From a phage: a DNA stretch of 64,000 nucleotides. Positions 1-64,000 of the stretch are shown one piece after another. Within the stretch, counting starts at the first letter, position 1, and each line of letters opens with the position of its first letter. The DNA lies in the sequence record PZ495249.1. One strand, written 5' to 3'. The position numbers and the translations under genes are program-made. The notes beneath the pieces were generated by a model that was given only the letters and a program-made list of their open reading frames with translations, did no database searches and was not told where the DNA came from.

Positions 1-33
1 TGGGCGCAATGTCTAATAGTTATTTCCTATCAA

Positions 34-219
34 TTAAATATGATTGATAGCCACTACCTGATCAGGCTTAACACGGTTTTTTAGATTGTCAATCAAAATC
101 TCACCGTTATCAATCCCCAGGATCACGCCATTAACCATAAAGCCCCATTGATCACGATAACGCGCTTTTAAGCGCCCTCCGCGCTGTTCTATGGCCTTTT
201 CTATTTGTTCCAATGTCAT
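34..219 (-). CDS. hypothetical early protein (61 aa)
   Basis: track ORF; GGAGG upstream of ATG; part of leftward small-gene array. Confidence 0.55.
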   Translation of the reverse strand: MTLEQIEKAIEQRGGRLKARYRDQWGFMVNGVILGIDNGEILIDNLKNRVKPDQVVAINHI

Positions 220-284
220 TGGATAACCTCCGGTTAAAACTCGTTAGAAAGCGAAAGAGGCGCTATTCTGCGCCCCTTCTCTTA

Positions 285-422
285 TCACTCAATCCAGCCC
301 CGTTTCTCGGTGCGGTCGCGCTTTGTTTTGTTGCGCTTATCCCCTTTGCGGCTGGTATCTTCGTTCCATGCCTTGCGCGGTTTACCGTTACCCATTTTTT
401 CTACGTTGTTGGAACCATTCAT
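285..422 (-). CDS. small Lys/Arg-rich protein (45 aa)
   Basis: hand-called ORF below track cut-off; GAGGG RBS; leader hairpin upstream; frame checked against neighbouring track ORFs. Confidence 0.3.
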   Translation of the reverse strand: MNGSNNVEKMGNGKPRKAWNEDTSRKGDKRNKTKRDRTEKRGWIE

Positions 423-452
423 TTTTAAACCCTCGTTTTATTTTCAATGTTA

Positions 453-469
453 GCGGGAGAAGTTCCCGC
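453..469 (-). promoter_or_regulatory. leader/intercistronic stem-loop GCGGGA-N5-TCCCGC
   Basis: palindrome just upstream of RBS of ORF 285..422. Confidence 0.4.
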
Positions 470-484
470 CGTTGTTGTATCAGC

Positions 485-859
485 TTACGCTACGTTATGA
501 AACTTTGCAACCGCGATCAGTGACCCCGCCAGGTAAAGCCAGTAATTATCCCGCTCGCGGTCAATCGTTGCCTCGCGGCTGGTAGGCTTGAGATAACCCC
601 ACTCAATCAAAAGAGAATCAATCTCATTATAATAGTAAGCGTGGTTAATGTCTGACGGTAAACCCTGCAACCATGAGGCCATCGCTTTTAACACGTTGCC
701 ATTGTAGCGCTGCTGGTTTTCATAATACCAGTATTCAGAATTGAAACGGCGCATCAGTTCTGTAATCTTGCCCTCTTCACTGGTGATTAAGTCCTCTTTA
801 TGATCGTAAAACTCAATTGCTGCCAGGATGTAAGACTTGATTTTTTCTGCTGATTTCAT
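485..859 (-). CDS. hypothetical early protein (124 aa)
   Basis: track ORF; promoter and leader hairpin upstream. Confidence 0.6.
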   Translation of the reverse strand: MKSAEKIKSYILAAIEFYDHKEDLITSEEGKITELMRRFNSEYWYYENQQRYNGNVLKAMASWLQGLPSDINHAYYYNEIDSLLIEWGYLKPTSREATIDRERDNYWLYLAGSLIAVAKFHNVA

Positions 860-882
860 TTTGATAACCTTTTCATTGAGAG

Positions 883-899
883 GGGGAACCGCTCCCCCT
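883..899 (-). promoter_or_regulatory. leader stem-loop GGGGGA-N5-TCCCCC
   Basis: between promoter and start of gene 485..859. Confidence 0.4.
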
Positions 900-907
900 T
901 GAATACT

Positions 908-936
908 AATTTACTTTAAACCGTTTACCGTGTCAA
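908..936 (-). promoter_or_regulatory. sigma70-like promoter TTGACA-N17-TAAATT
   Basis: read on minus strand; upstream of gene 485..859; approximate coordinates. Confidence 0.5.
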
Positions 937-949
937 CCTGTTTTTAAAA

Positions 950-1312
950 TTATTCTTCGCTCTCTTCGGCTTCCAGGTCTGCGATCTCTTCCTCTAAGCT
1001 ATCGCGGCGCTCTTCCAGATCTTCCAGGTCGCTCGTTAACTCCTGATAGGCTGGCACTTCGTCAAGATCCATTGTCCCTTCATAGTCGCTTTTACCGCAA
1101 CGGTACGCCGCCGGATCAAGATTTTTCAGAGCATAGGACGGGCTAAACAATGATCCGCAAACGTCTATGTCTTCGTAGCAGTCATCGAGCATTGCATCAT
1201 ATTCCTCTTCGCTTGCTTCATAAGAGAAGTTGCGGATCTGACGCTCAGTTTCTGCAATATCACGGATCACACTTGCCAGTTCTGCGCGTTTCATTTCGAG
1301 GATAGTAGTCAT
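950..1312 (-). CDS. acidic early protein (120 aa, Glu/Asp-rich C-terminus)
   Basis: track ORF; consensus promoter at about 1380..1408. Confidence 0.6.
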   Translation of the reverse strand: MTTILEMKRAELASVIRDIAETERQIRNFSYEASEEEYDAMLDDCYEDIDVCGSLFSPSYALKNLDPAAYRCGKSDYEGTMDLDEVPAYQELTSDLEDLEERRDSLEEEIADLEAEESEE

Positions 1313-1379
1313 AATATTTTCTCTTCTGTTTAAGCGGGTGCATAATCCTATATTATGCTATTCCCGCCCCTTGATGAAT

Positions 1380-1408
1380 AATTTAATGCTTTTCGGTGAT
1401 GCTGTCAA
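1380..1408 (-). promoter_or_regulatory. sigma70-like promoter TTGACA-N17-TAAATT
   Basis: upstream of gene 950..1312; approximate coordinates. Confidence 0.5.
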
Positions 1409-1421
1409 CTGGTTATTGAAA

Positions 1422-1643
1422 TTATTTTTCTACTACCAATTGATACCAGGATTCAACATTGGTAAACACGATCCGTCCATCGTTACGCTCGGACATAAGC
1501 ATACAAGGCGATAACATACGCTCGGCGGCTTTACATTCAGCATAGACGGCGCTGATCTCACCTGGCTTGCTGTCATCAGCTTGGAAAGTGTCATTGATAA
1601 ACACGTTGCCAGCCACCAGGGAAATAATTGCAAATGTAACCAT
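1422..1643 (-). CDS. small secreted protein, signal-peptide-like N-terminus (73 aa)
   Basis: track ORF 1422..1655 trimmed to internal Met with GAGGT RBS; hydrophobic N-terminus. Confidence 0.5.
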   Translation of the reverse strand: MVTFAIISLVAGNVFINDTFQADDSKPGEISAVYAECKAAERMLSPCMLMSERNDGRIVFTNVESWYQLVVEK

Positions 1644-1644
1644 T

Positions 1645-1839
1645 TTAAACCTCACTATACCATGTTAAAAACTGCTGCTTTTCTGTTTCGGTAATATTGC
1701 GGTCTATACACAATTCACCATCATTGCAAGTGTAATCAAAAGCTAACGAAAGATTTTCAACACTGACAGATTTTTCATCCCACTCTAAAACCTCAGTTAG
1801 TTGGTTGAGTATACGTTGCATTTCGGATAGTGTCAACAT
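1645..1839 (-). CDS. hypothetical early protein (64 aa)
   Basis: track ORF 1645..1884 trimmed to internal Met with GAGGT RBS; longer form would run into the promoter. Confidence 0.5.
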   Translation of the reverse strand: MLTLSEMQRILNQLTEVLEWDEKSVSVENLSLAFDYTCNDGELCIDRNITETEKQQFLTWYSEV

Positions 1840-1883
1840 TTTAACCTCGTTAGATTGTTTGGTTTCTCTCTTCAATGGCTGCA

Positions 1884-1911
1884 TTATCTAACAGCCATTA
1901 CAGAAAGTCAA
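1884..1911 (-). promoter_or_regulatory. sigma70-like promoter TTGACT-N16-GATAAT
   Basis: upstream of gene 1645..1839; approximate coordinates. Confidence 0.45.
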
Positions 1912-2060
1912 CCGATCTCTTCTAATTTTTCTGTTCGCCAGGTATATTTGGTTAGCTTGCTTAACATCGCGCAACCTTCCGCATGAGTTAACGGCGAATC
2001 ATTCATGATCACTTTAACGCCTGTTTTATTGTTGACTACTACAACATTGTACTTTCTCAT
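1908..2060 (-). CDS. small hypothetical protein (50 aa)
   Basis: hand-called ORF; AGGAG 9 nt upstream of ATG; own promoter at about 2097..2124. Confidence 0.3.
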   Translation of the reverse strand: MRKYNVVVVNNKTGVKVIMNDSPLTHAEGCAMLSKLTKYTWRTEKLEEIG

Positions 2061-2096
2061 TGTTCCGGCTCCTGGTTTCTCTTCTCTATAGCGCCC

Positions 2097-2124
2097 ATTA
2101 TAAGGCGCTATAACGAAAAGTCAA
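2097..2124 (-). promoter_or_regulatory. sigma70-like promoter TTGACT-N16-TATAAT
   Basis: upstream of ORF 1908..2060; approximate coordinates. Confidence 0.5.
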
Positions 2125-2126
2125 CT

Positions 2127-2291
2127 TTATTTTTTCAGGCTCAAAGTGCCTTTGTTATCGGCATGAGACAAGCCAGGGAAGATCCAACCGTCTGCGCCTT
2201 TCACTGGTGCTTTAAGCTTCGCGCCTGTATTGGCGCTATTCACTTTACGGGCTACGTTGCGAGCGGCTTCACGGGTAGTCATTGCGATCAT
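2127..2291 (-). CDS. small hypothetical protein (54 aa)
   Basis: track ORF 2127..2348 trimmed to Met preceded by AGAGAGAG RBS; longer form would read through the leader hairpin. Confidence 0.45.
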   Translation of the reverse strand: MIAMTTREAARNVARKVNSANTGAKLKAPVKGADGWIFPGLSHADNKGTLSLKK

Positions 2292-2313
2292 GATGTTTCT
2301 CTCTCTTTGGTGT

Positions 2314-2335
2314 GGCGCGGGAACCATTCCCGCCC
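2314..2335 (-). promoter_or_regulatory. conserved leader stem-loop GGCGCGGGAACCATTCCCGCC
   Basis: between promoter and RBS; same sequence recurs at 3572 and 4492. Confidence 0.5.
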
Positions 2336-2346
2336 CTCTGATAAAC

Positions 2347-2375
2347 AATTTACGCTCTATTTAGTTCACTGTCAA
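2347..2375 (-). promoter_or_regulatory. sigma70-like promoter TTGACA-N17-TAAATT
   Basis: upstream of leader hairpin and gene 2127..2291; approximate coordinates. Confidence 0.5.
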
Positions 2376-2392
2376 GCTAATTTTGCGATAAT

Positions 2393-2506
2393 TTAAAAGC
2401 GGGTTACGATGAAATAGACAAGTGCTATCACCGCCCACGATGGAACCGCCAGGATCAGAGCATTAATAATGCCAGTGGTGAAGCAATTTGCTTTTTTGAT
2501 TAACAT
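2393..2506 (-). CDS. small hydrophobic protein (37 aa)
   Basis: hand-called ORF; single hydrophobic helix; promoter at about 2553..2582. Confidence 0.3.
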   Translation of the reverse strand: MLIKKANCFTTGIINALILAVPSWAVIALVYFIVTRF

Positions 2507-2552
2507 AGTGCATCCTCTTTGGTGTCGGCATCATTGCCGCCCTATGTGATGA

Positions 2553-2582
2553 ATTATGCGCCCCTCCTGGGCGCTTGTCAAT
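2553..2582 (-). promoter_or_regulatory. sigma70-like promoter TTGACA-N18-CATAAT
   Basis: upstream of ORF 2393..2506; approximate coordinates. Confidence 0.45.
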
Positions 2583-2585
2583 CCC

Positions 2586-3134
2586 TTATTTAAAATAATT
2601 TCGTAGGGCTTGCGCTGCCTCTTCCGGTGTCGGATGATACGGCGTGATCGCGTCCTCTTCCAGGACTACCGGATCAAGCTCCGGCTCTTCCTCCGGCGCG
2701 TTCTCTTCCTCCAGGAGTACAGATCCCGCCAGCTTATCGATCTTGCGCTGCGCCTTGTCTGCTTTCACGTCCAGGACTCGCAAGGCGCTACGATAAAGGC
2801 TCTCAGGCATCTTTCCCGCCTCATATGCTTTTGTAAGCGCTGCCACCTTGCCAGGGTACTCTAACAGCGTTTTAAACGCCGGATCTACCATCAGCAGGGG
2901 ATCGCCTTTCGCGTCATCTGCCGGATCTGCCGCCCCTGCAATGTCTGCCTGTCCATTTGGTAGCCAGCCTGGAACCGTGGCGCGGATCGCCGTGTTCCCG
3001 TTGTTACGCGCTACGCGCTGCCCCACTTGCTCGCCACTGTAGCCGCTTGCGTCATCCAGGAGATCAGGCGGGATCACCCTCCAATCATCCTCGTCATGCT
3101 TAACCCACGATTGAATAACATGCTCACGCCCCAT
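2586..3134 (-). CDS. hypothetical early protein (182 aa)
   Basis: track ORF; GAGGGG upstream of ATG. Confidence 0.6.
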   Translation of the reverse strand: MGREHVIQSWVKHDEDDWRVIPPDLLDDASGYSGEQVGQRVARNNGNTAIRATVPGWLPNGQADIAGAADPADDAKGDPLLMVDPAFKTLLEYPGKVAALTKAYEAGKMPESLYRSALRVLDVKADKAQRKIDKLAGSVLLEEENAPEEEPELDPVVLEEDAITPYHPTPEEAAQALRNYFK

Positions 3135-3137
3135 AGG

Positions 3138-3398
3138 TTAACCCCTCGTTACTAACTCACATACACGGTAAAGGCTCCCCGCATCTTTTGAAGGTAGCCA
3201 CCCGATCCGATACTTCCCGATCTCAACCTTCGTAACGTCCTTTACTTCGGCGTTACGGTGATTAAAGATAGTGTAACCGCCCCCACTCCGCTTGTAAACG
3301 TTTTCTTTAAACGTCATTGCATATCGTGCGAGATCATAGGCTGTTGAATCCATAAAGGCGATAACCTCGCCTTTACAGTTTAGAAACAATGGTTTCAT
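3138..3398 (-). CDS. hypothetical early protein (86 aa)
   Basis: track ORF; GGGGGAA upstream of ATG. Confidence 0.55.
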   Translation of the reverse strand: MKPLFLNCKGEVIAFMDSTAYDLARYAMTFKENVYKRSGGGYTIFNHRNAEVKDVTKVEIGKYRIGWLPSKDAGSLYRVCELVTRG

Positions 3399-3405
3399 TA
3401 CGTTA

Positions 3406-3552
3406 TTATTTCCCCCATCTGGTAAACCCCGCGCCCTGATTAGATTTTAACTCACGTTTCAAACGGGCGCAACGGCTCGCGATAGCGAAACGGGAGGGAG
3501 TTACAACGGTTGATCCGGTGTTGGTGTGGATTTTCATTACACGTTGTTTCAT
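3406..3552 (-). CDS. small basic protein (48 aa)
   Basis: hand-called ORF just downstream of promoter and leader hairpin; stop abuts start of next gene. Confidence 0.3.
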   Translation of the reverse strand: MKQRVMKIHTNTGSTVVTPSRFAIASRCARLKRELKSNQGAGFTRWGK

Positions 3553-3571
3553 AATCTTTCACCTTTGAGGA

Positions 3572-3593
3572 GGCGCGGGAACCATTCCCGCCC
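3572..3593 (-). promoter_or_regulatory. conserved leader stem-loop GGCGCGGGAACCATTCCCGCC
   Basis: between promoter 3603..3631 and ORF 3406..3552. Confidence 0.5.
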
Positions 3594-3602
3594 TTTGAGA
3601 TA

Positions 3603-3631
3603 ATATTAGCCCCATTCCTGGGACTTGGCAA
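3603..3631 (-). promoter_or_regulatory. sigma70-like promoter TTGCCA-N17-TAATAT
   Basis: upstream of leader hairpin 3572..3593; approximate coordinates. Confidence 0.45.
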
Positions 3632-3871
3632 CTATCTTACCGTAATTTTTTCACCTTTTACGATAATGTAAGTATGGCCTGAATTACTGTATTGATCGAC
3701 ATAGACACGGCGATCACGCCCCTGGAAATTAATTTTCCATTGAGTAGGTATTTTTGTACCATAGCCGGATCGTGTCTTAGAAAGTCCCGCCGTTTGCCAC
3801 CACAAAGGCGCTTCAATCGTCTCTACTTCCGCTAACAGTGAACCATCTTTTGCAATCAATAAAGTTTCCAT
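3632..3871 (-). CDS. hypothetical early protein (79 aa)
   Basis: track ORF 3632..3934 trimmed to internal Met with GAGAG..AAGAAG RBS; hairpin 3905..3924 lies upstream. Confidence 0.5.
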   Translation of the reverse strand: METLLIAKDGSLLAEVETIEAPLWWQTAGLSKTRSGYGTKIPTQWKINFQGRDRRVYVDQYSNSGHTYIIVKGEKITVR

Positions 3872-3904
3872 CTTCTTACTCTCTTCTGTTGGTGTAGGGG
3901 AATG

Positions 3905-3924
3905 ATAGCCCCTTTCGGGGCTAT
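3905..3924 (-). promoter_or_regulatory. intercistronic hairpin ATAGCCCC-TTTC-GGGGCTAT
   Basis: 8-bp GC-rich stem right after stop of gene 3938..4471; no clear U-run. Confidence 0.4.
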
Positions 3925-3937
3925 GGTCAAGCACTAT

Positions 3938-4471
3938 TTAGACGTTTTCAACAATACTTTTCAAGACGTCTACACCTTCCAGGAGATCACGCGCTGCACT
4001 GATCGCGGCTTCAATTGCATCCTCTTCGCCGCCGTGTTCTTTCCAGATCTCTTCTGCCGTGTCTAAGAGTGATCCTTCATCATCGTAGGAATAATCAAAA
4101 CCGCAACATACTACTTCACCGTCTAACAGGGTATGAGATCCGGCGGTAGCGTCAACCGTGAAATAGTAGTCATTGGCGGTAATGTCACGCGCTAATTGAC
4201 GCTGTAAACTTTCGTAAGCTTCACGGGACGGGTTAGCACGTCCTGCTTTCGCATAGTCTGCCGTGAGTTCTGCCAGCGTATACTGCTGAGGGATAGCATA
4301 TTTAAAGCTATTGCGATCTGCATCAGGGTTAGTAATAGTTACGCCGCCCTCGTGCGTGTCTGTCATTTTCCACTGATCCCCGAACTGGTCAAACGTGTAA
4401 GCACATACAACGTTAACAGTGAAATCAATGTTGTTACGGGAAAAGTTGAAAGTTTCAATGATATCAGACAT
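3938..4471 (-). CDS. hypothetical early protein (177 aa)
   Basis: track ORF; consensus promoter TTGACA-N16-TATAAT and leader hairpin upstream. Confidence 0.6.
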   Translation of the reverse strand: MSDIIETFNFSRNNIDFTVNVVCAYTFDQFGDQWKMTDTHEGGVTITNPDADRNSFKYAIPQQYTLAELTADYAKAGRANPSREAYESLQRQLARDITANDYYFTVDATAGSHTLLDGEVVCCGFDYSYDDEGSLLDTAEEIWKEHGGEEDAIEAAISAARDLLEGVDVLKSIVENV

Positions 4472-4491
4472 TTGGTTATCTCTCTTTAATT

Positions 4492-4512
4492 TGGCGCGGG
4501 AAACATTCCCGC
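4492..4512 (-). promoter_or_regulatory. conserved leader stem-loop GGCGCGGGAAACATTCCCGCC
   Basis: between consensus promoter and RBS of gene 3938..4471; no U-run, so not a terminator. Confidence 0.5.
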
Positions 4513-4525
4513 CGCCTATGAAGTG

Positions 4526-4553
4526 AATTATACGTTACTGGGTGAATCTGTCA
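4526..4553 (-). promoter_or_regulatory. sigma70 consensus promoter TTGACA-N16-TATAAT
   Basis: perfect -35 and -10 hexamers; upstream of leader hairpin and gene 3938..4471. Confidence 0.6.
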
Positions 4554-4562
4554 AGCGTTTAT

Positions 4563-4766
4563 TTACTCAATATCTAAAACTTTTTTCAGGCGGTTGATCT
4601 TCGCTTCGCGTTGCTCATGAGTGATCACGCACATTTCAACCAATGAATCAAGGAAAGCGGATACAATGCAATAGCCGTTAAAATCGTTTTCCTCTTCTTT
4701 CTCACAAAAGCCGTTCACGATCACTTTGATTGATTCAGTCGTCACTACTACATGTAATGTTGCCAT
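4563..4766 (-). CDS. hypothetical early protein (67 aa)
   Basis: track ORF; AGGAAG RBS; promoter at about 4818..4846. Confidence 0.5.
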   Translation of the reverse strand: MATLHVVVTTESIKVIVNGFCEKEEENDFNGYCIVSAFLDSLVEMCVITHEQREAKINRLKKVLDIE

Positions 4767-4817
4767 TTTCTTTTCTTCCTGTTATGCGGTGCGCCTCTCG
4801 CCTCGCCTTGTGTAGTA

Positions 4818-4846
4818 ATATTAGATCGCCGCCCCTATGCTGTCAA
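4818..4846 (-). promoter_or_regulatory. sigma70-like promoter TTGACA-N17-TAATAT
   Basis: upstream of gene 4563..4766; approximate coordinates. Confidence 0.5.
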
Positions 4847-4887
4847 CTACTACCATAAAATTTTTTATATATATTTCCCTGGTGCTT

Positions 4888-5067
4888 GAAAAATAAAAAA
4901 TTTTTTCACCTGGGAGTTCCCACAAAATTTTTTCGATTAGGTGGATCTCGTTTCGGAAATTTTCCTCTTACGTAAAACTCGTTACAAAAATTTTTCGACC
5001 TGGTAAAATCCGTTGGCGGAAAAAATTGAGATCCTAAAACTCAAATCAGCAAAAAATTTTCCTTGCG
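4888..5067. repeat. phased A-tract/T-tract array (AAAA(A)TTTT(T)C about every 30-35 bp, six copies)
   Basis: direct reading of the sequence; candidate intrinsically bent DNA. Confidence 0.5.
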
Positions 5068-5133
5068 CTTTCCTTGGTGTGGTGTATAGTGGTTATCAAG
5101 CCGCCACGGTGGAGGCACAAAGAGGAAATAACC

Positions 5134-5244
5134 ATGAAAGTTTACAGTGTATATGATGACGAAATTTGCAACCATTGCTATCACCCTAAGCGCTTAAAGT
5201 GGTGTTTTATCTGTAAGCAAGAGATGCAAAAACAGGGTAAATAG
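5134..5244 (+). CDS. micro-ORF with CxxC..CxxC zinc-ribbon pattern (36 aa)
   Basis: hand-called ORF; AGAGGA RBS; lone rightward ORF inside the non-coding control region. Confidence 0.3.
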   Translation: MKVYSVYDDEICNHCYHPKRLKWCFICKQEMQKQGK

Positions 5245-5246
5245 TG

Positions 5247-5276
5247 TTGACACGCCCCAGGGAACGGGGCTATAAT
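5247..5276 (+). promoter_or_regulatory. sigma70 consensus promoter TTGACA-N18-TATAAT (rightward)
   Basis: perfect hexamers; no obvious CDS downstream; fires into the repeat region. Confidence 0.5.
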
Positions 5277-5494
5277 CACCACATACAGAAGAGGACACGC
5301 CACCCCACGGCGTAAAGGCGGGGCTAACATACCAGGGCGCTGGTTGCAAGGTGGATCGCCGGTAGCTCGCCTCAAAAAAGTTTTGTAAAGATTGAATAAA
5401 GTGCTTGCGTCCTGGGTTGGTTGTGTTATTATGTATACATGGACAGGGGAACGGGGCTGGCGAGACAATCACCGGAGCTGCCCGTCATTCTGGA

Positions 5495-5595
5495 AATGCG
5501 AATGAGTCTCTTTTCGGTTTGTAGATGAGAATGATTCTCATTCAACTTTATAAACGAGAATGATTATCACTTGCAAATGAGAATGCTTATCATAC
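5495..5595. repeat. four operator-like near-palindromes GAGAATG(A/C)TT(C/A)TCA
   Basis: four spaced copies of an imperfect inverted repeat in about 100 bp. Confidence 0.5.
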
Positions 5596-5613
5596 TCATC
5601 CGGCAAATTTTCG

Positions 5614-5820
5614 AGAATTTTAAATTTTGCTTTTGGAAAAATGCAGATCGAAAAGTTAAAAAACTTTTAATAATTGGGGAATTTTTTGAAAATTTTAAAT
5701 TTTGGTTTTGGATTTTTCTGTGGTAAGATGCAGAAAAGTTTTAAATAATTCAGGGAAATTTTAAATTTTGCTTTTCAATATTTATTGAGCAACCTGGAGA
5801 AAAGTTTTAAATAGTTTGAG
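5614..5820. repeat. three tandem AT-rich direct repeats of about 70 bp
   Basis: GARAATTTTAAATTTTGSTTTTGG plus CAGAAAAGTTTTAAATA recur three times in the same order. Confidence 0.55.
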
Positions 5821-6049
5821 AGTGATTTTCAAAGTTTGTTTCCATATTGTTCGGACTGAGATGGAAATAGATTATCAAGTTATTACAACAACTTACAAGA
5901 TTGCTTAGAGTTTGATTTAAATATGGTGTTAAGAAGTTCAAACTGTGTCTATGAATTTACTGGTATGTTGGAGGTGAGGCTCCGAAATATTGAACCCCAC
6001 ACCCCTTATTCTAAAAACGAAAATTTTTAAAATATCAGATAATATCAGG

Positions 6050-6667
6050 TTAGCCTAACATCGGCAAGAAAAGTCGGTCGCCACTTAGAATTAGTTCTCT
6101 TTGAATTAATCCATAGATGACAAACCCGTGACCACACTTCTTATCCTCAGCATGAATCACATCGTAATAATCCATACCTAACTCCTGGTAGTGATAACCG
6201 TCGAAGTCTAACAGTGCAATTTTCTCACCATCATTAACCCGTTTCCATAAGTCTTTGAATGTATCTGTTTGCACCACTGCACGGGCGTACATTGGGAAGT
6301 ACAGGTTTCGACGGGCAGTGATGTAATCCAGTTTCTTGCCATCCCAGACACTATACAGAGGCTTTCTGCCTTTACCCATAGGGTAGCGTTCTGCTCTCCA
6401 GTTAGCCCAACCTGCTCGCGCCCATGTGTAATACGCTTCGGTTGGATCACCGTTCTCATCTACGTGCTCTTCGTACACTTTACTAAATTGCCAGGCGTTC
6501 TCCATATTCTTGGCTACAATGCCACCATACATAGGTATATCGCGCAGGTAGAACGGGCTAAGCTGCTGTCCGTATCCTTCTTTATCACGGCTGGTAGTGT
6601 TGACCACCTTAAACCCTTCCGGTACTTTGTCCCGCATACCAACCACGATTAGATTATCAAACTTCAT
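6050..6667 (-). CDS. hypothetical protein (205 aa)
   Basis: track ORF 6050..6739 trimmed to internal Met with GGAG-N6-ATG. Confidence 0.6.
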   Translation of the reverse strand: MKFDNLIVVGMRDKVPEGFKVVNTTSRDKEGYGQQLSPFYLRDIPMYGGIVAKNMENAWQFSKVYEEHVDENGDPTEAYYTWARAGWANWRAERYPMGKGRKPLYSVWDGKKLDYITARRNLYFPMYARAVVQTDTFKDLWKRVNDGEKIALLDFDGYHYQELGMDYYDVIHAEDKKCGHGFVIYGLIQRELILSGDRLFLPMLG

Positions 6668-6881
6668 TCTTATCTCCGTAGTTGTCGTGGTAGTATTGGA
6701 TGGCTTCTTCGAGATCCATTCCGCACATACCTGTTTCATTGATACTCACGGTGTATTTATTCTGATACCGTTGGATAACATTCCCTTCCTCGTCATGGCG
6801 AGTCCACCAACCTCCACCTGGGAGGATAGTAACCACATTGTTAAGGATAAAATCAAACATCTGTTCTTTAGTCAGTTTCAT
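6657..6881 (-). CDS. hypothetical protein (74 aa)
   Basis: track ORF 6657..6914 trimmed to Met with GGAGAAA RBS. Confidence 0.45.
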   Translation of the reverse strand: MKLTKEQMFDFILNNVVTILPGGGWWTRHDEEGNVIQRYQNKYTVSINETGMCGMDLEEAIQYYHDNYGDKNEV

Positions 6882-7098
6882 CAGGTTTCTCCGTAATCTC
6901 TTCGATAAAGGCAATCAGTGCTTGCCCTGCTTCATCAGCATTCTTGAGAGAGCGTTCGTAATTACTTGTCACTAAATCACGGCTTGCAGGATCAATCTGT
7001 GTGGGACGTAAATGATCCCACAGTGCCACCTGCCCTTCGTAGACACAGCAATTTTCAATCAGTGCTAATAGTTTCTGTTTTTCTGCTTGCGTAATCAT
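6868..7098 (-). CDS. hypothetical protein (76 aa)
   Basis: track ORF 6868..7143 trimmed to Met with GGAGGA RBS just after hairpin 7107..7134. Confidence 0.45.
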   Translation of the reverse strand: MITQAEKQKLLALIENCCVYEGQVALWDHLRPTQIDPASRDLVTSNYERSLKNADEAGQALIAFIEEITEKPDETD

Positions 7099-7106
7099 AA
7101 TTCCTC

Positions 7107-7134
7107 CACATGAAGAAAGCCCCTTTCGGGGCTT
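7107..7134 (-). terminator. rho-independent terminator
   Basis: AGCCCC-TTTC-GGGGCT stem followed by U-rich run on minus strand; after ATPase gene. Confidence 0.5.
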
Positions 7135-7139
7135 AGTTA

Positions 7140-8264
7140 TCACATAATCAGTGACAGGTTTGCACTTCGCGTTGTGCTTGGTTCCAGTACCACACGGAAG
7201 CTGTCGCCTGGTTCATCGCTGTACACCACCAGTTTACCACCTGCAATCAGGTCTGTCTTCCACTTCGTGGCGTTCAGGTGAATGCGTGGATCACCTTCAT
7301 CATCAATGATGACTGCGGAACATTCTTCGAATGCTTCCTGATTGTCCTGCGTTGCCGGACGCAGATAAACATCGAGGGTTTTGATGCCACTCAGGAATGA
7401 CATTGGATTGAATCCATGCCAGTTGCTAACCCAGTTCACTTCTGCCAGTTTACCGTTCACGGTGATATTGCTGATATCCCACTTGGCTTCGCCGCCCAGG
7501 GAAATACCCATCATATCCAGACACGCTTTGAAGGTCATGTCTTTGTAGAAGTTAAGCTCTTCCACGATGCCTTGAATCACATCGAAGGAGAGTTCCAAAC
7601 TCACATCCCACAGACGCTGGAAGCTTGCCTGATGCTCTTTATCATCGAGATTCTTATCCAGATAATCGAGCATTGTCTCCAGGGAGATCTTATCATAGTT
7701 GAAGCTGTAGAAGATACGGCTCGGACGGTTGATAAAGAACTCGGAGATGAAGCCGCTATTCTTGGTCAGAATAAACAGCTTGTTACCACTGCCTGTACCA
7801 TCCAAAAGCGTTAACAGCGCTTCCTGATCCTGTTTCTTCTCGTACACTTTGTCAAACTCATCGAAGATGACAATTGCTTTCTCTGCAATCTTGCTCATCA
7901 GTTCAATGAAATTGGCATCGCTATACGCTTGCGTTACCATAATAACTGGTAAACCCTCTGCTGCCAGTTTACGGCTAATCACCTTAGCCAGCATGGTTTT
8001 ACCGCTACCCTTTGTGCCGGATAAGAGAACACCTGTGTTCTTGCCCTGCTCCGCACGACGCTTGTAGGTAGAGATGATGTGCGATGCACGTTTCTCTGTT
8101 TCACCATACAGGACGCTTGGTACTCCTGTCAAATCCCCACGACTAAGGAAGTAGTTACCCAGTGGATCACGGCTCACTGTCCAGAAACCAGCAGGGAGAG
8201 TTTCGCTCTTGACACCTGCCTCTTTGTCCACTACTGCGATATCACCATAAATTGTGTATGACAC
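7140..8264 (-). CDS. P-loop ATPase (AAA-like), paralog of 24796..25956
   Basis: Walker A GTKGSGKT and Walker B IVIFDEFD; long blocks conserved with the 24796 gene product. Confidence 0.75.
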   Translation of the reverse strand: MSYTIYGDIAVVDKEAGVKSETLPAGFWTVSRDPLGNYFLSRGDLTGVPSVLYGETEKRASHIISTYKRRAEQGKNTGVLLSGTKGSGKTMLAKVISRKLAAEGLPVIMVTQAYSDANFIELMSKIAEKAIVIFDEFDKVYEKKQDQEALLTLLDGTGSGNKLFILTKNSGFISEFFINRPSRIFYSFNYDKISLETMLDYLDKNLDDKEHQASFQRLWDVSLELSFDVIQGIVEELNFYKDMTFKACLDMMGISLGGEAKWDISNITVNGKLAEVNWVSNWHGFNPMSFLSGIKTLDVYLRPATQDNQEAFEECSAVIIDDEGDPRIHLNATKWKTDLIAGGKLVVYSDEPGDSFRVVLEPSTTRSANLSLIM

Positions 8265-8278
8265 ATAACCCCCTTAAA

Positions 8279-8671
8279 TTATTTTTTAATCAACTGTGCT
8301 GCGTATTCAATCAGCCAAACTTTCGGTGCAATAGAGATGTAAGCCAACTGGAGAAGATTCGCGACAAGCATACTACCACCGACAGCTAAACCTACTACCC
8401 AGAAGATAAATTGTACGAAAGTACCCAACCCTTTTTCATACTGGTTCAGGTTTGGTTTGAATCTGTTACCCATTTTGCACAAGAACACCAGAATAACGAT
8501 ACCAACCACCATCCAAATCGAAACCTTCGCAATGTTCCACATGATAAGTTGATGGATAACTTCTGGAATTTGTTGTTTACCAAACTCCACAACATCGCTG
8601 ACGCTTTGTACTGTCACATCAATCATCTTGACCAGTAACTCACTTGCCTTTGCTTCGAGTGCCTCGTTCAT
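8279..8671 (-). CDS. membrane protein (130 aa)
   Basis: track ORF; AAGGAG RBS; hydrophobic segments. Confidence 0.55.
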   Translation of the reverse strand: MNEALEAKASELLVKMIDVTVQSVSDVVEFGKQQIPEVIHQLIMWNIAKVSIWMVVGIVILVFLCKMGNRFKPNLNQYEKGLGTFVQFIFWVVGLAVGGSMLVANLLQLAYISIAPKVWLIEYAAQLIKK

Positions 8672-8741
8672 GTTTTCTCCTTAGTGGATTAGTTTCTCTC
8701 AACAAGGAACACTTTACAGTGCTCCTCAGTGAAAGTCAACT

Positions 8742-9341
8742 TTATTTGAAGTTGCGCAGTACCAGGTTGGTATTCTGAATAGCGTTGATATCACGCTCAC
8801 TGTTACGAACCAGGAAAATACCGCCACCACTGGTGATCATGTCACGTTTAGCTACGAACACAGAGCGCAGGGACTGATCTTCGTTCAAAGCAACACAGAT
8901 ATCACCAGGTACGATGTTCAGGAATGTGAAGGTTTTATCGGTGTCCTTGCGGTACGTTGGCTGAGCCACACGAACACGCGCTGGTTTGCCGTTGAACAGC
9001 ACACGGATCGCATTACCTTTGATCTGGAACTTAGCTTTCGGTAGAACAGTTTCCAGAATGTTCGGGCGGGTAGAAGGGCTACGCGCTGTGCTAACCAGAC
9101 GGACATATTCACCTTGTTTTGGTTGCTCAACCATCACTTTCGCAGGTGCGGCAACAGGCGTTGCTTTTACGGTGGGTGCTTTCAGCTTAGCCATCTCACC
9201 TTCAACCTTCTCCAGCTTTTCCAGACGCGCATCAGCGAGAACAGACAAGCCGTATGATTTGGTTTCCAGATAATCAATACGTGCTTCCAGTTCAGCAACA
9301 ATCGCATCGTGAGTAGTTTTACGCATCAGACCAAAAATCAT
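8742..9341 (-). CDS. hypothetical protein (199 aa)
   Basis: track ORF; AGGAG RBS. Confidence 0.6.
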   Translation of the reverse strand: MIFGLMRKTTHDAIVAELEARIDYLETKSYGLSVLADARLEKLEKVEGEMAKLKAPTVKATPVAAPAKVMVEQPKQGEYVRLVSTARSPSTRPNILETVLPKAKFQIKGNAIRVLFNGKPARVRVAQPTYRKDTDKTFTFLNIVPGDICVALNEDQSLRSVFVAKRDMITSGGGIFLVRNSERDINAIQNTNLVLRNFK

Positions 9342-9355
9342 ATATTTCTCCTCTT

Positions 9356-9622
9356 TTAAAATTCAACACACTTGTCTAAGTGTTCCAGTTCAACTTCTGC
9401 CAAGGTTAGCATCTTAACTAAACCCTTGTCAATACCTAATTTGATTACTCCGTAATAATCACCAAACAAATCTGTGGGGCAGATCTCATGCTCAGTGACA
9501 ACCACTACCTCGTTACCAGCGACGTACTCACGCCACACCTTACCGCATTTCCACACATGATCTGCTGCATCATCAGAGATCATCTTCTGTTTAACTTTAA
9601 TCAAAACACCCTCGTTGTCCAC
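9356..9622 (-). CDS. hypothetical protein (88 aa), GTG start
   Basis: track ORF; first codon is GTG; overlaps stop of upstream gene. Confidence 0.5.
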   Translation of the reverse strand: MDNEGVLIKVKQKMISDDAADHVWKCGKVWREYVAGNEVVVVTEHEICPTDLFGDYYGVIKLGIDKGLVKMLTLAEVELEHLDKCVEF

Positions 9623-9846
9623 TCTTTACCAGAAGGATAATTACCTCGGCAAATCTTGCCGTCTGAATGCCAGTTTATGCTATCAGGGAACGTATGTCCA
9701 GCAATTTTTTCATGTGGGAGCCATTCTGTTGGCTTCTCATTCCCGTTGATCCACTTGAAACCAGCATCTTCAAGCAGTTCCAGTGCAAAGATCATATCAT
9801 CTTCACAATAAACCGTCATCTTCTGACCTTTAACGAAGTTCATCAC
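9601..9846 (-). CDS. hypothetical protein (81 aa)
   Basis: track ORF in tight array. Confidence 0.5.
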   Translation of the reverse strand: MMNFVKGQKMTVYCEDDMIFALELLEDAGFKWINGNEKPTEWLPHEKIAGHTFPDSINWHSDGKICRGNYPSGKEWTTRVF

Positions 9847-10178
9847 ATATCTCCGTAGCAGACGGTAATATCCATCTCTTTGCAGAGCTTATCCCAGGCT
9901 TGGCTACCGAAGCTGCGACCGCAAATGCAACTATATGCGAAGCAACATGCCGCATGGTACACTAAGGCTTCTGCATCTTCTTCGGCAGAAACTTCTTCTT
10001 GTTTGCCGTAACGCATATCGAACACCACTTTACCATCCTTTTCAAAAACATGCAAGTGGCTCTTAGCCTGGCTGTGGAGATCGGCATAATAAACACCGTT
10101 GGCACGTTTGTGCAACGAAACTTCAATATCGTTGTCAATCAGGTAGGACAGCATTTCTAATACGTTTGGGCTAAACAT
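9843..10178 (-). CDS. hypothetical protein (111 aa)
   Basis: track ORF; start overlaps neighbour stop. Confidence 0.5.
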   Translation of the reverse strand: MFSPNVLEMLSYLIDNDIEVSLHKRANGVYYADLHSQAKSHLHVFEKDGKVVFDMRYGKQEEVSAEEDAEALVYHAACCFAYSCICGRSFGSQAWDKLCKEMDITVCYGDM

Positions 10179-10187
10179 AATTTCTCC

Positions 10188-10595
10188 TTAGTTATACAGA
10201 TTGTTGAAGTATTTAGCAAAGAGTATACGCCCTTCGCGTTCAATGTCAAGACGTTCTGTACGTTTTGCAATATAATGTGGATCAGAGTGGTGGATGATAT
10301 CCTTACTTTGATCGAAAGCATCAATCATACGATCAACGACCCGCAGCCATTCCTTATCTGCCTGTTCAATCTGTTCTTCCGTATGCTCTCCCTGTGGGAC
10401 AGTTGGGAACATCTCACGCAGCAATAAACCAGGGACAGCGCGGAATGGATCATTCGCAATCACTACACGGAACTGGCACAACCCCTGAAAAATGATGGTG
10501 GCGAGAGTAGTATCCAGATCCAACACATCTTCTTTTTCCAGGATCACTTCGGTAATGGTGTCGCCTTTTTCATTCTTCATGTTCTTACTCCTCAT
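10188..10595 (-). CDS. hypothetical protein (135 aa)
   Basis: track ORF. Confidence 0.55.
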   Translation of the reverse strand: MRSKNMKNEKGDTITEVILEKEDVLDLDTTLATIIFQGLCQFRVVIANDPFRAVPGLLLREMFPTVPQGEHTEEQIEQADKEWLRVVDRMIDAFDQSKDIIHHSDPHYIAKRTERLDIEREGRILFAKYFNNLYN

Positions 10596-11055
10596 TTACA
10601 GCTTTCAATTTACGCAGGATGTTTTCCACTTCTGACATAGTTTTAGCTTCTTCAAGCTGGCTTGTCAAGCGAGTAATGATGCCTTTAATTACATCAGGAT
10701 TCGTCTTTGGCTCACGGCGGCGCAGAGCACTCATCTCTTCATAGTGCTTGTTCTCTACTTCCGTCACTTCGTTACGCCAATCCACTTCATCCATTGCGCC
10801 TTTACAGACGCAAGTGAAACCTGTCACATCGTAGTTGCCATAACGTGCAATGTTGGGTTGCAGAGGTAAGCCCTCGTTCCCGCAGTAGGCACACACTGGA
10901 CGACCATAAGTGCTGATCATTTTCGTGGGTTCAGCGTCACACTCACTATTCCAACTGATACGGTAGCTGGAACCATTATCACCATGTGAGGAACCAACAA
11001 AACCACGGCTAAAGCGGTCGTATGAACGTTCATCTGCGTAGTCAGGAATAGCCAT
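10585..11055 (-). CDS. hypothetical Cys-containing protein (156 aa)
   Basis: track ORF. Confidence 0.55.
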   Translation of the reverse strand: MAIPDYADERSYDRFSRGFVGSSHGDNGSSYRISWNSECDAEPTKMISTYGRPVCAYCGNEGLPLQPNIARYGNYDVTGFTCVCKGAMDEVDWRNEVTEVENKHYEEMSALRRREPKTNPDVIKGIITRLTSQLEEAKTMSEVENILRKLKAVNEE

Positions 11056-11068
11056 TTGAATTCTCCTC

Positions 11069-11362
11069 TTAGAATGCCAACACTTTCTTCGTTTCGGTAG
11101 GTGCAGTATCGAACAAGTCGATCACAAAGTCAAGCATTTTTATTAACTCGTTTGTGACATTAAACTCTTTATACGAACGGAGTTGAGTTTTCTCTTCTCC
11201 CACCTGGTGCAACACCTTAATCGGTGCATCCAGACGAATGTTACGATCTTCGTCCTCCTCGAAAGAAGCTAACCATTTCTCGTTAACACCGTGGATAGCA
11301 ATGATGATGCCATACCCTTCGGCTGTTTCTGAGATGTTCTTGGTAGATGCAATGATTTTCAT
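11069..11362 (-). CDS. hypothetical protein (97 aa), first gene of the leftward unit
   Basis: track ORF; AGAGGAG RBS; promoter at about 11392..11419. Confidence 0.55.
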   Translation of the reverse strand: MKIIASTKNISETAEGYGIIIAIHGVNEKWLASFEEDEDRNIRLDAPIKVLHQVGEEKTQLRSYKEFNVTNELIKMLDFVIDLFDTAPTETKKVLAF

Positions 11363-11391
11363 TTATTACTCCTCTTGTTTCAATACCGCCC

Positions 11392-11419
11392 ATCTTACTT
11401 GAAAAATATTTCATGTCAA
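11392..11419 (-). promoter_or_regulatory. leftward promoter TTGACA-N16-TAAGAT
   Basis: divergent pair with rightward promoter; -35 hexamers about 3 nt apart. Confidence 0.5.
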
Positions 11420-11422
11420 GTG

Positions 11423-11450
11423 TTGACTTTCATTTCTGGTTTGATAAGAT
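11423..11450 (+). promoter_or_regulatory. rightward promoter TTGACT-N16-TAAGAT
   Basis: 30 nt upstream of RBS of gene 11481..11969; strand-switch point. Confidence 0.5.
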
Positions 11451-11480
11451 TGTTGCATACAAAACGAGAGGAGACACCTA

Positions 11481-11969
11481 ATGTACAATCTGACCTGGAC
11501 TCAAGCCCAAGAAGCAATGCGTGAAGGTAAACGTGTTAAGAACAGCAACTTCACGGACGAAGAGTTCTTCTATATGGAAGATGGAAAGATCTGGGATGAG
11601 CAGGGCTACCCAATGGCTGGCTGGTATCGTGGCTACGATTGGCAGGAGGCAGGTTGGATGATCCTGGAAGACAACTTCAAACCTTTTGAAGAAGATATCT
11701 CAGAATCTGCCTGGAAAGAAGAAGAGATCCGTCTTACTGGTGCAGAACGCCAGAAGATGAAAGCTGTTATGCTTGGTGAAAACTATTCTGCACTGGAGGA
11801 GAAAGTTCTTGCACTTTACGCAGGGCAAGGTTATGATTTGGAAACTATGGATTGCTACGTTGGTATCACTCCACGATCTCCGACCTTACCTCGTGAAAAG
11901 GAGAACTACAACTTCCGTATCACGAAAGGTCGTGGTCATAACAAATTACAGAAGAGGAAAAAGAAATGA
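11481..11969 (+). CDS. hypothetical protein, N-terminus resembling DUF2829 (Tad2-like) fold
   Basis: track ORF; GAGAGGAG RBS; N-terminal W..A.EAMREGKRV...GW...DW pattern; first gene after rightward promoter. Confidence 0.6.
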   Translation: MYNLTWTQAQEAMREGKRVKNSNFTDEEFFYMEDGKIWDEQGYPMAGWYRGYDWQEAGWMILEDNFKPFEEDISESAWKEEEIRLTGAERQKMKAVMLGENYSALEEKVLALYAGQGYDLETMDCYVGITPRSPTLPREKENYNFRITKGRGHNKLQKRKKK

Positions 11970-12073
11970 TAACATTTCTGTTAGGGTTGGGTATCGGAAC
12001 ACTATTAGGATATATAGCTGTTGTTCTTATCGTTGGAGCAATAGCGGTTTTAATTTTAGATCTATTCAGTTAA
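11966..12073 (+). CDS. small hydrophobic protein (35 aa)
   Basis: hand-called ORF; ATGA start/stop overlap with upstream gene; one predicted helix. Confidence 0.3.
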   Translation: MITFLLGLGIGTLLGYIAVVLIVGAIAVLILDLFS

Positions 12074-12082
12074 GGAGCAGAG

Positions 12083-12256
12083 ATGACTAAATACTACCGG
12101 AACAAACATAACGATCTGATCTACTGGGTCCAGGATGATGTTGTGCTGTGTGACGATGATGATATGTGTGATACCATGCCATCAGCTTTCACTTTAGCCG
12201 AATTTGAGGAAGCACTGCTGGATACTTTTGCGTTTGAAGAAGTGATGGATGTATAA
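12083..12256 (+). CDS. small acidic protein (57 aa)
   Basis: hand-called ORF; AAGGAG RBS. Confidence 0.4.
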   Translation: MTKYYRNKHNDLIYWVQDDVVLCDDDDMCDTMPSAFTLAEFEEALLDTFAFEEVMDV

Positions 12257-12420
12257 TGACTATCTATCAAAATCAGTTTCGTGCTGTCATGCGTAAATAC
12301 GTTGGCAACAAGGGTTACGCCTCTACGGATGGTGGAGTCACTTGGTCTGAAAGCGGTACACCGGAAGAACTGATCAAGAAACTTCCATACTACAAAATTG
12401 TGAATAAAGGAGGAGAGTAA
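12256..12420 (+). CDS. small protein (54 aa)
   Basis: hand-called ORF; TAATG overlap with upstream ORF. Confidence 0.4.
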   Translation: MTIYQNQFRAVMRKYVGNKGYASTDGGVTWSESGTPEELIKKLPYYKIVNKGGE

Positions 12421-12421
12421 A

Positions 12422-12829
12422 ATGAAAAAACAATCTATCTTCAATACTGCTGTGGGTGTCCTCACTATCGCCTTAGCTACGGTTAGTCTTATTGGTTGTG
12501 AACAAGCTGCTGACGTTGCAAGCCGTAACATCGCCACCGCTGGCGATAACTTTGAAGTGTTGCGTTCTATTCACTTCATCAACACCCGTACAGATAAAGA
12601 ACTCATGCGTATCGAAGGTTACTGTGCGAAAGACAACAGTAGCACTGATCGTACACTGATCATCACCTGCCGAGATAAGGCCAACGGTTCCGTGAAGAAG
12701 CACTATATGGGGCTGTCTACCGACACCACCTACTTCATTGAACAAGTGGATGGTGCTCAGGTGAGCGTGGATCACACCCGTGTTATCTTTGCTCCACAAA
12801 CTCTGATCCCAAGTCTGGAAGTACGCTAA
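12422..12829 (+). CDS. lipoprotein (lipobox L-I-G-C)
   Basis: track ORF; signal peptide ending in LIGC; AAGGAGGAG RBS. Confidence 0.65.
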   Translation: MKKQSIFNTAVGVLTIALATVSLIGCEQAADVASRNIATAGDNFEVLRSIHFINTRTDKELMRIEGYCAKDNSSTDRTLIITCRDKANGSVKKHYMGLSTDTTYFIEQVDGAQVSVDHTRVIFAPQTLIPSLEVR

Positions 12830-13176
12830 TGGCTGAACTCACTGTACGTGAAAAGGTGATGAAAGCCGAACTGCAAAACATTGCCTGTGATCTGGGGTTA
12901 GACCACGAGACAGCGGGATTCTTGGACATTGTGAATGCAATCTTTGCATTACAACATCCGTGGATTGATGTTGATGGTATTGACAACATGCCATTTGGTA
13001 ACTGGATTGTCATTATGGCTGATGGTAAACATGGCGTTTGCCAGGTAGTACAAGGTGGTAGCGGTAAGTTTGCAGTGATCAATGGTCACTTCTACTTTGA
13101 CCTGGAACCAGTGGTAGCATACATGCCTATGCCTGAATATATCCCGAAAGGAGGTGTTGAATGTCCTTCTTCTTAG
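12829..13176 (+). CDS. hypothetical protein (115 aa)
   Basis: track ORF; TAATG overlap with upstream gene. Confidence 0.55.
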   Translation: MAELTVREKVMKAELQNIACDLGLDHETAGFLDIVNAIFALQHPWIDVDGIDNMPFGNWIVIMADGKHGVCQVVQGGSGKFAVINGHFYFDLEPVVAYMPMPEYIPKGGVECPSS

Positions 13177-13298
13177 GTATGAACTTGATGTTCATGGTGG
13201 CGTGTAACATTGCCGTTTGGTTGTTCAATAGTCCTGGCTTGGGGCTTGTTTTCTTAGGTTGTCAGGTTGTTTGCTTGTTCTTATCATTCTTGGAGTAG
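13161..13298 (+). CDS. small hydrophobic protein (45 aa)
   Basis: hand-called ORF; GGAGGT RBS; overlaps end of previous gene in another frame. Confidence 0.3.
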   Translation: MSFFLGMNLMFMVACNIAVWLFNSPGLGLVFLGCQVVCLFLSFLE

Positions 13299-13306
13299 GA
13301 GGTTTT

Positions 13307-13738
13307 ATGACAGATATCATTCGCGCTAAATTCGAGGAACTTCACCCGTACAAAGAGGGTAGCAACAAGAGCCTCTACGAATCGCTGTACGCGATCTTCA
13401 AGGAAGGATGGGAAAACGGTAAGTCTTCTCGTGAAAACACGCCAGAGAGCGATACAGGCCGTCGTTATGGCTTCTGCATCCCTGTTATGGAGTTTGAACG
13501 AGGTTGGGGTGCTAAACACGATGGCTACATGGTTGGTTTTACCATCGAAGATATTAAAGCCCGTCAGGAGATTTTTGAAAGAACCAATTCTGACGATTAC
13601 GGCTTGTACTATGCTCGCCCTAATGAATTTACTCCTGTGGAGTTGACAGAAGAGGCAATTGAAGCTTTAATGTTAGCTACCGACAGACACTGTACGATCT
13701 GGTTTGATTATGCAGAACAATTTGCAAAAGGAGAATAA
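13307..13738 (+). CDS. hypothetical protein (143 aa)
   Basis: track ORF 13259..13738 trimmed to Met with AGGAGG RBS. Confidence 0.6.
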   Translation: MTDIIRAKFEELHPYKEGSNKSLYESLYAIFKEGWENGKSSRENTPESDTGRRYGFCIPVMEFERGWGAKHDGYMVGFTIEDIKARQEIFERTNSDDYGLYYARPNEFTPVELTEEAIEALMLATDRHCTIWFDYAEQFAKGE

Positions 13739-13739
13739 C

Positions 13740-14015
13740 ATGCAGAACAACGTCACACCACGCGCTAATATTTCAGATCACATCATCGAAACTGCTGATG
13801 GCAGTTTGTTGTTACTGAAAGATCCTGTTGACTGGAAAGAGGGTGAAACTGTAAGAACAGCATCATCCTCCGTGAAAGGTGTTGACATTCGAGAGTTCTG
13901 TGCTGTATTCTGCAAGGACACAGGCATTCAACAAATTACCTTCGACCAAATGTATCAGATCTGTGAAGTGATGCTGCAAATGGAAGAAGCTGGAAAGGAG
14001 GTATTCCCTAAATGA
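13740..14015 (+). CDS. hypothetical protein (91 aa)
   Basis: track ORF 13704..14015 trimmed to Met with AAAGGAGAA RBS. Confidence 0.55.
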   Translation: MQNNVTPRANISDHIIETADGSLLLLKDPVDWKEGETVRTASSSVKGVDIREFCAVFCKDTGIQQITFDQMYQICEVMLQMEEAGKEVFPK

Positions 14016-14287
14016 GCAAACATCCATACTACCAACTGCTGGCGATGTTACGTAAACAGCGCAACAACATGATCGCAGACTTCCGTCACTTCAAACGGGA
14101 TCGTGTTAACCGTCATTGGATGCCACATAGTGCATTCTCTCATACGGTGACACGCTTCCGTCAGAAGATTAAGGAGATTGACAACCTGATCTTCTACAGT
14201 AAGCTGGCTATCCGTGTATCTCGTGAAACCGGAGTGCAATACCTATACGATCATGAGAACAACCGTATCTACTTTGAACTCCCGTAA
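14012..14287 (+). CDS. hypothetical basic protein (91 aa)
   Basis: track ORF; ATGA overlap. Confidence 0.55.
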   Translation: MSKHPYYQLLAMLRKQRNNMIADFRHFKRDRVNRHWMPHSAFSHTVTRFRQKIKEIDNLIFYSKLAIRVSRETGVQYLYDHENNRIYFELP

Positions 14288-14428
14288 ATAAATGTCACCA
14301 GGGTATTGACTTTCGTTAAAAAGTATGCTACCCTAACCCTGAAAGGTGACGAGCGAAGCGAGTGTGATTTATCTATTCGTTCCTGACACTCGTAGAGTGG
14401 AAGGGACGGATAGCTTAGAGGAGGAAAT

Positions 14429-14695
14429 ATGGATGTAATGACTATGAGATTCATAGTGATCTTCTTGATTATCCTGGTAGGTTTAGTTATTATACCTGCT
14501 GGTTTATGTCTTTGCTGGATGCGTAAGTATGGTGATAATGGTAGATGGTGGATGTTACCTGTATTGTTAGTTTACCTTTACCTATTCTTCAACTATTCTA
14601 ATCTTCTCATGCCTGAGAGATGGACATTGAAGCCAGTGGAAGTGTATCGCTGTGAATGGAAAACTGAATATATACCTAAATACCCTATTGACTAA
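14429..14695 (+). CDS. membrane protein (88 aa)
   Basis: track ORF; GAGGAGGA RBS; two hydrophobic segments. Confidence 0.55.
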   Translation: MDVMTMRFIVIFLIILVGLVIIPAGLCLCWMRKYGDNGRWWMLPVLLVYLYLFFNYSNLLMPERWTLKPVEVYRCEWKTEYIPKYPID

Positions 14696-14714
14696 CTGAT
14701 CAGAGAGGATTACT

Positions 14715-14924
14715 ATGACAATCAGCACAACAAAGTTACCAGCTAACAAGGACAGACCGGATGATCGTCCATACGAAGTTACTGCTTACGATGACATGAT
14801 TCTGATTGAACGTGACAGTAATTTCTTGTATGATTACGAATCTATGGCTCTAACCAAAGAACAAGCCCTGTGTCTCGCTCGATACATCATGGGTAAGTAT
14901 GGAATCAAAAACGAGGAGGTATAA
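14715..14924 (+). CDS. hypothetical protein (69 aa)
   Basis: track ORF; AGAGGA RBS. Confidence 0.5.
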   Translation: MTISTTKLPANKDRPDDRPYEVTAYDDMILIERDSNFLYDYESMALTKEQALCLARYIMGKYGIKNEEV

Positions 14925-14925
14925 C

Positions 14926-15153
14926 ATGCAAATCGAATATCCTGTGTTTCGTCGTAAAGGCGTGAAAGCCAAGTTCAACCTGGATCAGTATGCAGGCTAC
15001 AGTGTGGCTGAATGGGATACTTGTCGTATCCACCTGACGAACGGTAACACCGTTCACACGGCGTGGTCGCCGGAGCACCTGGAACGCGCTATCGAGCGTG
15101 CGGAGAAAGCCGAGATTGAGGCGGAGAACTGCCGTTGGGATCTTGAGGACTGA
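14926..15153 (+). CDS. hypothetical protein (75 aa)
   Basis: track ORF 14899..15153 trimmed to Met with GAGGAGG RBS; terminator follows. Confidence 0.5.
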   Translation: MQIEYPVFRRKGVKAKFNLDQYAGYSVAEWDTCRIHLTNGNTVHTAWSPEHLERAIERAEKAEIEAENCRWDLED

Positions 15154-15158
15154 TAACA

Positions 15159-15183
15159 AAGGGGCGTAAGCCCCTTATTTTAT
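15159..15183 (+). terminator. rho-independent terminator
   Basis: GGGGC-GTAA-GCCCC stem plus T-run. Confidence 0.55.
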
Positions 15184-15193
15184 AGGAGATGTT

Positions 15194-15634
15194 ATGAACC
15201 TGATTGAACTGTTAGGGGGAATTAAATTCCCATCAGATGTTAAATTTGTCAGCCAAGATGAAGATGGTGTGATAAATATGTACCACTCAGATCCTGAGCA
15301 ACGATCTGTCGAGCAATACTGGACATGTAAATTCTTCCTGCAATACTTAGAAGGTGAAGACGGTGAAGATCTCTATCTGCCATTGGCAGATGACTTCCGT
15401 ACTGCACTTCTGACTGTTGTTGATGGTAAAGTGGCAGGTCTTGCTTATGGTTGTGTGAATGCCCCTCCCAAACCAAAAGCTGAGTTCAAAATTCTCTTGT
15501 GTCAGGAAGATTTTGATTATATGATGGATGGCATGGAGGTTGCTGAACTCACGGTAGGCATTGTCAACCAGATCCTGAAAGAGCAGGGTGTAGATATTGT
15601 CTTTGCAGTAGAAGACAGTTCTGACGAAGAATAA
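15194..15634 (+). CDS. acidic hypothetical protein (146 aa)
   Basis: track ORF; TAGGAG RBS. Confidence 0.6.
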   Translation: MNLIELLGGIKFPSDVKFVSQDEDGVINMYHSDPEQRSVEQYWTCKFFLQYLEGEDGEDLYLPLADDFRTALLTVVDGKVAGLAYGCVNAPPKPKAEFKILLCQEDFDYMMDGMEVAELTVGIVNQILKEQGVDIVFAVEDSSDEE

Positions 15635-15651
15635 TTGATAAAGGAGATCCC

Positions 15652-16722
15652 ATGAAAGTAGGCTTAATTTTCGGTAAATTTGCACCACTGACAGCAGGAC
15701 ATGTCAACTTCATCCGTATGGCAGTAGAGTCGGGCATTGATCGTCTGTATTTGTTCCTGTCTTTCGACCAGAAGTTCAACGACACTCAAACTCCGTGGAT
15801 GCAGAAGCGCCTTGGCCTCACACAACGTTTGTGGGATCTCAAGTCTCTTATCGAAGACTCTGGACTCACTCGCAAAGTGATCGTAGACTACGTGGACGAG
15901 TCCAACATTCCTGGCTACCCAGAAGGTGGTAAGGCGTATGCTGAGTTGATTCGTGCTAAGATCCCCGAAGGAGAGGTGTTGACACACGCATTCTCTTCTG
16001 AGCCGGAGTATACTGCCTACTTCTCTGAGTATTTCCCAGAGGTGGAGCATGTTGTGCTGGATGCAGAGCGCAGCGGAGTAGATATTTCTGCTACACGCAT
16101 CCGTACCAACCTGCGGGACAACTTCGAGTATCTTTCCGAGCAAGCTAAACCTCGCTTTGTCAAGCGTGTGGCTATTATCGGTGTAGAAAGCACTGGTAAA
16201 TCCACGATGACCGAGCGTTTAGCTCACCACTACGCAACAACGTCTACGCCTGAGATCGGGCGGGACATTTGCGAAGAGTTATTCTGTGGTAGTGAATTCC
16301 TAATGGATCGTGAAGCGTATCTCAAAGTTGCTATGGCACACCGTATGGAAGAATATATGCACTCCAACGAGGCACACGTTGTCCACATCTCGGACACCAC
16401 CAACTTGATCACGCACTTCTCCGGTATTTGTTCAGGCAAACTGTATCTGAACGACCATATGTTCAGGGCTTTATCTCGTGAAGAAGCTAACACCTTCTAT
16501 GACCTGGTGTTGTTCCTGTCTCCAGAAGTCGAGTGGGTAGAAGATCCTCTGCGACTGCAAAATACGCCACGGAAACGACTTGACACACATAATTTCCTTG
16601 ATATGATGGTGACTGAACATTATGTCGGTCGTGTTCCTGTTGTTCACATCACGGGTACGGACTATGAAGATCGTATCAACCAGGCTATTAAAGCCATTGA
16701 TAAACTTTTAGCGGAGGGTTGA
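15652..16722 (+). CDS. nadR: NadR-like bifunctional NMN adenylyltransferase / ribosylnicotinamide kinase (no HTH domain)
   Basis: N-terminal nucleotidyltransferase motif GKFAPLTAGH; C-terminal P-loop GVESTGKST; AAAGGAG RBS. Confidence 0.8.
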   Translation: MKVGLIFGKFAPLTAGHVNFIRMAVESGIDRLYLFLSFDQKFNDTQTPWMQKRLGLTQRLWDLKSLIEDSGLTRKVIVDYVDESNIPGYPEGGKAYAELIRAKIPEGEVLTHAFSSEPEYTAYFSEYFPEVEHVVLDAERSGVDISATRIRTNLRDNFEYLSEQAKPRFVKRVAIIGVESTGKSTMTERLAHHYATTSTPEIGRDICEELFCGSEFLMDREAYLKVAMAHRMEEYMHSNEAHVVHISDTTNLITHFSGICSGKLYLNDHMFRALSREEANTFYDLVLFLSPEVEWVEDPLRLQNTPRKRLDTHNFLDMMVTEHYVGRVPVVHITGTDYEDRINQAIKAIDKLLAEG

Positions 16723-16724
16723 CA

Positions 16725-16898
16725 ATGTTTGGAAAACGTCTTAAAGTGTTGGCTACAGAACGAGCAGTACCAAAGCTGGAACTGCGTGAATATGAAATCG
16801 TGGTGCGCCACGGCAAAGAATGGATTGTTGACGGGTACGGCGGGTTTGTTCCGGTTAAAGAACTCCACCTTGCTAAGGTGACATTCGAAAGACTCTAA
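16725..16898 (+). CDS. small protein (57 aa)
   Basis: hand-called ORF filling the gap between nadR-like and the next gene. Confidence 0.4.
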   Translation: MFGKRLKVLATERAVPKLELREYEIVVRHGKEWIVDGYGGFVPVKELHLAKVTFERL

Positions 16899-16907
16899 GG
16901 AGGGTTT

Positions 16908-17093
16908 ATGAAAGTTGGAGATGTGTTGCGTTGTACTTACTCCGTGGACAGTGATTTCACGGTAGGAAATCTCTATGAGATCGTGTCTTTTGATAAGGAT
17001 GGTGATCCTATTTTGAGGGATAACGACGATTACACTGGCGGTATCGGTGTTGTCATGAATGGCACTCGTTGGCGTTTCGAGGAGGTTGAATGA
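16908..17093 (+). CDS. small protein (61 aa), tandem paralog A
   Basis: track ORF; shares MK.GD.(L/V)RCT..(S/D)D....G.LY pattern with next gene. Confidence 0.5.
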   Translation: MKVGDVLRCTYSVDSDFTVGNLYEIVSFDKDGDPILRDNDDYTGGIGVVMNGTRWRFEEVE

Positions 17094-17281
17094 AAATCGG
17101 TGATCGTGTAAGATGTACTCGCAGCGATGACTCTGAATTGTATTCGGTGGATACTCTCTATGTGATAGAAGGATTTGGATACGGTGGAATGTTGCTACGT
17201 GATGATAAGGGTGGTCTGGATCGCATTCCTATCCCGATGAAAGGTGCATTCTGGGATTTCGAACCAGTTTTAGAAAACTAA
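17090..17281 (+). CDS. small protein (63 aa), tandem paralog B
   Basis: track ORF; ATGA overlap with paralog A. Confidence 0.5.
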   Translation: MKIGDRVRCTRSDDSELYSVDTLYVIEGFGYGGMLLRDDKGGLDRIPIPMKGAFWDFEPVLEN

Positions 17282-17305
17282 TTTAATCCTAAAGAGGAGA
17301 TGAAC

Positions 17306-17998
17306 ATGAACTTATACGTTAAATCCACCTGGACTGACTTCTACGGCTGGAAACCTTTGGAATATCTTTGGTTGGTTATCTGTACTGCCAGTATCGGTGC
17401 GATCTCTATTGCGATGAACAGTACGCTGGTTGAGTTTATCTCCTCAGTAACAGGGATTGTAGGTGCAATCCTTGTGGCAAAGGGTAAAATTTCAAGCTAC
17501 TGGTGGGGTGTCATTGCTACGGCACTCTACGCATGGATCTCATACAAATACCAACTCTTCGGTGAAGCGATCATGTACACACTCGTGTTCCTCCCGATGC
17601 AGTTCTGGGGTGCAGTGGTGTGGAGTCGAAAGCTGAATGTAAGTGGAGATCGTGCAGATGTTATCAAGAACTACCTGACGACAAAGCAACGCATTTGGGT
17701 GAGCGTCGGTACGCTGGCAGCAATTGGGCTTTATGCCTTGTTCGTAGCCGAACTGAAAGGTAGTATGCCTGGTTTGGATTCTGCAACTGCAATCCTGTCC
17801 ATTCTGGCTACCACACTTATGATGTACCGTTATGCTGAGCAATGGTATGTTTGGGTGTTGGTTAACATCGTGGCAGTGGTCATGTGGATTCAGGCTACAC
17901 TACACCATGAAGGTGGTGGCGCAGCAGTGCTGGCAATGTGGGTAGCATTCCTGCTTAACTCTCTGTTTGGAGTGTACCAATGGCGCAAGCAAAGTTAG
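17306..17998 (+). CDS. pnuC: PnuC-family nicotinamide riboside transporter
   Basis: multi-helix membrane protein with PnuC-like W/Y-rich pattern; AGAGGAG RBS (alternative ATG at 17300). Confidence 0.8.
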   Translation: MNLYVKSTWTDFYGWKPLEYLWLVICTASIGAISIAMNSTLVEFISSVTGIVGAILVAKGKISSYWWGVIATALYAWISYKYQLFGEAIMYTLVFLPMQFWGAVVWSRKLNVSGDRADVIKNYLTTKQRIWVSVGTLAAIGLYALFVAELKGSMPGLDSATAILSILATTLMMYRYAEQWYVWVLVNIVAVVMWIQATLHHEGGGAAVLAMWVAFLLNSLFGVYQWRKQS

Positions 17999-18137
17999 TG
18001 AAATACTCCCTGTACGGGAGAATGGGTTGGGACAGTGAGCCAGTTTGTCTGCACACAAATCTTAGCGCGGTACAAGTGGCTCTTAAAATAGAACATTACC
18101 TCGCCACCTGGCGACATGTTGAAGTGAGGAGAGAATT

Positions 18138-18494
18138 ATGAGTTATCAAGAAGCATTAGAAGCAACAGGTGCGGAAGTGCTGGACTACCAGGAATTTGGT
18201 AGCTATCAGGGCGAATGGTTGGCTCTTGTACGAGTTAATGGTGTTCTCGGTGTAGCTGAGGGTTCCTACGGCTCCTGCTCTGGTTGTGACTCGTTTGAGG
18301 CAGAATTTGGTTGGGGTGATCGTGATGCTGACGACTACCAGGAGCGACTCGCTGATTTCGGCAATGGTTATCTTCCGGCTTGGTCGTTCAATGAATTAAT
18401 CTCTCGCCTGGAGTACCAGGTGGAGGAGTATTCATGGGGTGATTACGAAGAAATGTTGGAGAAAGTTAAGGCTTGGAAAGAAGCCTACGAGTAA
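18138..18494 (+). CDS. acidic hypothetical protein (118 aa)
   Basis: track ORF; GAGGAGAG RBS; strongly Asp/Glu-rich. Confidence 0.6.
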   Translation: MSYQEALEATGAEVLDYQEFGSYQGEWLALVRVNGVLGVAEGSYGSCSGCDSFEAEFGWGDRDADDYQERLADFGNGYLPAWSFNELISRLEYQVEEYSWGDYEEMLEKVKAWKEAYE

Positions 18495-18503
18495 GGAGGG
18501 ACA

Positions 18504-18881
18504 GTGAAAACAACGATTGAAGTTGATTTAAAATGGTATACAATGCGTCAGAATAACTCTGGTGGTTACTTCATCCGTAATGATGAAGTGAGAGACACGG
18601 TTATCATCCAAGCAACATCACCAGAGGATGCACAGAGTCGTGCTGATCGTATAACCTGTGGAAATGACTCATACTGTGAATGCTGCGGTGAACGTTGGTA
18701 CACTTGGTTTAGCTCAACAGATGGTGAAGAAGTACCAAGTTTGTACGGTACACCAATCGACGAATTAGATCGTGAATCTTTCCGTTATGATGCAGTGTTG
18801 TACTACTTTGACGGAACCAAGCGTTTCTATAAGTTTGGTACTGGGTTCGTACCTTACGAACAACTGGAGGATGATGAATGA
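18504..18881 (+). CDS. hypothetical Cys-containing protein (125 aa), GTG start
   Basis: track ORF; AAGGAGGG 4-5 nt before GTG. Confidence 0.55.
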   Translation: MKTTIEVDLKWYTMRQNNSGGYFIRNDEVRDTVIIQATSPEDAQSRADRITCGNDSYCECCGERWYTWFSSTDGEEVPSLYGTPIDELDRESFRYDAVLYYFDGTKRFYKFGTGFVPYEQLEDDE

Positions 18882-19240
18882 TTAAGTGGCTATTGGTGAT
18901 CGCGCTGTTTTTATCTGCTGGCGCGAATGCGCGGGAAGGATTCAAAGTGGTTGCCAATGGCACTAAATTCTTTACCTGGTATGGTGGTGTAGCTTTATAC
19001 CAAGATGAAGGTAAGGACATTCGTTGTAAGCTGGACAAGAGTACAAAATCAGTGGATCAGTGGGGCGATGCCTTTAAAGCCACTGGCTTTTATTGTGGGA
19101 AGGATCTCTTCATCCTTGTCAAAGAATACATGGACATAGACCGCCAACTCTTCATCACTCTCAATCCTGCGAAATTTGAAGAAAGGAAAACCTACAAAGT
19201 AGATTTGTTCCTGGAGTACAAAGAGGACGAGAAGAAATGA
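18878..19240 (+). CDS. secreted protein with signal peptide (120 aa)
   Basis: track ORF; N-terminus MIKWLLVIALFLSAGANA. Confidence 0.6.
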   Translation: MIKWLLVIALFLSAGANAREGFKVVANGTKFFTWYGGVALYQDEGKDIRCKLDKSTKSVDQWGDAFKATGFYCGKDLFILVKEYMDIDRQLFITLNPAKFEERKTYKVDLFLEYKEDEKK

Positions 19241-19614
19241 AAGTTTTAAATTTTTACCACCTTGGCAAGGTGATTCCAGAGGGAGCGACATACATTGGAC
19301 GTGCAATGCCCCACTTCGGGCTTAAAGCCTCCAAGTTTGCCAACCCTTTTAAGCTACAAGATGGAGAGCCAAGAGGCTCAACAATTCAGCGATACAAAGA
19401 ATGGTTGTGGGAACAGATACGTTCTGGTAAGATTACCCTTGAGGATTTACTGGAATTGGAAGGTCAAAACCTTGTTTGCTTCTGTGCTCCTCAAGCTTGT
19501 CACGGAGATGTGTTGGTTGCAGCCGTACAATGGGCGAGAAGAGAATGGGACAAACGTCACCCGCCATTTAAAGATGACTATTGGGTTTGGGAGGAAAATT
19601 ATGGTAACAGTTAA
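19237..19614 (+). CDS. hypothetical protein (125 aa) with CxC..CHGDVL motif
   Basis: track ORF; ATGA overlap. Confidence 0.6.
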   Translation: MKVLNFYHLGKVIPEGATYIGRAMPHFGLKASKFANPFKLQDGEPRGSTIQRYKEWLWEQIRSGKITLEDLLELEGQNLVCFCAPQACHGDVLVAAVQWARREWDKRHPPFKDDYWVWEENYGNS

Positions 19615-19831
19615 AGTGTTTGCCTATAAAGATGATTTGGGGATTGACTGCGAAGATTTCGTGGTTAATGATGGCATACTCTTTCCATTGGGAGAATCCA
19701 AGGATGAAGAAGATCGGAAAGCAACGGCTATCCGTTGTGTGAAAGGTCACTTTTACGGCTTAAATGCCGATCAGAACATGGACAAGAAAGCAGTCCTGAT
19801 TGCAACCTATACCTTCGAGGAGGAAGTATGA
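19601..19831 (+). CDS. hypothetical protein (76 aa)
   Basis: track ORF 19295..19831 trimmed to Met 103 with GGAGGAAAA RBS. Confidence 0.5.
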   Translation: MVTVKVFAYKDDLGIDCEDFVVNDGILFPLGESKDEEDRKATAIRCVKGHFYGLNADQNMDKKAVLIATYTFEEEV

Positions 19832-20202
19832 ATCAAACAACACAAGATATTGATATCTTCAAACTAACCATGCTGGCAGATCGTCCAGCCACCATTTACC
19901 ATGATCTGGATAAGAACGATACCTTCATCTACATCGGTGCAGAACGTTTCACAATTCCGCATGGTTCAATGGCACTCTCCCGACCAGGAGATCACCCACT
20001 GAAAGAAAAATTCAGAGGCTTCGGTTTCGCACAGGATGTTAAACTGGATGGTTGGATCAAAGTGTTCCAGATGGATGAACACTACCTGGTGATGTTCGCC
20101 ACAGAGAAGTTCACGGAGCAACCAGGGGAACCTGATGCAGTGAATGATATCATCCTGCTCAAAGCAGGTAACGCACTGGATGACGTTAAAGCCCTAAGCT
20201 AA
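19828..20202 (+). CDS. hypothetical protein (124 aa)
   Basis: track ORF 19735..20202 trimmed to Met with GGAGGAAG RBS. Confidence 0.55.
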   Translation: MNQTTQDIDIFKLTMLADRPATIYHDLDKNDTFIYIGAERFTIPHGSMALSRPGDHPLKEKFRGFGFAQDVKLDGWIKVFQMDEHYLVMFATEKFTEQPGEPDAVNDIILLKAGNALDDVKALS

Positions 20203-20211
20203 GGAGGCAAG

Positions 20212-20721
20212 ATGTTTTTTGATGTTTTCTCACCTTTGGTTGAATCTTCAAGCCAAGCGGTTATTTACCCTGAGTGGGATGAACGTGAAGAGTGGATTGA
20301 AAACCACGATTACGATCCGACAAATGTAAACTGGTGTAGCCTGGATGTTCATAACTTCAAACGTGATACAGGCATCTTAAAATATTACGCTTTCTACACG
20401 GTGGATAACATCTACGAATACTTTGTGTTCCGTAGTTTGATTATCCATCTGAACAAACTTGGTGGTCTGGAGGGTAAAGGTAGTTTCACTTTAGGCCACT
20501 ACATCCCCTTTAAGAAAGGGGGCGTTCACTTCCCCAGTAATTGGATCATTCAAACTCAACGTGAGAACTCTCACGCTGGAGATAAATTGCCGGAGAAAAA
20601 AGAAAAATGGACATGGGAAGAGCAGAAAGATTATATCTTCAAGCACTTACCAGAAGATTTGAACGGTGAGTATGCAGAAATCACTATAAAACGTATGTTG
20701 CAAGTGATGGACTTTTACTGA
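20212..20721 (+). CDS. hypothetical protein with possible HNH-like (His-Me finger) motif
   Basis: track ORF; AAGGAGG RBS; GHYIPFKKGG...N....REN pattern. Confidence 0.55.
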   Translation: MFFDVFSPLVESSSQAVIYPEWDEREEWIENHDYDPTNVNWCSLDVHNFKRDTGILKYYAFYTVDNIYEYFVFRSLIIHLNKLGGLEGKGSFTLGHYIPFKKGGVHFPSNWIIQTQRENSHAGDKLPEKKEKWTWEEQKDYIFKHLPEDLNGEYAEITIKRMLQVMDFY

Positions 20722-20730
20722 GGAGGAACA

Positions 20731-21192
20731 ATGAGTAAACGTTTTGGACGAAACCAAAAACGCAAAATGCGTGAAGCTCTGGCTGCACAGCAAGAACAAT
20801 TAAATAAATTGCAGAGAGATCTTGACAACAGTCGTAATGAGAATAGAATGGAGCGCGAATGTCTTGAAATGACATGCGAACTCCTGGGAGAATATTTCCC
20901 AACCCTCATGCCTAAAACCAAAGATGTAAATTACCTTCCAGTACAATTAGCTCGTACATCTGGTGAAGATATCTACAATATGATGGCGACTATTCACACC
21001 TTACGAGGTATTGAGTATCGTGCTGACCTCGACAGATTACGAGATACTATGTATATCCGTGTCTCTACACCGGAAGGTGGTACTGTGGCATATAACTGGC
21101 AGTTTAGAAATCTGCCCTCACACATCATGGAGCGAGTATTGGAACGAGATCTGATTCCCATGTTAGTGAATGAAATTAAGAGAGGAATGTAA
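20731..21192 (+). CDS. coiled-coil protein (153 aa)
   Basis: track ORF; GAGGAGG RBS. Confidence 0.6.
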   Translation: MSKRFGRNQKRKMREALAAQQEQLNKLQRDLDNSRNENRMERECLEMTCELLGEYFPTLMPKTKDVNYLPVQLARTSGEDIYNMMATIHTLRGIEYRADLDRLRDTMYIRVSTPEGGTVAYNWQFRNLPSHIMERVLERDLIPMLVNEIKRGM

Positions 21193-23006
21193 TGGCTAAA
21201 AGCGAACTAAGTTTTACACCGACTGACGAACAATTTGCAATTGAAGGTGCGTTCAAAGAGAACCGATTCACCACCATTCAAGCTAAATCTGGATCTGGTA
21301 AAACTTCCACATTGTATATGCTGGCAAATGGTACGGATGATAAGATCCTGTATCTGGCATTTAACAAAAGCATGGCAGAAGAAGCCCGTCGCAAGATGCC
21401 GGATAATGTAGAATGCAGAACATTGCATTCCATATGCTACCAGCAACTGGATCAGTCTCTGCGTCACAAGCTGACACGTCCAGAAGGTGCATACGTTAAC
21501 GTGGCAGGAACGGGTAACGAGATTGCCAAGAAGTTCAAAATCAATAACTTGATTGATAAAAATGGGAAAACTCTGCTCACTCGTGCAATGATTGGTTTGA
21601 TGATCAAGCAAACTGTGGGTAAGTTTGAATTCTCCGACGATGCTCACCTGGGGCGTAAACACTTCCCTACTGTGCATCTGGCAGATATTAAACGCAAAAA
21701 CATCAATGAAAACAAACTGATTTCAGAGGTGGTTACGTATGCTAAACAGCTTTGGCGTGAACGTATTGATCCTAAGTCAGAAACAATCATGACTCACGAC
21801 ACCTATGTGAAACTGTTTGAATTGTCGGGTAAAGACTTGGGATACGATATCATCTTTGGTGATGAGTTCCAGGACGTTAACCCTGCGTTCCTGTCCATCC
21901 TGCGTAATGCCAAGGCAGCTAAACGCATTGTGGTGGTAGGGGATGAATTCCAGAGTATCTATCAGTTCCGTGGTAGTCAGAACATGATGAAAGAAACCTC
22001 CACCTACGGTGTAGAACTTCCTCTGACAGCATGTTTTCGATTCGGTCCGAAAGTGGCAACTATCGCCAACATGATCCTGGAAGATAAAGAACCGCTGGCT
22101 CACCCGCTGGTAGGTAAAGGTTATGATACAACGGTAGGCAGTTATGTCTCTGATATGGTGGATTACACCAAGCCGTATACAATCATCTTCCGTAAAAACC
22201 TGACACTGCTGATGGAAGCAATGGATCGTATCGCTGATGGTGAGGAGATTATCATCAACGTTGACACCAAAGACTTTATCTCAATGGTGGATAGCGTGAA
22301 CGCTCTGCGTCGTGGTGATATTGAGAAGGTGAAACACGAAACAGTGTTACCATATGCAAACTGGGATGAGTTTGTAGAGTGCGCTGAGAGCGATCCTGAC
22401 GCGAAACGACTGCTTAACGTAGTTGTGAGTGGGAAAGCGAATACAATCGCTCACACCCTGCGTACACATCGAAATTCACCTACTGCGAAGGTGACGCTCA
22501 CTACGGCTCACAAGTCAAAAGGTCTGGAGTGGGATCAGGTAGTTGTTGCTAACGACTTCCCTTCCAACTATGATAAGAAAACAGGGGAATGGGTGGGTTT
22601 GGAAGAAGCAGAGCGTAACCTGTTGTACGTAGCCCACACTCGTTGTATCAAATGCTTACAGTGGAACAGCACTGTTCAAGAGATTATTGATATCAGGGGT
22701 GTAGCGCAGGAGAAAACTGCGCCCCCAAAGGAGAAGCCGCTTAAAGGCGGCATCCCCATCGAAAATGTTCGCTTAGGCGTGTTTGGTGCTGGCTGTACGA
22801 CAGCCAGTGATATCAAGTGCTTCGTAGCAGATAGCTTCGATGGTAACGATAACCACCTCCAGGCTTACGAAAGTTGGCTTGAAGATGGTGACGGTGAATT
22901 CCTGGGAGAGATTGATTTGATGCCGGACTTGTCCCGTAGCAATGACCTCTTAGGACGCATCGAAAGAAAGATAGCAATGGAAAACTATGACGGAGATACC
23001 TGTTAA
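21192..23006 (+). CDS. UvrD/PcrA-like superfamily 1 DNA helicase
   Basis: Walker A AKSGSGKT; Walker B FGDEFQD; helicase C-terminal motifs; 604 aa. Confidence 0.8.
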   Translation: MAKSELSFTPTDEQFAIEGAFKENRFTTIQAKSGSGKTSTLYMLANGTDDKILYLAFNKSMAEEARRKMPDNVECRTLHSICYQQLDQSLRHKLTRPEGAYVNVAGTGNEIAKKFKINNLIDKNGKTLLTRAMIGLMIKQTVGKFEFSDDAHLGRKHFPTVHLADIKRKNINENKLISEVVTYAKQLWRERIDPKSETIMTHDTYVKLFELSGKDLGYDIIFGDEFQDVNPAFLSILRNAKAAKRIVVVGDEFQSIYQFRGSQNMMKETSTYGVELPLTACFRFGPKVATIANMILEDKEPLAHPLVGKGYDTTVGSYVSDMVDYTKPYTIIFRKNLTLLMEAMDRIADGEEIIINVDTKDFISMVDSVNALRRGDIEKVKHETVLPYANWDEFVECAESDPDAKRLLNVVVSGKANTIAHTLRTHRNSPTAKVTLTTAHKSKGLEWDQVVVANDFPSNYDKKTGEWVGLEEAERNLLYVAHTRCIKCLQWNSTVQEIIDIRGVAQEKTAPPKEKPLKGGIPIENVRLGVFGAGCTTASDIKCFVADSFDGNDNHLQAYESWLEDGDGEFLGEIDLMPDLSRSNDLLGRIERKIAMENYDGDTC

Positions 23007-23194
23007 TGGACGGAAGTTCAATTCTGCACAAAGTATTAACCTGGCTTGAACAAGAAGTAGAAAAAGGCTTGCATGATCCCTCAGTGGATGCTAAAGTAGA
23101 GTCACTTTTGAAACTTGGCTGGACAAAGACCAAAGAACAACTCATCGAACTCGTTGAGAAGTGGGATGGCACTGAGGACAGTTTGAAGAAATAA
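23006..23194 (+). CDS. hypothetical protein (62 aa)
   Basis: track ORF; terminator immediately downstream. Confidence 0.5.
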   Translation: MDGSSILHKVLTWLEQEVEKGLHDPSVDAKVESLLKLGWTKTKEQLIELVEKWDGTEDSLKK

Positions 23195-23197
23195 TAC

Positions 23198-23219
23198 ATG
23201 CCCCTTCGGGGGCATTTTA
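23198..23219 (+). terminator. rho-independent terminator
   Basis: ATGCCCC-TTCG-GGGGCAT stem plus TTTT. Confidence 0.55.
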
Positions 23220-23232
23220 CAGGAGATAACTT

Positions 23233-23445
23233 ATGTGTGAGAATGACACTATTGCTTTTGGAATGAATGCAGCAGAAATCGTGTTGACAATTTTTGCATT
23301 TGGTTCTATCATTGCCTTAGCTGTTGTGATGATTGCCTATCTTAACGGACATATTTTTGCCGATGCTGAAACTAAAGCAACCAGAGGTACTCTCACAAGA
23401 GAACAGATCTCAGAACTGCATAGCCACATGATACGCAAAGAATAA
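23233..23445 (+). CDS. small membrane protein (70 aa)
   Basis: track ORF; AGGAGA RBS; one hydrophobic helix. Confidence 0.5.
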   Translation: MCENDTIAFGMNAAEIVLTIFAFGSIIALAVVMIAYLNGHIFADAETKATRGTLTREQISELHSHMIRKE

Positions 23446-23460
23446 TTAAAGGAGAAAAGA

Positions 23461-23895
23461 ATGAGCATTGTAACTCAAATGAAAGCAGATCGTATTCTGG
23501 CACGTACCACAGATAAAGGTGCGTTCGCCCTGTTAACCAATATCATCGGTGAGTTTGATCTCGCTCGTACTCAGAAAGCGAATCTGGGTAAATCCGAAGA
23601 CGATATCATGATCAATATCGTAAAAGTCGGGATTGCTCACACCAAAGAAGAGATTGCTTCTCTGAAAGCTGTATCTGCTTCCCAGGCACGTATCGAACGT
23701 GCAGAGCGCGATGTTATCGTACTGGAGCGCTATCTGCCGGAAATGCTGTCTGAGGAAGACCTGCGTTTCATTGCAGAAGAATTTGCTCTATCTGGTAAGA
23801 AAATGCCCGATATGATGAAACACCTGCGTACTGATTTCCCTAACCAGTACGATGGTAAACTGGCTTCCACTATCGCTAAGGAGATCTTGGGATGA
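23461..23895 (+). CDS. GatB/YqeY-domain protein
   Basis: track ORF; AAAGGAGAAAAG RBS; YqeY-like helical pattern (..LERYLPEMLSEEDL..). Confidence 0.65.
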   Translation: MSIVTQMKADRILARTTDKGAFALLTNIIGEFDLARTQKANLGKSEDDIMINIVKVGIAHTKEEIASLKAVSASQARIERAERDVIVLERYLPEMLSEEDLRFIAEEFALSGKKMPDMMKHLRTDFPNQYDGKLASTIAKEILG

Positions 23896-24728
23896 ATATT
23901 TTAAAAATTGCTTTTGATGACAAGCAGCTTGATAAAGAAAAACTGCAAAACGTCTTAGATGCTATTCAAACTGATCACATTTTCTGGGAGAATGCTGATG
24001 AATTTATTCTCTTTTCAAGAGACGGGGAATTCACATGGCTTGAAAAAAGCGGAGATACCATTTCTCTTGGTGGTGGTGCAAATCTACCTGGTGGAGTTGA
24101 GGTGGTTGATTTTGATGTGTGGTACAAAGAGGCTATGAAAACACTTGGAGAAGAAACAATTACCGATAAGAAAGAAGATAAAATTATCGGTATTCCAGAA
24201 GGGTTTATCTATCACGATGGTAAATCTGTCGTAGGTGACAAAGATCGCAAAGTGAAGATCGTAGTTCGCGAGGGGGATGTATTAGATGGTAGGGTGGGAG
24301 AATTCCGTTGGAATCATTACGGCAATGACCGAGATATTGTAGGTTATAGATTCTTGGATGACAAGCCAACACCTGTACGTAACCCTCGTCCACGCTATCG
24401 TAAACGTACTCGTCAGAAGCCAACCGTGGCTAAAACTATCGTCCGTGTACTTTACACCACGCAGCAAGTGTACACGTTTAAAAACGTGCGCAGTGTGCAG
24501 GTGATCGATGGTACGGTGTACATCCAACATGAGCGGGAAGTCACCGAAGGTATTAAAGAGAGCATCGAAACTGAGATCGATGAAAAACTGCTGATGGCTG
24601 TAGTGATCCACGATGTGGGTAATCGCTCAAGCTTCCTGCGTAACATTGACGGCTCCTGGGATTACCAGGCAGAAGATGGTACGGTGATCAATGGCGGTAA
24701 ACAACTCGGTCGAATTTTTAAAAAATAA
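23892..24728 (+). CDS. hypothetical protein (278 aa)
   Basis: track ORF; ATGA overlap. Confidence 0.6.
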   Translation: MNILKIAFDDKQLDKEKLQNVLDAIQTDHIFWENADEFILFSRDGEFTWLEKSGDTISLGGGANLPGGVEVVDFDVWYKEAMKTLGEETITDKKEDKIIGIPEGFIYHDGKSVVGDKDRKVKIVVREGDVLDGRVGEFRWNHYGNDRDIVGYRFLDDKPTPVRNPRPRYRKRTRQKPTVAKTIVRVLYTTQQVYTFKNVRSVQVIDGTVYIQHEREVTEGIKESIETEIDEKLLMAVVIHDVGNRSSFLRNIDGSWDYQAEDGTVINGGKQLGRIFKK

Positions 24729-24795
24729 GAGTTGATTTTCACAGGGGAGGTTGATATACTTCCCCTACACTTTAAAGAGAAAGAAGGAGAAATAC

Positions 24796-25956
24796 ATGTT
24801 CACACAATTCGGTAGCCAAATCTTCCTGCGTCAGAAATCCGGTGTTGATATCGACGTAATTCCAGCGGGTACTTATGGTATCGGCGTTACAATGGAAGGT
24901 GCGTTTTATCTGTACCCTAAAAACGATATGGAAGTGCCAGCCGTAACCTACGGCGACACAGATGACAAGTCCGAACGTATCATCAAGACGTTCCTGAGCC
25001 GTGATGGTAAGAACACTGGTGTTCTCCTGGAAGGTACTAAAGGCAGTGGTAAAACCCTGCAAGCGAAAATGCTGTCAGTGGCACTGCGTAAACAGGGCAT
25101 CCCTACCATCTCCATCGGTAGCCCGTTCAACGGTGAAGCGTTCATCAACTTCATGTCGAAAATCAAACAGCCGATCATGGTGATGGTGGATGAATTCGAT
25201 AAGCTTTATGCTGAGAAAGAACACCAGGACGGTCTGCTTACTCTGCTGGATGGTGTCGGTGGTTACAACAAACTGTTCGTTCTGACCAAAAACGATGGTT
25301 ATGTTTCTGAATTCCTGCGCAACCGACCAAGCCGTATCTTCTATAGCTTTAGCTATAAGAAACTGCCTAAGTCTACGCTGGATGATTACCTGGATAAAAA
25401 CCTGGTAAACAAAGCGTTCGTTGCAGACTTCGAAACTCTGTACAACCTGTCAGCAGATCTGAACTTCGACGTAATTCAGTCGCTGGTAGAAGAACTGAAC
25501 CGTTACCCTGACGATAAGTTCTCTGATGCGCTGAACCTGATGGGTATTTCGATCAACGAAGGTAGCCGTTCTGCCAAAGAGATTAAAACTCTGAAAGTGA
25601 ATGGTGTAGATCGTCTGCAAGATGTCCGTGGATTCGATCTGTCTGGAATGTCAGCACAGTCCCTGTTCCAGGGCGCTAAGTTCCAGATCAACGTAGACCA
25701 CAAAGAAGGTACTGAACGTCTGCCTAACATGAAAGGTGTTGTTACCCTTGACCAGCAGGACGCTGACGGCGATTGGTACTATGATTGCGACAAGATCTTC
25801 ATCAGCTACGATGAGAAGAGCATTAAGAGCATGGGCGGAGATGGTTATCACTTCGTGTTCGCTCAGGGCGATAACGTCATTGAGATTGAGGTGAAACAGA
25901 AAGAAACCCTCAACTACATGGATTACGCCTTCTCAGGCGCAGGTTACAACTACTAA
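24796..25956 (+). CDS. P-loop ATPase (AAA-like), paralog of 7140..8264
   Basis: track ORF 24751..25956 trimmed to Met with AAGGAGAAA RBS; Walker A GTKGSGKT; Walker B VMVDEFD. Confidence 0.75.
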   Translation: MFTQFGSQIFLRQKSGVDIDVIPAGTYGIGVTMEGAFYLYPKNDMEVPAVTYGDTDDKSERIIKTFLSRDGKNTGVLLEGTKGSGKTLQAKMLSVALRKQGIPTISIGSPFNGEAFINFMSKIKQPIMVMVDEFDKLYAEKEHQDGLLTLLDGVGGYNKLFVLTKNDGYVSEFLRNRPSRIFYSFSYKKLPKSTLDDYLDKNLVNKAFVADFETLYNLSADLNFDVIQSLVEELNRYPDDKFSDALNLMGISINEGSRSAKEIKTLKVNGVDRLQDVRGFDLSGMSAQSLFQGAKFQINVDHKEGTERLPNMKGVVTLDQQDADGDWYYDCDKIFISYDEKSIKSMGGDGYHFVFAQGDNVIEIEVKQKETLNYMDYAFSGAGYNY

Positions 25957-25960
25957 TTGA

Positions 25961-25986
25961 AAGGGGCGAAAGCCCCTTTCTTGTTT
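25961..25986 (+). terminator. rho-independent terminator
   Basis: GGGGC-GAAA-GCCCC stem plus TTTCTTGTTT; after ATPase gene. Confidence 0.6.
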
Positions 25987-25995
25987 GGAGGATTT

Positions 25996-26187
25996 ATGGC
26001 TCAGTTTTATTTCTATAAAGATCAGATCGATAGTGCAAAGGGGTTCGTAGAAAAGAGTGATCGAGATACTCGTGAAATGCTCGGTACTCTGGTGGAAATC
26101 CTACAAAGAAAAGAGTTGCTTTCTGATAGAGACATTGCTAATATTGTTGGCATTGAACCGTATGAGTTAGAACGCGCACCTTTCTAA
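25996..26187 (+). CDS. hypothetical protein (63 aa)
   Basis: track ORF 25957..26187 trimmed to Met with GGAGGA RBS; longer form would include the terminator hairpin. Confidence 0.5.
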   Translation: MAQFYFYKDQIDSAKGFVEKSDRDTREMLGTLVEILQRKELLSDRDIANIVGIEPYELERAPF

Positions 26188-26197
26188 GGAGGAAACA

Positions 26198-26803
26198 ATG
26201 AAACATAAGCTGATCGTCAACCTGCCACGCACCAACGGTGAACCTCTTGGTGTTCCAGTGGAGAAGGTGTGGAAAGCGCACTTTCATCTCACCCTGGCAG
26301 ATGTAAATAGTGAACAACTCATGGAGGCAGCAAAATTGATTGGTGCAAAATGTACCACAATCGATCTGCACCGTGATACTCAGTCACAGCGTGACCGTAT
26401 GCTCACTAAATACCAGGCGGGTATTGAGACAGATCTTATGTTGGATTGTGTAGCAAAACTCGAAGACGCTGGATTCAAGGTGGTACGCTATAAACTGGAA
26501 CGGATGTTCCGACATATTGCGTGTGTGATGTTTATGGATCTCAGTAAAGAGCATTACGGGGAAGTTCATATCAAAACTCCCGCCAGTACGCCGGAAATTG
26601 ACACTGGCTTCTTCCGTATCTCTTCCAATGCCGAAGAGGTTGATTATCGCTTCTATAATGCCCGTTTGTATTCCGCAGAAGATAAGTTGCGTTTCAATGA
26701 GGCGTATGGTATGCTTCTGTTAAATGGAATCGAAATGAAGAGCTATCACGTAGAACAAGTGATAGTAGATAGTAACTTAAACCTTGACGCATGGTGGGCT
26801 TAA
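26198..26803 (+). CDS. hypothetical protein (201 aa), possible 2H-phosphoesterase-like H-x-T-x motif
   Basis: track ORF; AAGGAGGAAA RBS; single HLTL motif only. Confidence 0.6.
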   Translation: MKHKLIVNLPRTNGEPLGVPVEKVWKAHFHLTLADVNSEQLMEAAKLIGAKCTTIDLHRDTQSQRDRMLTKYQAGIETDLMLDCVAKLEDAGFKVVRYKLERMFRHIACVMFMDLSKEHYGEVHIKTPASTPEIDTGFFRISSNAEEVDYRFYNARLYSAEDKLRFNEAYGMLLLNGIEMKSYHVEQVIVDSNLNLDAWWA

Positions 26804-26804
26804 T

Positions 26805-27464
26805 ATGACAATCAAACACATCTCTTTTGACGTATGGAATACCCTGATCACTGCTAATCCTCGTTATGCTTACGAGCGTACAGAAATTATTTCTTACTTT
26901 GGCGGAGTAGCTCCAGAAGAGGCAGATGCTGCCTATGCACACGTCAAACGTGTGTTGGATATGAATGCTGAACACATGTTGTGTGGTGATCAATATCACG
27001 CATGGTGGGCGTTGGGTAGACACTTGGGTGTAGATCGAAAATCAGCAGAGCAGATGAAAAAGTATTCTGAGATGGCTTTCCTGGTGAATCCACCACACCT
27101 GAGTATGGATTTGGTTGACCAACTGATTAATCTGGCGATGGATTATGAGTTGAGCATTAAGAGCAATACCAACTTCATTCCTGGATATATTCTGGCACAG
27201 GCTGTCGGTTTTGATCGTATGCCCTTCTGGGCTTTCATGCACTTTTCTGATAACTGGGAAATGTGTAAACCTGATAAACGCTTCTTTGACCAGACAGTTC
27301 TTCGATCTTACAATCGCCAGCTTCAACCTGACGAAGTGTTGCACATCGGAGATAGTGAAATTTTTGATGGGAAATGTGTTGACGCAGGATTTAATTTCTG
27401 TCACATTAAGAACCCACAAGACCTGTTAGAGAAACTGCAAAAAGGAGAAATCATCAATGCGTAA
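26805..27464 (+). CDS. HAD-superfamily hydrolase-like protein
   Basis: track ORF 26784..27464 trimmed to ATG; motif I ISFDVWNTLI (atypical second position), motif III KPDKR, motif IV GDSEIFDG. Confidence 0.65.
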   Translation: MTIKHISFDVWNTLITANPRYAYERTEIISYFGGVAPEEADAAYAHVKRVLDMNAEHMLCGDQYHAWWALGRHLGVDRKSAEQMKKYSEMAFLVNPPHLSMDLVDQLINLAMDYELSIKSNTNFIPGYILAQAVGFDRMPFWAFMHFSDNWEMCKPDKRFFDQTVLRSYNRQLQPDEVLHIGDSEIFDGKCVDAGFNFCHIKNPQDLLEKLQKGEIINA

Positions 27465-28290
27465 CCAGAAACAACACTTCGCCCATGTCTTTAGCGACCT
27501 GACTGTTGCTTGTTTTAATACTGCCGACTACTCACGTCTGAAATTCGGTAGTAATCAAGCTGCGAAGCGTATGGGACGTAAACTGGCAGAGAGCTTCTAT
27601 GAAGCCCACAAACTGCGTCTGTTGAACGAACAGTTCGTGGTGATACCTTCGCCTTACAACTACGTTAAAAACGCAGCTACGGTGTTGTCAGAGCATTTTG
27701 TAGACCATCTCAACTATCTGATGAACCGTATGGGTGGTGCTTACCCAATTGAGTGGGATATCATCCATCGTAAGGTAAGTTACATTAATGATTACGGCTT
27801 CCTGAGTAAGGAAGATCGTAAGGCTCTGATCGATGGCGACACGTTCTCCATCAATAAAGACTTTTGGGGCAACAAGAATCTGATCTTCATTGATGACGTG
27901 AATATCACAGGAACCCATGAGGATAAGCTGATTGAGATCCTGGATGCAGAGAATGTAACTAACGACACATTTTTCCTGTACTTTGCCAAGTATAACGGCA
28001 ATGAGGCAAACACCGAAGCGGCGCTGAATTTCAGCGACATTAACAGTGTCTCTGCATTTGTGCAGATGATCAAGGATGAACCAGATGCCAAGTGTTTGGT
28101 ACGTCCAATCAAATATCTGATGAGCCAGAGTGAGATCACATTTAAGGTGGCACTCAGCCAGCTTCCGCTATCTTATGTTGAAGCACTCTACTTCGGCTGC
28201 CTGGCGGAAGGTTACAACAGCATTGAGAAATATGAAGAGAACTTTGAGTTCTTGGAACACTTCTTTGAAAGTAACATCTTGAACAAGTAA
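27457..28290 (+). CDS. type I phosphoribosyltransferase-fold protein
   Basis: PRPP-binding-loop-like LIFIDDVNITGTHEDKL; AAGGAGAAA RBS. Confidence 0.65.
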   Translation: MRNQKQHFAHVFSDLTVACFNTADYSRLKFGSNQAAKRMGRKLAESFYEAHKLRLLNEQFVVIPSPYNYVKNAATVLSEHFVDHLNYLMNRMGGAYPIEWDIIHRKVSYINDYGFLSKEDRKALIDGDTFSINKDFWGNKNLIFIDDVNITGTHEDKLIEILDAENVTNDTFFLYFAKYNGNEANTEAALNFSDINSVSAFVQMIKDEPDAKCLVRPIKYLMSQSEITFKVALSQLPLSYVEALYFGCLAEGYNSIEKYEENFEFLEHFFESNILNK

Positions 28291-28299
28291 GGAGAGAGA

Positions 28300-28857
28300 A
28301 TGCTAAGAGAGATTAAAGAAATATGGGCTTCTGATGCAGGACGTATTGCAGTATCTGCTGATGGTACATACGAAGTGATATTTAAACACATCACCAGGGT
28401 AGATGATGAGGGAGGGGTGTTTGCTCTGGTTGAAAGCAACATGCGTGATGGTGGTATCTTCAGTGATTTTGCTATTATTGGTGGGCGTCAGAAAATGTTT
28501 TGGAAATGCGAATATGCCAAGGAGTTAGACTATCCCGAAATGACACTGGATATATCCGCAGCAGTACATGCCAGTCGTTATGTTAATCAACCTCGTGGTG
28601 TATTTGAGGTAATGGCTTATCTCACTTCCGAAACCGGAGAATGTGCAGATTGGCTGGTAAACCCTGATCGTCAGAAAGAAGATCTCTTGGGAGAGTGTGC
28701 TGACGTTATTATCTGCGCATTGGACCTTGCACTGATGCACAAGAAGTCAACCAGTGGTCTTGATGGTCAGGAACTGGCAGACGAAGTGATCAGTCATCTC
28801 AATGATCTGCTGAAAGTTAAAGCTGAGAAATGGTTGGATAAACATGCAGCAGATTGA
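28300..28857 (+). CDS. hypothetical protein, possibly MazG-like helical NTP pyrophosphohydrolase
   Basis: track ORF; AAGGAGAGAGA RBS; ECADVIICALDLALMH helix. Confidence 0.55.
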   Translation: MLREIKEIWASDAGRIAVSADGTYEVIFKHITRVDDEGGVFALVESNMRDGGIFSDFAIIGGRQKMFWKCEYAKELDYPEMTLDISAAVHASRYVNQPRGVFEVMAYLTSETGECADWLVNPDRQKEDLLGECADVIICALDLALMHKKSTSGLDGQELADEVISHLNDLLKVKAEKWLDKHAAD

Positions 28858-29332
28858 ACCTATTCAATACCGAGAAGGAGATCTTCTTGTCGCAGCTTCG
28901 GAAGGTGAAGTAGATGCGATTGCGCACTGCTGCAACTGCTGGAACACAATGAGGAGCGGCATTGCTCCCAAGATTAAGGCTAAATGGCCTGATGTGTACG
29001 CCGCAGATTGTGCAACTATTAAAGGCGACAAGTACAAACTTGGTGGCTACAGTAAAGCTGTAGTTGAGGATGGTTTCCTGACTGTCTACAACCTGTACGG
29101 ACAGTACGGGGATAGTAAACGAGATCAAGGCATTCGTGACCTGAATTACAATGCCATCTACGATGCACTGGATGCGATGGGAGCAGACCTGGTAGCCAAT
29201 GGTGCAAGACGTGTGGGTTTACCCCTGATCGGTTGTGGCTTGGCTGGAGGTAAGTGGTCTGTCGTTGAGGCCATGATCAAAGAAACTCTGACGCTGAGAG
29301 GCTTAGAGGTAATTGTTTATCAATTGAAGTAA
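28844..29332 (+). CDS. macro-domain (ADP-ribose-binding/processing) protein
   Basis: GDLL...VDAIAHCCNC and GLPLIGCGLAGG motifs typical of macro domains. Confidence 0.7.
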   Translation: MQQIEPIQYREGDLLVAASEGEVDAIAHCCNCWNTMRSGIAPKIKAKWPDVYAADCATIKGDKYKLGGYSKAVVEDGFLTVYNLYGQYGDSKRDQGIRDLNYNAIYDALDAMGADLVANGARRVGLPLIGCGLAGGKWSVVEAMIKETLTLRGLEVIVYQLK

Positions 29333-29342
29333 GGAGAAAATT

Positions 29343-29546
29343 ATGGAGTTTATTGTAGGATTGTTATTTCTGGTGGTCATATTCCTGATTTGCCTGATCC
29401 CAACGTGGTTGCTGATGTTGGCATATAACTACATTGTTGTGCTCGTTGGTCATCCTAACTGGGAAATCCCTGTCACGCTGTTGAGTGTGGTATGTGTCGC
29501 ATTCATTCTGACAGTGATCCGTGGAATATTCCGAGGTCGAAAATGA
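29343..29546 (+). CDS. small membrane protein (67 aa)
   Basis: track ORF; AAGGAGAAAA RBS; two hydrophobic helices. Confidence 0.5.
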   Translation: MEFIVGLLFLVVIFLICLIPTWLLMLAYNYIVVLVGHPNWEIPVTLLSVVCVAFILTVIRGIFRGRK

Positions 29547-29758
29547 AAAGAATTTTGTTGACTCTGGCTCTCGTCCTCGGTACTATGGGGACAGCTAACG
29601 CCGATGAGGTGAGAGTGAATCAGGTTTACGATGGTTGGGATGCTGTGAATAAGATCTTCATCATGCAGGATGATCAGAACCACAAGTTCTGTTACATCGT
29701 AAGCAATTCGAGCGGTTCAGTTGGTATGTACTGTTTCGATAAAGAAAGTTCAAAATAA
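29543..29758 (+). CDS. small secreted protein with signal peptide (71 aa)
   Basis: track ORF 29492..29758 trimmed to Met with GAGGT RBS; MKRILLTLALVLGTMGTANA. Confidence 0.5.
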   Translation: MKRILLTLALVLGTMGTANADEVRVNQVYDGWDAVNKIFIMQDDQNHKFCYIVSNSSGSVGMYCFDKESSK

Positions 29759-29839
29759 CGCTTGACTCTGTGCGAAAAGAGAGTAAAGTATAAGTTATCA
29801 AGAGGGAGATAGGCTCCCTCTTCAAAAGAGGAGAAAAAC

Positions 29840-30820
29840 ATGACTCATTTCGGATTCCCACTGCTGGATATCGCAGTGCTGGTTGGTGTACTGGTACTGT
29901 CAATCGTAGTGGACTTCTTCGGTCATAAGGAGAATAAAGAGATTGGTATTAAAAGTGCGCTGGCATGGTCAGCATTCTGGATTGCCCTGGCGTTTGCGTA
30001 CTACGGTTTTATTTGGGTAGAGTACGGTAAAGAATTTGCTTCCCTCTTCCTAAGCGGGTATGTATTAGAGAAGTCCTTGTCGGTGGATAACCTGATGGTG
30101 TTCATGGCAATCTTTGCAAGTTTCGGTATCAAATCGACACACTTGCAGCATAAGATTCTGCTTTGGGGTATCGCAGGTGCAATCGTCTTCCGTGGTATCT
30201 TTGTAGCAGCAGGTACTGCACTGTTCAACCTTCACTGGTCTGTACAAGTGTTGTTCGGTTTGATTGTCGCATGGTCTGCAATGGCTATCATCAAAGGCGG
30301 TGAGGATGAAGAAGATGTGGATTACTCCAAACACTGGGCTACCCGTTTGGTTGGTAAGATCCTTCCGGTTCATCCGGCTCTTGATGGCGAGAAGTTCATC
30401 ACGATCAAAAACAATATCAAATACGCAACTCCAGCCCTGCTGTGTGTGTTCGTGGTAGAGTTTACTGACGTAATCTTCTCCTTCGACTCTGTACCTGCGG
30501 TGATCGGTGTGACACAAGAACCTCTGCTGGTTTACTCTGCGATGCTGTTCGCAATCCTGGGTTTACGTGCTTTGTTCTTCGTGCTGAGTGTTGCAGTTAA
30601 GTATCTGGTTCACCTGGAGAAAGCAGTGGCGGTGGTCCTGGTGTTTGTTGGTGCTAAACTGATTTACCACCCGTTCGGTGAAACGTTACATGCTAAGTGG
30701 GCGTTCCTGCCACACGATATCTCAGCCAACGTTAGTCTGTATATCGTACTGGGTACTTTGGCACTGGGTGTTCTGGCAAGCCTGGTCTTCCCTGAAAAAG
30801 AAGACGAAGCAACAGCTTAA
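29840..30820 (+). CDS. terC: TerC-family integral membrane protein
   Basis: LEKSLSVDNLMVF and FSFDSVPAVIGVT...AILGLRALFF motifs; about 9 helices; terminator downstream. Confidence 0.85.
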   Translation: MTHFGFPLLDIAVLVGVLVLSIVVDFFGHKENKEIGIKSALAWSAFWIALAFAYYGFIWVEYGKEFASLFLSGYVLEKSLSVDNLMVFMAIFASFGIKSTHLQHKILLWGIAGAIVFRGIFVAAGTALFNLHWSVQVLFGLIVAWSAMAIIKGGEDEEDVDYSKHWATRLVGKILPVHPALDGEKFITIKNNIKYATPALLCVFVVEFTDVIFSFDSVPAVIGVTQEPLLVYSAMLFAILGLRALFFVLSVAVKYLVHLEKAVAVVLVFVGAKLIYHPFGETLHAKWAFLPHDISANVSLYIVLGTLALGVLASLVFPEKEDEATA

Positions 30821-30825
30821 TCAAA

Positions 30826-30850
30826 AGAGCCTCCTTCGGGAGGCTTTTGT
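30826..30850 (+). terminator. rho-independent terminator
   Basis: GCCTCC-TTCG-GGAGGC stem plus TTTT; after terC. Confidence 0.6.
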
Positions 30851-30864
30851 ATAAGGAGAGAGAA

Positions 30865-31062
30865 GTGAAAATCTTAAAAGTGATCTGGATCGTGTTTGAA
30901 AATATTTGTTACGCAATCGGATTTTTATTTTTGTTCACGGTGTTGACAATGGTACTTAACGGAGGTACTATTGAAATCATGAAAGACGGGAAGCAAACAT
31001 ATTGCTACTCGACCGATAAAACTAAATGTGAAATTTCAAGCGAGGAGAACAAACATGACTAA
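30865..31062 (+). CDS. small membrane protein (65 aa), GTG start
   Basis: track ORF 30847..31062 trimmed to GTG preceded by AAGGAGAGAGAA. Confidence 0.45.
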   Translation: MKILKVIWIVFENICYAIGFLFLFTVLTMVLNGGTIEIMKDGKQTYCYSTDKTKCEISSEENKHD

Positions 31063-31618
31063 TATGAAACTGGTACTGGGTGCTGTGATCGTTCTGGGTG
31101 CAAGTATGCTGGCAGGTTGTGATGACGATGTTCCAAAACAAACTCAATACGTCCCTGCTCCTCAGCAGCAGATGGTGGATGAGCAATACGTTAACCAACC
31201 AGCGCCTCAAGTTGTTCAGGCGGCTCCTGCTCCGGTTATCGTTCAAAGCGGCGGTCATGATTCGGGTGTTGGTGATTTTGCCACTGGTATGATCCTGGGT
31301 CACATGATGAGCGGTGGTGGTAACGGTGGTGGTTATAGCAATAACTCCAGCCGTACCACGATCATCAATAACAACACCGTAGCACAGCCTCGTAGTGGTA
31401 GTAGCTATTCCAGCAAGACCACTCGTTATTATAACAACAGCGGTAAGCAGGTGTATCAAACGCAGTCCCGTCCGACTATGAGCACTAACAGCGCATACTC
31501 GGCTAAGAAATCCTACTCCAGCCCAATGAGTAGCTATAGTAAACCATCTCGTAGTTATAGCAGCAGCAAGAGCTTCTCCTCAAGTCGTAGCAGCTTTAGC
31601 TCAAGTCGTCGTCGCTAA
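31055..31618 (+). CDS. lipoprotein with Ser/Tyr-rich C-terminal tail
   Basis: track ORF 31028..31618 trimmed to Met with GAGGAGA RBS; lipobox LAGC. Confidence 0.65.
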   Translation: MTNMKLVLGAVIVLGASMLAGCDDDVPKQTQYVPAPQQQMVDEQYVNQPAPQVVQAAPAPVIVQSGGHDSGVGDFATGMILGHMMSGGGNGGGYSNNSSRTTIINNNTVAQPRSGSSYSSKTTRYYNNSGKQVYQTQSRPTMSTNSAYSAKKSYSSPMSSYSKPSRSYSSSKSFSSSRSSFSSSRRR

Positions 31619-31630
31619 TAAGGAGGCAAT

Positions 31631-31870
31631 ATGTTTAAGAATGCAAAGAAAGGTGATATCGCAGTAATGGTTGACACAGACTTCTCGGCACACGGGGATA
31701 AAGATCAACTGGAAATCGTCCTGGTTGACGAAGACGGTATCTACGTCTACGATCCGAATGACCGACTGCTGTTTCAGCACGAAAGTGGCGTTGAATTCAG
31801 CTTCCTTATTGATTTTGATGGCACATTAGCAGGACGTGAGCCAGCAATTAAAGAAATCATTCCGCAGTAA
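31631..31870 (+). CDS. hypothetical protein (79 aa)
   Basis: track ORF; AAGGAGG RBS. Confidence 0.55.
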   Translation: MFKNAKKGDIAVMVDTDFSAHGDKDQLEIVLVDEDGIYVYDPNDRLLFQHESGVEFSFLIDFDGTLAGREPAIKEIIPQ

Positions 31871-31939
31871 GGTTGACTTTTGCTTAGAGGGATAATAAAG
31901 TCCCTCTCGTCAAGAGAAACCAATAACAAAGGAGAGAAC

Positions 31940-32503
31940 ATGCAACTTATCGTAAATAATGTGTACCACCTGACCGGAGAAGGTTTCGCGGAGAGTGTTC
32001 TGGAAGATAACAGCAATCTTTTCAGACTTGTTCGCATTGAAAACAACGGTGATTGGGTGTTTAAGGGTGTAACAACAGGAACTACTCAATTCTCTGGTGC
32101 TGATATGGTGAAAACTGGTGAAGCCGTTATTACGCCAATGTACCCAGTTCTTCAAACAGAAAAACCAAAACGTGCCAAACGTAAAAAGGGTGAACGAAAC
32201 AAAGCCCCAACTGTAAATAAAGCGACAATTACTTTCACAAGTGGAGAGCAGTATACAGTGAAAGACTTTATTTCCATCGAAGTAACTGCTGAGAAGGTTG
32301 TCTTTATCATGGAAGATAACTGGAAAGATACTGTAAACTACCGTCAAGCAATCACCGTACCTAATGATGATGTTGCGCGTGTCAAAGTCCGTGGTGTTAA
32401 CCATCAATTTGAACTGGATATGTCACTCACCAACTTGGGGACTGTGATCCTCGAAGCTGAGGGTGCAGAAATGTACACATCCTCCATTAACATGACTGTA
32501 TAA
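31940..32503 (+). CDS. hypothetical protein (187 aa)
   Basis: track ORF 31880..32503 trimmed to Met with AAAGGAGAGAA RBS. Confidence 0.6.
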   Translation: MQLIVNNVYHLTGEGFAESVLEDNSNLFRLVRIENNGDWVFKGVTTGTTQFSGADMVKTGEAVITPMYPVLQTEKPKRAKRKKGERNKAPTVNKATITFTSGEQYTVKDFISIEVTAEKVVFIMEDNWKDTVNYRQAITVPNDDVARVKVRGVNHQFELDMSLTNLGTVILEAEGAEMYTSSINMTV

Positions 32504-32513
32504 GGAGAAAGAA

Positions 32514-33617
32514 ATGTCTAAGAGTCCATTCCTGAATGCCGTGAAAGGCAATAAGCATGGTGCAAGTGTTCTGACCACTGTTGATGACAAACGCTCTGCA
32601 CTGGCTCCAAGTGTGCTGGAAGCAAGCCCTGTGTTTGCTCCGGCAGTTGTTAAACCTGTACCTGCTCTTCCTGCAATGAGCCGCAAGGAGATTGATGGAG
32701 TGGGCGCTGAGGCAGGACTAACTCTGCGTAGCCTCAACAGCGAAGTGCTGAAACACCAACGTGGTAATCAAGGCGGGGAGATGAATGAACGCCTCACTGC
32801 CCTGATTAAACAGGCTAAACAGCTTGATCCTTCTTCAATCAAGCAGTCAAAAGGCGTTGGTAAATTCATCAAGAAGATCATGGGGCTGAAAGAAGATCTG
32901 TTTGCTGAGTACGACAACGTTAACAACCGTATTGATGTTCTGGTGAAAGAACTGGAAGGTGATGTACGTAAAGAGGAAGATTCACTTGTCTATCTGGAAA
33001 AACTGAAATCCGCTATTGCTCAGTACGCCATGAGCCTTAACCGTGATGTGGAACTCCTGACGGACACCTACGCAAAAGAGGAAGCACGTTTCTTGAATAC
33101 ACCAGAGGAACAAGTGGAAACTCGTACCGAGATCCGTGATACCCTGGATATTCTGGAGATTCGTATTGCTGACCTTAAAGCACTGCGTCTGCTGTGTGTT
33201 CAGATGGGACCACGAGTGAACAGTATGATCAAGGTTAGCGAGATGCTTATGCGATCTGCTCGTAACATAGTGAACAACGTTATTCCGGCTTACTCTGCAA
33301 ACTTCTCAATGTATATTGAGAGCTTACGCCAGGCAGAAGCTGGTAAAACTCAGGCTAATGTGTTGGATGAATTCAACACTGCAATTCAAATGGGGAGCGA
33401 TTTGGCTGCACAAAACATTATCAATGCTACGGCTCTGTCTAACCGTCAGATTCTGGACATTGAAACCCTGCGTAAAGATCAGGAAAACCTGGTTAAAATG
33501 CTGGAAGAAACCAACCGCATCAATACCGAGGCTCGCGCCGCTCGTATTGATTACATCAACGAGGTTCAATCCCTGGAAGATGGGATGATCCAAAAAGTCA
33601 AATCTGGCTTAGTGTAA
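32514..33617 (+). CDS. TelA-like (toxic anion resistance family) helical protein
   Basis: track ORF; AAGGAGAAAGA RBS; all-helical 367 aa; C-terminal ILDIETLRKDQENL..EETNRIN pattern recalled from TelA/YaaN proteins. Confidence 0.6.
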   Translation: MSKSPFLNAVKGNKHGASVLTTVDDKRSALAPSVLEASPVFAPAVVKPVPALPAMSRKEIDGVGAEAGLTLRSLNSEVLKHQRGNQGGEMNERLTALIKQAKQLDPSSIKQSKGVGKFIKKIMGLKEDLFAEYDNVNNRIDVLVKELEGDVRKEEDSLVYLEKLKSAIAQYAMSLNRDVELLTDTYAKEEARFLNTPEEQVETRTEIRDTLDILEIRIADLKALRLLCVQMGPRVNSMIKVSEMLMRSARNIVNNVIPAYSANFSMYIESLRQAEAGKTQANVLDEFNTAIQMGSDLAAQNIINATALSNRQILDIETLRKDQENLVKMLEETNRINTEARAARIDYINEVQSLEDGMIQKVKSGLV

Positions 33618-33626
33618 GGAGAAAAC

Positions 33627-33833
33627 ATGCGAATTCGTATTTATAAACTGGAAGATGGGTATGTAGCTGTTCGTTATGATGATGAAGAGCAGTTTGCAGG
33701 GAACAGTGATCATATTTTATCTTTCCCTAATCTGGAGCCTGTGTTGGCTGTTGGTCGTGAACTCTATGGTTATGACCAGTGTTCAGCAGAACGCTTTGAT
33801 GAACTTGAGTTGGTCAAGGAGTTTGAGGTATGA
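33627..33833 (+). CDS. hypothetical protein (68 aa)
   Basis: track ORF; AAGGAGAAAAC RBS. Confidence 0.5.
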   Translation: MRIRIYKLEDGYVAVRYDDEEQFAGNSDHILSFPNLEPVLAVGRELYGYDQCSAERFDELELVKEFEV

Positions 33834-34069
33834 AGATTGCTCTCGTAATTGCCGATTGCGGTGATGGTAGCGCCACTATTCGTTTCTTCAAAGATGTTGA
33901 CTTTGCGGAGAAGATCGCTTACCATGATTACTTCTGTGAAGAGTTAGCAATGAGCGAAGGTGGAACAATCATCGAAGTGCCTGATGACTTCAAACCACCC
34001 GCTGGTTGGTCAGATCAAGACTATCGTGAAGAAGTAGAACGTGCAGGGTTGGATTTAGACGATGAGTGA
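33830..34069 (+). CDS. acidic hypothetical protein (79 aa)
   Basis: track ORF; ATGA overlap. Confidence 0.5.
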   Translation: MKIALVIADCGDGSATIRFFKDVDFAEKIAYHDYFCEELAMSEGGTIIEVPDDFKPPAGWSDQDYREEVERAGLDLDDE

Positions 34070-34268
34070 TAAAATTGTCTTGACACGCGAAGAGTTGAAG
34101 ACTATCATTGAAGACGCATTCATAGATGGTTGGAAGCAAGGGCAAGAATCGGATTGGTACGATGCAGAAGACTTTTTGCACTACCACGCCAATCCAGATG
34201 GTTCTGAGGAAGAAACTCAGTCTGAAACAACCATCGCAATCAAAAACTTAATGGAGGAAAAATTATGA
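34062..34268 (+). CDS. hypothetical protein (68 aa)
   Basis: track ORF; overlaps neighbours. Confidence 0.5.
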   Translation: MSDKIVLTREELKTIIEDAFIDGWKQGQESDWYDAEDFLHYHANPDGSEEETQSETTIAIKNLMEEKL

Positions 34269-35059
34269 GCGAGAAAATTAGTCTGGTGAAACGTCAGGAA
34301 CAACTGGTAATCAGCCTGAAAAAGAAAAAGATTGCACAGATCGTACTGCGCGTTGCATCTGCACTGGATATCTCCGGTAGTATGCACAGCCTATATCGTA
34401 ACGGGACTGTTAGCGATTTCGTTGGTAAACTCCTGCCGTTCGGTATGCAGTTTGACGATAACCAGCAGATCGATATGTGGGCGTTCAACAACTACTCTTC
34501 TGAACTGCCGCCAGCTACCGCTGACGTGTACGATGACTATGTAGGTAAATGTATGCGTAACGTATCCATCAATGGTGGCACGAGCTACGCACCAGTTATC
34601 CAGGCGATCTACGACGAATACTTTGGCTCTACGCCAATGAAAACTGTATCTCGTGAAGTTGAGGTACAAGAGCAGCGTCCGGTGAGCGGTTTCTTTGCCA
34701 AACTGACAGGTAAAACTGAAACCGTTACTGTCAAGAAAACGATCACAGAACAAGTACCAGATACCTCTGCGCCTGTGGATACCACACCTGCAATGGTGTT
34801 CTTCCAGACTGATGGTGAGAACAATGACGAATCCGCAGTACGCGCTGTACTGAACCGTAACAAAGGTAAACCTATCTACTGGTTCATGGTTGGTGTTGGT
34901 AATGCTCGCTTTAGCTTCCTGAAAGCTCTGGCAAATGAATACGATAACGTAGCTTTCATCGGCATTGATGACCTGGATCTGTCTGACGAGCAACTCTATG
35001 ACAAACTGCTGTCTGATGAGTTTGGTCAGTGGGTTGAGAAAGTAGGTGCAAAAAACTAA
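34265..35059 (+). CDS. von Willebrand factor A domain protein (TerY-like)
   Basis: MIDAS motif LDISGSM; vWA fold pattern; directly upstream of TerD. Confidence 0.75.
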   Translation: MSEKISLVKRQEQLVISLKKKKIAQIVLRVASALDISGSMHSLYRNGTVSDFVGKLLPFGMQFDDNQQIDMWAFNNYSSELPPATADVYDDYVGKCMRNVSINGGTSYAPVIQAIYDEYFGSTPMKTVSREVEVQEQRPVSGFFAKLTGKTETVTVKKTITEQVPDTSAPVDTTPAMVFFQTDGENNDESAVRAVLNRNKGKPIYWFMVGVGNARFSFLKALANEYDNVAFIGIDDLDLSDEQLYDKLLSDEFGQWVEKVGAKN

Positions 35060-35164
35060 AAATAGTTGTTGACTTACCCGAAGAAATACGTAGAATAGAT
35101 TACATCAAAGGGGAAGAGCGGTTCTTCCCCCCAGTAAATGAAAACAGAAAGAAGGAGAACATAC

Positions 35165-35767
35165 ATGTCTGAGAAAATTTCCCTGAAAAAAGGTTCCACC
35201 GAAAAGATCTCCCTGAAAAAGATCGCACCTCTGCTGAAAGAGATTCGTCTGGAATTCTCCTGGAAATCATCCACTAAACTGGATCTGGACGTAAGCGCAC
35301 TGGTGTGCCGTCATAATGCCTCTGGTAATCCAGAAATGCTGTCTGCCCGTCACCTGGTTTGCTATGCAAACAAAGTTGATCCAGAGCGTTCAACCTTCGC
35401 TGGCGAAGATGTTCGTGATGGTACTGGCAACCTGGAGCAGATCGATGTTACTCTGAGTAAAATCTCCCAGAATGCAGATGAAATTGCATTCGTGATCACC
35501 ATCGACGATGAAACTGGTCAGAAGCGCCTCGGTCATGCCTCCGAAGGTATGCTGAAAATCTTCGACGCAGAACGTAACGTCGAGATCCTGGACTTTGACT
35601 TCCTTGCACCGGAAGTTGCTGGTAACACCATCTGTCACGTAGCTTCGCTGGTTCGCGAAGATGGCGAATGGAAACTGAAAGCCTACGGTGTTGGTAAAGC
35701 AGGTATGGATATCTGTGATGTGGTGGTAGCATTCGGTGGTGACGTCAACTGGTTTGACTGCCCGTAA
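35165..35767 (+). CDS. terD: TerD-domain protein
   Basis: track ORF 35138..35767 trimmed to Met with AGAAGGAGAA RBS; TerD pattern ISLKKG..LDLDVSAL..GEDVRDGTG..EWKLKAYGVG. Confidence 0.8.
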   Translation: MSEKISLKKGSTEKISLKKIAPLLKEIRLEFSWKSSTKLDLDVSALVCRHNASGNPEMLSARHLVCYANKVDPERSTFAGEDVRDGTGNLEQIDVTLSKISQNADEIAFVITIDDETGQKRLGHASEGMLKIFDAERNVEILDFDFLAPEVAGNTICHVASLVREDGEWKLKAYGVGKAGMDICDVVVAFGGDVNWFDCP

Positions 35768-35782
35768 GGATTAATCTGCCAC

Positions 35783-35800
35783 GGAGGGCGCAAGCCCTCC
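35783..35800 (+). terminator. GC-rich hairpin (weak terminator or RNA-processing site)
   Basis: GGAGGGC-GCAA-GCCCTCC stem without T-run; after terD. Confidence 0.35.
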
Positions 35801-35828
35801 CCACTGAAACTTAAAGAAGGAGAATAAA

Positions 35829-36482
35829 ATGAGTGCATTAGAGAAACTGCGTAGCCTGTTCGAAGAAGATTTTGTTATTGATGTGGACTACAACGCAGCT
35901 AAGAGCCGCAAAGCTACAGCTTTATTTCAAGATGTAAGGGATATGGGTATTCATTTCACCGTCTGCGAGAATTTTGAAGATACTTGGATGGGTAAAACTG
36001 GTTTCACAATTGATAACTGGAACTATATGGGTATCAAAGACGGTGACACCGAGATCGATGACTGCGACTGGAGTGATCGTGATCCTCTCGAAGTAGAAGA
36101 GTTTGAAGAGATGGTTAGTGCAGCAATATCGGAATTCCAGTATCTGCAAAGTTTACCATCTTCAACCACTCTTGCAGTAGGTGTAAATACTGCTCCAGTG
36201 GCAATCGTGTTGGGTGATAATCTGGTAGTTAGCGGTGGTGTAGTTGTCGTCAACTATAAAAACGGTAGTTCTTACCACCTGGAACATGACGGTAAAGCTA
36301 CTCTGATCGTCGCAGACAAGGTGGTAGTCACAGAGCGTACTTTCCTGAAAGATGGTCAACCAGCCTACGAGCGTGTGACTGTCAAACTGGAATCTCTGGA
36401 TAATATTCAGAGCGACACCCTCAAGCTCACCGTCCTTGAAGATGGCGCTAAAGTGGACTTCACCACCACTTTCACACTGTAA
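35829..36482 (+). CDS. hypothetical protein (217 aa)
   Basis: track ORF; AGAAGGAGAA RBS; terminator downstream. Confidence 0.6.
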   Translation: MSALEKLRSLFEEDFVIDVDYNAAKSRKATALFQDVRDMGIHFTVCENFEDTWMGKTGFTIDNWNYMGIKDGDTEIDDCDWSDRDPLEVEEFEEMVSAAISEFQYLQSLPSSTTLAVGVNTAPVAIVLGDNLVVSGGVVVVNYKNGSSYHLEHDGKATLIVADKVVVTERTFLKDGQPAYERVTVKLESLDNIQSDTLKLTVLEDGAKVDFTTTFTL

Positions 36483-36488
36483 CATGAG

Positions 36489-36512
36489 AGGGGCGAAAGC
36501 CCCTTTCTCTTG
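36489..36512 (+). terminator. rho-independent terminator
   Basis: AGGGGC-GAAA-GCCCCT stem plus T-rich tail. Confidence 0.55.
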
Positions 36513-36569
36513 CAAAATCCTCCCTCCTGTGATAGAATAATAGTTCGTAAAACAAAAAGGAGGCAAAAT

Positions 36570-37094
36570 TTGCTGATACGAAACTTTGTAACAATTGCGT
36601 TACTATCATTAACTGCTTTTACATTTACACCTGTAATCGGCGTTGCCGAAGCTGCAAACGTAAAGACCGCTAAAGTAGTCCACAAGTGTACAAAGCGAGA
36701 TACGAAAGAAAATCTTTTAGCTTGTGCAATGTACGCAGAGAGCCGTAACCAAGGAAAGAAAGGAATGGCTGCTGTCGGTAATGTTGTTCTGAATCGTGTT
36801 AACGATCCTCAGTTCCCTAAGACCGTCAAAGGTGTTCTCTTCCAACCAGGACAATTCTCATACACGTATAAAGGCGCATTTAATGTCGTCGAAAAGGACA
36901 GATGGCAGGAGGCAAAGCATATTGCTGATCGCTTAATCTACCTTGATAAGAACTTCCCCGAAGCTCGTGATGCAACAGATGTAACGAAAGGGGCTAAGTA
37001 TTTCAAAAAGAAGAATATCCGTACCCATTGGGAGAAGGATATGATCTTGGTGTACCGTTACAAGGAACATCAATTCTATATACCTAAGAGCTAA
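36570..37094 (+). CDS. SleB/CwlJ-family cell-wall hydrolase with N-terminal signal anchor (endolysin candidate), TTG start
   Basis: track ORF 36510..37094 trimmed to TTG 6 nt after AAGGAGG; CAMYAESRNQG...GNVVLNRV...FQPGQFS hydrolase motifs. Confidence 0.7.
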   Translation: MLIRNFVTIALLSLTAFTFTPVIGVAEAANVKTAKVVHKCTKRDTKENLLACAMYAESRNQGKKGMAAVGNVVLNRVNDPQFPKTVKGVLFQPGQFSYTYKGAFNVVEKDRWQEAKHIADRLIYLDKNFPEARDATDVTKGAKYFKKKNIRTHWEKDMILVYRYKEHQFYIPKS

Positions 37095-37103
37095 GGAGAA
37101 AAT

Positions 37104-37385
37104 ATGCAGGATAGACATGTAGTGGTGGCGAGTTATTTGATGATTGGACTCACTGAGGAGGATGCTCTGTACATCCGTAAACACCTCGAAAGTTATGGTC
37201 AGATGTTCGTGGAGGAAGATGAGAACCCAAACGTGTTTCACGTAGAGGTTATTCACGACTCTATCTATCCTTGCATAGCTCTCAAGGTTGATGCAGAGGT
37301 GTGGGAACGTTTTTCACGATCTCACGACATGGTAGAACTCAGTGCTACGATGGCACAGAATAACATCTTGGGAGCAGTACATTGA
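37104..37385 (+). CDS. hypothetical protein (93 aa)
   Basis: track ORF; AAGGAGAAAA RBS. Confidence 0.55.
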   Translation: MQDRHVVVASYLMIGLTEEDALYIRKHLESYGQMFVEEDENPNVFHVEVIHDSIYPCIALKVDAEVWERFSRSHDMVELSATMAQNNILGAVH

Positions 37386-37609
37386 TGGCAGATATCATCG
37401 AAGTTAATTTTCGTACTAAGAAACGTATTGAGAAGTACACAATCCTGAAAAATGTTTGCGTTGTGTGTTTCAACAGTGTAATCTATGACTCTCGTCGGGA
37501 AGATAACTCCCCGTATATTGAACTTGAAAAGAACAAAGGCAATTGTATCTGTAAAGATTGTGCCGTAGCCATTAAGGAGGTTGTTGATGCAAACGAATGG
37601 GACAAATGA
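37382..37609 (+). CDS. Cys-rich small protein (75 aa)
   Basis: track ORF; CVVC...CICKDC pattern. Confidence 0.5.
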   Translation: MMADIIEVNFRTKKRIEKYTILKNVCVVCFNSVIYDSRREDNSPYIELEKNKGNCICKDCAVAIKEVVDANEWDK

Positions 37610-37784
37610 TGTAGAGGTGTTTGATGACCTGACTCAGGTGACAGACGAGAAGCTCTTGAAGCTGCGCGATGTGGCTGGTGATCATCTCCAGGAGACTTTC
37701 ACAGAGTACATGGCTGCACGAGATCGCTCTATTGCCATTCAGTTGGAGCTACAGAATCGTGGCATTGTGAAGCCTAAAGATTAA
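37587..37784 (+). CDS. hypothetical protein (65 aa)
   Basis: track ORF 37581..37784 trimmed to Met after AAGGAGG. Confidence 0.45.
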   Translation: MQTNGTNDVEVFDDLTQVTDEKLLKLRDVAGDHLQETFTEYMAARDRSIAIQLELQNRGIVKPKD

Positions 37785-37846
37785 TAGGCAATACCGATTG
37801 GACATTTCCACTGATCGGTGCTAAATTAACATTACAGGAGGGAGAA

Positions 37847-38410
37847 ATGATCTTCCACATTACTCCCTATCTTTCTGGTGATATCGGCAAAGGCATCAAC
37901 GATACCATCCGTGAACTGCCGGAAGATAGTTGGATTTGCTTGAGGGATATCGACACGATGTTCCTACTACCAGAACAACCGATGTGGCTTGAAACCCTCG
38001 TCCGTTCTAACCCAGAGTATGATGTTATTGGTGCATCATGCAACCGCTTGGGATCTACTTACCAATTGTTCGGTAACGAAATAAGTGACGATTCAGACAT
38101 ACGCAATCACATAGAAATTGCGAAAGCAGCCCGAACAGCCTGGGGCAATAGCATTGAAGATGTTCCTCTGGGAGTACCACTTGCAGGATTCTTCTTATTA
38201 TTCAGGAAGAGTTTGTGGCAAGAAATTCCATTCGAAGAAAGATCTATTCAATTCGATTTAATCTTCTCTAATACTCTACACGCAGCAGGAAAGCGATTAG
38301 GAATCATGCGAGGAATGTATCTGTTCCATACTTATCGTCTTGGAGCAATCGATCCACGTAGAGCCATTTCGCATCTCATTCACTGCCAGGATATGGAGAA
38401 GGTAATATGA
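37847..38410 (+). CDS. hypothetical protein (187 aa), possible sugar-nucleotide transferase
   Basis: track ORF; CAGGAGGGAGAA RBS; heads a three-gene block with two glycosyltransferase-like paralogs. Confidence 0.55.
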   Translation: MIFHITPYLSGDIGKGINDTIRELPEDSWICLRDIDTMFLLPEQPMWLETLVRSNPEYDVIGASCNRLGSTYQLFGNEISDDSDIRNHIEIAKAARTAWGNSIEDVPLGVPLAGFFLLFRKSLWQEIPFEERSIQFDLIFSNTLHAAGKRLGIMRGMYLFHTYRLGAIDPRRAISHLIHCQDMEKVI

Positions 38411-38436
38411 TTGATAATTTAAGGAGGATGTTAAAC

Positions 38437-39405
38437 ATGCTTGTTCATAAGCCCCGCTTATATTGTGATAACAAGTTAGGGAGTGGGTGCGACTATCACC
38501 GAGTGGTGATGCCTTTTGCTGATAATAAATTCAAACCAAAAGAGAATGTATTGGTGTTCAACCGTATTTATTCTCGTGGTGCAGAAGAGGTTCGCCGTCT
38601 GAAAGAGCGTGGTGTTAAAGTGGTAGTAGATTTAGATGACTTCTATGAACTTAACCCTGAGCATTACCTGGCAAGCGTGTTCACAAGTCACACACAGAAC
38701 ATCATTGACATGGTGAAATTAGCAGATATTGTTATCGTCACCACTGAATATCTGGCTTACAAGGTAAGGCCACTGAATAGAAATGTGGTGGTTATCCGTA
38801 ACGCACTGCCTTTCGACACTGGTCAGTTTACCCTGAGTGAAGATAAAGAGTCAGACACTCCGCTGATATGGGCGGGTGGTGCAAGTCACTATCCTGATCT
38901 ATCTCTTGTCTCGAACAGTTTTGATGATGATTTGTTAACAATTGCCGGATATGAAGAGCACAAGTCTGCTCCTGCTGGTAGTCATCAGCAATTGACAACT
39001 GCCGAGTGGAGAAAAGTCAGACGTAAGCTACCAAATGCACAATACAAACCAGCAGTACATCATTTAGGCGAGTATATGTCGGTGTACGATGGTCATGCCG
39101 TAGCTATTGCTCCCTTGGTTGATAACGACTTCAATGCTTGTAAAAGCAACTTGAAGATCCTGGAGGCAGGAGCTAAGGGACTACCTATCATTTGTTCTAA
39201 GGTGTTACCATATTATAATCCGGTGGATGCTAACGTGGTGTTTTATGCTGAATCCCGCGCAGAATGGCACTACGAGGTGGTGAAACTTCTTCGTAATCCA
39301 AACTACGCAGAGGATCGTGGTTTAATGCTTGCAGAACACGTCAGAACACATTACAATCTTGATGATGCAAATGAATTGCGCCGACAAGTGATCGAAAGTT
39401 TATAA
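38437..39405 (+). CDS. putative GT-B-type glycosyltransferase, paralog 1
   Basis: track ORF 38407..39405 trimmed to Met after AAGGAGG; C-terminal KSNLKILEAGAKGLPIICS motif. Confidence 0.6.
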   Translation: MLVHKPRLYCDNKLGSGCDYHRVVMPFADNKFKPKENVLVFNRIYSRGAEEVRRLKERGVKVVVDLDDFYELNPEHYLASVFTSHTQNIIDMVKLADIVIVTTEYLAYKVRPLNRNVVVIRNALPFDTGQFTLSEDKESDTPLIWAGGASHYPDLSLVSNSFDDDLLTIAGYEEHKSAPAGSHQQLTTAEWRKVRRKLPNAQYKPAVHHLGEYMSVYDGHAVAIAPLVDNDFNACKSNLKILEAGAKGLPIICSKVLPYYNPVDANVVFYAESRAEWHYEVVKLLRNPNYAEDRGLMLAEHVRTHYNLDDANELRRQVIESL

Positions 39406-39413
39406 GGAGTTCT

Positions 39414-40358
39414 ATGCCTAACATTGTGCTTGACACACGCGACGGACATAATTATAGTGTCTGTGATTTCCATAGAATTATCCTTCCATACAAACGAGCG
39501 CTCACCATTAACCCACAACACAATATCTTCGTGTTCAATGGTGTGCCTACTCGTGGGAAGTCAGGATTCCTGGCTCTCAAACAACTTGGTTTCAAAATGG
39601 TTATGGATCTTGATGACTCTCTACATATTCCAGAAGGACATATGCTTGAGGACTTGTTTGATACCCGTATCCGTGATGACCTCAAGTGGTTTTTGGAACG
39701 GAGTGATTTGGTAACAACAACTACTCCTGCTCTCCAGAAAGAACTCTCAGAATATAATGACAACGTGCATATTGTGCCGAATGGTTTGCCTTTCGATGAA
39801 TGGCAATTCACCATAACAAAGGATCGTTATTCTAAGAGTCCACTGGTGTGGGCTGGCAGTGAAACCCATAAACATGACTTGGCAATCCTACCGCCCCTCG
39901 GTAAGATGCTAACACTCTGCGGATTCCGTAGAGACAAAGAAGAGCTAAGTAGCTTGCAATGGATATTGATACGAGAAGATATTCAACCTGATTGTATCTA
40001 TGAAGGTGTCCGACCATACGCCACTTACATGGAATCGTATGACGGTCATCAGGTGAGCATTGCTCCACTTGTGGATAATCCTTTTAATAATGCAAAAAGC
40101 AATCTCAAGATTCTTGAGGCTGGAGCCAAAGGCTTACCGCTGATTTGTTCTCCTCGTGAGAATTATTTCACCGAAGAGTTTAAGGATCTGGTTTACTTTG
40201 CCGATTCATTATCCGAATGGAAAGATCTGGTAGAATACTTAGTAGAGTCTCCAGATATTTGTGTTGAAAAGGGAATGGCCTTAGCCAAATATGTACGTGC
40301 TCAATACAGTATTGACGCATTAAACGAGACTCGTAGATTACTTATTGAGAGGTTGTAA
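39414..40358 (+). CDS. putative GT-B-type glycosyltransferase, paralog 2
   Basis: track ORF; AAGGAG RBS; same C-terminal motif (KSNLKILEAGAKGLPLICS) and overall colinearity with paralog 1. Confidence 0.6.
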   Translation: MPNIVLDTRDGHNYSVCDFHRIILPYKRALTINPQHNIFVFNGVPTRGKSGFLALKQLGFKMVMDLDDSLHIPEGHMLEDLFDTRIRDDLKWFLERSDLVTTTTPALQKELSEYNDNVHIVPNGLPFDEWQFTITKDRYSKSPLVWAGSETHKHDLAILPPLGKMLTLCGFRRDKEELSSLQWILIREDIQPDCIYEGVRPYATYMESYDGHQVSIAPLVDNPFNNAKSNLKILEAGAKGLPLICSPRENYFTEEFKDLVYFADSLSEWKDLVEYLVESPDICVEKGMALAKYVRAQYSIDALNETRRLLIERL

Positions 40359-40627
40359 TGAACACATTCGATTTTGAATATAACTTGCCGTCCGGCACTC
40401 CTGTAATTGTCGAAGTAGATTTCTTCTACGAAGAACCAAATCCATTGTCTCGTGAAAGTGATTGGGACTTCTACGGTGGACTCATCATTGATGATGTTCG
40501 TGTCTATGATGGAATGGAAGAAATATCCAACGTAAGTATTACAGGTGCAGAAATAGCTTTCCAATTTAAGAAATACAAGGAAGACTTGGAACTTAATTAT
40601 GTAATGGAGAGCAACGAATATTTTTAA
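40358..40627 (+). CDS. hypothetical protein (89 aa)
   Basis: track ORF; overlaps stop of upstream gene. Confidence 0.55.
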   Translation: MNTFDFEYNLPSGTPVIVEVDFFYEEPNPLSRESDWDFYGGLIIDDVRVYDGMEEISNVSITGAEIAFQFKKYKEDLELNYVMESNEYF

Positions 40628-40639
40628 CAGGAGAAACCA

Positions 40640-42409
40640 GTGACACATGTTGTAAATAAGTACGGCTTTAATATTGATTTGAGTCGAGAAGGTCACACTG
40701 GTTGTCCACGTTGTATGAAGAATGGTAGAGATCGTTCACAGAATAACTTGATGGTATATGGGTTAGATAGTGGCGGTGAGCACAAAGGAGCACACTGCTT
40801 CTCATGCGAATTTACCATTCCGAGTCAAGAATGGTTGGATGAACACGGTGAAGAAATTGAAGAGGAGGATATCTTGGGAAGCGAGTTCAACCCACAAATT
40901 CATGATAAACTGAAAGAACAAACCGGAACAAACCCACGAGGCTATCGTGGAATCCGAGAAGATATTTCAAAACCCCTGGGTGTACGTTATGGTTATGATG
41001 CTGAAACAGGCAATGTGACAGACACATATTATCCAACCACTAAGAGCTATCAGATCGCAGGTTATAAACACCGCATTGATCCGAAAGACTTTACGCAACC
41101 CGTAGGGGAAACAGGTAAAGAATGTGACCTGTTCGGTGAGTTTAAATATCGAAACCACAGTGGTACAATCGTCATCGTAGGTGGTGAGCATGACATGCTT
41201 GCAGCTACACAGATGCTGATGGATCATAACAAAGGTGGTAAATACCCTGTGCCAGCCGTTGTCTCTGGTACATGCGGTGAGAGTTCCCTGCACAAGCAAC
41301 TGCAATCACGCTACAAGTTCCTTGATCAGTTCAAGAAAATCATTCTCTGCATGGACAATGATGATGCTGGTAGAGCAGCAGTAGAGAAGTGTGTTAAGAT
41401 TCTACCTCGCAACAAAGTGTACGTGATGGACTTAACTGAGGTTAAAGATCCTAATCAGGCACTTGAAGAAGGGAAGGTTGATCACTTCATTGACCGATTC
41501 TTTAAAGCGAAGATGTACACCCCTGCTGGTGTATACGCATCAAACGTCCTGTACGAGGCTGCATTGGAATGTTTGGAGGCTAAGGTCATAACCCTACCGC
41601 CATTCATGCGACAGGCTGCTAACATGCTTGGAGGCGGTTTGGTGGAGGAAGAGATTACTGTTATTCTGGCTAAAACCAGTATCGGTAAAACTCTCCTGGT
41701 GAATGAGATCACCAAACACATTATCATGGCGCACCCAGAGCATACTCTTGGCGTTCTTTCCTTGGAGGCAACGTACAAGAAGTATTCTCGTAACTTGCTG
41801 TCATCTTTCCTGCACATTCCTCTGCACCGTAAAACGGCAGAAGAGAAACAGGAGATCCTGAAAGCGAATGAGGAGAGAATTCGTAACTTCTACGAGCACG
41901 AAGACGGCACTCCACGTTTCTACGTGTGTGATGACCGAGGAGCTAACGTAGACGTTATCAAGGAAAAGGTTCTGGAGATGATCATCTACTTCGGAGTGAC
42001 AATCCTTGTTATCGACCCTTATTCTGACTTGCTTTCTGGTATGGATGTTTCCGCGCAGGAAGAACTCGCAACTTGGCTGAAACGTATTATGAAAGAGTAC
42101 GGTATCACTATTATCGTAATCTCTCACGTTAAGAAGTCTTCCAATAACAGCAATGAACACATTGTGGAAGATGATGCAATGGGTAGTAGCTTCCTGGCTA
42201 AAGGTGCTGGTATCACCATCGCACTGGAACGTGACAAACAAGCAGAAGATCCAATGGAACGAAACCGTACATATTGCTACATCCTCAAGAACCGTGAGTT
42301 CTCTGAGACAGGTGCAGCAGGTAGTTTCTTCTATGAAATCAAGACTGCTACCCTTCATGATTACGATCAGTACATGAACAAACTGCCTGTACCCGAAGGT
42401 AGTTATTAA
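40640..42409 (+). CDS. bifunctional DNA primase/helicase (T7 gp4-like), GTG start
   Basis: N-terminal Cys4 zinc ribbon; TOPRIM-like acidic motifs (MDNDDAG); C-terminal P-loop KTSIGKT. Confidence 0.85.
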   Translation: MTHVVNKYGFNIDLSREGHTGCPRCMKNGRDRSQNNLMVYGLDSGGEHKGAHCFSCEFTIPSQEWLDEHGEEIEEEDILGSEFNPQIHDKLKEQTGTNPRGYRGIREDISKPLGVRYGYDAETGNVTDTYYPTTKSYQIAGYKHRIDPKDFTQPVGETGKECDLFGEFKYRNHSGTIVIVGGEHDMLAATQMLMDHNKGGKYPVPAVVSGTCGESSLHKQLQSRYKFLDQFKKIILCMDNDDAGRAAVEKCVKILPRNKVYVMDLTEVKDPNQALEEGKVDHFIDRFFKAKMYTPAGVYASNVLYEAALECLEAKVITLPPFMRQAANMLGGGLVEEEITVILAKTSIGKTLLVNEITKHIIMAHPEHTLGVLSLEATYKKYSRNLLSSFLHIPLHRKTAEEKQEILKANEERIRNFYEHEDGTPRFYVCDDRGANVDVIKEKVLEMIIYFGVTILVIDPYSDLLSGMDVSAQEELATWLKRIMKEYGITIIVISHVKKSSNNSNEHIVEDDAMGSSFLAKGAGITIALERDKQAEDPMERNRTYCYILKNREFSETGAAGSFFYEIKTATLHDYDQYMNKLPVPEGSY

Positions 42410-42412
42410 TAA

Positions 42413-42432
42413 AAGGGGCGCAAGCCCCTTGA
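42413..42432 (+). terminator. hairpin, weak terminator
   Basis: GGGGC-GCAA-GCCCC stem with short T-run; after primase-helicase. Confidence 0.4.
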
Positions 42433-42448
42433 CTTAGAGGAGAGAATT

Positions 42449-42766
42449 ATGATACAGTTAAAAGGTTCCGTAACGACAGTCGAGAGAATGGATGTAGAAG
42501 TTACCCCGCAGGAACTATCCAAACACACAATAAAGAACTTCACCCCTTACGAAATAACCCGCATGGCTTATGCAAGTTGGCTTGCTGGCAAGGGTATGGG
42601 GACAGATGTTCAACTCAAACAAAATTCCCTTGGTGCATATTATTTTCAAGAGTATGAAAATAATGGGAGCCATTATTCAGGTTATTACGAAGTGAGTAAT
42701 GCATACAAGGAAGGTGACGAAGTTATTTGGGAGCAATTCCATCAGCTACTTAATACATTAAAATAA
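42449..42766 (+). CDS. hypothetical protein (105 aa)
   Basis: track ORF between primase-helicase and polymerase. Confidence 0.55.
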   Translation: MIQLKGSVTTVERMDVEVTPQELSKHTIKNFTPYEITRMAYASWLAGKGMGTDVQLKQNSLGAYYFQEYENNGSHYSGYYEVSNAYKEGDEVIWEQFHQLLNTLK

Positions 42767-42778
42767 TTAGGAGGGAAA

Positions 42779-45364
42779 ATGGGAGCATTTACTTTCGACA
42801 TTGAAAGTAACAACTTGCTTAATGATGAGAGTGTGGATTACCTGTCAAGTCCTTATCGACTGAAAGACAGTTTCGAGATGCACTGTATTGTATGCGAGAG
42901 TCATGACACCGGAGAGATTATTGCTTTCCACGATGGAGACAAGTATCACTTCGATGGTCGTCCTTACGTAGAGACTGACGGGAAATACACTTACAGCCTG
43001 TTAGAATACGAACATCAGGATTACACCCATTTTCCAATGAGCGCATTCCGAGACTTCGTTAAAGGCACTGGTGTATTTGCCAACAAACCTCAGTACAAGA
43101 TTACGAAAGTAGTTGGTCATAACATTATCAACTTTGACTTGTTAGCCATTAAACTCTACTTTAAAATGAATTACAGCGTGAAATACAATACTTGGGATAA
43201 TCAGGATGTAGAAATCTGTGATACCATGATCCTGAGTAAAGTGCTGAACCCTGACCGTTTCGGTGGTCATAGCCTGGCGGAATTATCCAGCAAGGCAGGT
43301 GGTGATGTTAAGCTTGACTTCCGTAAAGATATTCCGGTTGAAGATCGATTCAAAACGTTTGCAGCAGACATGCTCTATTACTGTATTTACGATAACAAAT
43401 CGAACACCGCCGTATATAAATATCTGATGGAAGAATGGGGAGACTACGATAAATGGGCGGAACCATTTATTCTTGAACAACGTATTGCTGATATTATCAC
43501 TCGTCAGGAACACCGTGGCTTCGCTTTCAATATGAAACAAGCCGAAGAGAATATAAAAGATCTTGATTCTAAGATGGAAGCGTGTAGACTTGAGGCTGAA
43601 CCTATTCTTCCTCCGAAACCTGCAACGAAAGGTTATCTGAAAGACTTCATTCCGCCTAAACTCCAGTTTAAGAAGAATGGTGATCCAACGAGTAACATTA
43701 CGAAGTTTGCAGCTAAGCATGGTGGTGAACTGGTTGAACGTGAAGATGGATGGTGGTTGATCGCCTTGGATAAGGAAATGAAACTTCCTATCTCCAGTGA
43801 AGAGCCAATCTGTGAACCTACTGTTCCGGCTACACTGAACGACACGACACACATCAAGAACTGGCTGGTAGGATTAGGCTGGAGTCCTTCTGAGTACAAA
43901 GATAAAGACATTACGTTGAAGTCTGGTACTAAGATTAAAAAGGACGAGGCGCAGATGGAGAAAGCGATTCGCGATTACGTGGATCAAACTTTAGCATCAA
44001 ACTTCTGTCAAGATCGTTGTGACCACCTTGAATGTACGCCTGAAACTCTTGAGTGGAAGCTGCGTGACCGTATTGCTAAGGCAAAAGGTAAAGGTGTGAA
44101 GGTATTGACTAACCCATCATTCACCAAGGGGCAGGAGAAAGAGATTTGTCCTAACTTGGCTGAACTGGGTGAGAAGTTCCCGTATGCTACCCAGATCGTG
44201 GAATACCTGACGTACAAACACCGTCGAAACTCTATTCTCGGTGGTGGTGCAGATTGGGAAGATGATGAAGAGGATCAGGAATACAACAAAGGTTATCTTG
44301 CAGCAGTAAGGGCAGACGGGCGTATTCCAACGCCAGCGGCAACGTGTGACGCTGCTACTTCTCGTATGAAACACCGTCTTGTTGCTAACATTCCTCGTGT
44401 AACCTCTCTATACGGTTTCCAGATGCGTAACATGTTTGGTGTAGAGGTTCCGGCATACTTCCAGATTGGTTATGACTTTGACTCACTTGAGGCGAAGATT
44501 GAATCACATTACTGCTGGAGATATGAAGCAGAGCCGCATGAATATTGTAACGCTCTTCTGTTAGAAAAGCCGCACGATGTTCACTCAATGATGGCACGAC
44601 GCATTACAGAAACTATCGGACGTAAGTTTGAACGTGCTCCGGCTAAATCTGTTAAGTATGGTATCACATACGGCGCTCAGGCTGCGAAGGTGGCTAAGAC
44701 AATCGGTAGTGATATGCACACAGGCCAGATGGTTTATGATGCATTCTGGGAAGCTGCAAAGCCTCTCGCATTACTGAAAGAACGTCTGCATGACTTCTGG
44801 GTTAAAACAGGTAAGAAATACATTCTCGGTATCGACGGACGTAAAGTGCCTACCCGTTCTGCTCACGCTATCCTGAACTCACTTTTCCAGAGTGGCGGGG
44901 TAATCTGTGCGAAACGTGCAATGGTGATTTACGACGACCTGATCGAAGAAGAAGGGCTGGCAGTTGACTTCTTTGTTGACGATTGGAAAAACAAATCCTT
45001 CGTGCAGCAAATGATCGCTTACCACGATGAAGCACAACTTGAGGTTACTCGTGACCTGGTTGAGTTCAAATGGTTCTCCAAAGAATCTCTGGGCTGGATT
45101 CAAGTTGAGGATGAGAAAGAGCAGGAACGAATCGACAAAGAATGTATGGCTAAAGTAAATGCGTGGAAAGCTGAGGAAGAAACTCGTACTGGTAAGATCT
45201 GGGCTAACGTACACGAATCTCCGAAAGGTGGTTGGTTTACTGGCTACAGTCGTGCAGGTGAACTGGCATCCATCGCAGTTAAGAAAGCAGGTGAATTCTA
45301 TGGCCTGAACGTAGAACTGACAGCAGGTTATGACTTAGGTAATTCCTGGGCGTCCTGTCACTGA
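42779..45364 (+). CDS. family A DNA polymerase with 3-prime to 5-prime exonuclease domain
   Basis: Exo motif FDIESNNL; polymerase motif B-like KSVKYGITYGAQ; HDEAQ motif C; 861 aa. Confidence 0.85.
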   Translation: MGAFTFDIESNNLLNDESVDYLSSPYRLKDSFEMHCIVCESHDTGEIIAFHDGDKYHFDGRPYVETDGKYTYSLLEYEHQDYTHFPMSAFRDFVKGTGVFANKPQYKITKVVGHNIINFDLLAIKLYFKMNYSVKYNTWDNQDVEICDTMILSKVLNPDRFGGHSLAELSSKAGGDVKLDFRKDIPVEDRFKTFAADMLYYCIYDNKSNTAVYKYLMEEWGDYDKWAEPFILEQRIADIITRQEHRGFAFNMKQAEENIKDLDSKMEACRLEAEPILPPKPATKGYLKDFIPPKLQFKKNGDPTSNITKFAAKHGGELVEREDGWWLIALDKEMKLPISSEEPICEPTVPATLNDTTHIKNWLVGLGWSPSEYKDKDITLKSGTKIKKDEAQMEKAIRDYVDQTLASNFCQDRCDHLECTPETLEWKLRDRIAKAKGKGVKVLTNPSFTKGQEKEICPNLAELGEKFPYATQIVEYLTYKHRRNSILGGGADWEDDEEDQEYNKGYLAAVRADGRIPTPAATCDAATSRMKHRLVANIPRVTSLYGFQMRNMFGVEVPAYFQIGYDFDSLEAKIESHYCWRYEAEPHEYCNALLLEKPHDVHSMMARRITETIGRKFERAPAKSVKYGITYGAQAAKVAKTIGSDMHTGQMVYDAFWEAAKPLALLKERLHDFWVKTGKKYILGIDGRKVPTRSAHAILNSLFQSGGVICAKRAMVIYDDLIEEEGLAVDFFVDDWKNKSFVQQMIAYHDEAQLEVTRDLVEFKWFSKESLGWIQVEDEKEQERIDKECMAKVNAWKAEEETRTGKIWANVHESPKGGWFTGYSRAGELASIAVKKAGEFYGLNVELTAGYDLGNSWASCH

Positions 45365-45368
45365 TAAA

Positions 45369-45390
45369 CAGGGGCGAAAGCCCCTTATTA
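45369..45390 (+). terminator. rho-independent terminator
   Basis: GGGGC-GAAA-GCCCC stem plus TTATTA; after DNA polymerase. Confidence 0.5.
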
Positions 45391-45402
45391 GAGGAGAAAA
45401 CA

Positions 45403-45633
45403 ATGAAATTAGTATTCCAAACAGACGACATTTTCATGTTCACAAAGGATATGGGAACATATACAGGTGGACAGATTATCATCCTGGGAGATAAAAACGG
45501 ATCATCATTTAATATCTTAGGTGACATTCGTAAGGATGGGGAAGAAAAACCTGTGACTGTAACAGGTTCAGAGAGTTGGTTAGAAACTTTATACCAAACT
45601 GGTGTTATCAAATTTATTGGGGAGAAAAAATGA
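45403..45633 (+). CDS. small protein (76 aa), tandem paralog A
   Basis: track ORF; GAGGAGAAAA RBS; C-terminal G.(I/V)K(F/L)(I/L)GE.K shared with next gene. Confidence 0.5.
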   Translation: MKLVFQTDDIFMFTKDMGTYTGGQIIILGDKNGSSFNILGDIRKDGEEKPVTVTGSESWLETLYQTGVIKFIGEKK

Positions 45634-45872
45634 AACTTGTAGAAACAGTAATCACTACCGTAGAATTTGAAGTAGGGGATGTAGTTATGTTCCTGGATGA
45701 AGTTGGCTTTTATAAATTGGGAGATGTAATTGTTCTCCGTAAAGATTCCGAGCCAGAGAGATTCAAAGCTGAGGGTGCAGGGTTTATTGCTGGAGAAGCT
45801 AATGTAACACAGAAATGGCTGCATGATCTTCTGAAAGAAGGTCGAGTGAAACTGTTAGGGGAGTTAAAATAA
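45630..45872 (+). CDS. small protein (80 aa), tandem paralog B
   Basis: track ORF 45576..45872 trimmed to Met after GGGGAGAAAAA. Confidence 0.5.
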   Translation: MKLVETVITTVEFEVGDVVMFLDEVGFYKLGDVIVLRKDSEPERFKAEGAGFIAGEANVTQKWLHDLLKEGRVKLLGELK

Positions 45873-46510
45873 TGGCATTATTCATGACCGTAGATAATCA
45901 AAAGCAAGCAGCATCAGAACTTCTTTCTAAATTGAAGATGGTAGATCCGTTTGCTATGATCGCAGGTGGTGCTCCTCGTGACTGGTACTTTAACACCGTT
46001 GCCAAGGACTTGGACGTATATCTCCGTCTTCCTAACCACAATACCATTGGATTGGTAACTTCCTTGGCTGCAATGGTGGGGATTAAAGATTTCTACCCTA
46101 TCGACAAGATTAAGGAATCAACCTACGCAGAATTACCTAACCTGAAATGGGTGTTTGAAGGTCGTTACAACGGTGTTCAAGTTAATCTGATGGTTATGGA
46201 GAAGGGTGTACGCGAAGAAATTATCAAAGATTTCGACGTGGCTATCTGTCGGGCATGGTTTGATGGGATCGAGTGTCATTACAATGAAGAATTTCAATTC
46301 TGTGTGAAGACTCGTGTTTGCCTGGTTCATGAGAACTACACTGGTAAAGAAGCCCACCTGCGTAAGATGGCTAAACGTTTCCCACAATTCATGTTCTATA
46401 AGAAAGTGGAGATCCCAGAAGAACCGGACGTGAGCTTTGACGCACCTCCAAGCCACGCTAAGGCTGCACCGCTTCCTCGTAAGCTGCCTGATTTCTGTGA
46501 TGAAATTTAA
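45872..46510 (+). CDS. Pol-beta-superfamily nucleotidyltransferase (CCA-adding-enzyme head-domain-like)
   Basis: IAGGAPRDWYF...DLDVYL matches the GG..RD...DxD nucleotidyltransferase signature. Confidence 0.6.
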   Translation: MALFMTVDNQKQAASELLSKLKMVDPFAMIAGGAPRDWYFNTVAKDLDVYLRLPNHNTIGLVTSLAAMVGIKDFYPIDKIKESTYAELPNLKWVFEGRYNGVQVNLMVMEKGVREEIIKDFDVAICRAWFDGIECHYNEEFQFCVKTRVCLVHENYTGKEAHLRKMAKRFPQFMFYKKVEIPEEPDVSFDAPPSHAKAAPLPRKLPDFCDEI

Positions 46511-46561
46511 TAAATAAGGGGTTGACAAGCCCCTCCATTTTATGTTAAGATGAGGACTTGA

Positions 46562-46960
46562 ATGACAGATTCACGCGCTAAAATAACAGTCGAGACTTCT
46601 TACAGTCGTGAGATGAACAGTCTCGTTCTCGTTGAGAAAGAAGCACTTCCGCAAGACAATTCGTTCTTCATACAACTCCTGAGTATCACTGGCGGTGCAG
46701 TACGTTTAAGTGTACGTATCGACGATTCTCAGTTCTCAGAACAAACTGTCACCCGTAAAGAATTTACCCTGTTGCAAGACACACTCCGAAATATCTTAGA
46801 TACTCCAGGCAAAGCCGGAATCATTAATCTTGGTGGAAACAAGATTCAACTTCTGCATTTTGAAAATGGTGAAATCGGTGTGGGTATTGGGAAAGGTAAA
46901 TATCTGTTAGAACCAACAGATGCAATTCTATTAAGAGAATTCTGTGTCAAAGTAATGTAA
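46562..46960 (+). CDS. hypothetical protein (132 aa)
   Basis: track ORF. Confidence 0.55.
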   Translation: MTDSRAKITVETSYSREMNSLVLVEKEALPQDNSFFIQLLSITGGAVRLSVRIDDSQFSEQTVTRKEFTLLQDTLRNILDTPGKAGIINLGGNKIQLLHFENGEIGVGIGKGKYLLEPTDAILLREFCVKVM

Positions 46961-46977
46961 TCCAAAGAGGAGAATAT

Positions 46978-47886
46978 ATGCCAGTAATTAATTCCGAAAT
47001 CGACCGCAAGACTAAACAAGAAGCATTCTGGGCTGAGGGTATTGTAGAATACGTTAAGCTGGATAAGTTTGCAGAGATGAAAGTCTCTTACATTAAAGTC
47101 GCTGGTCAGCCGGATAAGAAAATTGAGTCCACTCACAAAGCTTCCATTCTTCTGAAAGAGAAAGGTGCTGGTAAGGATGATCCAGGTGTTTGGATCGGTC
47201 TGGGTGATGTTAAGCTGCATCCAGAGCATGAAAATCTGCAAGTCAAGAAAGACGACCAGTGGGTGACTATCGAACGTGGTGTTGAAATTACACTGGACGT
47301 TAAGCCTAATGAATGGCAGGGTAAAACTTATTACCAATCATCCAAAGGTAAGATCTTCGTTGTATCTACCGAAGGTGTTCAAGCTGCTGCTCCGAAAGCA
47401 GGAAAAGGTGGTGATAGCACTCCAGCTAAACAACCGTTCAAGAAACGCGATACCGTAGGTATTGAAACTGGTCACGCTGTTAACGGTGCTCTTGAGCTAA
47501 TCCGTGGTGGTGTGAAAGGTGATGCCTTTGAACTCGCAGGTGTAGTACAGTCTGCCACTGTAACGCTGAAAGCAGAAGTTGCTAAGGCTCGTGGTGTGGA
47601 TATCACTGATTACGATCTGGGTGCTTCTGTCGGTCATGCTATCCTGAATGCTTGCCGTGATCACTCTCGCGATGATGTGACCATTGACGAACTGATTGAA
47701 GCTGCTCGCGATGTGCTGGCGCTATCTGATAAGGTGGCTGCTGCAATCCGTGGTGATGCTCCTGTTGCTGAATCCAAACCAGCCGCAGAGAAGCCAAAGA
47801 CAACTCGTAAGCCAAAAGAGGCGGTAAAAGCTCCTGAGCCAGAGCCAGAACCTCCAATGGACTTCGACGACGATATTCCTTTCTAA
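46978..47886 (+). CDS. ssDNA-binding-protein-like replisome protein with E. coli SSB-type C-terminal tip
   Basis: C-terminus ...PEPEPEPPMDFDDDIPF identical to the E. coli SSB tail tip; adjacent to polymerase and primase-helicase. Confidence 0.65.
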   Translation: MPVINSEIDRKTKQEAFWAEGIVEYVKLDKFAEMKVSYIKVAGQPDKKIESTHKASILLKEKGAGKDDPGVWIGLGDVKLHPEHENLQVKKDDQWVTIERGVEITLDVKPNEWQGKTYYQSSKGKIFVVSTEGVQAAAPKAGKGGDSTPAKQPFKKRDTVGIETGHAVNGALELIRGGVKGDAFELAGVVQSATVTLKAEVAKARGVDITDYDLGASVGHAILNACRDHSRDDVTIDELIEAARDVLALSDKVAAAIRGDAPVAESKPAAEKPKTTRKPKEAVKAPEPEPEPPMDFDDDIPF

Positions 47887-47890
47887 GGAT

Positions 47891-47928
47891 AAAAATAAAG
47901 GGAGCCTCTTTCGAGGTTCCCTTTTTTA
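47891..47928. terminator. bidirectional terminator at convergence of middle and late blocks
   Basis: 9-bp stem flanked by A-run on one side and T6 on the other; between convergent genes ending at 47886 and 47929. Confidence 0.6.
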
Positions 47929-49080
47929 TTACACAGCATTTACGGATAAGTAGGAGCTATCAGAAGCAACCACCGTACCTTGATATGTGGCAGTACATCC
48001 TATCCTGCACCCGCCATCGCCTACTCCAGTAATAAGACCATTACTATCAACCGTAGCCACTGTAGGATCTGTTGTGGTATAAGTGATAACCATATCTGAT
48101 AACGACGCTGCACCATCTGGTGTTATCGTTGCCACAAGTTGTTGTGTAGTCCCTACACTCATTGCACTCAAGCTTTCAGTGTACACGCTTAATGTAGATG
48201 CATAGCCTCCAGAACTATCAGAGAGCGTTGTTCCAACATTGTTTTTAGCTGTTAAACTTGCATCGAAACCACCTTCACTAACAAACGACATTAGCCCATT
48301 AGTATCAATGGTCATAATAGAAGTATTACTTGAAGCATAAACTTTATCTGTTATTGGTGCTCCGGTTGGAGTAACAGAGTATGTTAATTGTTTCGTGCCT
48401 CCCACTATTGCAATACCGATGGAATCTGTGGTAATGCTTGTGGCTGTCGGTACTATACTGGTCATGATAGTTAGATCGTCTATTTTACCACGCAGCATTA
48501 GCGCGTTATCTGTAGTCCCAGCAATACAGAAGGGATTAGCAGTATTTCCCCCGAAACCCTTAGAAATAGTTAAAACAGATCCGAGAAAGACATTATCTTT
48601 CTTCACATACAAGCTACTCCCTGACTTCGTTATTGTCAGTCGAAACCAAGTATTAACTGGTAGTGCAGCAGTCCCAAAACGAAATCTTTGGACTTCCCCT
48701 GTCGTGCTGTAGCCATCTATACTAACGGATGCGAATACTTGATACGTATTGTTTAAGGTTATCCACCAACTACCAGAACCAGCATTGTTATTCAAGTTAC
48801 CGCATAGAATAGCTTGAGAGGTGTTATCTAAATATAACCATGTGTCTATAAGTAGGTCGGTAGTAGTCCCAACCACAAGACCAGTAGGTAGGCCACCAGA
48901 CGGGTTTGTAACGGTTATTTTACTATTAGATGTTCCACTAAATATGAGCGAACCTTTCCCTGATGCCGAATCTGTAGACTCGGCAACACCTGCACCCAAG
49001 GTAACTACACCGAATTCTTGCAAGCGTTTAACGATGTAGTTTACGTAAGGCTTTCCTCCGGCGAGTAACACTTCAAGCAT
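47929..49080 (-). CDS. tail fibre/adhesin-like protein with Ig-like (Big_2-type) C-terminal domain
   Basis: TTDPTVATVDSNGLITGVGDGG Ig-like motif; Thr/Ser/Gly-rich; first gene of late leftward block. Confidence 0.65.
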   Translation of the reverse strand: MLEVLLAGGKPYVNYIVKRLQEFGVVTLGAGVAESTDSASGKGSLIFSGTSNSKITVTNPSGGLPTGLVVGTTTDLLIDTWLYLDNTSQAILCGNLNNNAGSGSWWITLNNTYQVFASVSIDGYSTTGEVQRFRFGTAALPVNTWFRLTITKSGSSLYVKKDNVFLGSVLTISKGFGGNTANPFCIAGTTDNALMLRGKIDDLTIMTSIVPTATSITTDSIGIAIVGGTKQLTYSVTPTGAPITDKVYASSNTSIMTIDTNGLMSFVSEGGFDASLTAKNNVGTTLSDSSGGYASTLSVYTESLSAMSVGTTQQLVATITPDGAASLSDMVITYTTTDPTVATVDSNGLITGVGDGGCRIGCTATYQGTVVASDSSYLSVNAV

Positions 49081-49089
49081 AAGTTCACC

Positions 49090-49758
49090 TTAACTAATAA
49101 ATGTATTAGGTACAGCAGGTAGATTCTGCTTACTTGTCGCCTCGTATGTTGCTTTCAAGACAGTCAGATAATTTTGTACCACAACACCCCATTGCTTCAT
49201 AGCTTCATCAATTAGGCCAAGGGTATCTGTTTTATTTAGTGGATTTGACACACCTTCTTTCAGATTGATCAGATAAGTATCGGTGGCAGTTCCGCTGGTA
49301 GCAGACGTTTTGATAATATTTAATAGTGCCATACCATCTGCTGTCATTTGCAGGGTGTAATTTTGACCTGCGTATGTAACAGTGATACCTGTGAAACCAT
49401 CTTGAATAAAGATGTTATACAAGTTAGCTGCTTGACCTTGTTTTCTTTGTGCAAGATCTGCTGCGGCTTCTTGTTCATCAAAATCACGTACAACATAAGT
49501 ACGGTAGAATTTACCATCTGCCCCTTGCACTGGAGTGACTTCTGTAATAACATCACCATCAGGAATAGGTGAATCGAAAATCACAGCATAACCAAACTCT
49601 TCAAGAATGTAATCTCGGCAAGGGTATGGATAACTGATGTTAGTGTTAGAAGCACGAATAGCAGGGAAATAAATAGGCCAAGAAAGATCAGCCATATTAA
49701 TTAACGGGGTGTAATCATAAACCAAAGTAAAATCTTCGATTGAAGTAGTTTCTTCCAT
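49090..49758 (-). CDS. hypothetical structural-module protein (222 aa)
   Basis: track ORF; GGAGGA RBS; between two fibre genes. Confidence 0.55.
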   Translation of the reverse strand: MEETTSIEDFTLVYDYTPLINMADLSWPIYFPAIRASNTNISYPYPCRDYILEEFGYAVIFDSPIPDGDVITEVTPVQGADGKFYRTYVVRDFDEQEAAADLAQRKQGQAANLYNIFIQDGFTGITVTYAGQNYTLQMTADGMALLNIIKTSATSGTATDTYLINLKEGVSNPLNKTDTLGLIDEAMKQWGVVVQNYLTVLKATYEATSKQNLPAVPNTFIS

Positions 49759-49770
49759 CGTATTCCTCCG

Positions 49771-49799
49771 AATAAAAGAAGAGGGGATTTCTCCCCTCT
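49771..49799 (-). terminator. rho-independent terminator
   Basis: AGAGGGGA-TTTC-TCCCCTCT hairpin plus U-run on minus strand; after collagen-like fibre gene. Confidence 0.55.
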
Positions 49800-49803
49800 G
49801 TTA

Positions 49804-52296
49804 TTAAGCGTAACCACCTGGTTTGAAACCAAGTAGGCTCGTTCCGTCCCATAACAGACTAACTGTGCAACGTCCAGTGGTGTAGGTTGGAGCCGTTCCA
49901 TCTGTCCAGTTGATTGTGTTAGTCCATGACACTGAACCTGTATTACCAGTGAAGATAACAACAATGGTCATCGCTCTACCCGCTGGTAGGTTAGTAATCG
50001 TTAGGGTTTTGCTTGATGCCAGAGAGACAGTAAACACTTGTCCCTGACTTGCGTCAAGTGTAGCAGTTGCAGTAGATACAGCCAAATCGTAACGATTTAG
50101 ACGAGTCCACACACCACCGCTTTGCATGTAATATCCATCTGTGGTAGGGGCTTTCGCCAGTGTTTCTACCCAAGCTGTATCTTTACGTGCATAAACTTTC
50201 CCATCAGCAGGAGCATCTGAGATTCCTGGAGAAGGAATCGTAAACGCTGTCCAACCACCGTCTTTACGAGCGTACATAGAGCCATCGCTTGGTGCGTCAT
50301 AGACGTTACCACCACCCATGTAACCCATAGAAGCCCAGTTAAGGCTGCTGGTTTTCTGGAAGAACTGTAGTGTTAAGGAGTTTAGGAAGTAGTCGCCTAC
50401 ACGTCCGTCAGCAGGTCCAGGGTTACGCTGCAATACGATCCACAGTGTACCTTGATCACCCTTATCACCTTTCACACCCTGCGCACCTTGCGGTCCCGCT
50501 GGTCCCTGGATATTACCTGCGTTCTGGTATGATCCATTTCCTGAGCTATCTACGTTCCAAACCCAGAAGTTGCCATCAATCAGATAACCTTCACCGATGG
50601 TTCCAGTTGCAGGAAGATCTGCGGTTGAATCAAGTTCACCAAGGATCTTAACCCCTGGTCCCATAGGACCTGGAATACCCTGAATACCTTGTTCCCCTTG
50701 AATACCCTGCTCACCCTGGATACCTTGTGGACCGCTGTTCACGCCCATATCGATCCAAGCTGTACCGCTCCAGATGTATGAACGCTGGTGAATGTAGTAC
50801 ATGTCACCTTGAATGTTACCAGTGGTAGGTAGGTCTGAGGTGTTACTTAGTTCACCCTTCGCATGAATAGAATTACCAGTGGCTCCTGTTGCACCTTGTT
50901 CCCCTTGGATGCCACGAAGAACACCCATATCCACCCAACCTTCACTCTTGTCAAAGTTTAGCGTATAGATGTAAAGATTGCCAGTGTCTTCTAAGCTATA
51001 TGCGCTACCGTATGGAGGCTTAACTGGAAGATCGCTTGCAGATGGTACTTGACCTTTAGCGGTGATTGAGATACCTTGTAGAACACCAGCGTTGAGCCAT
51101 TCACCAGTTCCTGCAACAGGATCTATTGCTACCCAAATATAGATGTATTTATCAGGACCGACTAAGTAAGCTGTACCATAATTAACATCTTCCGGCGGAG
51201 GTAATTGACTTTCGTTATCTACTTCACCTACGATGTTAAGACCTGTACCAGGAACACCTTGGATACCAGGTACACCTTGCTCGCCTTGGATACCTTGTTC
51301 ACCTCTATCTCCTTTATCTCCCTTCAGAGATGCAAGGAAATCGGCTTCGGAACCAAAGTTACCAGCATTAATCCAGATTTGGTAAGCGGAGTCCCCGTCT
51401 TTACCATCTGCACCGTTTGTACCAGCATTACCTTTGTCTCCCTTATCCCCTTTGTCGCCTTTCGGACCGACAATAGCTCCCATGTCCACCCACGCAGTAC
51501 CGTTAGATACGTAGAGGTAGGTTCCATAGCTCCATGCCTGAGATACGTTAGCTGGAGATGGTAGTGGCAGTAGTCCAGGATCAGAGATAGCACCCTGATA
51601 ATCAAATCCGTTAGCGTTTACACCAGGATCACCTTTCTGTCCTTGTGGACTTGGATCACCTTTATCGCCCTTGATGGATTGAACGAAGTCAAGCTCTGTA
51701 CCTGTGTTACCAACGTCTAACCAACTTTGATACGCAGATTTACCTTCCGGTCCCACTTGACCAACAGGCGACCATTGGATACTATCCCATACCCACATTT
51801 GCTCTTGAACAATATATGCATCACCAGGAGAGTTTCCTGTCATAGGTAGGTCGGATACAGAATCAAAGCTTCCTTTGATTACAAGACCACTACCTGTATC
51901 TCCTTTCAGAGAATCAAGCCATTCTTGTTCAGTACCGACGAAGCCATTATCTACCGCAATATCATATGCAGATTTACCAGCTTCTGGAATTTGTGTAGCG
52001 AGGTCGTCGATCTCTTGTTGAATAGTTGTGAACTTGGCATTGATAATAGCAATATCGTCAGCTTTACCAACGTTAACCCAAGTGTTAACACCGATGCCAC
52101 CTGTAGAACCAGGGGTAGAGTTTGCTGGAACGACTTTCGGTAAAGCGCCCTTCCATTGATAGTAGTTACCGTCTGTATCGTACAGTAATACTTCTCTTGC
52201 ATTTGTTAATGTAAAGCCAGCTACAAAGCTTCTACGCTTTCTGTAGGTAGCTTCGACCATATCAGCAATAGCGCTATTAGGTCTTGTTAGAATCAT
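49804..52296 (-). CDS. tail fibre protein with collagen-like Gly-X-Y repeats
   Basis: several Gly-X-Y runs (e.g. GPQGIQGEQGIQGEQGIQGIPGPMGPG, GPKGDKGDKGDKGNAGTNGADGKDG); 830 aa; GAGGAG RBS. Confidence 0.8.
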   Translation of the reverse strand: MILTRPNSAIADMVEATYRKRRSFVAGFTLTNAREVLLYDTDGNYYQWKGALPKVVPANSTPGSTGGIGVNTWVNVGKADDIAIINAKFTTIQQEIDDLATQIPEAGKSAYDIAVDNGFVGTEQEWLDSLKGDTGSGLVIKGSFDSVSDLPMTGNSPGDAYIVQEQMWVWDSIQWSPVGQVGPEGKSAYQSWLDVGNTGTELDFVQSIKGDKGDPSPQGQKGDPGVNANGFDYQGAISDPGLLPLPSPANVSQAWSYGTYLYVSNGTAWVDMGAIVGPKGDKGDKGDKGNAGTNGADGKDGDSAYQIWINAGNFGSEADFLASLKGDKGDRGEQGIQGEQGVPGIQGVPGTGLNIVGEVDNESQLPPPEDVNYGTAYLVGPDKYIYIWVAIDPVAGTGEWLNAGVLQGISITAKGQVPSASDLPVKPPYGSAYSLEDTGNLYIYTLNFDKSEGWVDMGVLRGIQGEQGATGATGNSIHAKGELSNTSDLPTTGNIQGDMYYIHQRSYIWSGTAWIDMGVNSGPQGIQGEQGIQGEQGIQGIPGPMGPGVKILGELDSTADLPATGTIGEGYLIDGNFWVWNVDSSGNGSYQNAGNIQGPAGPQGAQGVKGDKGDQGTLWIVLQRNPGPADGRVGDYFLNSLTLQFFQKTSSLNWASMGYMGGGNVYDAPSDGSMYARKDGGWTAFTIPSPGISDAPADGKVYARKDTAWVETLAKAPTTDGYYMQSGGVWTRLNRYDLAVSTATATLDASQGQVFTVSLASSKTLTITNLPAGRAMTIVVIFTGNTGSVSWTNTINWTDGTAPTYTTGRCTVSLLWDGTSLLGFKPGGYA

Positions 52297-52329
52297 TTAT
52301 TACTCCTCGTTCGATTATTAAACGGTAGC

Positions 52330-52360
52330 ATAGAAATTAAAGAGGGGATTTCTCCCCTCT
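52330..52360 (-). terminator. rho-independent terminator (same hairpin as 49780..49799)
   Basis: identical AGAGGGGATTTCTCCCCTCT hairpin; after tailspike gene. Confidence 0.55.
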
Positions 52361-52362
52361 AT

Positions 52363-55300
52363 TTACGTCGTTGGTACATCGTTTGGAGTTGGACGAATTA
52401 CCGCAGTGTTACCCACTGAAACATTACTTGCGTCGTTAGGAACAGTTTTAATTCTAATTCCAGCCGCAGTAGCTGTTTGAATAGGATCGGCAATATCAAT
52501 CTTGACAGGGTTTGTCCACAGGTCATTATCTTGATATGGTGCGCGGGTAATTACAGTATCGAGATCTGCACCACCTGCACCTGCCCCAGGAATACGGATA
52601 CGTGTTCCGGCTGATAATGGGTAATGGTATAACCAAGAAGCGTTTGTCGCCGTTCCATTTGGTACTAAGTTCTGAGCCAGTGATTTATCGCCAACAGTTG
52701 TTGCACGAATTCCGAATGCTGCAATATCTGGGATATATGCACCACTTGTCGTAACAAGGAAGAACGTGTTATCTGCTTTAACGATCATGTCACCTTTATC
52801 AAACTCTTTCCCAGTTGGGAAGTGCAGACCATCAATGTTTCTGCTTGGGTTAGCTTCCAGGTAATAAACCTTTCCGGTAGAACCAAGAAGAGCACCAATT
52901 CCGCCAGCGATGTTGGTATACATGTTGGCTTCAACGTTACAGTTGACACGGTGAATGTCAGAGTAACGGCAACGGCTCCATGCTGGACGACCACTAACCA
53001 TTGTGTTACCATTTGGGTAGCAGTTTACGTTAACCATTTCAAGAACAGATTTCTCGCGACGGAAGAATCCATCGTAGAATGTACCTGGTCCTGACTCTGG
53101 TTGACCAACACACTCGAAGCTGTTACAAGTGATGTTTGACATTGACAGCCAAGAAGCAATACCGAATAGCTGTAGTGCAGCACAACGGATGTTCTCGAAG
53201 CTCACACGGTTTTCAAATCCTGGTCCTGCTGAAACACCTGCGAACACACGCCCTGTGCGGGTATGAACGTTCTTAACAGAGTAGTTGAAGCAAGGGTTTG
53301 AAGGTCTACCTTGTGGTGGCTGAACTGGTTGTCCATCCGGTCCCAATACTGGGTTAGTACCCCACTCCAAGTAAATCAGACGGATATTACTTGCTGGAGT
53401 GTTAGCATCAGTTTTAGGTTCACCGTAAACACCGTCAATCGTGAAGTCTTTGCTTCCGTACATTACCACTGCACCTGTTGCTAAACCAGTACCTGTCGAA
53501 ACAGTCTGATCAGGATCACCGTGGATGTTCTCAATAGTAATGTTACGTCCAACTTCTACGTGAACAATTTGACGACAACGTTTTGCAAACACGTTGCGGA
53601 TTGTGATATTCTTACAGTATTGACTGTCTGGGATATCGTAACCATATGGTCCCTGTCCTGCCACACCGATACCGATACCCCAGTTGGAGTTAGCGATAGG
53701 AGCGTTTGTACCGTCAATGTTAGACAGATAGATGTTCTCGATCACACAACCATCATCATAGTGTTTACTGATAACGTTAAGTTCGATAGCATCACCTTGC
53801 ATATCCATGAAGGTAAGGTTGCGGAATACACCACGAGTTACAGGCTCACCAGTACCTTGTTGAAGAATACCGTATAAACCGTTTTTGAAGGTACAGTTGT
53901 CAATCTCGAATGTACCCGTGATTGGGTTGCCCTGGAATACCAGGCTACCAACTTGTCCTGCGCGTGGCGCACCGTCCCACAGGCAGTCGTAGATACGAAC
54001 TGCACCACCCCAATACATAACGCGAGCGTTACGGAAGGTTACACCTTCTAAGGTAGCATTTTGTAAACGATAGTCACGTTGACCACGGAATACACCACCT
54101 TTCAGCGTGATACCAGTGATATCAAAGCTGCTTGTAGTGAAAGTCATGTCACACCCGTAGGCGTTCAACACTTTCCCTTTGCTGTTAGCAGTTGCTGTCA
54201 GAGCCGCCTGGAAAGCTGCTTCTGGTGTGGTGTATTTTGAATTGTTCGCAAACTCAGACAAGTAAACAACGTCGAACAGATCGTTGAATACACCACCGTG
54301 TGGTGTTAGAAGCGCTTCTGTGTTCGTCAGAACCCAAGTGGTAGGGCTAACCCCTCCGCTGCTTTCTAAAGTGTCTGTAGCTGAAATTGTCTTAGGTAGA
54401 GTACCAGCCCAACGATAACGACCTGAACCCATACCGATAGTTTGGTTCTTGATAGTTAAAGTAGCTGCGTTACCGAAGCTCGTTGGCAGGTGAACAAATT
54501 GTCCACGTTCAACAGCCAGTGCAGCAAGGTCAACTGTACCACCTGAGTAAGTTAACACACCTGTTGCAGAAAGGCTACCGAAGTTACCGCTAATACCTAC
54601 TGGTAGAGTGTACGCTGCTTGGGTTGTAGGATCGTAAAGAGCCTTAATCCCTGTTAGAGACTGCCCTGTTTGTGCTAAACCAACTTCTGCATCTTTCAGA
54701 CCGAACTTACGTGCCACAATCTGTGTTGGAACTTTACTCATCTGAGTCGTCAGATCAGAAGTAGTAGTTTCCAGTGCAGTAACACGGTTTGCCAGGTTAG
54801 GATCGTTATCTGCGGCAGCTACAATTTTACCAATGTACGCAAACAGTTTGTTAGGTAGTCCAGTAGCAGGATCTAAACCAAGAGGTTCAGAAAGAATGAT
54901 CTTGCTGTCCTGAATAGTATACGCATCACCAACAATCTGCACAACCCCGTTGATAGTTACGATAGCACTATCAAACACGTATGGAGGGCTGATAACTTTC
55001 TCATAACCTGTTGCGCCAGTGTACAACCAAGGGTATACTTCGTTAGCAAGCTGTTCAGTTTTCATAGCCCAGAGAACCCAGTTATTATCTCCTACTGGAG
55101 TCCCTTGCATAGGGATTGGGTTAGCGGTTGTCGCTGTTGGAGCGTAGTAATACCCACTCAGAATCCCATTCTGGAAGAAACGGAGTTGGTTAAATACTGT
55201 TTCATTAGTACCTGCCGCCCAAGCGACAGGGCTTTTGAAATAGAAGTTATCAAGCAACGCTTTACGCAGCGTAGGAATTAAACCTGTTTCAGTTTCAACC

Positions 55301-55407
55301 GTAGCTGTCGCAGCACCGTTAATAACATCGTGCAACTGGTTAGAAGAGAAAATAACCAGGTCAACACCCTGATCGAGTGTTGTAGCAGGATATGTTGGAA
55401 ATGCCAT
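52363..55407 (-). CDS. tailspike / receptor-binding protein with parallel beta-helix-like repeats (candidate depolymerase)
   Basis: 1014 aa; repeated N.T..N pattern (NCTFKNG, NITIRNV, NITIENI) typical of pectate-lyase-like beta-helices. Confidence 0.7.
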   Translation of the reverse strand: MAFPTYPATTLDQGVDLVIFSSNQLHDVINGAATATVETETGLIPTLRKALLDNFYFKSPVAWAAGTNETVFNQLRFFQNGILSGYYYAPTATTANPIPMQGTPVGDNNWVLWAMKTEQLANEVYPWLYTGATGYEKVISPPYVFDSAIVTINGVVQIVGDAYTIQDSKIILSEPLGLDPATGLPNKLFAYIGKIVAAADNDPNLANRVTALETTTSDLTTQMSKVPTQIVARKFGLKDAEVGLAQTGQSLTGIKALYDPTTQAAYTLPVGISGNFGSLSATGVLTYSGGTVDLAALAVERGQFVHLPTSFGNAATLTIKNQTIGMGSGRYRWAGTLPKTISATDTLESSGGVSPTTWVLTNTEALLTPHGGVFNDLFDVVYLSEFANNSKYTTPEAAFQAALTATANSKGKVLNAYGCDMTFTTSSFDITGITLKGGVFRGQRDYRLQNATLEGVTFRNARVMYWGGAVRIYDCLWDGAPRAGQVGSLVFQGNPITGTFEIDNCTFKNGLYGILQQGTGEPVTRGVFRNLTFMDMQGDAIELNVISKHYDDGCVIENIYLSNIDGTNAPIANSNWGIGIGVAGQGPYGYDIPDSQYCKNITIRNVFAKRCRQIVHVEVGRNITIENIHGDPDQTVSTGTGLATGAVVMYGSKDFTIDGVYGEPKTDANTPASNIRLIYLEWGTNPVLGPDGQPVQPPQGRPSNPCFNYSVKNVHTRTGRVFAGVSAGPGFENRVSFENIRCAALQLFGIASWLSMSNITCNSFECVGQPESGPGTFYDGFFRREKSVLEMVNVNCYPNGNTMVSGRPAWSRCRYSDIHRVNCNVEANMYTNIAGGIGALLGSTGKVYYLEANPSRNIDGLHFPTGKEFDKGDMIVKADNTFFLVTTSGAYIPDIAAFGIRATTVGDKSLAQNLVPNGTATNASWLYHYPLSAGTRIRIPGAGAGGADLDTVITRAPYQDNDLWTNPVKIDIADPIQTATAAGIRIKTVPNDASNVSVGNTAVIRPTPNDVPTT

Positions 55408-55748
55408 TAATTTTTGTCCTTACTTTGTGTGCGTTTAGTTATTTCCTCTAACATCATCTGGATAGTCGCATTCTTGAGATCCATAATCTTTTCGATTTTC
55501 TGTTCAAGAGCGGTATTGTTTGCCATCAGAGTAGAGTTTATCTGGTTCAGCATCTGAGCAAGTTCGGCTTTCGTTGCGTAAGTTGATTCGACAAAGACGA
55601 GTTTCTTTTCTAATTCTCGATACTTGTCTTCAACTTCTTCTAAATCCGATGACATGTCATCAACTTTCTGTTTGAAGAAGAACCAGATAACACCAATTAA
55701 AGGGAGTATCGTTTCCTTTGCGATATCCCATAGTTCGGTAATTTGCAT
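55407..55748 (-). CDS. hypothetical protein with N-terminal hydrophobic helix (113 aa)
   Basis: track ORF; AAGGAG RBS; ATGA-type overlap with tailspike start. Confidence 0.5.
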   Translation of the reverse strand: MQITELWDIAKETILPLIGVIWFFFKQKVDDMSSDLEEVEDKYRELEKKLVFVESTYATKAELAQMLNQINSTLMANNTALEQKIEKIMDLKNATIQMMLEEITKRTQSKDKN

Positions 55749-55757
55749 GTGATCTCC

Positions 55758-56303
55758 TTATTTGGTTGGCAGGATAGGCCATTCAATATTAGTTGGATAG
55801 CCCTCTTGCGAAGTCACACGGCTTAGATATACCAAGTAACGTTGCAATTCTTTTAAGTAGGCAGCTTCTTCGTCAGTCATCATATCCAACTCTTTAGCCG
55901 CCTGTAACGGAGCCATAAGTTGAGAGACTTCGTTTTGTAATGTATCTGCTTTACTTTTTGCATTTGCAATCAGTTCTTCACGAGTTGGTATACGATCTTT
56001 TATTTTCCCTGTTCGAAGATCAAACACCTTGTTTTTGAAATCATCAATGACACCATCTAAATCAATATCGGCAATGCAAGCATTGATAGGCCACAAGCCA
56101 GATACATCCTTGGAGACGGATGTAATTACCCCAGACTGTTTATCGAAAACAATTTTCAGCTTATCATTATCAAACAAACGCTGGCATTCGTACCAATCTA
56201 CACCTTCTTGACTTTTCAGAAAAATGACGTTTAAAGTTTTCTGTAACTCCAGCTTGTCTTTATCTTCTGGGTTGTAAATTTTAAAATTTGTTAAAATAGT
56301 CAT
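55758..56303 (-). CDS. tail fibre assembly chaperone-like protein
   Basis: track ORF 55758..56327 trimmed to Met overlapping fibre stop (TAATG); Tfa-like C-terminus; sits immediately downstream of a fibre gene. Confidence 0.6.
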   Translation of the reverse strand: MTILTNFKIYNPEDKDKLELQKTLNVIFLKSQEGVDWYECQRLFDNDKLKIVFDKQSGVITSVSKDVSGLWPINACIADIDLDGVIDDFKNKVFDLRTGKIKDRIPTREELIANAKSKADTLQNEVSQLMAPLQAAKELDMMTDEEAAYLKELQRYLVYLSRVTSQEGYPTNIEWPILPTK

Positions 56304-57358
56304 TATAATTGTCCCACCGTGTACCAATTTCCGTTAACATTCTTCTGGACAGGTTTGAAATATAATGTATCCCCGCCAGGGTTTTCACCCTCGAAGTAAT
56401 AACCCATTACAAAACCGCCACCATCTGCTAAGACAGCCTGATTGTGTTTAATAATCTTCGTGTACGTCGCGCCTAAGCGGATATCTATAACACAGTTAGC
56501 AAGAGTCCAGTTCCAGTTGTTAGAGATCTGCCCTTGCAGGTAGTCCTGTACGTTAGTAATACGGTTGTTAACTGCACCAATCTGAGAGTTGATGTAGTTA
56601 GTTAGGTTGGTATTAACGTTGTTGATGTTGTTTTGCAACGTCGTCTGTAACGTGTTTAAACGTGAGTTTAAATAGTCTAAACGAACAAGCGCATTCTGGT
56701 TCACTGTATCCTGTGCATCGTTTGTACGAGGACTTGTCAGGGTAACATAACCACCATCCCACATAGTAACAACAGCAGTTTGAGCACCGTTTGCAGGGTT
56801 AATACGTGCCATTGATAAATAACCACCACCCGCATAAGTGGATGAGAAGTTACCATTAGTCTGACCAGCGAAATTCTGAAAGAAGATCGTTGCAGCATCT
56901 GTTGTGCTTGTACCACAGACATAAATATCACCGCCCCAAATACCACCATTACCATCTCGCTTAACTAATACGTTAGGAGTGACAACATTACTTGTAGCAT
57001 CTGAGATATTCGCTGATAAGTGGTTGTGACTGTTATCTACCACCTGAATTGAAAGAGTAACCTCTTTGTTACCATTCCAAGTTACAGAACCCGTGGCATC
57101 ACCAGCCATTGTAATCTTAGTACCAACAAGCGGAAGATAGGTGTTTGGTAACGTTGGCATGAAGTCATCTACGATGTAGTGAATCCATAATCCAAGGTTA
57201 TTCAGCAGCCAGTTTAATTCTTCGCAAGTCATAATTTGACCGAAGTCCATACCCACTGTGCGGATAGTTTCTTTCGGTCTAATCTTGTTTGTGTTCCCTG
57301 TCCCTGGAAGCGTTACTGTTTGTGTCGCCCAATCAGGGTAGTATGTTGGCTTAGCCAT
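56303..57358 (-). CDS. tail fibre protein (351 aa)
   Basis: Asn-rich coiled segment NNINNVNTNLTNYINSQIGAVNNRITNVQ; AAGGAG RBS; followed by chaperone gene. Confidence 0.6.
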   Translation of the reverse strand: MAKPTYYPDWATQTVTLPGTGNTNKIRPKETIRTVGMDFGQIMTCEELNWLLNNLGLWIHYIVDDFMPTLPNTYLPLVGTKITMAGDATGSVTWNGNKEVTLSIQVVDNSHNHLSANISDATSNVVTPNVLVKRDGNGGIWGGDIYVCGTSTTDAATIFFQNFAGQTNGNFSSTYAGGGYLSMARINPANGAQTAVVTMWDGGYVTLTSPRTNDAQDTVNQNALVRLDYLNSRLNTLQTTLQNNINNVNTNLTNYINSQIGAVNNRITNVQDYLQGQISNNWNWTLANCVIDIRLGATYTKIIKHNQAVLADGGGFVMGYYFEGENPGGDTLYFKPVQKNVNGNWYTVGQL

Positions 57359-57367
57359 TTAAACTCC

Positions 57368-57997
57368 TTACTCTATTTGCGCTATTAGCATACACATGCG
57401 TCCAGTTTCTTCTCCGGTAGATTCCATGTATAGGGAACCCAGGCCACCAATCCCATGAGGGGGCTTAGTCGCGTAATAGGAAGTGAAACCGAAAGCCGAT
57501 CCAGACTTCGCTCCTAAACGGTAGCTACTTAAAATTGGGAAAACGTTAAGCAGTTGCGCAATAGCCTGATCAGATTGCAGACACAAGTTATAAAAGAATA
57601 CGTCGAAGGTTTTGTTTAACCCAACGTATGTGTTAATCGTAGATCTATCTGTACCTGTGAAACGAGCGAAAATATCAATAATGTCGCCTCGTGTACCAGA
57701 GGATGCAACACGATATGCCCTGATTTTTAAAATCGTTCTATACTCTTCATCGTCAGAACCATTTCGTTCGATCCCCATTTCTTCACCGATGATATCGAGA
57801 TATTCACCTGTAGCAGTGGAGATCAAACGGTGTTTAGCAAGATAGATCATTGCCTGATCTATCTTTTGCTTTTCACTTGAAATGACGTAAAGGAGCTTGA
57901 CAATGTTTTCAGAAGATTTAAAATCTTCAATCAGGAGGTTTTTAACATCTTCATTGATATTATCCCAAGTCGTTACATGGTCAACACTCACTGCCAT
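57368..57997 (-). CDS. baseplate protein (P2 gpI-like position)
   Basis: track ORF; called from position next to the gpJ-like gene, in P2-like J-I-H-G order. Confidence 0.5.
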   Translation of the reverse strand: MAVSVDHVTTWDNINEDVKNLLIEDFKSSENIVKLLYVISSEKQKIDQAMIYLAKHRLISTATGEYLDIIGEEMGIERNGSDDEEYRTILKIRAYRVASSGTRGDIIDIFARFTGTDRSTINTYVGLNKTFDVFFYNLCLQSDQAIAQLLNVFPILSSYRLGAKSGSAFGFTSYYATKPPHGIGGLGSLYMESTGEETGRMCMLIAQIE

Positions 57998-57999
57998 TT

Positions 58000-59487
58000 T
58001 TAGACTCCGTATTCGTATGAAATGTTTTCAAGGTCGAATGATGGTACAACGTTGTACGCAGGAACGATATCGCTCTCAGTGTATTTACTGTCATCCTCAG
58101 TATTAAGTTTAACATAAACACGCAGAGAAGTCAAGCGTCCAAACGCCAGAGCGGAATAAATTACCCCTTTAATCTGGTCGTTAGTAACAGTTGAACCTAA
58201 TTCGAAGTAAGCTTGCAGGTCAGAGAGAGCCTTGACAATGTTTTCTCTTTCTGTCGTACTTAGAGTAGAACCGTTAGCACTCTGATAAACCAGTTTCAGA
58301 GAGTAAACTTGGCTATCACCTGGAGAGAAACGAATAATCTCTTGACCACCGTCTTCCGTTGTGATAGTAATAGCTGTAGTCCCATAAGTCAGGGTGTTGA
58401 TTGGCTTAGTGTCATAAATAACTTTAGCCACTTCCTCAGCGTTACCACCGAATACGATAGTTTGGAAAGTAAAGGCTGGTGCATATGTCTGATCGTGCAG
58501 TGTCGGGTTATCATAAATCTTAACCTTAGTTACACCGTCAGTTAACAGCAGAGCTTTGACAATCGCAGCACGAGTAGCAGCATTTGCTTCATCAAGGTTG
58601 TCATTGAAACGTGAACGGAATTCCGCATCGGTTTCAACATCACGACCTGGGGAGAATGCATAGAAGTTACCAGTGTCTAAGTAACCCGCAAATGTTGAAG
58701 AGATACCAGTGATACTCTCCACGCCAACAGGGTTATATCCAGCCTCTGCACCAACGACAGGAATTTCACTCCACTTAATTCCGATAGGAATGGAAGCGTA
58801 GAATTTCATTGGAGTAACAAGCCCAACGGGATTAACGTTATCTGAGGTATTAAAACCTACGTATACGTTGCTTGAATCGTTCCATACAAGGTTTCTATCC
58901 GTGATAGATACGTTTGCCTTAATGAAATTCATTAAGTCTGTAATGAACGTTGTAGAGTTCGGATTTAGCGTTTTACTGTTCAGACCACCATCACTTGCGT
59001 TCTGCATGTAGAATGTAATAGCGTTTACACCAGATCCTGTTGCGTTAGCCTTGGAAATAGTGTATGCTCCAATCTTAGCATTAAGCATGGTAGGAGTGCT
59101 GACGTAATATGTCAAGTCGTTATCTGCATTGAAATAGGTTTCTGTGCCTAATTCATAAGTCCAAGCAGCTTTGTTGTTTGTCTTAACGTAAGCATAACCA
59201 CTACCAGCAGATGCACCTTGGCGGTAGAAACCACGTTTAGAGAAAATCTCGTCGAGGTAAATACCTTCTGCGCCATCTAAGGTTTGCGTGTTATAGACAC
59301 CCTGCATACCTTCCCACAATGTGTAGTCGGTGTATGCAACAATGCGGAACAACTGCCCGAAAACCGTATCTTCGGAAGTTGCAGTGTCTGCCCCGAAAGT
59401 GTTTTTCAGGGAAGTCATGTAGTTATTCAGAATGTCATCGAATGTCGGGATTACAAATCCCGCATCTGTTAGGCCATAATCTGCCAT
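58000..59487 (-). CDS. baseplate wedge protein (gpJ-like)
   Basis: 495 aa; AAGGAGGA RBS; position between spike/wedge genes and fibre genes. Confidence 0.55.
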   Translation of the reverse strand: MADYGLTDAGFVIPTFDDILNNYMTSLKNTFGADTATSEDTVFGQLFRIVAYTDYTLWEGMQGVYNTQTLDGAEGIYLDEIFSKRGFYRQGASAGSGYAYVKTNNKAAWTYELGTETYFNADNDLTYYVSTPTMLNAKIGAYTISKANATGSGVNAITFYMQNASDGGLNSKTLNPNSTTFITDLMNFIKANVSITDRNLVWNDSSNVYVGFNTSDNVNPVGLVTPMKFYASIPIGIKWSEIPVVGAEAGYNPVGVESITGISSTFAGYLDTGNFYAFSPGRDVETDAEFRSRFNDNLDEANAATRAAIVKALLLTDGVTKVKIYDNPTLHDQTYAPAFTFQTIVFGGNAEEVAKVIYDTKPINTLTYGTTAITITTEDGGQEIIRFSPGDSQVYSLKLVYQSANGSTLSTTERENIVKALSDLQAYFELGSTVTNDQIKGVIYSALAFGRLTSLRVYVKLNTEDDSKYTESDIVPAYNVVPSFDLENISYEYGV

Positions 59488-59735
59488 TAATCTTCCTCCT
59501 TCTTATCAGGGGCAGGTGTTCTGCCCCAACGTAGATCGATCAGATTCTTCATTAAGCGTGAAGGTGTGATCATGAAAACGAAAGCCCAACCCATCCACTC
59601 AGGGATCTCTTTTTCGATCCCTAAGAAGATGAACATTCCTGTCATGGTAAGCATTCCGACTGCGTTCCACACTTTGGTAGAACTAACTTTGCTGTTTGGA
59701 TAAGTACAAAACATTCCGATTAAAAATTTCTTCAT
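59487..59735 (-). CDS. small membrane-like protein (82 aa)
   Basis: track ORF; ATGA overlap; hydrophobic segments. Confidence 0.45.
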   Translation of the reverse strand: MKKFLIGMFCTYPNSKVSSTKVWNAVGMLTMTGMFIFLGIEKEIPEWMGWAFVFMITPSRLMKNLIDLRWGRTPAPDKKEED

Positions 59736-62566
59736 TGGTTTTTTCTCAAGTCAATGCCAATATCTGGTAGGCTTGACTGCGGATTCAGTTCACGGTAAAG
59801 TGCATACAGACCGAAGCCACGTAGCAATTCACCTGCGTGGAAACCGAAGAACATGCCGTTGTCCGTATTGGCGCGAGGTGCAACACTCCAGCTTCCGTTC
59901 ATTGGATGATTAGGAGTCAGAATGATGTAATTTTCTTGGATCAGTTCGAAGCAACGATCAGCCACAATACCGATGTTAGGAATTTGATTTTCCAGACCAG
60001 CAAGACCAACATAAGAACATCCAGCCATCCACAACGCTGACATGTGACTTGTGAAGTCATCAATAGGTGCAAGCACTGTTCCATCTGGGTTAAAGATGGT
60101 TGGTGTACGTCCATCATTATGATCCTGGAACCATTTCAGGTAATCAACCCAGTTCTTAACAACTGTCAGTAGTTTAGGTGGAATAGGCTCGTTACGAGCT
60201 TTTAGTTCGTGCAGACAACGTGCAGCACAATAGAATGCGCGAGCTTCGTATCCATCCCAAGCTTTCTCGTTCCAGTGTTTCATTGTGAACTCATTGGTGT
60301 CACCGTATTTCTTAGCATCCCAACGATCCCATACGAATGCTTGAGCCATAGGACCAGGCATTACAGGATTGAATGTTGTGTAGAACCATTGTTGAGCGTC
60401 ATAAAGGAAGTTGATACTTTCATTCAGACGTGTATAATCAATGTTCTGACCTTTGAAGCAATACAGAGTAGGGTACTGGTATCCTGGGTATGGAAGTCCA
60501 CGCCATCCATCAAACAAAGCCGTATTAGGGTCACTGATGTTGGAGAACGGGATAATACCAGGTGTGTAGTACAAACTGTTTAGCTTATAGTCGATGATTA
60601 CACAATCACCAAGTTTGGCATTGTACGGATTGCTTCCCTGTACCGTGATACGGAAATACATGGTATAATCATCACCACTCGTAGAGGAGTAGGTGGTAGG
60701 TACGTCATTAACGCAATACCAATCAATTTTACCATTTACACCGTTCACTGGATCTGTATCCAGCACCAGGTTGATTTGATCTACATGGCTTAAATCAATA
60801 ACAGATGGTTTAGGATCTGTCTCTGGGTGGTTAGGCTGATAAGCACTTAATTTGAAGCTTGCTGGAGTTAGGTTTAATGTAGACCATGCACCACCAGTTT
60901 TCGGAACCATAGCCCACCATCTCCATCCGGCAGCATCTGTAATCGTGATATTAAAATCATCGTTGTAAGATCTGTACGATAGAGACTTTAAGTTTGTTGT
61001 CTCAGCATCAAGTAACCAGAAACCGATAGTGATACCACCATCGCCATCCATTGTTGCACTGCAAATCTGATCACTAATTCCTGATAGAATGTTAGTAGTA
61101 TACTGGAATTGTACCACAGTATTATCACCCCAGTCAACAACAATTCGTGGATCTGCAATAATATATTGACCACCACCAGGAGGAGTTGAACGGACGAAGT
61201 TATATAGCGGAATATCCATTGACTGAATCGCTGTTGTACCTAATGGCAAACCACAACGATACTCAACTAAATCATTCTCAGTTTTTGATTTACTCAGTGA
61301 TAATTCAGGGCGGAACAGCAGACCATTACCTGCATCATCTACACCGGAGAATTGAACACGGAGTTTAGAATTCTGATCTACACGGAACCAGATTGCTTGT
61401 TGTTCCAGTGTAGTTTGTGCAGCCACATTCTGACGAATTGTGATATAACCCTTTGAGTCACGTCCATATACCGGAGTAGCATCTGAGGGGTATGTGTAAT
61501 CATAACTGATACCGTCAGTAAATGGAATAGCTGCCATTGTTGATTTACGGAAGAATTTATCAAAACGGTCAATATCTGAATAGTCGATACATACCATTAA
61601 TGAAGACTGCCAGCAAAGCCAGTATTTTCTTTCTCCAGTAATTTTATACATGATGTAGTTAACATCGCACCACCATGTCTCAGCATCCGAGGCATTGTCT
61701 GCGAAGTCAAGAGAAATAGGAACGTTCACAGGACGGTTATGCCACATTTCATTACGTCCCATTAAATATCCACCTTTATCCACCGGATTGCAAGTTGCGT
61801 AATTGAACTTGTGGTTTCCATTTAATGTTGTGTTCTTTAACTGAACTGTTCCATATTCGGCAACAGAATACCCTTCTTGGATAATATTTCCGTCCCAATC
61901 CACTTTACGTCCCAGGCGGTCGATAATCCAATCCACATCATATTGCTGTCCCTTAGCATCCCAGTTTGTTGATCCGTCAGCGTTAGCAGCATATACTGTT
62001 GCGTTAACAGAATTCCAACCTAAGTTACCGTCGAAAGCGAACCATGCTTTGTCCAGATATTCACCCCAATGCGGAGCACCGTGAGGAATAACAGTACGCC
62101 CGTTTGTCCATGTCATCATGCTTCCTTTGAAGCCACCATGAGTAGGATATCCGTCATCGGTTAACGGGTAGTGTGCCAGGCGCGGTTCTTTCCCGTTAAT
62201 GATCCAGTTAGGACGATATTTAGCCGGAGGATCAGGAATAGGTTGACCACCGAAGAAGTGATCAATATAGGCTTGCCAGTATTTCTTAGCAGAGTCTAAA
62301 TATTTCTTATCCCCCGTAGCAAGATATGCATAGGCACATCCAAGAATCAGCACTGATTGACCTTCGGTAGTAGCGTCACCATTTGGCTGACCTTCTTGAC
62401 CTGTCCAGTTAATAAAGTGTCTGTTGTTCGCTAATACGAATTGTGGGTTGAATACGTAGTGTTGAACTGTAGGATCAATAGTCAAACCCGTATTACGATC
62501 AAGGAACTGAATATGTCCCTCAATCAATTGAAAAGCATTGTCAATATTGTGCTGTGTTCTTGACAT
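59732..62566 (-). CDS. large baseplate-associated structural protein (944 aa)
   Basis: track ORF; AGGAG RBS; Trp/Tyr/Asn-rich; embedded in baseplate cluster. Confidence 0.65.
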   Translation of the reverse strand: MSRTQHNIDNAFQLIEGHIQFLDRNTGLTIDPTVQHYVFNPQFVLANNRHFINWTGQEGQPNGDATTEGQSVLILGCAYAYLATGDKKYLDSAKKYWQAYIDHFFGGQPIPDPPAKYRPNWIINGKEPRLAHYPLTDDGYPTHGGFKGSMMTWTNGRTVIPHGAPHWGEYLDKAWFAFDGNLGWNSVNATVYAANADGSTNWDAKGQQYDVDWIIDRLGRKVDWDGNIIQEGYSVAEYGTVQLKNTTLNGNHKFNYATCNPVDKGGYLMGRNEMWHNRPVNVPISLDFADNASDAETWWCDVNYIMYKITGERKYWLCWQSSLMVCIDYSDIDRFDKFFRKSTMAAIPFTDGISYDYTYPSDATPVYGRDSKGYITIRQNVAAQTTLEQQAIWFRVDQNSKLRVQFSGVDDAGNGLLFRPELSLSKSKTENDLVEYRCGLPLGTTAIQSMDIPLYNFVRSTPPGGGQYIIADPRIVVDWGDNTVVQFQYTTNILSGISDQICSATMDGDGGITIGFWLLDAETTNLKSLSYRSYNDDFNITITDAAGWRWWAMVPKTGGAWSTLNLTPASFKLSAYQPNHPETDPKPSVIDLSHVDQINLVLDTDPVNGVNGKIDWYCVNDVPTTYSSTSGDDYTMYFRITVQGSNPYNAKLGDCVIIDYKLNSLYYTPGIIPFSNISDPNTALFDGWRGLPYPGYQYPTLYCFKGQNIDYTRLNESINFLYDAQQWFYTTFNPVMPGPMAQAFVWDRWDAKKYGDTNEFTMKHWNEKAWDGYEARAFYCAARCLHELKARNEPIPPKLLTVVKNWVDYLKWFQDHNDGRTPTIFNPDGTVLAPIDDFTSHMSALWMAGCSYVGLAGLENQIPNIGIVADRCFELIQENYIILTPNHPMNGSWSVAPRANTDNGMFFGFHAGELLRGFGLYALYRELNPQSSLPDIGIDLRKNQ

Positions 62567-63039
62567 TAAATAACTCCTGCTGTCGCTAACTTACCTGTCC
62601 AGGTAGCGCCGTTGTCATAGCTGGTGAACTCGAAAGTGTCAACAGCCCCTTGTGCATAACTCAACACCGGATCACGTCCATAGCTCCACTTGACAGAAGG
62701 AGGCCATGATACTAAATTAGCACCACTGCCTTGTTTCAATGCCAATACAAACGTCTGAACCACGTTCGTAGTTACAGGAATGTTTGTGAAGCTGATTGTA
62801 CATGTTGAGGATGATAGTGTGGCAGTGAAATAGTCTGCCGTGTTTAAGTCTAAAGATAAAGCACTACCTACTGTTCCTCTTACAGAGAGGCGGTTACGCA
62901 CCACCCCTCCTCCGGCAAGAAGAACTTTCAAGGCAGTTTTCTTAGTGATACCCGCTTGGTCAGTAATGAAGAAATCATTATCTCCTACTGACGTTGTTTG
63001 GGAAAGATCACTAACCTTGATTGTTGTTAGATCTGCCAT
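62566..63039 (-). CDS. virion structural protein (157 aa)
   Basis: track ORF; ATGA overlap with downstream gene. Confidence 0.55.
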   Translation of the reverse strand: MADLTTIKVSDLSQTTSVGDNDFFITDQAGITKKTALKVLLAGGGVVRNRLSVRGTVGSALSLDLNTADYFTATLSSSTCTISFTNIPVTTNVVQTFVLALKQGSGANLVSWPPSVKWSYGRDPVLSYAQGAVDTFEFTSYDNGATWTGKLATAGVI

Positions 63040-63667
63040 TTATACTGTTAACTCCCATAGTTGCAGTAATACCGAAGCCATTATCATTCGCCAATGCTTT
63101 ACCACCCTCGTTGACCATGATTTTCTCAACGAGTCCTTCTTCAACCCATTCATTCCACCAGGTAGAATATGTTCCTCTTGGTAGCCCAACAAAGTTGATG
63201 AAGCGGTATAGACGGTTAGAAGAATCGACAATTTCGAATGCTTCACAAGTGATCGAAGCGTTATCATCCCCAGATTCAGGATAAATAAATTCTTCGGAAG
63301 GTTGTGTGTTAAATACTGAGGTAACAGTATCTGCACCAACTGTAACAGTGACATTCATAGAGTAATATCTTTCATCACGATCAAAGTAGGACGTGTATGA
63401 ATTGATATTGTCTACGTAAATGTTGTTAGCAATTTCAGCCAGGAAGATTCTGTCCACAACTTCTTTCTTCTTAGCCACACCTACAATTTCTTGGAGATAT
63501 GGTACACCGAATTGAGAATTTAGGAACCACTCTCCACGATATGTTTTAAGAGTGATACCTAAAGTTTGAGCAGCAATTTCCGTCTTCGTTGTCGTTAGTG
63601 TAAGATCCCCGTTCGCAAGAACGAGGTCATTATTACTACCTAACTTTAGATCAAATGGAATACCCAT
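63011..63667 (-). CDS. putative baseplate protein (218 aa)
   Basis: track ORF; GGAG RBS; N-terminal DL.L..NGDL.L....EI.AQTL.I.L.T..GEWF pattern. Confidence 0.55.
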   Translation of the reverse strand: MGIPFDLKLGSNNDLVLANGDLTLTTTKTEIAAQTLGITLKTYRGEWFLNSQFGVPYLQEIVGVAKKKEVVDRIFLAEIANNIYVDNINSYTSYFDRDERYYSMNVTVTVGADTVTSVFNTQPSEEFIYPESGDDNASITCEAFEIVDSSNRLYRFINFVGLPRGTYSTWWNEWVEEGLVEKIMVNEGGKALANDNGFGITATMGVNSINGRSNNNQG

Positions 63668-63669
63668 TA

Positions 63670-64000
63670 TTATTCTCCAGTAGGTGGATCAGATTCACGA
63701 GAACTATTACCGCTCTGAACGTTACGGACTGTGTGGGTGTGGTTATGGAATCCAATACCGTTACCATCAGTCATCTTACCGCTTTCGTCGATAATTAAGC
63801 CGTTAATGTTTACTACGCCACCTTTCCATGTTAACTTACCGCCAGAGATGGTTAATGTTCCTGTACCATCCGTGATAGTTATTCCAGAAGGTGTCATATC
63901 CATTTTCATGCCTTGGCTATTGTAAATGGAAATAGTACCTGTCGGGTCGAATGAGGCGTATGTATTTTTATTGTTTGAGATAACCACTTTATCGGAGTCA
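63670..64000 (-). CDS. baseplate central spike-like protein, 5-prime end outside window
   Basis: reading frame open to window edge (track start is GTG at 63987); C-terminal GIGFHNHTHTV His-rich motif as in gpV-type spike tips. Confidence 0.5.
   Translation of the reverse strand, partial: DSDKVVISNNKNTYASFDPTGTISIYNSQGMKMDMTPSGITITDGTGTLTISGGKLTWKGGVVNINGLIIDESGKMTDGNGIGFHNHTHTVRNVQSGNSSRESDPPTGE

Follow-up and report, generated by a model that had tools for sequence, protein, structure and literature searches.

A probable replicative single-stranded DNA-binding protein with a host-type C-terminal tip in a phi92/phAPEC8-like myophage

We identified a gene for a 302-aa SSB-like protein at 46978..47886 (+ strand, ATG start, stop codon included; open reading frame list and translation) in a 64-kb stretch of phage DNA, the whole of which we call the window. 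It is the last gene of a replication block on the + strand, in which a primase-helicase with Toprim and DnaB_C domains (40640-42409, +) and a family-A (PolA) polymerase (42779-45364, +) are co-oriented with it. The sequence-only reading placed the gene immediately after the polymerase/primase-helicase cluster, which is not the case, as three ORFs intervene: one at 45576-45872, a 212-aa nucleotidyltransferase-like ORF at 45872-46510 (+; phrog_10174 and phrog_1614), and a 132-aa ORF of no assigned function at 46562-46960 (+) that directly precedes the SSB-like gene. The 132-aa ORF has no similarity to the gene upstream of the homologue in phage HeinrichReichert (Bas58), and we dropped it as a conserved partner for that reason. 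On the 3' side, a terminator-like hairpin with a T-run (47897-47924, +; 12-bp stem with six GC pairs, then TTTATT; pattern scan and reading of the sequence) sits between the SSB-like gene and a convergent Big_2/LamG tail-protein gene (47929-49080, minus strand).

Several other features of the region were noted. Two adjacent ORFs of 332 and 314 aa (38407-40358, +), with weak matches to group-1 glycosyltransferases, lie directly upstream of the primase-helicase; the equivalent site in phage BME3 holds four annotated glycosyltransferases. The nucleotidyltransferase-like ORF is also found in BME3. A sigma-70-like site at 46522-46551 (TTGACA, an 18-nt spacer and TAAGAT, with an upstream TG) and a small hairpin overlap just before the 132-aa ORF; sites of this kind are no more numerous in the region than chance would predict.

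The translation of 46978..47886 ends in ...APEPEPEPPMDFDDDIPF, or, over a longer stretch, ...KAPEPEPEPPMDFDDDIPF. The E. coli SSB chain in PDB 1eqq ends in ...APAAPSNEPPMDFDDDIPF, and the identity of the C-terminal tip (aa 291-302; 47848..47883, +) with the last residues of E. coli SSB therefore spans 12 residues, EPPMDFDDDIPF, one beyond the 11 first reported. The pattern D[DE][DES][ILV]PF occurs a single time in the six-frame translation of the window, at the C-terminus of this protein. The family alignment has P301 and F302 without variation and D295-D299 conserved to 92% or more. Its last eight columns carry 4.0 bits per column; the value is 2.6 in the helical domain, 2.5 in the OB domain and 1.4 in the linker before the tip. 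Since the pattern is unique in the window and the tip is the best-conserved segment of the family, the match to E. coli SSB is not due to chance. The SSB-Ct tip of E. coli binds over a dozen partners, and the carboxylate of its terminal Phe is part of partner recognition.

At the nucleotide level, ssb genes on E. coli plasmids of 88-101 kb match the last 39 nt of the gene (47848-47886, stop included) with 92-95% identity; about 2,300 chromosomal places also match, most of them with 80-90% identity. The linker DNA upstream of these 39 nt gave no match in the same comparison. This hints that tail segments may be exchanged among the ssb genes of mobile elements, although a match of 39 nt is too short to prove it.

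AlphaFold2 modeling from an alignment of 65 sequences (mean pLDDT 82) divides the rest of the protein into four parts. The N-terminal 130 residues (46978..47367, +) form a beta domain with a predicted OB fold, putatively the ssDNA-binding domain, in which K47, H53, W72, W95, Y118/Y119 and the invariant K90 are conserved; this is a set of Lys, His, Trp and Tyr residues that would fit ssDNA binding. A short, disordered, basic inter-domain linker follows (aa 131-156; 47368..47445, +; pLDDT below 50 at residues 137-152), with a net charge of +3 and low conservation. The third part, aa 157-257 (47446..47748, +), is an acidic four-helix domain (helices 160-176, 183-205, 212-227 and 236-257; pLDDT 92-96; net charge -7) containing the near-invariant motif D158-x-x-G161-x-x-x-G165-H166-A167-x-N169-G170. 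The family motif, also written D-x-x-G-x-E-T-G-H-A-x-N-G, is thus present in the window protein, and each of the numbered residues is at least 91% conserved. This domain is a putative oligomerization or partner interface. From about residue 258 the model has a disordered tail of some 45 aa that ends in the tip; its linker portion (aa 258-290; 47749..47847, +; pLDDT below 50 at residues 265-285) is rich in Pro, Ala, Lys and Glu and is the least conserved region of the protein. A disordered linker followed by an acidic D-D-D-I-P-F tip is the layout of bacterial SSBs.

Outside the tail, the protein was described in the sequence-only reading as not obviously host-SSB-like, and our searches agree. 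The Pfam search of the 302-aa protein gave no match at E <= 1, and the NCBIfam SSB model PRK09010 matched residues 276-302 alone, with a score of 20 bits where the cutoff is 260, so that by sequence the OB domain is not of the bacterial SSB type (PF00436 / PRK09010). A search of PDB sequences with the protein body likewise matched the tail alone. In an hhalign comparison of the family profile with E. coli SSB the C-termini aligned over the last 16 columns, and nothing else did. Foldseek found nothing in the PDB at E <= 1e-3, and its matches in BFVD were to uncharacterized phage proteins only. The top fold matches included the OB domains of Stn1, RPA32 and tRNA-synthetase anticodon-binding domains, which scored about as well as bacterial SSBs did.

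The full length of the protein is homologous to PHROG 4477, a family of unknown function (E 5.9e-95). Homologues are present in 349 phage records (tblastn) and, in separate searches, in 90 clusters at 90% identity; by an exhaustive profile search the family comprises, at E <= 1e-3, at least 339 clusters of 50% identity (217 at E <= 1e-10). Several GenBank records annotate the homologue as an SSB; most still say hypothetical. The nearest DNA relative in GenBank is Citrobacter phage Tr1 (Stephanstirmvirinae, 154 kb; 79.7% identity). Protein identity is 72-75% to the orthologues in phi92 (gp156), VEcB, BME3, Tr1 and others, about 58% in phAPEC8-like phages, and about 35% in rV5/V5-like Vequintavirinae. 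In phi92, BME3 and Tr1 the gene likewise follows the primase-helicase and polymerase and precedes convergent tail genes. Matches by tblastn that covered the C-terminal half only (phiTE, NINP13076 and Salmonella phage 40) were considered as a possible new architecture, and none was clearly so: phiTE has a full-length member of 408 aa with a diverged N-terminus, and the Vequintavirinae genes of NINP13076 and Salmonella phage 40, annotated as short SSBs of about 130-144 aa, are probably fragments.

The canonical SSBs of E. coli, P1, Tls and HK75 (PF00436) have in common with the window protein an OB fold, a disordered linker and the tip EPPMDFDDDIPF. Their OB domain has no detectable sequence homology to that of the window protein, and they lack the four-helix domain that is predicted here. 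The linkers also differ in composition, being rich in Pro, Lys, Glu and Ala in the window protein and in Gly, Gln and Pro in E. coli SSB. A similar functional logic may be seen in T7 gp2.5 and T4 gp32, OB-fold ssDNA binders in which an acidic tail with a terminal aromatic residue couples to the replisome and autoregulates DNA binding; the roles of these tails are equivalent to those of the E. coli SSB-Ct.

We surveyed the tip among 134 near-full-length, diverged representatives of the family, no more than 50% identical to one another. The ending PF is present in 108 of the 134 (81%), and 100 of them end, like the window protein, in [ILV]PF after an acidic run. DDDIPF terminates 26 of the representatives, and the exact 11-mer PPMDFDDDIPF terminates four. 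Given this distribution and the strong conservation of the tip, we conclude that the tip is a selected trait across the PHROG 4477 family, as judged from sequence, with the extended enterobacterial-type form restricted to a subset. The same EPPMDFDDDIPF also terminates the canonical SSBs of P1, P7-like phages and Tls, as well as those of many Klebsiella, Vibrio, Yersinia, Aeromonas and Pectobacterium phages. The tip is thus less unusual than was implied when it was first noticed, with the identical 12-mer found on so many other phage SSBs and [ILV]PF being the rule in the family. A host-type tip is a real but ordinary feature of phage SSBs.

In BME3 and Tr1 the protein runs on for 15 residues past the tip (...D(D/E)DIPF-APIGLQYGRNFLHCF), whereas the window protein stops at IPF. 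Post-tip extensions of 15-17 residues occur in about 15 of the 90 close clusters, or roughly one in six, including Tr1, BME3 and P0029. The sequences are APIGLQYGRNFLHCF, APVGLQYARHAISALYA, SPLGLQYPNHSMYALYA, APVTLPFPRHAIHAI and similar, and P0029, which represents an 86-member cluster, has its C-terminal 30 residues, extension included, in common with BME3. The combination of tip and extension is also found on the canonical SSBs of the lambdoid phage HK75 and Vibrio phage BT-1011, on the primase/helicase of Klebsiella phage P8734, and on SSBs in 93 plasmid records (the match set comprised 99 plasmids, 69 of them conjugative). Loci with both are L001:12925-12972 (Tr1), L008:2473-2520 (BME3), L004:1036-1584, L005:1078-1584 and L006:518-2581. 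Where the extension follows the tip, the carboxylate of the terminal Phe is not free, and the existence of extended members means that a free tip is not universally required in the family. AlphaFold2 gives the extension as disordered (pLDDT below 50), and we dropped the idea that it docks intramolecularly on that account. We found no paper on the extension peptide. The window has neither the extension nor a remnant of it downstream of the gene; P0001, a 97%-identical relative, has the extension.

HNH/homing-endonuclease genes lie directly 3' of the SSB-like gene in Tr1 (L001:12944-13438), Bas58 (L002:7092-7670) and phiTE (L012:1689-2192), so that the 3' end of the gene looks like a recurrent insertion site for homing endonucleases. 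There is no HNH gene at this place in the window, BME3 or Bas52. Read-through into an inserted HNH gene, as in a Tr1-like arrangement, was rejected as a general origin of the extension because BME3, HK75 and BT-1011 are extended with no HNH gene downstream. In Bas58 the DNA polymerase coding sequence is annotated as joined from two pieces around the putative homing-endonuclease gene bas58_0077 (L002:1-2678).

The only work that we found on a protein of the PHROG 4477 type is a preprint on the DRT10 defense, and with it the presence of a host-type tip on this family is already in print. Both DRT10-escape mutations of phage Bas52, D252V and Y351C, map to Bas52_0087, which is described there as an SSB-like protein containing two OB folds, its C-terminus disordered and its tip FDDDIPF (10.64898/2026.04.29.721553). 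Bas52_0087 is the DRT10 trigger and is genetically required for activation, and an interplay with SbcB/ExoI has been proposed; expressed alone, the protein is non-toxic and insufficient to trigger DRT10, and the defense also restricts Stephanstirmvirinae (10.64898/2026.04.29.721553).

Bas52 is Escherichia phage RudolfGeigy (Vequintavirus, MZ501102), and Bas52_0087 (QXV84166.1) is a homologue of the window protein, with 34.9% identity over 83% of the query (tblastn; locus confirmed). The two have in common an OB domain, a helical domain, a disordered tail and the ending FDDDIPF, preceded in Bas52_0087 by AQYS (...AQYSFDDDIPF) and in the window protein by the host-type residues (...EPPMDFDDDIPF). 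Bas52_0087 is longer (408 aa), with an extra beta insert of about 70 aa between the OB and helical domains that is absent from the window protein. Vequintavirus homologues of about 400 aa (L003:1357-2583) carry the beta-rich insert at the site equivalent to window positions 47368-47445. The AlphaFold2 model of the window protein contains one beta domain and no second OB-like domain; together with the missing insert, this makes it a short-form member of a family that has both short and long forms. In the family alignment D252 of Bas52 corresponds to D158, which is 98% conserved, and Y351 to A254, and both fall in the four-helix domain. The role proposed below for the helical domain is drawn from the alignment to these two mutations and from the other group's structure prediction.

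We think it probable, with reasonable though not high confidence, that the gene encodes the replicative SSB of a Stephanstirmvirinae-type (phi92/phAPEC8-like) myophage, with an OB domain that coats ssDNA, a helical domain that self-associates and a tip that recruits SSB-Ct binders. We favor this reading because of the predicted OB fold, the linker-plus-tip layout, the position in the replication module, and the complete genome of BME3, in which the homologue is the sole gene annotated as a single-stranded DNA-binding protein. When BME3, the Tr1 region and the window were searched with the OB domain of E. coli SSB (tblastn, E <= 10), no canonical domain of this kind was detected in any of them. 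The earlier suggestion of either a phage SSB or a decoy thus gains support in its first half, to which the SSB-like homologues also contribute. Counting against the assignment, the window protein has no detectable relation at the sequence level to any characterized SSB, and the literature searched gave no ssDNA-binding data for any family member. The extended members, whose tip is not free, also count against it, as does the derivation of the helical domain's role from two aligned escape mutations and a structure prediction by others. Alongside the ORF, the tip identity, the predicted domain layout, the family membership, the tip conservation and the genomic context, which are established here, we infer ssDNA binding, oligomerization through the helical domain and tip-dependent recruitment, and a replicative SSB is the best supported reading.

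As a mechanism, the N-terminal OB fold would bind ssDNA exposed by the phage primase-helicase and family-A polymerase, and the acidic four-helix domain would provide self-association or cooperativity. The flexible linker of about 45 aa would present the C-terminal peptide EPPMDFDDDIPF, which would dock into the SSB-Ct pockets of genome-maintenance proteins as that of E. coli SSB does. Candidate partners are host ExoI/SbcB, RecQ, PriA, Topo III, RNase HI and DnaG and/or phage-encoded proteins. In addition, the tip is likely to fold back onto the OB domain and so modulate DNA binding. Whether put as tapping of the host interactome or as a decoy, the proposed use of the tip draws on analogy with what is established for the E. 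coli SSB-Ct.

A more ambitious proposal would make the family a structurally distinct class of phage SSB, with one divergent OB domain and an acidic four-helix oligomerization domain. Its tip would hijack host partners such as ExoI and be sensed by DRT10-like defenses, and would be masked or re-targeted by a portable APIGLQYGRNFLHCF-like peptide of 15-17 aa exchanged among phage and plasmid SSBs and a primase-helicase. We advance it tentatively and consider it unlikely to hold as a whole.

The tip of an SSB could also serve mainly phage-encoded partners and act in cis, like the tail of T7 gp2.5, its identity with the host tip then reflecting shared ancestry or recombination of ssb tails among mobile elements and not selection for contact with host proteins. 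The plasmid-like 39 nt next to an unrelated linker would fit such an origin, as would the identical endings of P1, Tls and many unrelated phage SSBs, and the occurrence of the tip and portable 15-aa extension on this family, canonical SSBs and one phage primase/helicase; the phage also has its own polymerase and primase-helicase. However, these two window proteins lack matching acidic tails, and a T7-style tail on the primase-helicase is ruled out by its C-terminus, ...PVPEGSY. Beyond the minimal DDDIPF, the identity to the host also takes in EPPM, as found in enterobacterial SSB, and phage recombinases are known to depend on a host-type SSB-Ct (PMC6393309). On balance we regard a tip directed mainly at phage partners as improbable.

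The decoy half of the earlier suggestion fares poorly. A protein that was mainly a competitor would titrate proteins such as ExoI, RecJ, RecQ and PriA, or draw them off host SSB or intermediates of phage DNA, with coating of the lagging strand secondary, and the perfect match to the host tip over 12 residues is what such a protein might be expected to have. A pure decoy would need the tail alone, whereas here both the OB fold and another domain are conserved. The location of the gene in the replication block also argues against it, as do the standing of the BME3 homologue as the sole annotated SSB, with a canonical SSB OB domain undetectable in BME3 or the window, and the finding that Bas52_0087 alone is neither toxic nor enough to trigger DRT10. 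We consider a primarily decoy function quite improbable. That the protein is not an SSB at all but another OB-fold replisome adaptor with an SSB-like tail, comparable to RPA32/Stn1 or PriB, is hardly credible: the OB domains of Stn1, RPA32 and the anticodon-binding domains do score like bacterial SSBs, but no alternative SSB is evident in the complete BME3 genome, the linker-plus-tip layout is that of an SSB, and several GenBank homologues are annotated as such.

Phage SSBs with host-type tips are commonplace, and the tip of this protein does not in itself open a new question. The replicative SSB reading does provide a functional label, replicative SSB-like protein, for a gene mostly called hypothetical in GenBank, and the label is relevant to widespread coliphages that are therapeutic candidates, namely those of the phi92-, phAPEC8- and rV5-like groups. 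The window protein is now tied to the DRT10 trigger Bas52_0087, the only experimental handle on the family, and the escape residue D252 sits in a domain that is conserved well beyond Vequintavirus.

Follow-up and report, generated by a model that had tools for sequence, protein, structure and literature searches.

A block of phi92-type tail fibre and tailspike genes in a phage related to Stephanstirmvirinae

Gene content and layout

The window analyzed is a stretch of 64,000 nucleotides of phage DNA (sequence record PZ495249.1), in which the block 47929-57358 contains seven open reading frames (ORFs), coding for a 351-aa short fibre, its chaperone, a 113-aa protein, a 1014-aa tailspike, an 830-aa collagen-like fibre, a 222-aa protein and a 383-aa protein. 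The outermost ORFs (47929..49080 and 56303..57358) end exactly at the limits of the block. Four receptor-binding-type proteins and one chaperone had been named here in the initial annotation; all four proteins are present, but the count of five genes omitted those for the 222-aa (49090-49758) and 113-aa (55407-55748) products. All block ORFs lie on the minus strand, with transcription running from the baseplate genes toward 47929; the block therefore lies downstream of these genes and does not precede them as had been stated. In the direction of transcription, the features are:

62566..63039, minus strand: 157-aa homologue of phi92 gp140, annotated 'tail fiber protein' (73% identical to gp140)
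59732..62566, minus strand: 944-aa conserved tail protein of the phi92 gp141 / rV5 gp42 type (80% identical to phi92 gp141)
57368..59487, minus strand: wedge proteins forming the docking platform, 495 aa (Baseplate_J, phi92 gp145) and 209 aa (DUF2612/Phage_Wedge1, phi92 gp146), by Pfam
56303..57358, minus strand: 351-aa short tail fibre of the phi92 gp147 / 'fibre III' type (phrog_4465 tail fibre, E=6e-78)
55935..56517, minus strand: exchangeable cassette of ~580 bp, fibre tip plus chaperone N-terminal domain (comparison with metagenome contig L003)
55758..56303, minus strand: 181-aa tail fibre assembly chaperone, Caudo_TAP, in the phi92 gp148 position (Pfam PF02413, E=2e-16; phrog_136, E=7e-47)
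55407..55748, minus strand: 113-aa protein that combines a transmembrane helix at the N-terminus with a coiled coil (86% identical to phi92 gp149)
52363..55407, minus strand: 1014-aa tailspike with a colanidase-type right-handed beta-helix (phrog_6117, E=1e-266; PDB 6E0V, E=2.5e-82)
52341..52360, minus strand: terminator-like hairpin AGAGGGGAGAAATCCCCTCT between the tailspike and collagen-fibre genes
49804..52296, minus strand: 830-aa collagen-like fibre (Pfam Tail_spike_N, E=1e-19; Collagen, E=3e-10; Fibritin_C, 27.6 bits)
49780..49799, minus strand: identical second copy of hairpin AGAGGGGAGAAATCCCCTCT, between the collagen-fibre and 222-aa genes
49090..49758, minus strand: 222-aa DUF4376-like protein, whose predicted fold resembles DUF4376 chaperones
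47929..49080, minus strand: 383-aa protein with a probable LamG/ConA-like domain (aa ~13-209) and two Big_2 Ig-like domains (aa 210-383; Pfam Big_2, E=7e-13)
47897..47924, no strand assigned: putative, probably bidirectional terminator closing the operon, a 12-bp-stem hairpin with A and T runs on either side

The terminator-like element at 47897..47924 sits in a 42-bp gap separating convergent genes. For the second copy of the shorter hairpin, 0.01 matches would be expected by chance. The 495-aa and 209-aa wedge proteins are 87% and 88.5% identical to phi92 gp145 and gp146, respectively, whose wedge roles are taken from phi92 cryo-EM.

The 944-aa protein, encoded just upstream of the block, is a candidate fifth adhesin. 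Homologues that span its full length were found in 521 records of phages with several genome types (42-352 kb), among them the vB_CsaP-named phages GAP52 and Ss1. The position of rV5 gp42 is that of the conserved lateral fibre of Maffei et al., which bears a sugar-deacetylase domain, and rV5 gp42 has been detected by virion proteomics. Sequence searches of Pfam, NCBIfam and PDB with the 944-aa protein returned zero matches.

Domain composition of the fibres, the spike and their partners

A conserved wedge-docking joint forms the N-terminal part of the short fibre, followed by a coiled coil (aa 216-285) and, at the C-terminus, by a tip (aa ~279-351) that is variable. Asn makes up 25.7% of the coiled coil, in a heptad-like pattern, in agreement with the Asn-rich coiled fibre originally described. 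Residues 8-71 match the phiTE short tail fibre (STF; PDB 9CUY chain c, residues 9-72, E=3e-12). Overall identity is 60% to phi92 gp147 and 62% to phAPEC8 gp91; along gp147 it is highest at the N-terminus (95%) and declines to 17-29% at the tip. The dedicated chaperone is confirmed as well, its Caudo_TAP match (Pfam) scoring 60.6 bits against a cut-off of 22.1. Mechanical ORF calling started this gene at the TTG at 56327 (189 aa); the most likely start is the ATG at 56303 (181 aa), equivalent to the ATG at which a relative's chaperone gene begins.

The stretch 55935..56517 is the only one without megablast similarity to contig L003, which is ~97% identical elsewhere. Compared with its L003 counterpart, the short fibre retains 95-100% identity and then drops to 32-47% beyond aa ~278 (40-column windows), and the chaperone is divergent over its N-terminal two-thirds and nearly identical over its C-terminal ~60 aa. 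That genomes so nearly identical have exchanged alleles at the fibre tip suggests that host range is under selection at this locus.

The tailspike consists of a baseplate anchor (residues 10-154), N-terminal domains of the CBA120-TSP type (228-366) and a beta-helix (423-1000). It is 84% identical to phAPEC8 gp88 over its full length, and its N-terminus matches residues 14-160 of the phiTE long tail fibre (LTF; PDB 9CUY chain g, E=9e-19). The beta-helix named in the initial annotation is confirmed by alignment of residues 423-1000 to 6E0V, the crystal structure of phi92 gp150, a biochemically shown colanic-acid hydrolase; identity to gp150 in this region is only ~35%. A WcaM-like match (NCBIfam, E=7.5e-26) lies well under the equivalog cut-off. 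For the neighbouring 113-aa protein, the PHROG label 'lipoprotein' was rejected as untenable, since the protein has zero cysteines; a search of its gene for an embedded ORF with a lipobox found none.

In the 830-aa protein, the collagen-like character holds (Pfam Collagen, 40.3 bits against a cut-off of 27.2), with five Gly-X-Y runs totalling 39 triplets. A Tail_spike_N domain (aa 11-77) lies at one end and a beta-sandwich-like domain at the C-terminus. Between them, inspection of the sequence by eye found three 'SAY...GF.GTE..W/F' modules and several knob-like modules of ~40 aa between the Gly-X-Y runs. It also has three foldon-like hairpins (aa ~661-734), a type of motif found in T4 fibritin. 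By its similarities the fibre is a mosaic: aa 1-475 are 56-59% identical to phi92 gp151 / phAPEC8 gp87, and aa 107-825 are 43% identical to residues 335-1094 of phiTE_215. The C-terminal domain is of the same type as that of the 157-aa gp140 homologue (30% identity, E=5e-4, pairwise), and the phi92 paper grouped gp140 and gp151 by fold.

Judged by its predicted fold, the 222-aa product is probably a chaperone or tip 'cap' of the collagen-like fibre. A sequence match to PF14301 was obtained for only one member of its family (E=0.019). In Alteromonas phage V22, gp27, a chaperone of the DUF4376 family, was shown by experiment to be required, and the CB7 homologues of the collagen-like fibre and its 222-aa partner are MS-confirmed virion proteins.

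The 383-aa protein had been described as an Ig-like-domain fibre. Its Ig domains are well supported (Big_2, 48.8 bits against 22.8), but the protein has no trimerisation or shaft element, and the fibre part of that description is not supported. In the AF2 model, pLDDT exceeds 95 for residues 210-383 and is 45-78 for the N-terminal half, which is a probable LamG/ConA-like domain (Laminin_G_3, E=1.7e-5; 25.5 bits, below the Pfam cut-off of 27.6). The Ig module shares 70% identity with phi92 gp152 and 68% with residues 413-584 of phAPEC8 gp86; stand-alone LamG homologues also exist. It is an Ig/lectin-type accessory protein and a putative virion component.

Comparison with known adsorption systems

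Gene order is syntenic with phi92 gp140-gp152 and phAPEC8 gp86-gp98, with protein identities of 60-90%. With a probability of about 0.8, the block is the distal half of a late baseplate/fibre operon of a myovirus related to Stephanstirmvirinae (phi92, phAPEC8) and would encode a phi92-type multivalent adsorption apparatus. It is a genuine yet ordinary case of the multi-fibre/spike design known from the coliphages phi92 and phAPEC8. Since several co-encoded adhesins have been published for this group, they are a known hallmark and not a new inference. The apparatus of the group has been called a Swiss army knife of nano size, and multivalent recognition is stated group-wide (PMC8594841, PMC11984140).

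In phi92 (gp140-gp153; Justusliebigvirus, Stephanstirmvirinae), several fibres and spikes are likewise co-encoded in the same order. Identities to the phage studied here are 87-88% for the wedge, 80% for gp141, 60% for gp147, 86% for gp149, 68% for the gp150 anchor and 35% for its beta-helix, 56% for the N-half of gp151 and 70% for the gp152 Ig module; N-termini are 75-95% identical and distal parts 0-50%. The chaperone is only 24% identical. Homologues of gp142/gp143 are missing here, and thus the endosialidase arm of phi92. Moreover, the tailspike carries an extra 200-residue TSP-type N-domain insert, the collagen-like fibre has a Certrevirus-type distal half and a 222-aa partner, which phi92 lacks, and the Ig module, which stands alone before gp153 in phi92, is fused to LamG. 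Among cultured phages, phAPEC8 (Phapecoctavirus) is the closest relative for the tailspike, with DNA identity of ~75% over the conserved part. It has two additional genes, gp95 (a putative endosialidase) and gp96, lacks the 222-aa gene, and has the 891-aa gp86 where the 383-aa protein is encoded here; at its distal end, phAPEC8 gp87 shows no sequence relationship to the 830-aa fibre.

In phiTE (Certrevirus), the modelled STF and LTF parts are homologous to the joints at the N-termini of the 351-aa and the 1014-aa protein, and the collagen-like fibre's distal part and the 222-aa partner are homologous to phiTE_215/216. However, phiTE is a flagellotropic phage whose LTF, a long beta-helical fibre, is not a colanidase, and whose collagen-type fibre has a different N-terminus and is encoded in the head-neck module. 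The branched complex of CBA120 and other Ackermannviridae (TSP1-4) also places several spikes on each baseplate and shares the TSP N-terminal domain PF18668, which is found inside the tailspike (residues 228-366 match TSP1, TSP3 and TSP4, E=1e-22 to 1e-29) and at the N-terminus of the 830-aa fibre (residues 22-80). The baseplate type differs, no XD/T4-gp10-like branching domains were detected in the block proteins, and two of these would dock straight on the wedge.

The Mu S/U and P2 H/G pairs have the same order of short fibre and Caudo_TAP chaperone and likewise exchange tip and chaperone N-domain together as a cassette; Maffei et al. noted the homology of the locus to Mu GpS/GpU. Unlike in the Mu/P2 pairs, the window showed neither an invertible segment nor alternative genes for the tip. 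The V22 pair gp26/gp27 (tail fibre and DUF4376 chaperone 'cap') is also similar: a protein of ~200 aa is encoded directly 3' of the fibre gene, DUF4376 proteins match the 222-aa product in predicted fold, and the pair moves horizontally between unrelated phages. The similarity to PF14301 is marginal, however, the chaperone role is putative, and the CB7 homologue remains in the virion.

Proposed mechanism and alternative readings

The branched multi-adhesin tail proposed initially is well supported in its multi-adhesin part (several adhesins for several glycans or receptors), by homology and by synteny with phi92/phAPEC8. Branching is not supported for this phage. The 351-aa and the 1014-aa protein have N-termini homologous to those of phiTE fibres that bind the wedge directly at their attachment sites (PMC11972413). 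By homology to solved structures or measured data in relatives, the short fibre would be held by its N-terminal joint on the wedge, pointing down like the phiTE STF and phi92 fibre III, and the tailspike would be held on the wedge and sheath initiator by a helical-bundle domain at its N-terminus, like the phiTE LTF. Cryo-EM of phi92 resolved three co-expressed fibre sets, of which fibre III is gp147; fibre II was matched to no gene product, and gp150 and gp151 fit poorly. The tailspike may clear colanic-acid-type exopolysaccharide, and the short fibre, folded by its chaperone, would bind the terminal receptor (probably the LPS core) and pass the trigger on to the wedge. Additional glycan contacts may come from the collagen-like fibre, with the 222-aa protein as its folding chaperone or cap, and from the LamG-Ig protein, with the 944-aa protein possibly acting as the fifth adhesin. 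The exchangeable tip-plus-chaperone cassette and the mosaic collagen-like fibre suggest that docking N-termini are kept and distal parts swapped by recombination.

The collagen-like fibre may instead be attached to the neck or head, as a whisker or head fibre that serves with its 222-aa partner in reversible adhesion or environmental sensing. In phiTE, CB7 and PVP-SE1, a pair homologous to its distal 700 residues and the partner lies between the major capsid and neck genes, adjoining in PVP-SE1 a Phage_head_fibr (PF11133) gene; the foldon-like motifs (Fibritin_C) and the similarity of gp140 and gp151 to the 'head spike' gp52 of phage Pa223, noted in the phi92 paper, point the same way. Its presumed docking end, however, resembles products of baseplate-fibre operons and carries the tailspike-type PF18668 domain also present in the neighbouring tailspike, and the phiTE authors counted the homologue as the third member of the baseplate fibre network (PMC11972413), making a neck or head position improbable. 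The 383-aa protein is more open to reinterpretation. That it is a weakly carbohydrate-binding decoration or accessory protein, or no virion component, rather than a receptor-binding fibre, is a tentative but sizeable possibility, which would leave three fibres in the block, not four. Shaft, coiled coil, beta-helix and trimerisation motif are all absent from it, as is a separate anchor segment; stand-alone LamG homologues align from residue ~13 and the Ig module reaches the last residue. Among relatives this module is found at one end or the other, joined to very different partner domains, and in phi92 it forms a 202-aa protein of its own; phage Ig-like domains are generally seen as accessory and weakly glycan-binding, according to Fraser et al. 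2006 as cited in PMC7344957. On the other hand, its gene closes the fibre operon, just ahead of the terminator, annotations of its homologues read tail protein, lateral tail fibre or tail carbohydrate esterase, and the best PDB fold match is the lectin-on-stalk adhesin SraP, at a low TM-score of 0.25.

A multivalent apparatus in structure may also be effectively monovalent on each host, with one conserved glycan-binding fibre and the short fibre deciding and the spikes only removing optional capsule or exopolysaccharide. Every Vequintavirinae and phi92-like phage tested by Maffei et al. depends on wecB and the LPS core, and these authors argued that, on E. coli K-12, such phages would in effect be monovalent. 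This view appears somewhat doubtful for the phage studied here. Functional monovalence is compatible with a multi-fibre anatomy; against it stand the host-range selection suggested by the tip exchange and the finding of Maffei et al. that the broadest lysis host range belonged to phi92-like phages.

Gene order, signals and relatives of the adhesin block

Seven co-directional open reading frames were called on the minus strand of 47929-57358. The four receptor-binding-type proteins named in the initial annotation (short fibre, tailspike, collagen-like fibre and Ig protein) are all encoded there, as judged from the ORFs and their domain matches. Neighboring genes are separated by at most 9 bases or overlap by 1 base, except for two intergenic gaps of 45 and 66 bases.

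Genes and hairpins of the block, with genes in transcription order
57358..56303, -, short fibre, 351 aa (first)
56303..55758, -, chaperone, 181 aa from the more likely ATG start at 56303, or 189 aa from a TTG start (second)
55748..55407, -, 113-aa protein (third)
55407..52363, -, tailspike, 1014 aa (fourth)
52296..49804, -, collagen-like fibre, 830 aa (fifth)
49758..49090, -, 222-aa protein (sixth)
49080..47929, -, Ig protein, 383 aa (seventh)
52341-52360 and 49780-49799, -, identical 20-nt GAAA-tetraloop hairpins AGAGGGGAGAAATCCCCTCT with T-rich tails, on either side of the collagen-fibre gene

On the same strand, the block is immediately preceded upstream by genes for proteins of 209 aa (DUF2612/wedge), 495 aa (Baseplate_J), 82 aa (membrane protein), 944 aa and 157 aa. 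Its place is thus at the end of a baseplate operon, which it closes, and not ahead of the baseplate genes as originally described. The operon ends at a 42-base gap between convergent genes, which holds a hairpin with a 12-bp stem and runs of A and T on its flanks. The two hairpins beside the collagen-fibre gene could act as attenuating terminators, contribute to RNA stability or mark the recombination boundaries of a fibre cassette. A relative of this hairpin with 3 mismatches is found in another module (36487-36506, +). Matches to sigma-70-like promoters did not exceed the chance level, no notable tandem repeat was found, and the 64-kb window contained neither tRNA genes nor any Rfam family above its gathering score. 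The strand switches in the window at about 11 kb and at 47.9 kb, the latter coinciding with a change in GC skew.

When 24 kb of the window was used as the megablast query, the best matches, mostly Phapecoctavirus (phAPEC8-like) and Justusliebigvirus (phi92-like) coliphages, showed about 75-76% identity over only 41-46% of the query. On these 24 kb, neither genus reaches the genus threshold of at least 70% nucleotide identity across the genome; the phage is thus a relative outside the listed genera by this rule. Gene-by-gene tblastn and blastp comparisons revealed full synteny with phi92 gp140-gp152 and phAPEC8 gp86-gp98. The operon order is that of the phi92 type, running from gp140-gp141 through the wedge genes gp145/gp146 to the short fibre, chaperone, gp149, tailspike, fibre and Ig protein.

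Protein identities to the phi92 and phAPEC8 counterparts
Wedge proteins, 495 aa and 209 aa: phi92 gp145 and gp146, 87% and 88.5%
944 aa: phi92 gp141, 80%
157 aa: phi92 gp140, 73%
351 aa: phi92 gp147, 60%
113 aa: phi92 gp149, 86%
1014 aa, full length: phAPEC8 gp88, 84%
1014 aa, beta-helix: phi92 gp150, 35%
830 aa, first 475-500 residues: gp151 / gp87, 56-59%
383 aa, last 174 residues: phi92 gp152, 70%

The gp142/gp143 (endosialidase) pair is absent from this locus, in which the gene for the 82-aa gp144 homologue comes immediately after the 944-aa gene. Because the endosialidase arm is variable within the group, its absence is compatible with phi92-type membership. The 153.7-kb metagenomic contig L003 and some shorter contigs carry an almost identical version of the locus, with a DNA identity of about 97%. 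The 'Wecvirus' phage phiWec187 was considered as a nearer relative and rejected, being no closer than phi92. Phage Jab, with 40% GC and affinities to Vequintavirinae, was dismissed as the origin of the window.

The 113-aa protein has a transmembrane helix at its N-terminus and, in addition, a long coiled coil. It contains no cysteine, so its database label 'lipoprotein' is wrong; a search for a spanin or lipoprotein identity likewise found no embedded o-spanin-like ORF. The 82-aa predicted membrane protein (59487-59735, -), 81% identical to phi92 gp144 and located between the 944-aa and wedge genes, is a second small membrane protein kept inside this virion-structure operon.

Tailspike, short fibre and the exchanged fibre tip

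Residues 423-1000 of the tailspike align to the crystal structure of phi92 gp150 (PDB 6E0V; phmmer, E=2.5e-82), a right-handed beta-helix. Hydrolysis of colanic acid has been reported for gp150, the only one of these proteins with a known activity. Toward the N-terminus, residues 228-366 give matches to the N-terminal domains of TSP1/3/4 of CBA120, residues 117-224 weakly match other tail fibre, depolymerase and tail adaptor chains (E 4e-4 to 0.015), and residues 10-154 match residues 14-160 of the long tail fibre of phiTE (PDB 9CUY chain g, E=9e-19). The N-terminal baseplate anchor is 68.5% identical to phi92 gp150 residues 4-254, and an identical metagenomic protein carries the precomputed domain PF26208. 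The XD / T4 gp10-like branching domains of the carrier spikes in CBA120-type branched complexes were not found here. The locus is not such a complex, because the PF18668 N-domain alone is common to both.

The short fibre matches phrog_4465 and contains an Asn-rich (25.7%), heptad-like stretch at residues 216-285. Its residues 8-71 align with positions 9-72 of the short tail fibre of phiTE (PDB 9CUY), a region that the model shows as a globular joint sitting on wedge protein 1 (PMC11972413). In the cryo-EM work on phi92, the gene product fitted as fibre III was gp147; this fibre is suspended from the underside of gp145 and is rearranged upon contraction. The following gene, which overlaps the fibre-gene stop by one base, encodes a Caudo_TAP chaperone (PF02413, 60.6 bits against a gathering score of 22.1). 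Maffei et al. related this fibre/chaperone pair to Mu GpS/GpU and located the group's terminal receptor in the LPS core.

Identity to phi92 falls from the docking end to the distal end in all three fibrous proteins: from 82-93% over residues 1-120 to 10-57% beyond residue 200 in the tailspike, from 95% at the start to 17-29% at the tip in the short fibre, and from 75-80% over residues 1-80 to 0-20% across most of the distal region in the collagen-like fibre. A single segment of about 580 bp has been replaced between the window (55935-56517) and the near-identical contig L003 (2540-3150), with flanks about 97% identical. The exchange covers the tip of the short fibre and the chaperone N-domain; conservation is retained in roughly the last 15 fibre residues (QKNVNGxWYTVGQL) and in about 60 residues at the C-terminus of the chaperone. 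Judged from these alignments, the replacement is a classic host-range cassette. The swap offers a clean natural example between near-identical genomes, useful for host-range engineering, and changes no concept.

The collagen-like fibre and its 222-aa partner

Uninterrupted Gly-X-Y runs and a trimerisation element, the features that define a collagen-like phage fibre, are both found in the 830-aa protein. It has five Gly-X-Y runs of 5-9 triplets (39 in total; Pfam Collagen 40.3 bits, cut-off 27.2) and a Fibritin_C match of 27.6 bits (cut-off 21), which is the sum over three foldon-like motifs, none significant alone. A PF18668 domain lies at residues 11-77. Small repeated modules, read by eye from the sequence, stand between the collagen runs, followed by the three foldon-like hairpins (DAPxDGxxYxRKDxxW) and a C-terminal domain that aligns with the 157-aa gp140 homologue. 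By its alignments the fibre is a mosaic, in which a gp151-type proximal part is joined to a phiTE_215-like part (residues 107-825, 43% identical to phiTE_215).

Only about 16 residues precede the PF18668 domain, which in solved spikes comes after a separate anchor of 100-150 residues. By analogy, such a short lead would fit docking onto another fibre. In phi92 cryo-EM, fibre II emerges as a branch at the foot of fibre I and is assigned to no gene product, gp150 and gp151 being poor fits to the density. The N-termini homologous to the wedge-bound phiTE fibres may help to assign it.

The initial annotation was right about one fibre-chaperone pair, the 351-aa fibre with its Caudo_TAP protein, but missed the 222-aa partner of the collagen-like fibre. 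In phiTE, CB7 and PVP-SE1, the gene after the collagen-type fibre homologue always encodes a homologue of the partner, and this adjacency is kept in four phage lineages. In purified CB7 virions the fibre, CB7_10, was detected, as was its partner, CB7_11 (7 peptides, 30% coverage). The block therefore holds two fibre-plus-helper pairs. No homologue of the partner was detected in the phi92 and phAPEC8 fibre loci or among the tblastn matches listed.

The predicted fold of the 222-aa protein (pLDDT 92.9) has no close PDB neighbor, and a PDB sequence search also gave nothing useful. Foldseek against BFVD related it to DUF4376-containing proteins (TM 0.80, E=5.5e-22), the next entries being named 'tail assembly chaperone'. 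The protein itself does not match PF14301, although one of the 22 family members does at E=0.019. An hhalign comparison of the 222-aa family with the Caudo_TAP chaperone of the block was negative. DUF4376 is the C-terminal domain of gp27 of Alteromonas phage V22, a tail fibre chaperone that experiments showed to be required and for which a role as a transient 'cap' was proposed later.

In a tentative reading, with a probability of about 0.3, the distal two-thirds of the fibre and its DUF4376-like partner were transplanted from a Certrevirus/Seunavirus-type head-neck-module fibre onto a baseplate-locus docking end, and the partner stays on the virion as a tip cap or as the actual adhesin, in the manner of T2 gp38, instead of acting as a transient chaperone. 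The gene position in the donor-type phages raises another explanation, in which the distal module originated from a neck or head fibre or even works as one to this day. In phiTE, CB7 and PVP-SE1 the collagen-type fibre gene lies between capsid and neck genes. After the fibre and its partner, PVP-SE1 encodes an 84-aa protein bearing a phi29 head-fibre domain (PF11133, Phage_head_fibr; 7659-7913 of comparison locus L013), in place of which phiTE and CB7 carry a virion structural protein (phiTE_217, 12629-13123 of comparison locus L012). These positions hint that the fibre of those three phages may belong to the head or neck and not to the baseplate. If the transplantation reading is true, the collagen shaft would carry a two-protein receptor-binding tip, and distal fibre modules would be exchangeable from one attachment site of the virion to another.

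Probable multivalent adsorption and further candidate adhesins

By homology, the 351-aa and 1014-aa proteins would dock directly on the wedge through structurally characterised anchors. Data from phi92, phiTE and BASEL phages suggest that the spike presumably depolymerises a colanic-acid-like exopolysaccharide and that the short fibre would bind the final receptor and pass the signal on. The collagen-like fibre and the putative LamG-Ig protein may add further, probably glycan, contacts.

The multivalent tail proposed at the outset is supported by homology to phi92-like, phAPEC8-like and rV5-like phages, of which it is the published hallmark; these phages have three co-expressed lateral fibre sets, and their co-expressed tailspikes and fibres have been called a 'nanosized Swiss army knife' (PMC8594841, PMC11984140). 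Several fibre types have been seen together on one virion only in phi92, by cryo-EM; for the present phage such an assembly is predicted from the genes, and a branched arrangement of the adhesins is still only a proposal. The multi-adhesin concept is already published, and the locus contributes a module set of its own: the endosialidase arm is missing, and there are a putative colanidase spike of phAPEC8 type, a possibly borrowed collagen distal half with its partner, and a probable LamG-Ig fusion. The mosaic collagen fibre with a DUF4376-like partner of the virion-associated kind, the LamG-Ig fusion and the anchor homologies are modestly novel. Phages of this group are of interest for broad host range and as sources of polysaccharide-degrading enzymes.

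The 944-aa protein (59732-62566, -), just outside the block, is a fifth adhesin candidate. Searches of Pfam, NCBIfam and PDB sequences found no domain in it. Full-length homologues with 30-80% identity were counted in 521 phage records, whose genomes are of several types and span 42 to 352 kb. They include phi92-, rV5- and PVP-SE1-like phages of about 140-150 kb, SPFM11 and phAPEC6 (240-350 kb), Salmonella phages of about 53 kb, Erwinia phages of 84 kb, and the vB_CsaP-named Cronobacter phages Ss1 and GAP52 (42 and 77 kb). Such horizontal spread is unusually wide for a large tail protein. Maffei et al. described a conserved lateral fibre with a sugar-deacetylase domain, related to a phage N4 fibre and linked to recognition of ECA, which a later note from the same group replaced with the 'NGR glycan'. 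From its coordinates, the homologue rV5 gp42, a protein detected by virion proteomics, appears to occupy the position of this lateral fibre.

The Ig protein contains two Big_2 domains (48.8 bits, cut-off 22.8), predicted by AF2 as an all-beta fold with pLDDT >95 and matched by tandem-Ig structures in the PDB; the fold matches of the model are generic tandem-Ig proteins with TM of about 0.2. Its N-terminal half is probably a LamG/ConA-like domain: PF13385 scores 25.5 bits against a gathering score of 27.6, AF2 pLDDT is 45-78, too low for the model to confirm the domain, and homologues of this half carry precomputed PF13385. In relatives the Ig module sits at either end, joined to RCC1-type and other domains. 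The Ig protein counts only as a candidate fibre. Stand-alone LamG homologues occur in tandem arrays on L009 (a contig of GCA_013565735.1) and on L010 and L011 (Logan contigs SRR25434965 and SRR25434956). The other array members are LamG paralogues and beta-propeller proteins of the RCC1/WD40 and Kelch types, 220-385 aa in size; the arrays give the impression of big families of putative binding modules, interchangeable with one another, in phage-like contigs.

Follow-up and report, generated by a model that had tools for sequence, protein, structure and literature searches.

The collagen-like tail fibre gene of this phage is flanked by two identical short hairpins, found within the 64-kb stretch of DNA that was analyzed as a whole (the window). 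Judging from the sequences of the window and its relatives, it is likely that these hairpins are Rho-independent terminator-type stem-loops of partial strength, that their identity is clade-specific and historical, and that they are not the boundaries of an exchange module. The exact 20/20 match between neighbouring terminators, limited to this clade, is not explained by structure alone.

Anatomy of the hairpins and their genes

The tail-fibre genes at the locus all lie on the minus strand. The first is a 1014-aa tailspike (52363..55407) of the colanic-acid-degradation/WcaM-like type with an internal Tail_spike_N domain, which shared ~76% nucleotide identity with a Phapecoctavirus 'colanic acid-degrading protein'. 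It is followed by hairpin 1 (52341..52360), a conserved fibre gene 5' leader (52297..52327; TACCGTTTAATAATCGAACGAGGAGTAATAA), and the 830-aa collagen-like fibre (49804..52296), which contains a Tail_spike_N domain, collagen repeats, and a Fibritin_C-like stretch. Fibre residues 1-475 were of the phAPEC8 fibre type (phrog_15437), while residues ~407-825 belonged to a different family (phrog_3904), and an exact-protein look-up of the fibre returned no record. After hairpin 2 (49780..49799) come a 222-aa protein of unassigned function (49090..49758; phrog_4998), the obligatory partner of this fibre C-terminal type, and a 383-aa Big_2/lectin-like tail protein (47929..49080), whose C-terminal 170 aa match the middle of a ~890-aa protein in relatives. 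A bidirectional terminator (47897..47924) serves as the end of the tail operon on the minus strand and of the plus-strand genes that converge on it.

The hairpin sequence AGAGGGGATTTCTCCCCTCT was found in two exact copies in the window, at 49780-49799 and 52341-52360 in plus-strand coordinates, where shuffled sequence yielded a mean of 0.01 matches by chance. With up to 3 mismatches allowed, the sole further match in the window was at 36487-36506. This confirmed the exact 20-mer of the preliminary description, which had placed identical hairpins at these two sites on either side of the fibre gene. Exact identity extends over 21 nt in all (49779-49799 and 52340-52360), and immediately outside it the sequences diverge.

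On the minus-strand RNA, both copies read AGAGGGGA-GAAA-TCCCCTCT with a U-rich tail next, giving an 8-bp stem with 5 G-C pairs capped by a GAAA loop of the GNRA tetraloop class. Folded in context, the two copies reached -14.5 and -16.8 kcal/mol (z-scores of -3.3 and -3.1). Hairpin 1 begins 2 nt past the tailspike stop and hairpin 2 begins 4 nt past the fibre stop, each co-oriented with the gene that it follows and both resembling intrinsic terminators or attenuators. Their tails are UUAAUUUCU (52332-52340, minus strand) for hairpin 1 and UCUUUUAUU (49771-49779, minus strand) for hairpin 2. These U-rich tracts (6/9 and 7/9, respectively) both pass the consensus scan and are both interrupted, which suggests partial termination efficiency. 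An Rfam scan of 47000-58000 gave no covariance-model match at E <= 1, and no minus-strand promoter-like site was found at or beside either hairpin. Tested as a recurring late-promoter motif, the fibre leader sequence (TACCGTYTAAT) matched the window 2 times, with 1.9 matches expected, and so showed no enrichment.

The two hairpins, placed on the minus-strand late transcript directly 3' of the tailspike and fibre genes, would together with the bidirectional terminator split the distal tail-fibre operon into three separately ended units. Only 21 nt, holding nothing but an RBS (GGAGG), separate hairpin 2 from the ATG of the 222-aa gene. Because of this spacing and the interrupted U-tracts, hairpin 2 would have to let some transcription pass, and both hairpins would then be partial terminators and 3'-end stabilizers. 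Such partial termination would yield more fibre and tailspike mRNA than mRNA of the downstream accessory genes. An internal promoter may also feed the 222-aa gene. Since both U-tracts are imperfect, the elements could instead be mainly mRNA-stability or processing structures.

Prevalence, conservation, and origin of the shared sequence

At least 120 IMG/VR contigs carry the exact 20-mer, as do 45 scattered genomes of bacteria, where ~1 occurrence was expected by chance; it is therefore a generic design. None of the 120 viral loci carrying it resembled the window past the hairpin and its immediate A/T-rich flanks. Repetition was also noted within the window, where another terminator sequence, AGGGGCGAAAGCCCCT, occurs in three exact copies at unrelated sites. 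Among ~18 perfect-stem hairpin loci, one identical pair and one identical triple were found, so that 4 of 153 pairs are identical. A rough hand estimate gave ~0.4 adjacent identical pairs under random placement, so adjacency alone is not significant.

We compared the locus, which is that of a phAPEC8-like phage, with ~30 related loci; the window's own clade comprises five genomes. Where the flanks of a related locus could be read, a stable hairpin (-9.7 to -20.9 kcal/mol) was found 3' of both the tailspike and the fibre, with the single exception of L127, a locus without the tailspike body. The orthologues of hairpin 2 in L125, L173, and L127 differ from the window copy by compensatory pair changes. 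Among the post-fibre hairpins, 11 distinct orthologues had 100% of cells paired, with double changes in 7 of 7 pairs; the covariation score, from an alignment assembled from hairpins already extracted, was reached by 0 of 500 shuffles. ARNOLD-predicted terminators are annotated at the same three sites in the record of Escherichia phage vB_EcoM_Schickermooser. Anatomy, conserved position in relatives, and covariation thus all supported the earlier proposal that each hairpin terminates the gene ending there.

The two hairpins share one sequence only in the window's clade, whose five genomes differ by 10-19% at the DNA level. Both sites are identical in the window, L146, and L169, while the loop of hairpin 2 is GUAA in L167 and that of hairpin 1 is GAGA in L171. 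No stem changes were recorded at either hairpin within the clade despite flank identities of 66-78%. The third, operon-end terminator behaved alike across relatives, with invariant stems and GNRA-only loop changes. These comparisons document that terminator stems are more conserved than the adjacent coding DNA in this group.

The invariance of the stem sequence itself, beyond pairing, at both sites in five genomes with diverging flanks could be read as the mark of a sequence-specific regulatory site, through which the tailspike and fibre genes would be expressed in concert under one RNA-binding factor of the phage or the host (an antiterminator, an RNase, or a regulator of translation) that recognizes both hairpins. 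We consider this most improbable, as the third terminator is equally invariant with a different sequence, the outgroups have unrelated stem sequences at the same sites, and neither an Rfam match nor a candidate binding protein was found. The same invariance of the third terminator led us to reject any special sequence constraint on hairpins 1 and 2.

Under the terminator reading, hairpin 2 would be vertically descended from the hairpin (GGGGA-GAAA-TCCCC) located 3' of this fibre type in outgroups. Hairpin 1 resembles the AGAGGGGG...CCCCCTCT hairpin 3' of the Phapecoctavirus-type tailspike. The two would have become identical once, through either short-patch conversion or convergence towards a design that is very common, and purifying selection, of the kind also seen on the third terminator, would since have preserved them.

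A footprint of ectopic conversion or recombination, in which the arrival of the Phapecoctavirus-type tailspike C-terminal module in the lineage was accompanied by hairpin 2 being copied over hairpin 1 or recombining with it, is a possible reading but a doubtful one; it would be a past event with no present function. Hairpin 1 agrees in its outer stem (AGAG...CTCT) with the post-tailspike hairpin of Phapecoctavirus (AGAGGGGGAUUCCCCCUCU) and in its inner core and loop (GGGGA-GAAA-UCCCC) with the hairpin found 3' of the fibre gene in the outgroups L125 and L173, and the tailspike C-terminus with hairpin 1 is of a different lineage from the fibre leader that adjoins it. However, the informative stretch is just 20 nt, convergence is plausible for so widespread a design, and the loop differences between copies within L167 and within L171 argue against continuing homogenization. 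On the same within-genome differences, concerted evolution still acting on the two copies was rejected.

It was also noted that hairpin 1 appears chimeric, with a Phapecoctavirus post-tailspike-like outer stem and a post-fibre-like core. An unlikely variant would treat generic G-run/GNRA terminators as portable microhomologies for the illegitimate or short-patch joining of gene-plus-terminator cassettes, with hairpin 1 as a scar. The scarring event would in that case be the arrival of the tailspike catalytic module in the lineage.

Location of the exchange junctions

The preliminary description had further proposed that the fibre gene could be swapped by means of its identical flanks, as short homology arms. 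Such 20-21-nt repeats would be recombination substrates for exchange, insertion, or excision of a fibre cassette, similar to the PeSL elements of T4-type phages, whose poly-G/poly-C stem-loops mediate shuffling of this kind (PMC2839356). Exact direct repeats do flank a receptor-binding gene here, and one mosaic junction was placed near a hairpin: relative to the L125/L128/L173 group, an ordinary gene-end junction lies ~15-25 nt 3' of hairpin 1. Similarity to the L125/L128/L149/L173 group, which has the fibre 5' leader in common, resumes at that leader, just 3' of the hairpin.

The alignments otherwise pointed away from the hairpins. Those to Phapecoctavirus-type relatives cross hairpin 1 without a break, and those to L125 cross hairpin 2 without a break and continue into the next gene; no junction was found at hairpin 2. 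Within the window's clade, identity is smooth over hairpin 1 but falls from ~50100, which is ~100 codons ahead of the fibre stop, and the reduced identity reaches past hairpin 2 into the 222-aa gene. The other junction falls at a site free of hairpins (49080-49090), and further junctions lie inside the fibre gene near 51300-51900. In its leader and N-terminus the fibre agrees with the backbone lineage (L128 type).

The fibre C-terminal type co-varied with the downstream gene in 22 of the 22 loci examined, which places hairpin 2 inside the exchanged unit. All 11 loci with this fibre type, one of them from a Vequintavirinae phage, have inherited hairpin 2 and the 222-aa gene along with the fibre tip. 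Relatives of the 222-aa gene were taken from a protein database and contig look-ups, and a search for them in IMG/VR found none. By these alignments the exchanged unit is the fibre C-terminus plus its 222-aa partner gene, with a putative terminator-type hairpin within it.

Recombination arms are therefore very unlikely. None of the ~30 relatives lacked the fibre or carried another gene between the hairpins, only two copies are present and neither has an attached promoter, and repeats in the same genome would favour deletion over exchange. Outside the window's clade, the two flanking hairpins were unlike each other in every relative examined, which also counted against the proposal. A comparison across related phages, suggested at the outset as the way to decide the matter, upheld ordinary terminators and gave no association with module boundaries, save the gene-end junction 3' of hairpin 1.

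The significance of these observations is small outside annotation. They show that a receptor-binding gene of a phage may lie between identical hairpins without these being recombination arms. For host-range engineering in the Stephanstirmvirinae-like group, the fibre C-terminus and the 222-aa gene should be swapped together, rather than the hairpin-to-hairpin segment, because these two constitute the exchanged unit.

Comparison with known systems

The promoter-early stem-loops (PeSLs) of T4-type phages are repeated intergenic poly-G/poly-C stem-loops that terminate transcription; the genes that they border are plastic, and modular shuffling takes place through them (Arbiol et al. 2010, PMC2839356; Comeau et al. 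2014, PMC4122927). Each PeSL is combined with a strong early promoter of the sigma70 type. A genome carries ~50 of them, grouped in hyperplastic early regions, and where close relatives differ by indels, the junctions fall at these elements (PMC2839356, PMC4122927). The window hairpins, in contrast, have no attached promoter, occur in two copies, and lie in a late structural operon with its junctions elsewhere. A PeSL-type cassette was rejected on three counts: no sigma70-like promoter (-35/-10) was seen, the spacer to the 222-aa gene being 21 nt; in place of many copies in hyperplastic regions made up of small non-essential genes, there were 2 exact copies and one 3-mismatch copy in 64 kb; and junctions did not coincide with the elements, except for the one 3' of hairpin 1 relative to L125/L128/L173.

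The ARNOLD terminators of Schickermooser were closer in kind. They share the G/C-rich 7-9-bp stem, the tetraloop (GNRA or UUCG in this class), and the U-rich tail, and they are likewise co-oriented, 2-4 nt past the stop, and found at the same three positions, 3' of the tailspike gene, 3' of the fibre gene, and where the operon ends. In Schickermooser and others outside the clade the two sites differ, whereas the window's clade has the same 20-mer at both. The window also differs in its interrupted U-tracts and in a downstream gene dependent on read-through, and for these reasons its hairpins are probably attenuators.

Cassettes of a fibre tip and a downstream accessory or chaperone gene are familiar from T4 gp37-gp38, Mu S-U, and P2 H-G. 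As in these systems, the C-terminal part of the fibre and the adjoining downstream gene are exchanged together, with a junction within the fibre gene past the conserved N-terminal attachment region. The 222-aa protein has no Pfam domain, and its AF2 model (pLDDT of 74.7, with the N-terminal 60 residues poorly predicted) had no PDB match in Foldseek at E <= 0.001, so a chaperone or accessory role is only an analogy. The window differs from these cassettes in having a terminator-type hairpin between the fibre and its 222-aa partner.

A repeated hairpin in the tail operon

The genes in the hairpin-bearing part of the window were all found on the minus strand. In transcription order, they encode a 351-aa fibre (56303-57358), a Caudo_TAP chaperone (55758-56327), a 113-aa 'lipoprotein'-family protein (55407-55748), a 1014-aa tailspike of the colanic-acid-degradation type (52363-55407), an 830-aa collagen-like fibre (49804-52296), a 222-aa protein (49090-49758), and a 383-aa Big_2 protein (47929-49080), after which a bidirectional terminator (47897-47924) ends the operon. 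It was noted that close relatives carry Big_2 proteins of very different lengths (186, 383, and 494 aa, against about 890 aa in Phapecoctavirus), and that several relatives possess a junction exactly at the start of the Big_2 gene (49080-49090).

The 20-mer AGAGGGGATTTCTCCCCTCT was encountered in exact copies at 52341-52360 (hairpin 1, following the tailspike gene) and 49780-49799 (hairpin 2, following the collagen-like fibre gene). The perfect match extends over 21 nt, with flanks diverging right outside it. A scan of the window at up to three mismatches recorded one extra match (36487-36506); shuffled sequence gave a mean of 0.01 matches. On the transcribed strand, both copies read AGAGGGGA-GAAA-TCCCCTCT, an 8-bp stem with a GNRA tetraloop, and the tails 3' of the stems are UUAAUUUCU or UCUUUUAUU. 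The hairpins begin 2 nt (hairpin 1) and 4 nt (hairpin 2) after the preceding stop codon, with in-context folding energies of -14.5 and -16.8 kcal/mol and z-scores near -3. Together with the terminal one, they are the only strong hairpins in this minus-strand operon, and they had no match in Rfam. The pair is real and non-random, and the preliminary description of two identical 20-nt hairpins flanking the 830-aa fibre gene was accurate.

Conservation of the hairpins as probable terminators

The DNA of the tail region was approximately 75-77% identical to Phapecoctavirus and other Stephanstirmvirinae phages (e.g., phAPEC8 and Schickermooser), and closer relatives were found only as metagenome assemblies. 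These included the loci L146 (approximately 90% identical to the window) and L171, L167, and L169 (approximately 81-86%), which form a clade with the window that carries a 1014/1015-aa tailspike and an 829/830-aa fibre. More distant metagenome relatives comprised L125, L127, L128, L173, and L123, among others. In related loci with readable flanks, one stable hairpin was found between the tailspike and fibre genes and a second directly 3' of the fibre gene, with L127 as the sole exception. In L127 (7287-8001), the tailspike has shrunk to a 232-aa N-terminal adaptor carrying only PF26208, and the fibre gene follows directly with no hairpin between them.

Across lineages, pairing was retained at both sites with widely different sequences. 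Among 11 distinct post-fibre hairpins, in an alignment built from the extracted hairpins themselves, standard pairs occupied 77 of 77 pair cells and double changes occurred in all seven pairs, a covariation score matched by none of 500 shuffles. Both hairpins agreed with every testable feature of intrinsic terminators, and the Schickermooser annotation includes ARNOLD-predicted terminators 3' of the tailspike and fibre genes and where the operon ends. The exact 20-mer was also present in at least 120 IMG/VR contigs, and the matches listed bore no likeness to the window outside the hairpin and the A/T-rich sequence next to it. It was further found in 45 phylogenetically scattered bacterial genomes (596 Gb searched; approximately one occurrence expected by chance). 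Terminators are reused within the window as well: AGGGGCGAAAGCCCCT occurs in three exact copies at unrelated sites, and the 20-mer preceding the fibre gene in L129 is that of the window terminator at 25960-25979, a non-homologous site. L129 is a Justusliebigvirus-like locus. In the AGGGGC-GNRA-GCCCCT terminator family of the window (25959-25980, 36489-36504, and 45370-45385, also 15159 and 42413), an exact 16-mer recurs three times at sites unrelated to one another.

The hairpins are most probably ordinary terminator or attenuator stem-loops, of a very common design, which would stop part of late transcription and protect 3' ends. Hairpin 2 is separated from the 222-aa gene by a 21-nt spacer containing only an RBS, and no sigma70-like promoter was found near the hairpin or the gene start; this gene is therefore probably expressed by read-through, which would imply attenuation at the hairpin. 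Output would then be graded, tailspike and fibre mRNA exceeding that of the accessory proteins.

Mosaic junctions and the identity of the two hairpins

The preliminary description had also proposed that the identical hairpins could act as homology arms for swapping the fibre module, a role left unsupported by alignments that cross both hairpins and break inside the fibre gene and at 49090. Against Phapecoctavirus-type genomes, a single alignment runs from approximately 55900 through hairpin 1 and ends within the fibre gene, at 51893 (L123) or 51293 (L001). Against L125, a single alignment runs from 50818 through hairpin 2 to 49482, within the 222-aa gene. Within the clade, identity was 0.94-1.00 on either side of hairpin 1. 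Identity between L171 and the window falls from approximately 0.94 to 0.7 near 50100, about 100 codons ahead of the fibre stop, and does not recover across hairpin 2 or the 222-aa gene. The L167 and L171 alignments break where the 222-aa gene gives way to the Big_2 gene (49090), a site with no hairpin. The sole junction near a hairpin, an ordinary one at a gene end, was seen against the L125/L128/L173 group. That group has another type of tailspike C-terminus and hairpin 1, and its similarity to the window picks up again at the fibre leader (52317-52327). In the comparison with L146, the sharpest recent exchange spans the 351-aa fibre C-terminus and the Caudo_TAP chaperone (56490-55897), where identity drops to 0.57-0.75 with no hairpin at the borders. 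This segment is the lineage's most recently exchanged receptor-binding module.

Outside the clade, none of the relatives examined had matching hairpins on the two sides of the fibre gene. Within it, the window, L146, and L169 carry the same 20-mer at both sites, and the sole differences in the other two genomes are a GUAA loop in hairpin 2 of L167 and a GAGA loop in hairpin 1 of L171. No stem changes were found in either hairpin among the five clade genomes, yet in the 100-nt bin around hairpin 2, L167, L169, and L171 are just 66-68% identical to the window. The operon-end terminator behaves likewise: across a wider set of relatives, its stem never changes and its loop reads GAAA, GCAA, or GUGA, which indicates that stem conservation is general to the terminators of this group and not special to the pair. 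Compensatory pair changes relative to the L173 (AAAGGGGAGAAAUCCCCUUU) and L125 (AGGGGGAGAAAUCCCCCU) orthologues are consistent with vertical descent of hairpin 2. In hairpin 1, the outer stem is that of the Phapecoctavirus post-tailspike hairpin (AGAGGGGGAUUCCCCCUCU), and the core and loop are those of hairpin 2. The identity of the two, a clade-specific curiosity, could stem from a single conversion event or from convergence, 20 nt being too short to choose between them.

By PHROG matches, the N-terminal part of the 830-aa fibre is of the phAPEC8 type and its C-terminal part belongs to another family. The window-type C-terminus was followed by a 222-aa homologue in 11 of 11 loci, including Cronobacter phage PBES 02 (Vequintavirinae). 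Short fibres (653-681 aa; PF26209 C-terminus in those checked) were directly followed by a longer tail protein in all 11 of their loci, although one locus ends too soon for the match to be confirmed. This protein is approximately 580-940 aa where complete, and its family shares an Ig-like segment with the 383-aa protein. The 222-aa protein (phrog_4998) had no Pfam domain or PDB fold match. It diverges jointly with the last ~100 fibre residues (49090-49758 and 49804-50100) and may serve as a tip partner or chaperone.

Other repeats and comparison with known systems

The promoter-early stem-loop cassettes (PeSLs) of T4-type phages join a sigma70-type promoter to a poly-G/poly-C stem-loop, number approximately 50 per genome, cluster in hyperplastic regions, and match indel junctions and mini-circles in position (PMC2839356; PMC4122927). 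They are the closest precedent for the homology-arm proposal; none of the three PeSL features tested here was found for the hairpin pair. A 41-nt repeat family (2294-2334, 3552-3592, and 4473-4513) combines a GC hairpin (GGCGCGGGAAnCATTCCCGCC) with a conserved purine-rich/RBS stretch, each copy apparently placed immediately before a small early ORF on the minus strand (clearest for the ATG at 4471). This family looks closer to a PeSL-type regulatory cassette than hairpins 1 and 2 do. Three tandem AT-rich repeats of approximately 66-75 nt each (AAATTTTAAATTTTGSTTTTGG...AAAAGTTTTAAATAATT; 5615-5816) were also noted in a gap of approximately 570 nt without a long ORF (about 5480-6050), and could represent a promoter cluster or an origin-like region. 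The co-inheritance of a fibre tip with the next gene, as seen here, resembles the fibre/chaperone pairs of other phages.
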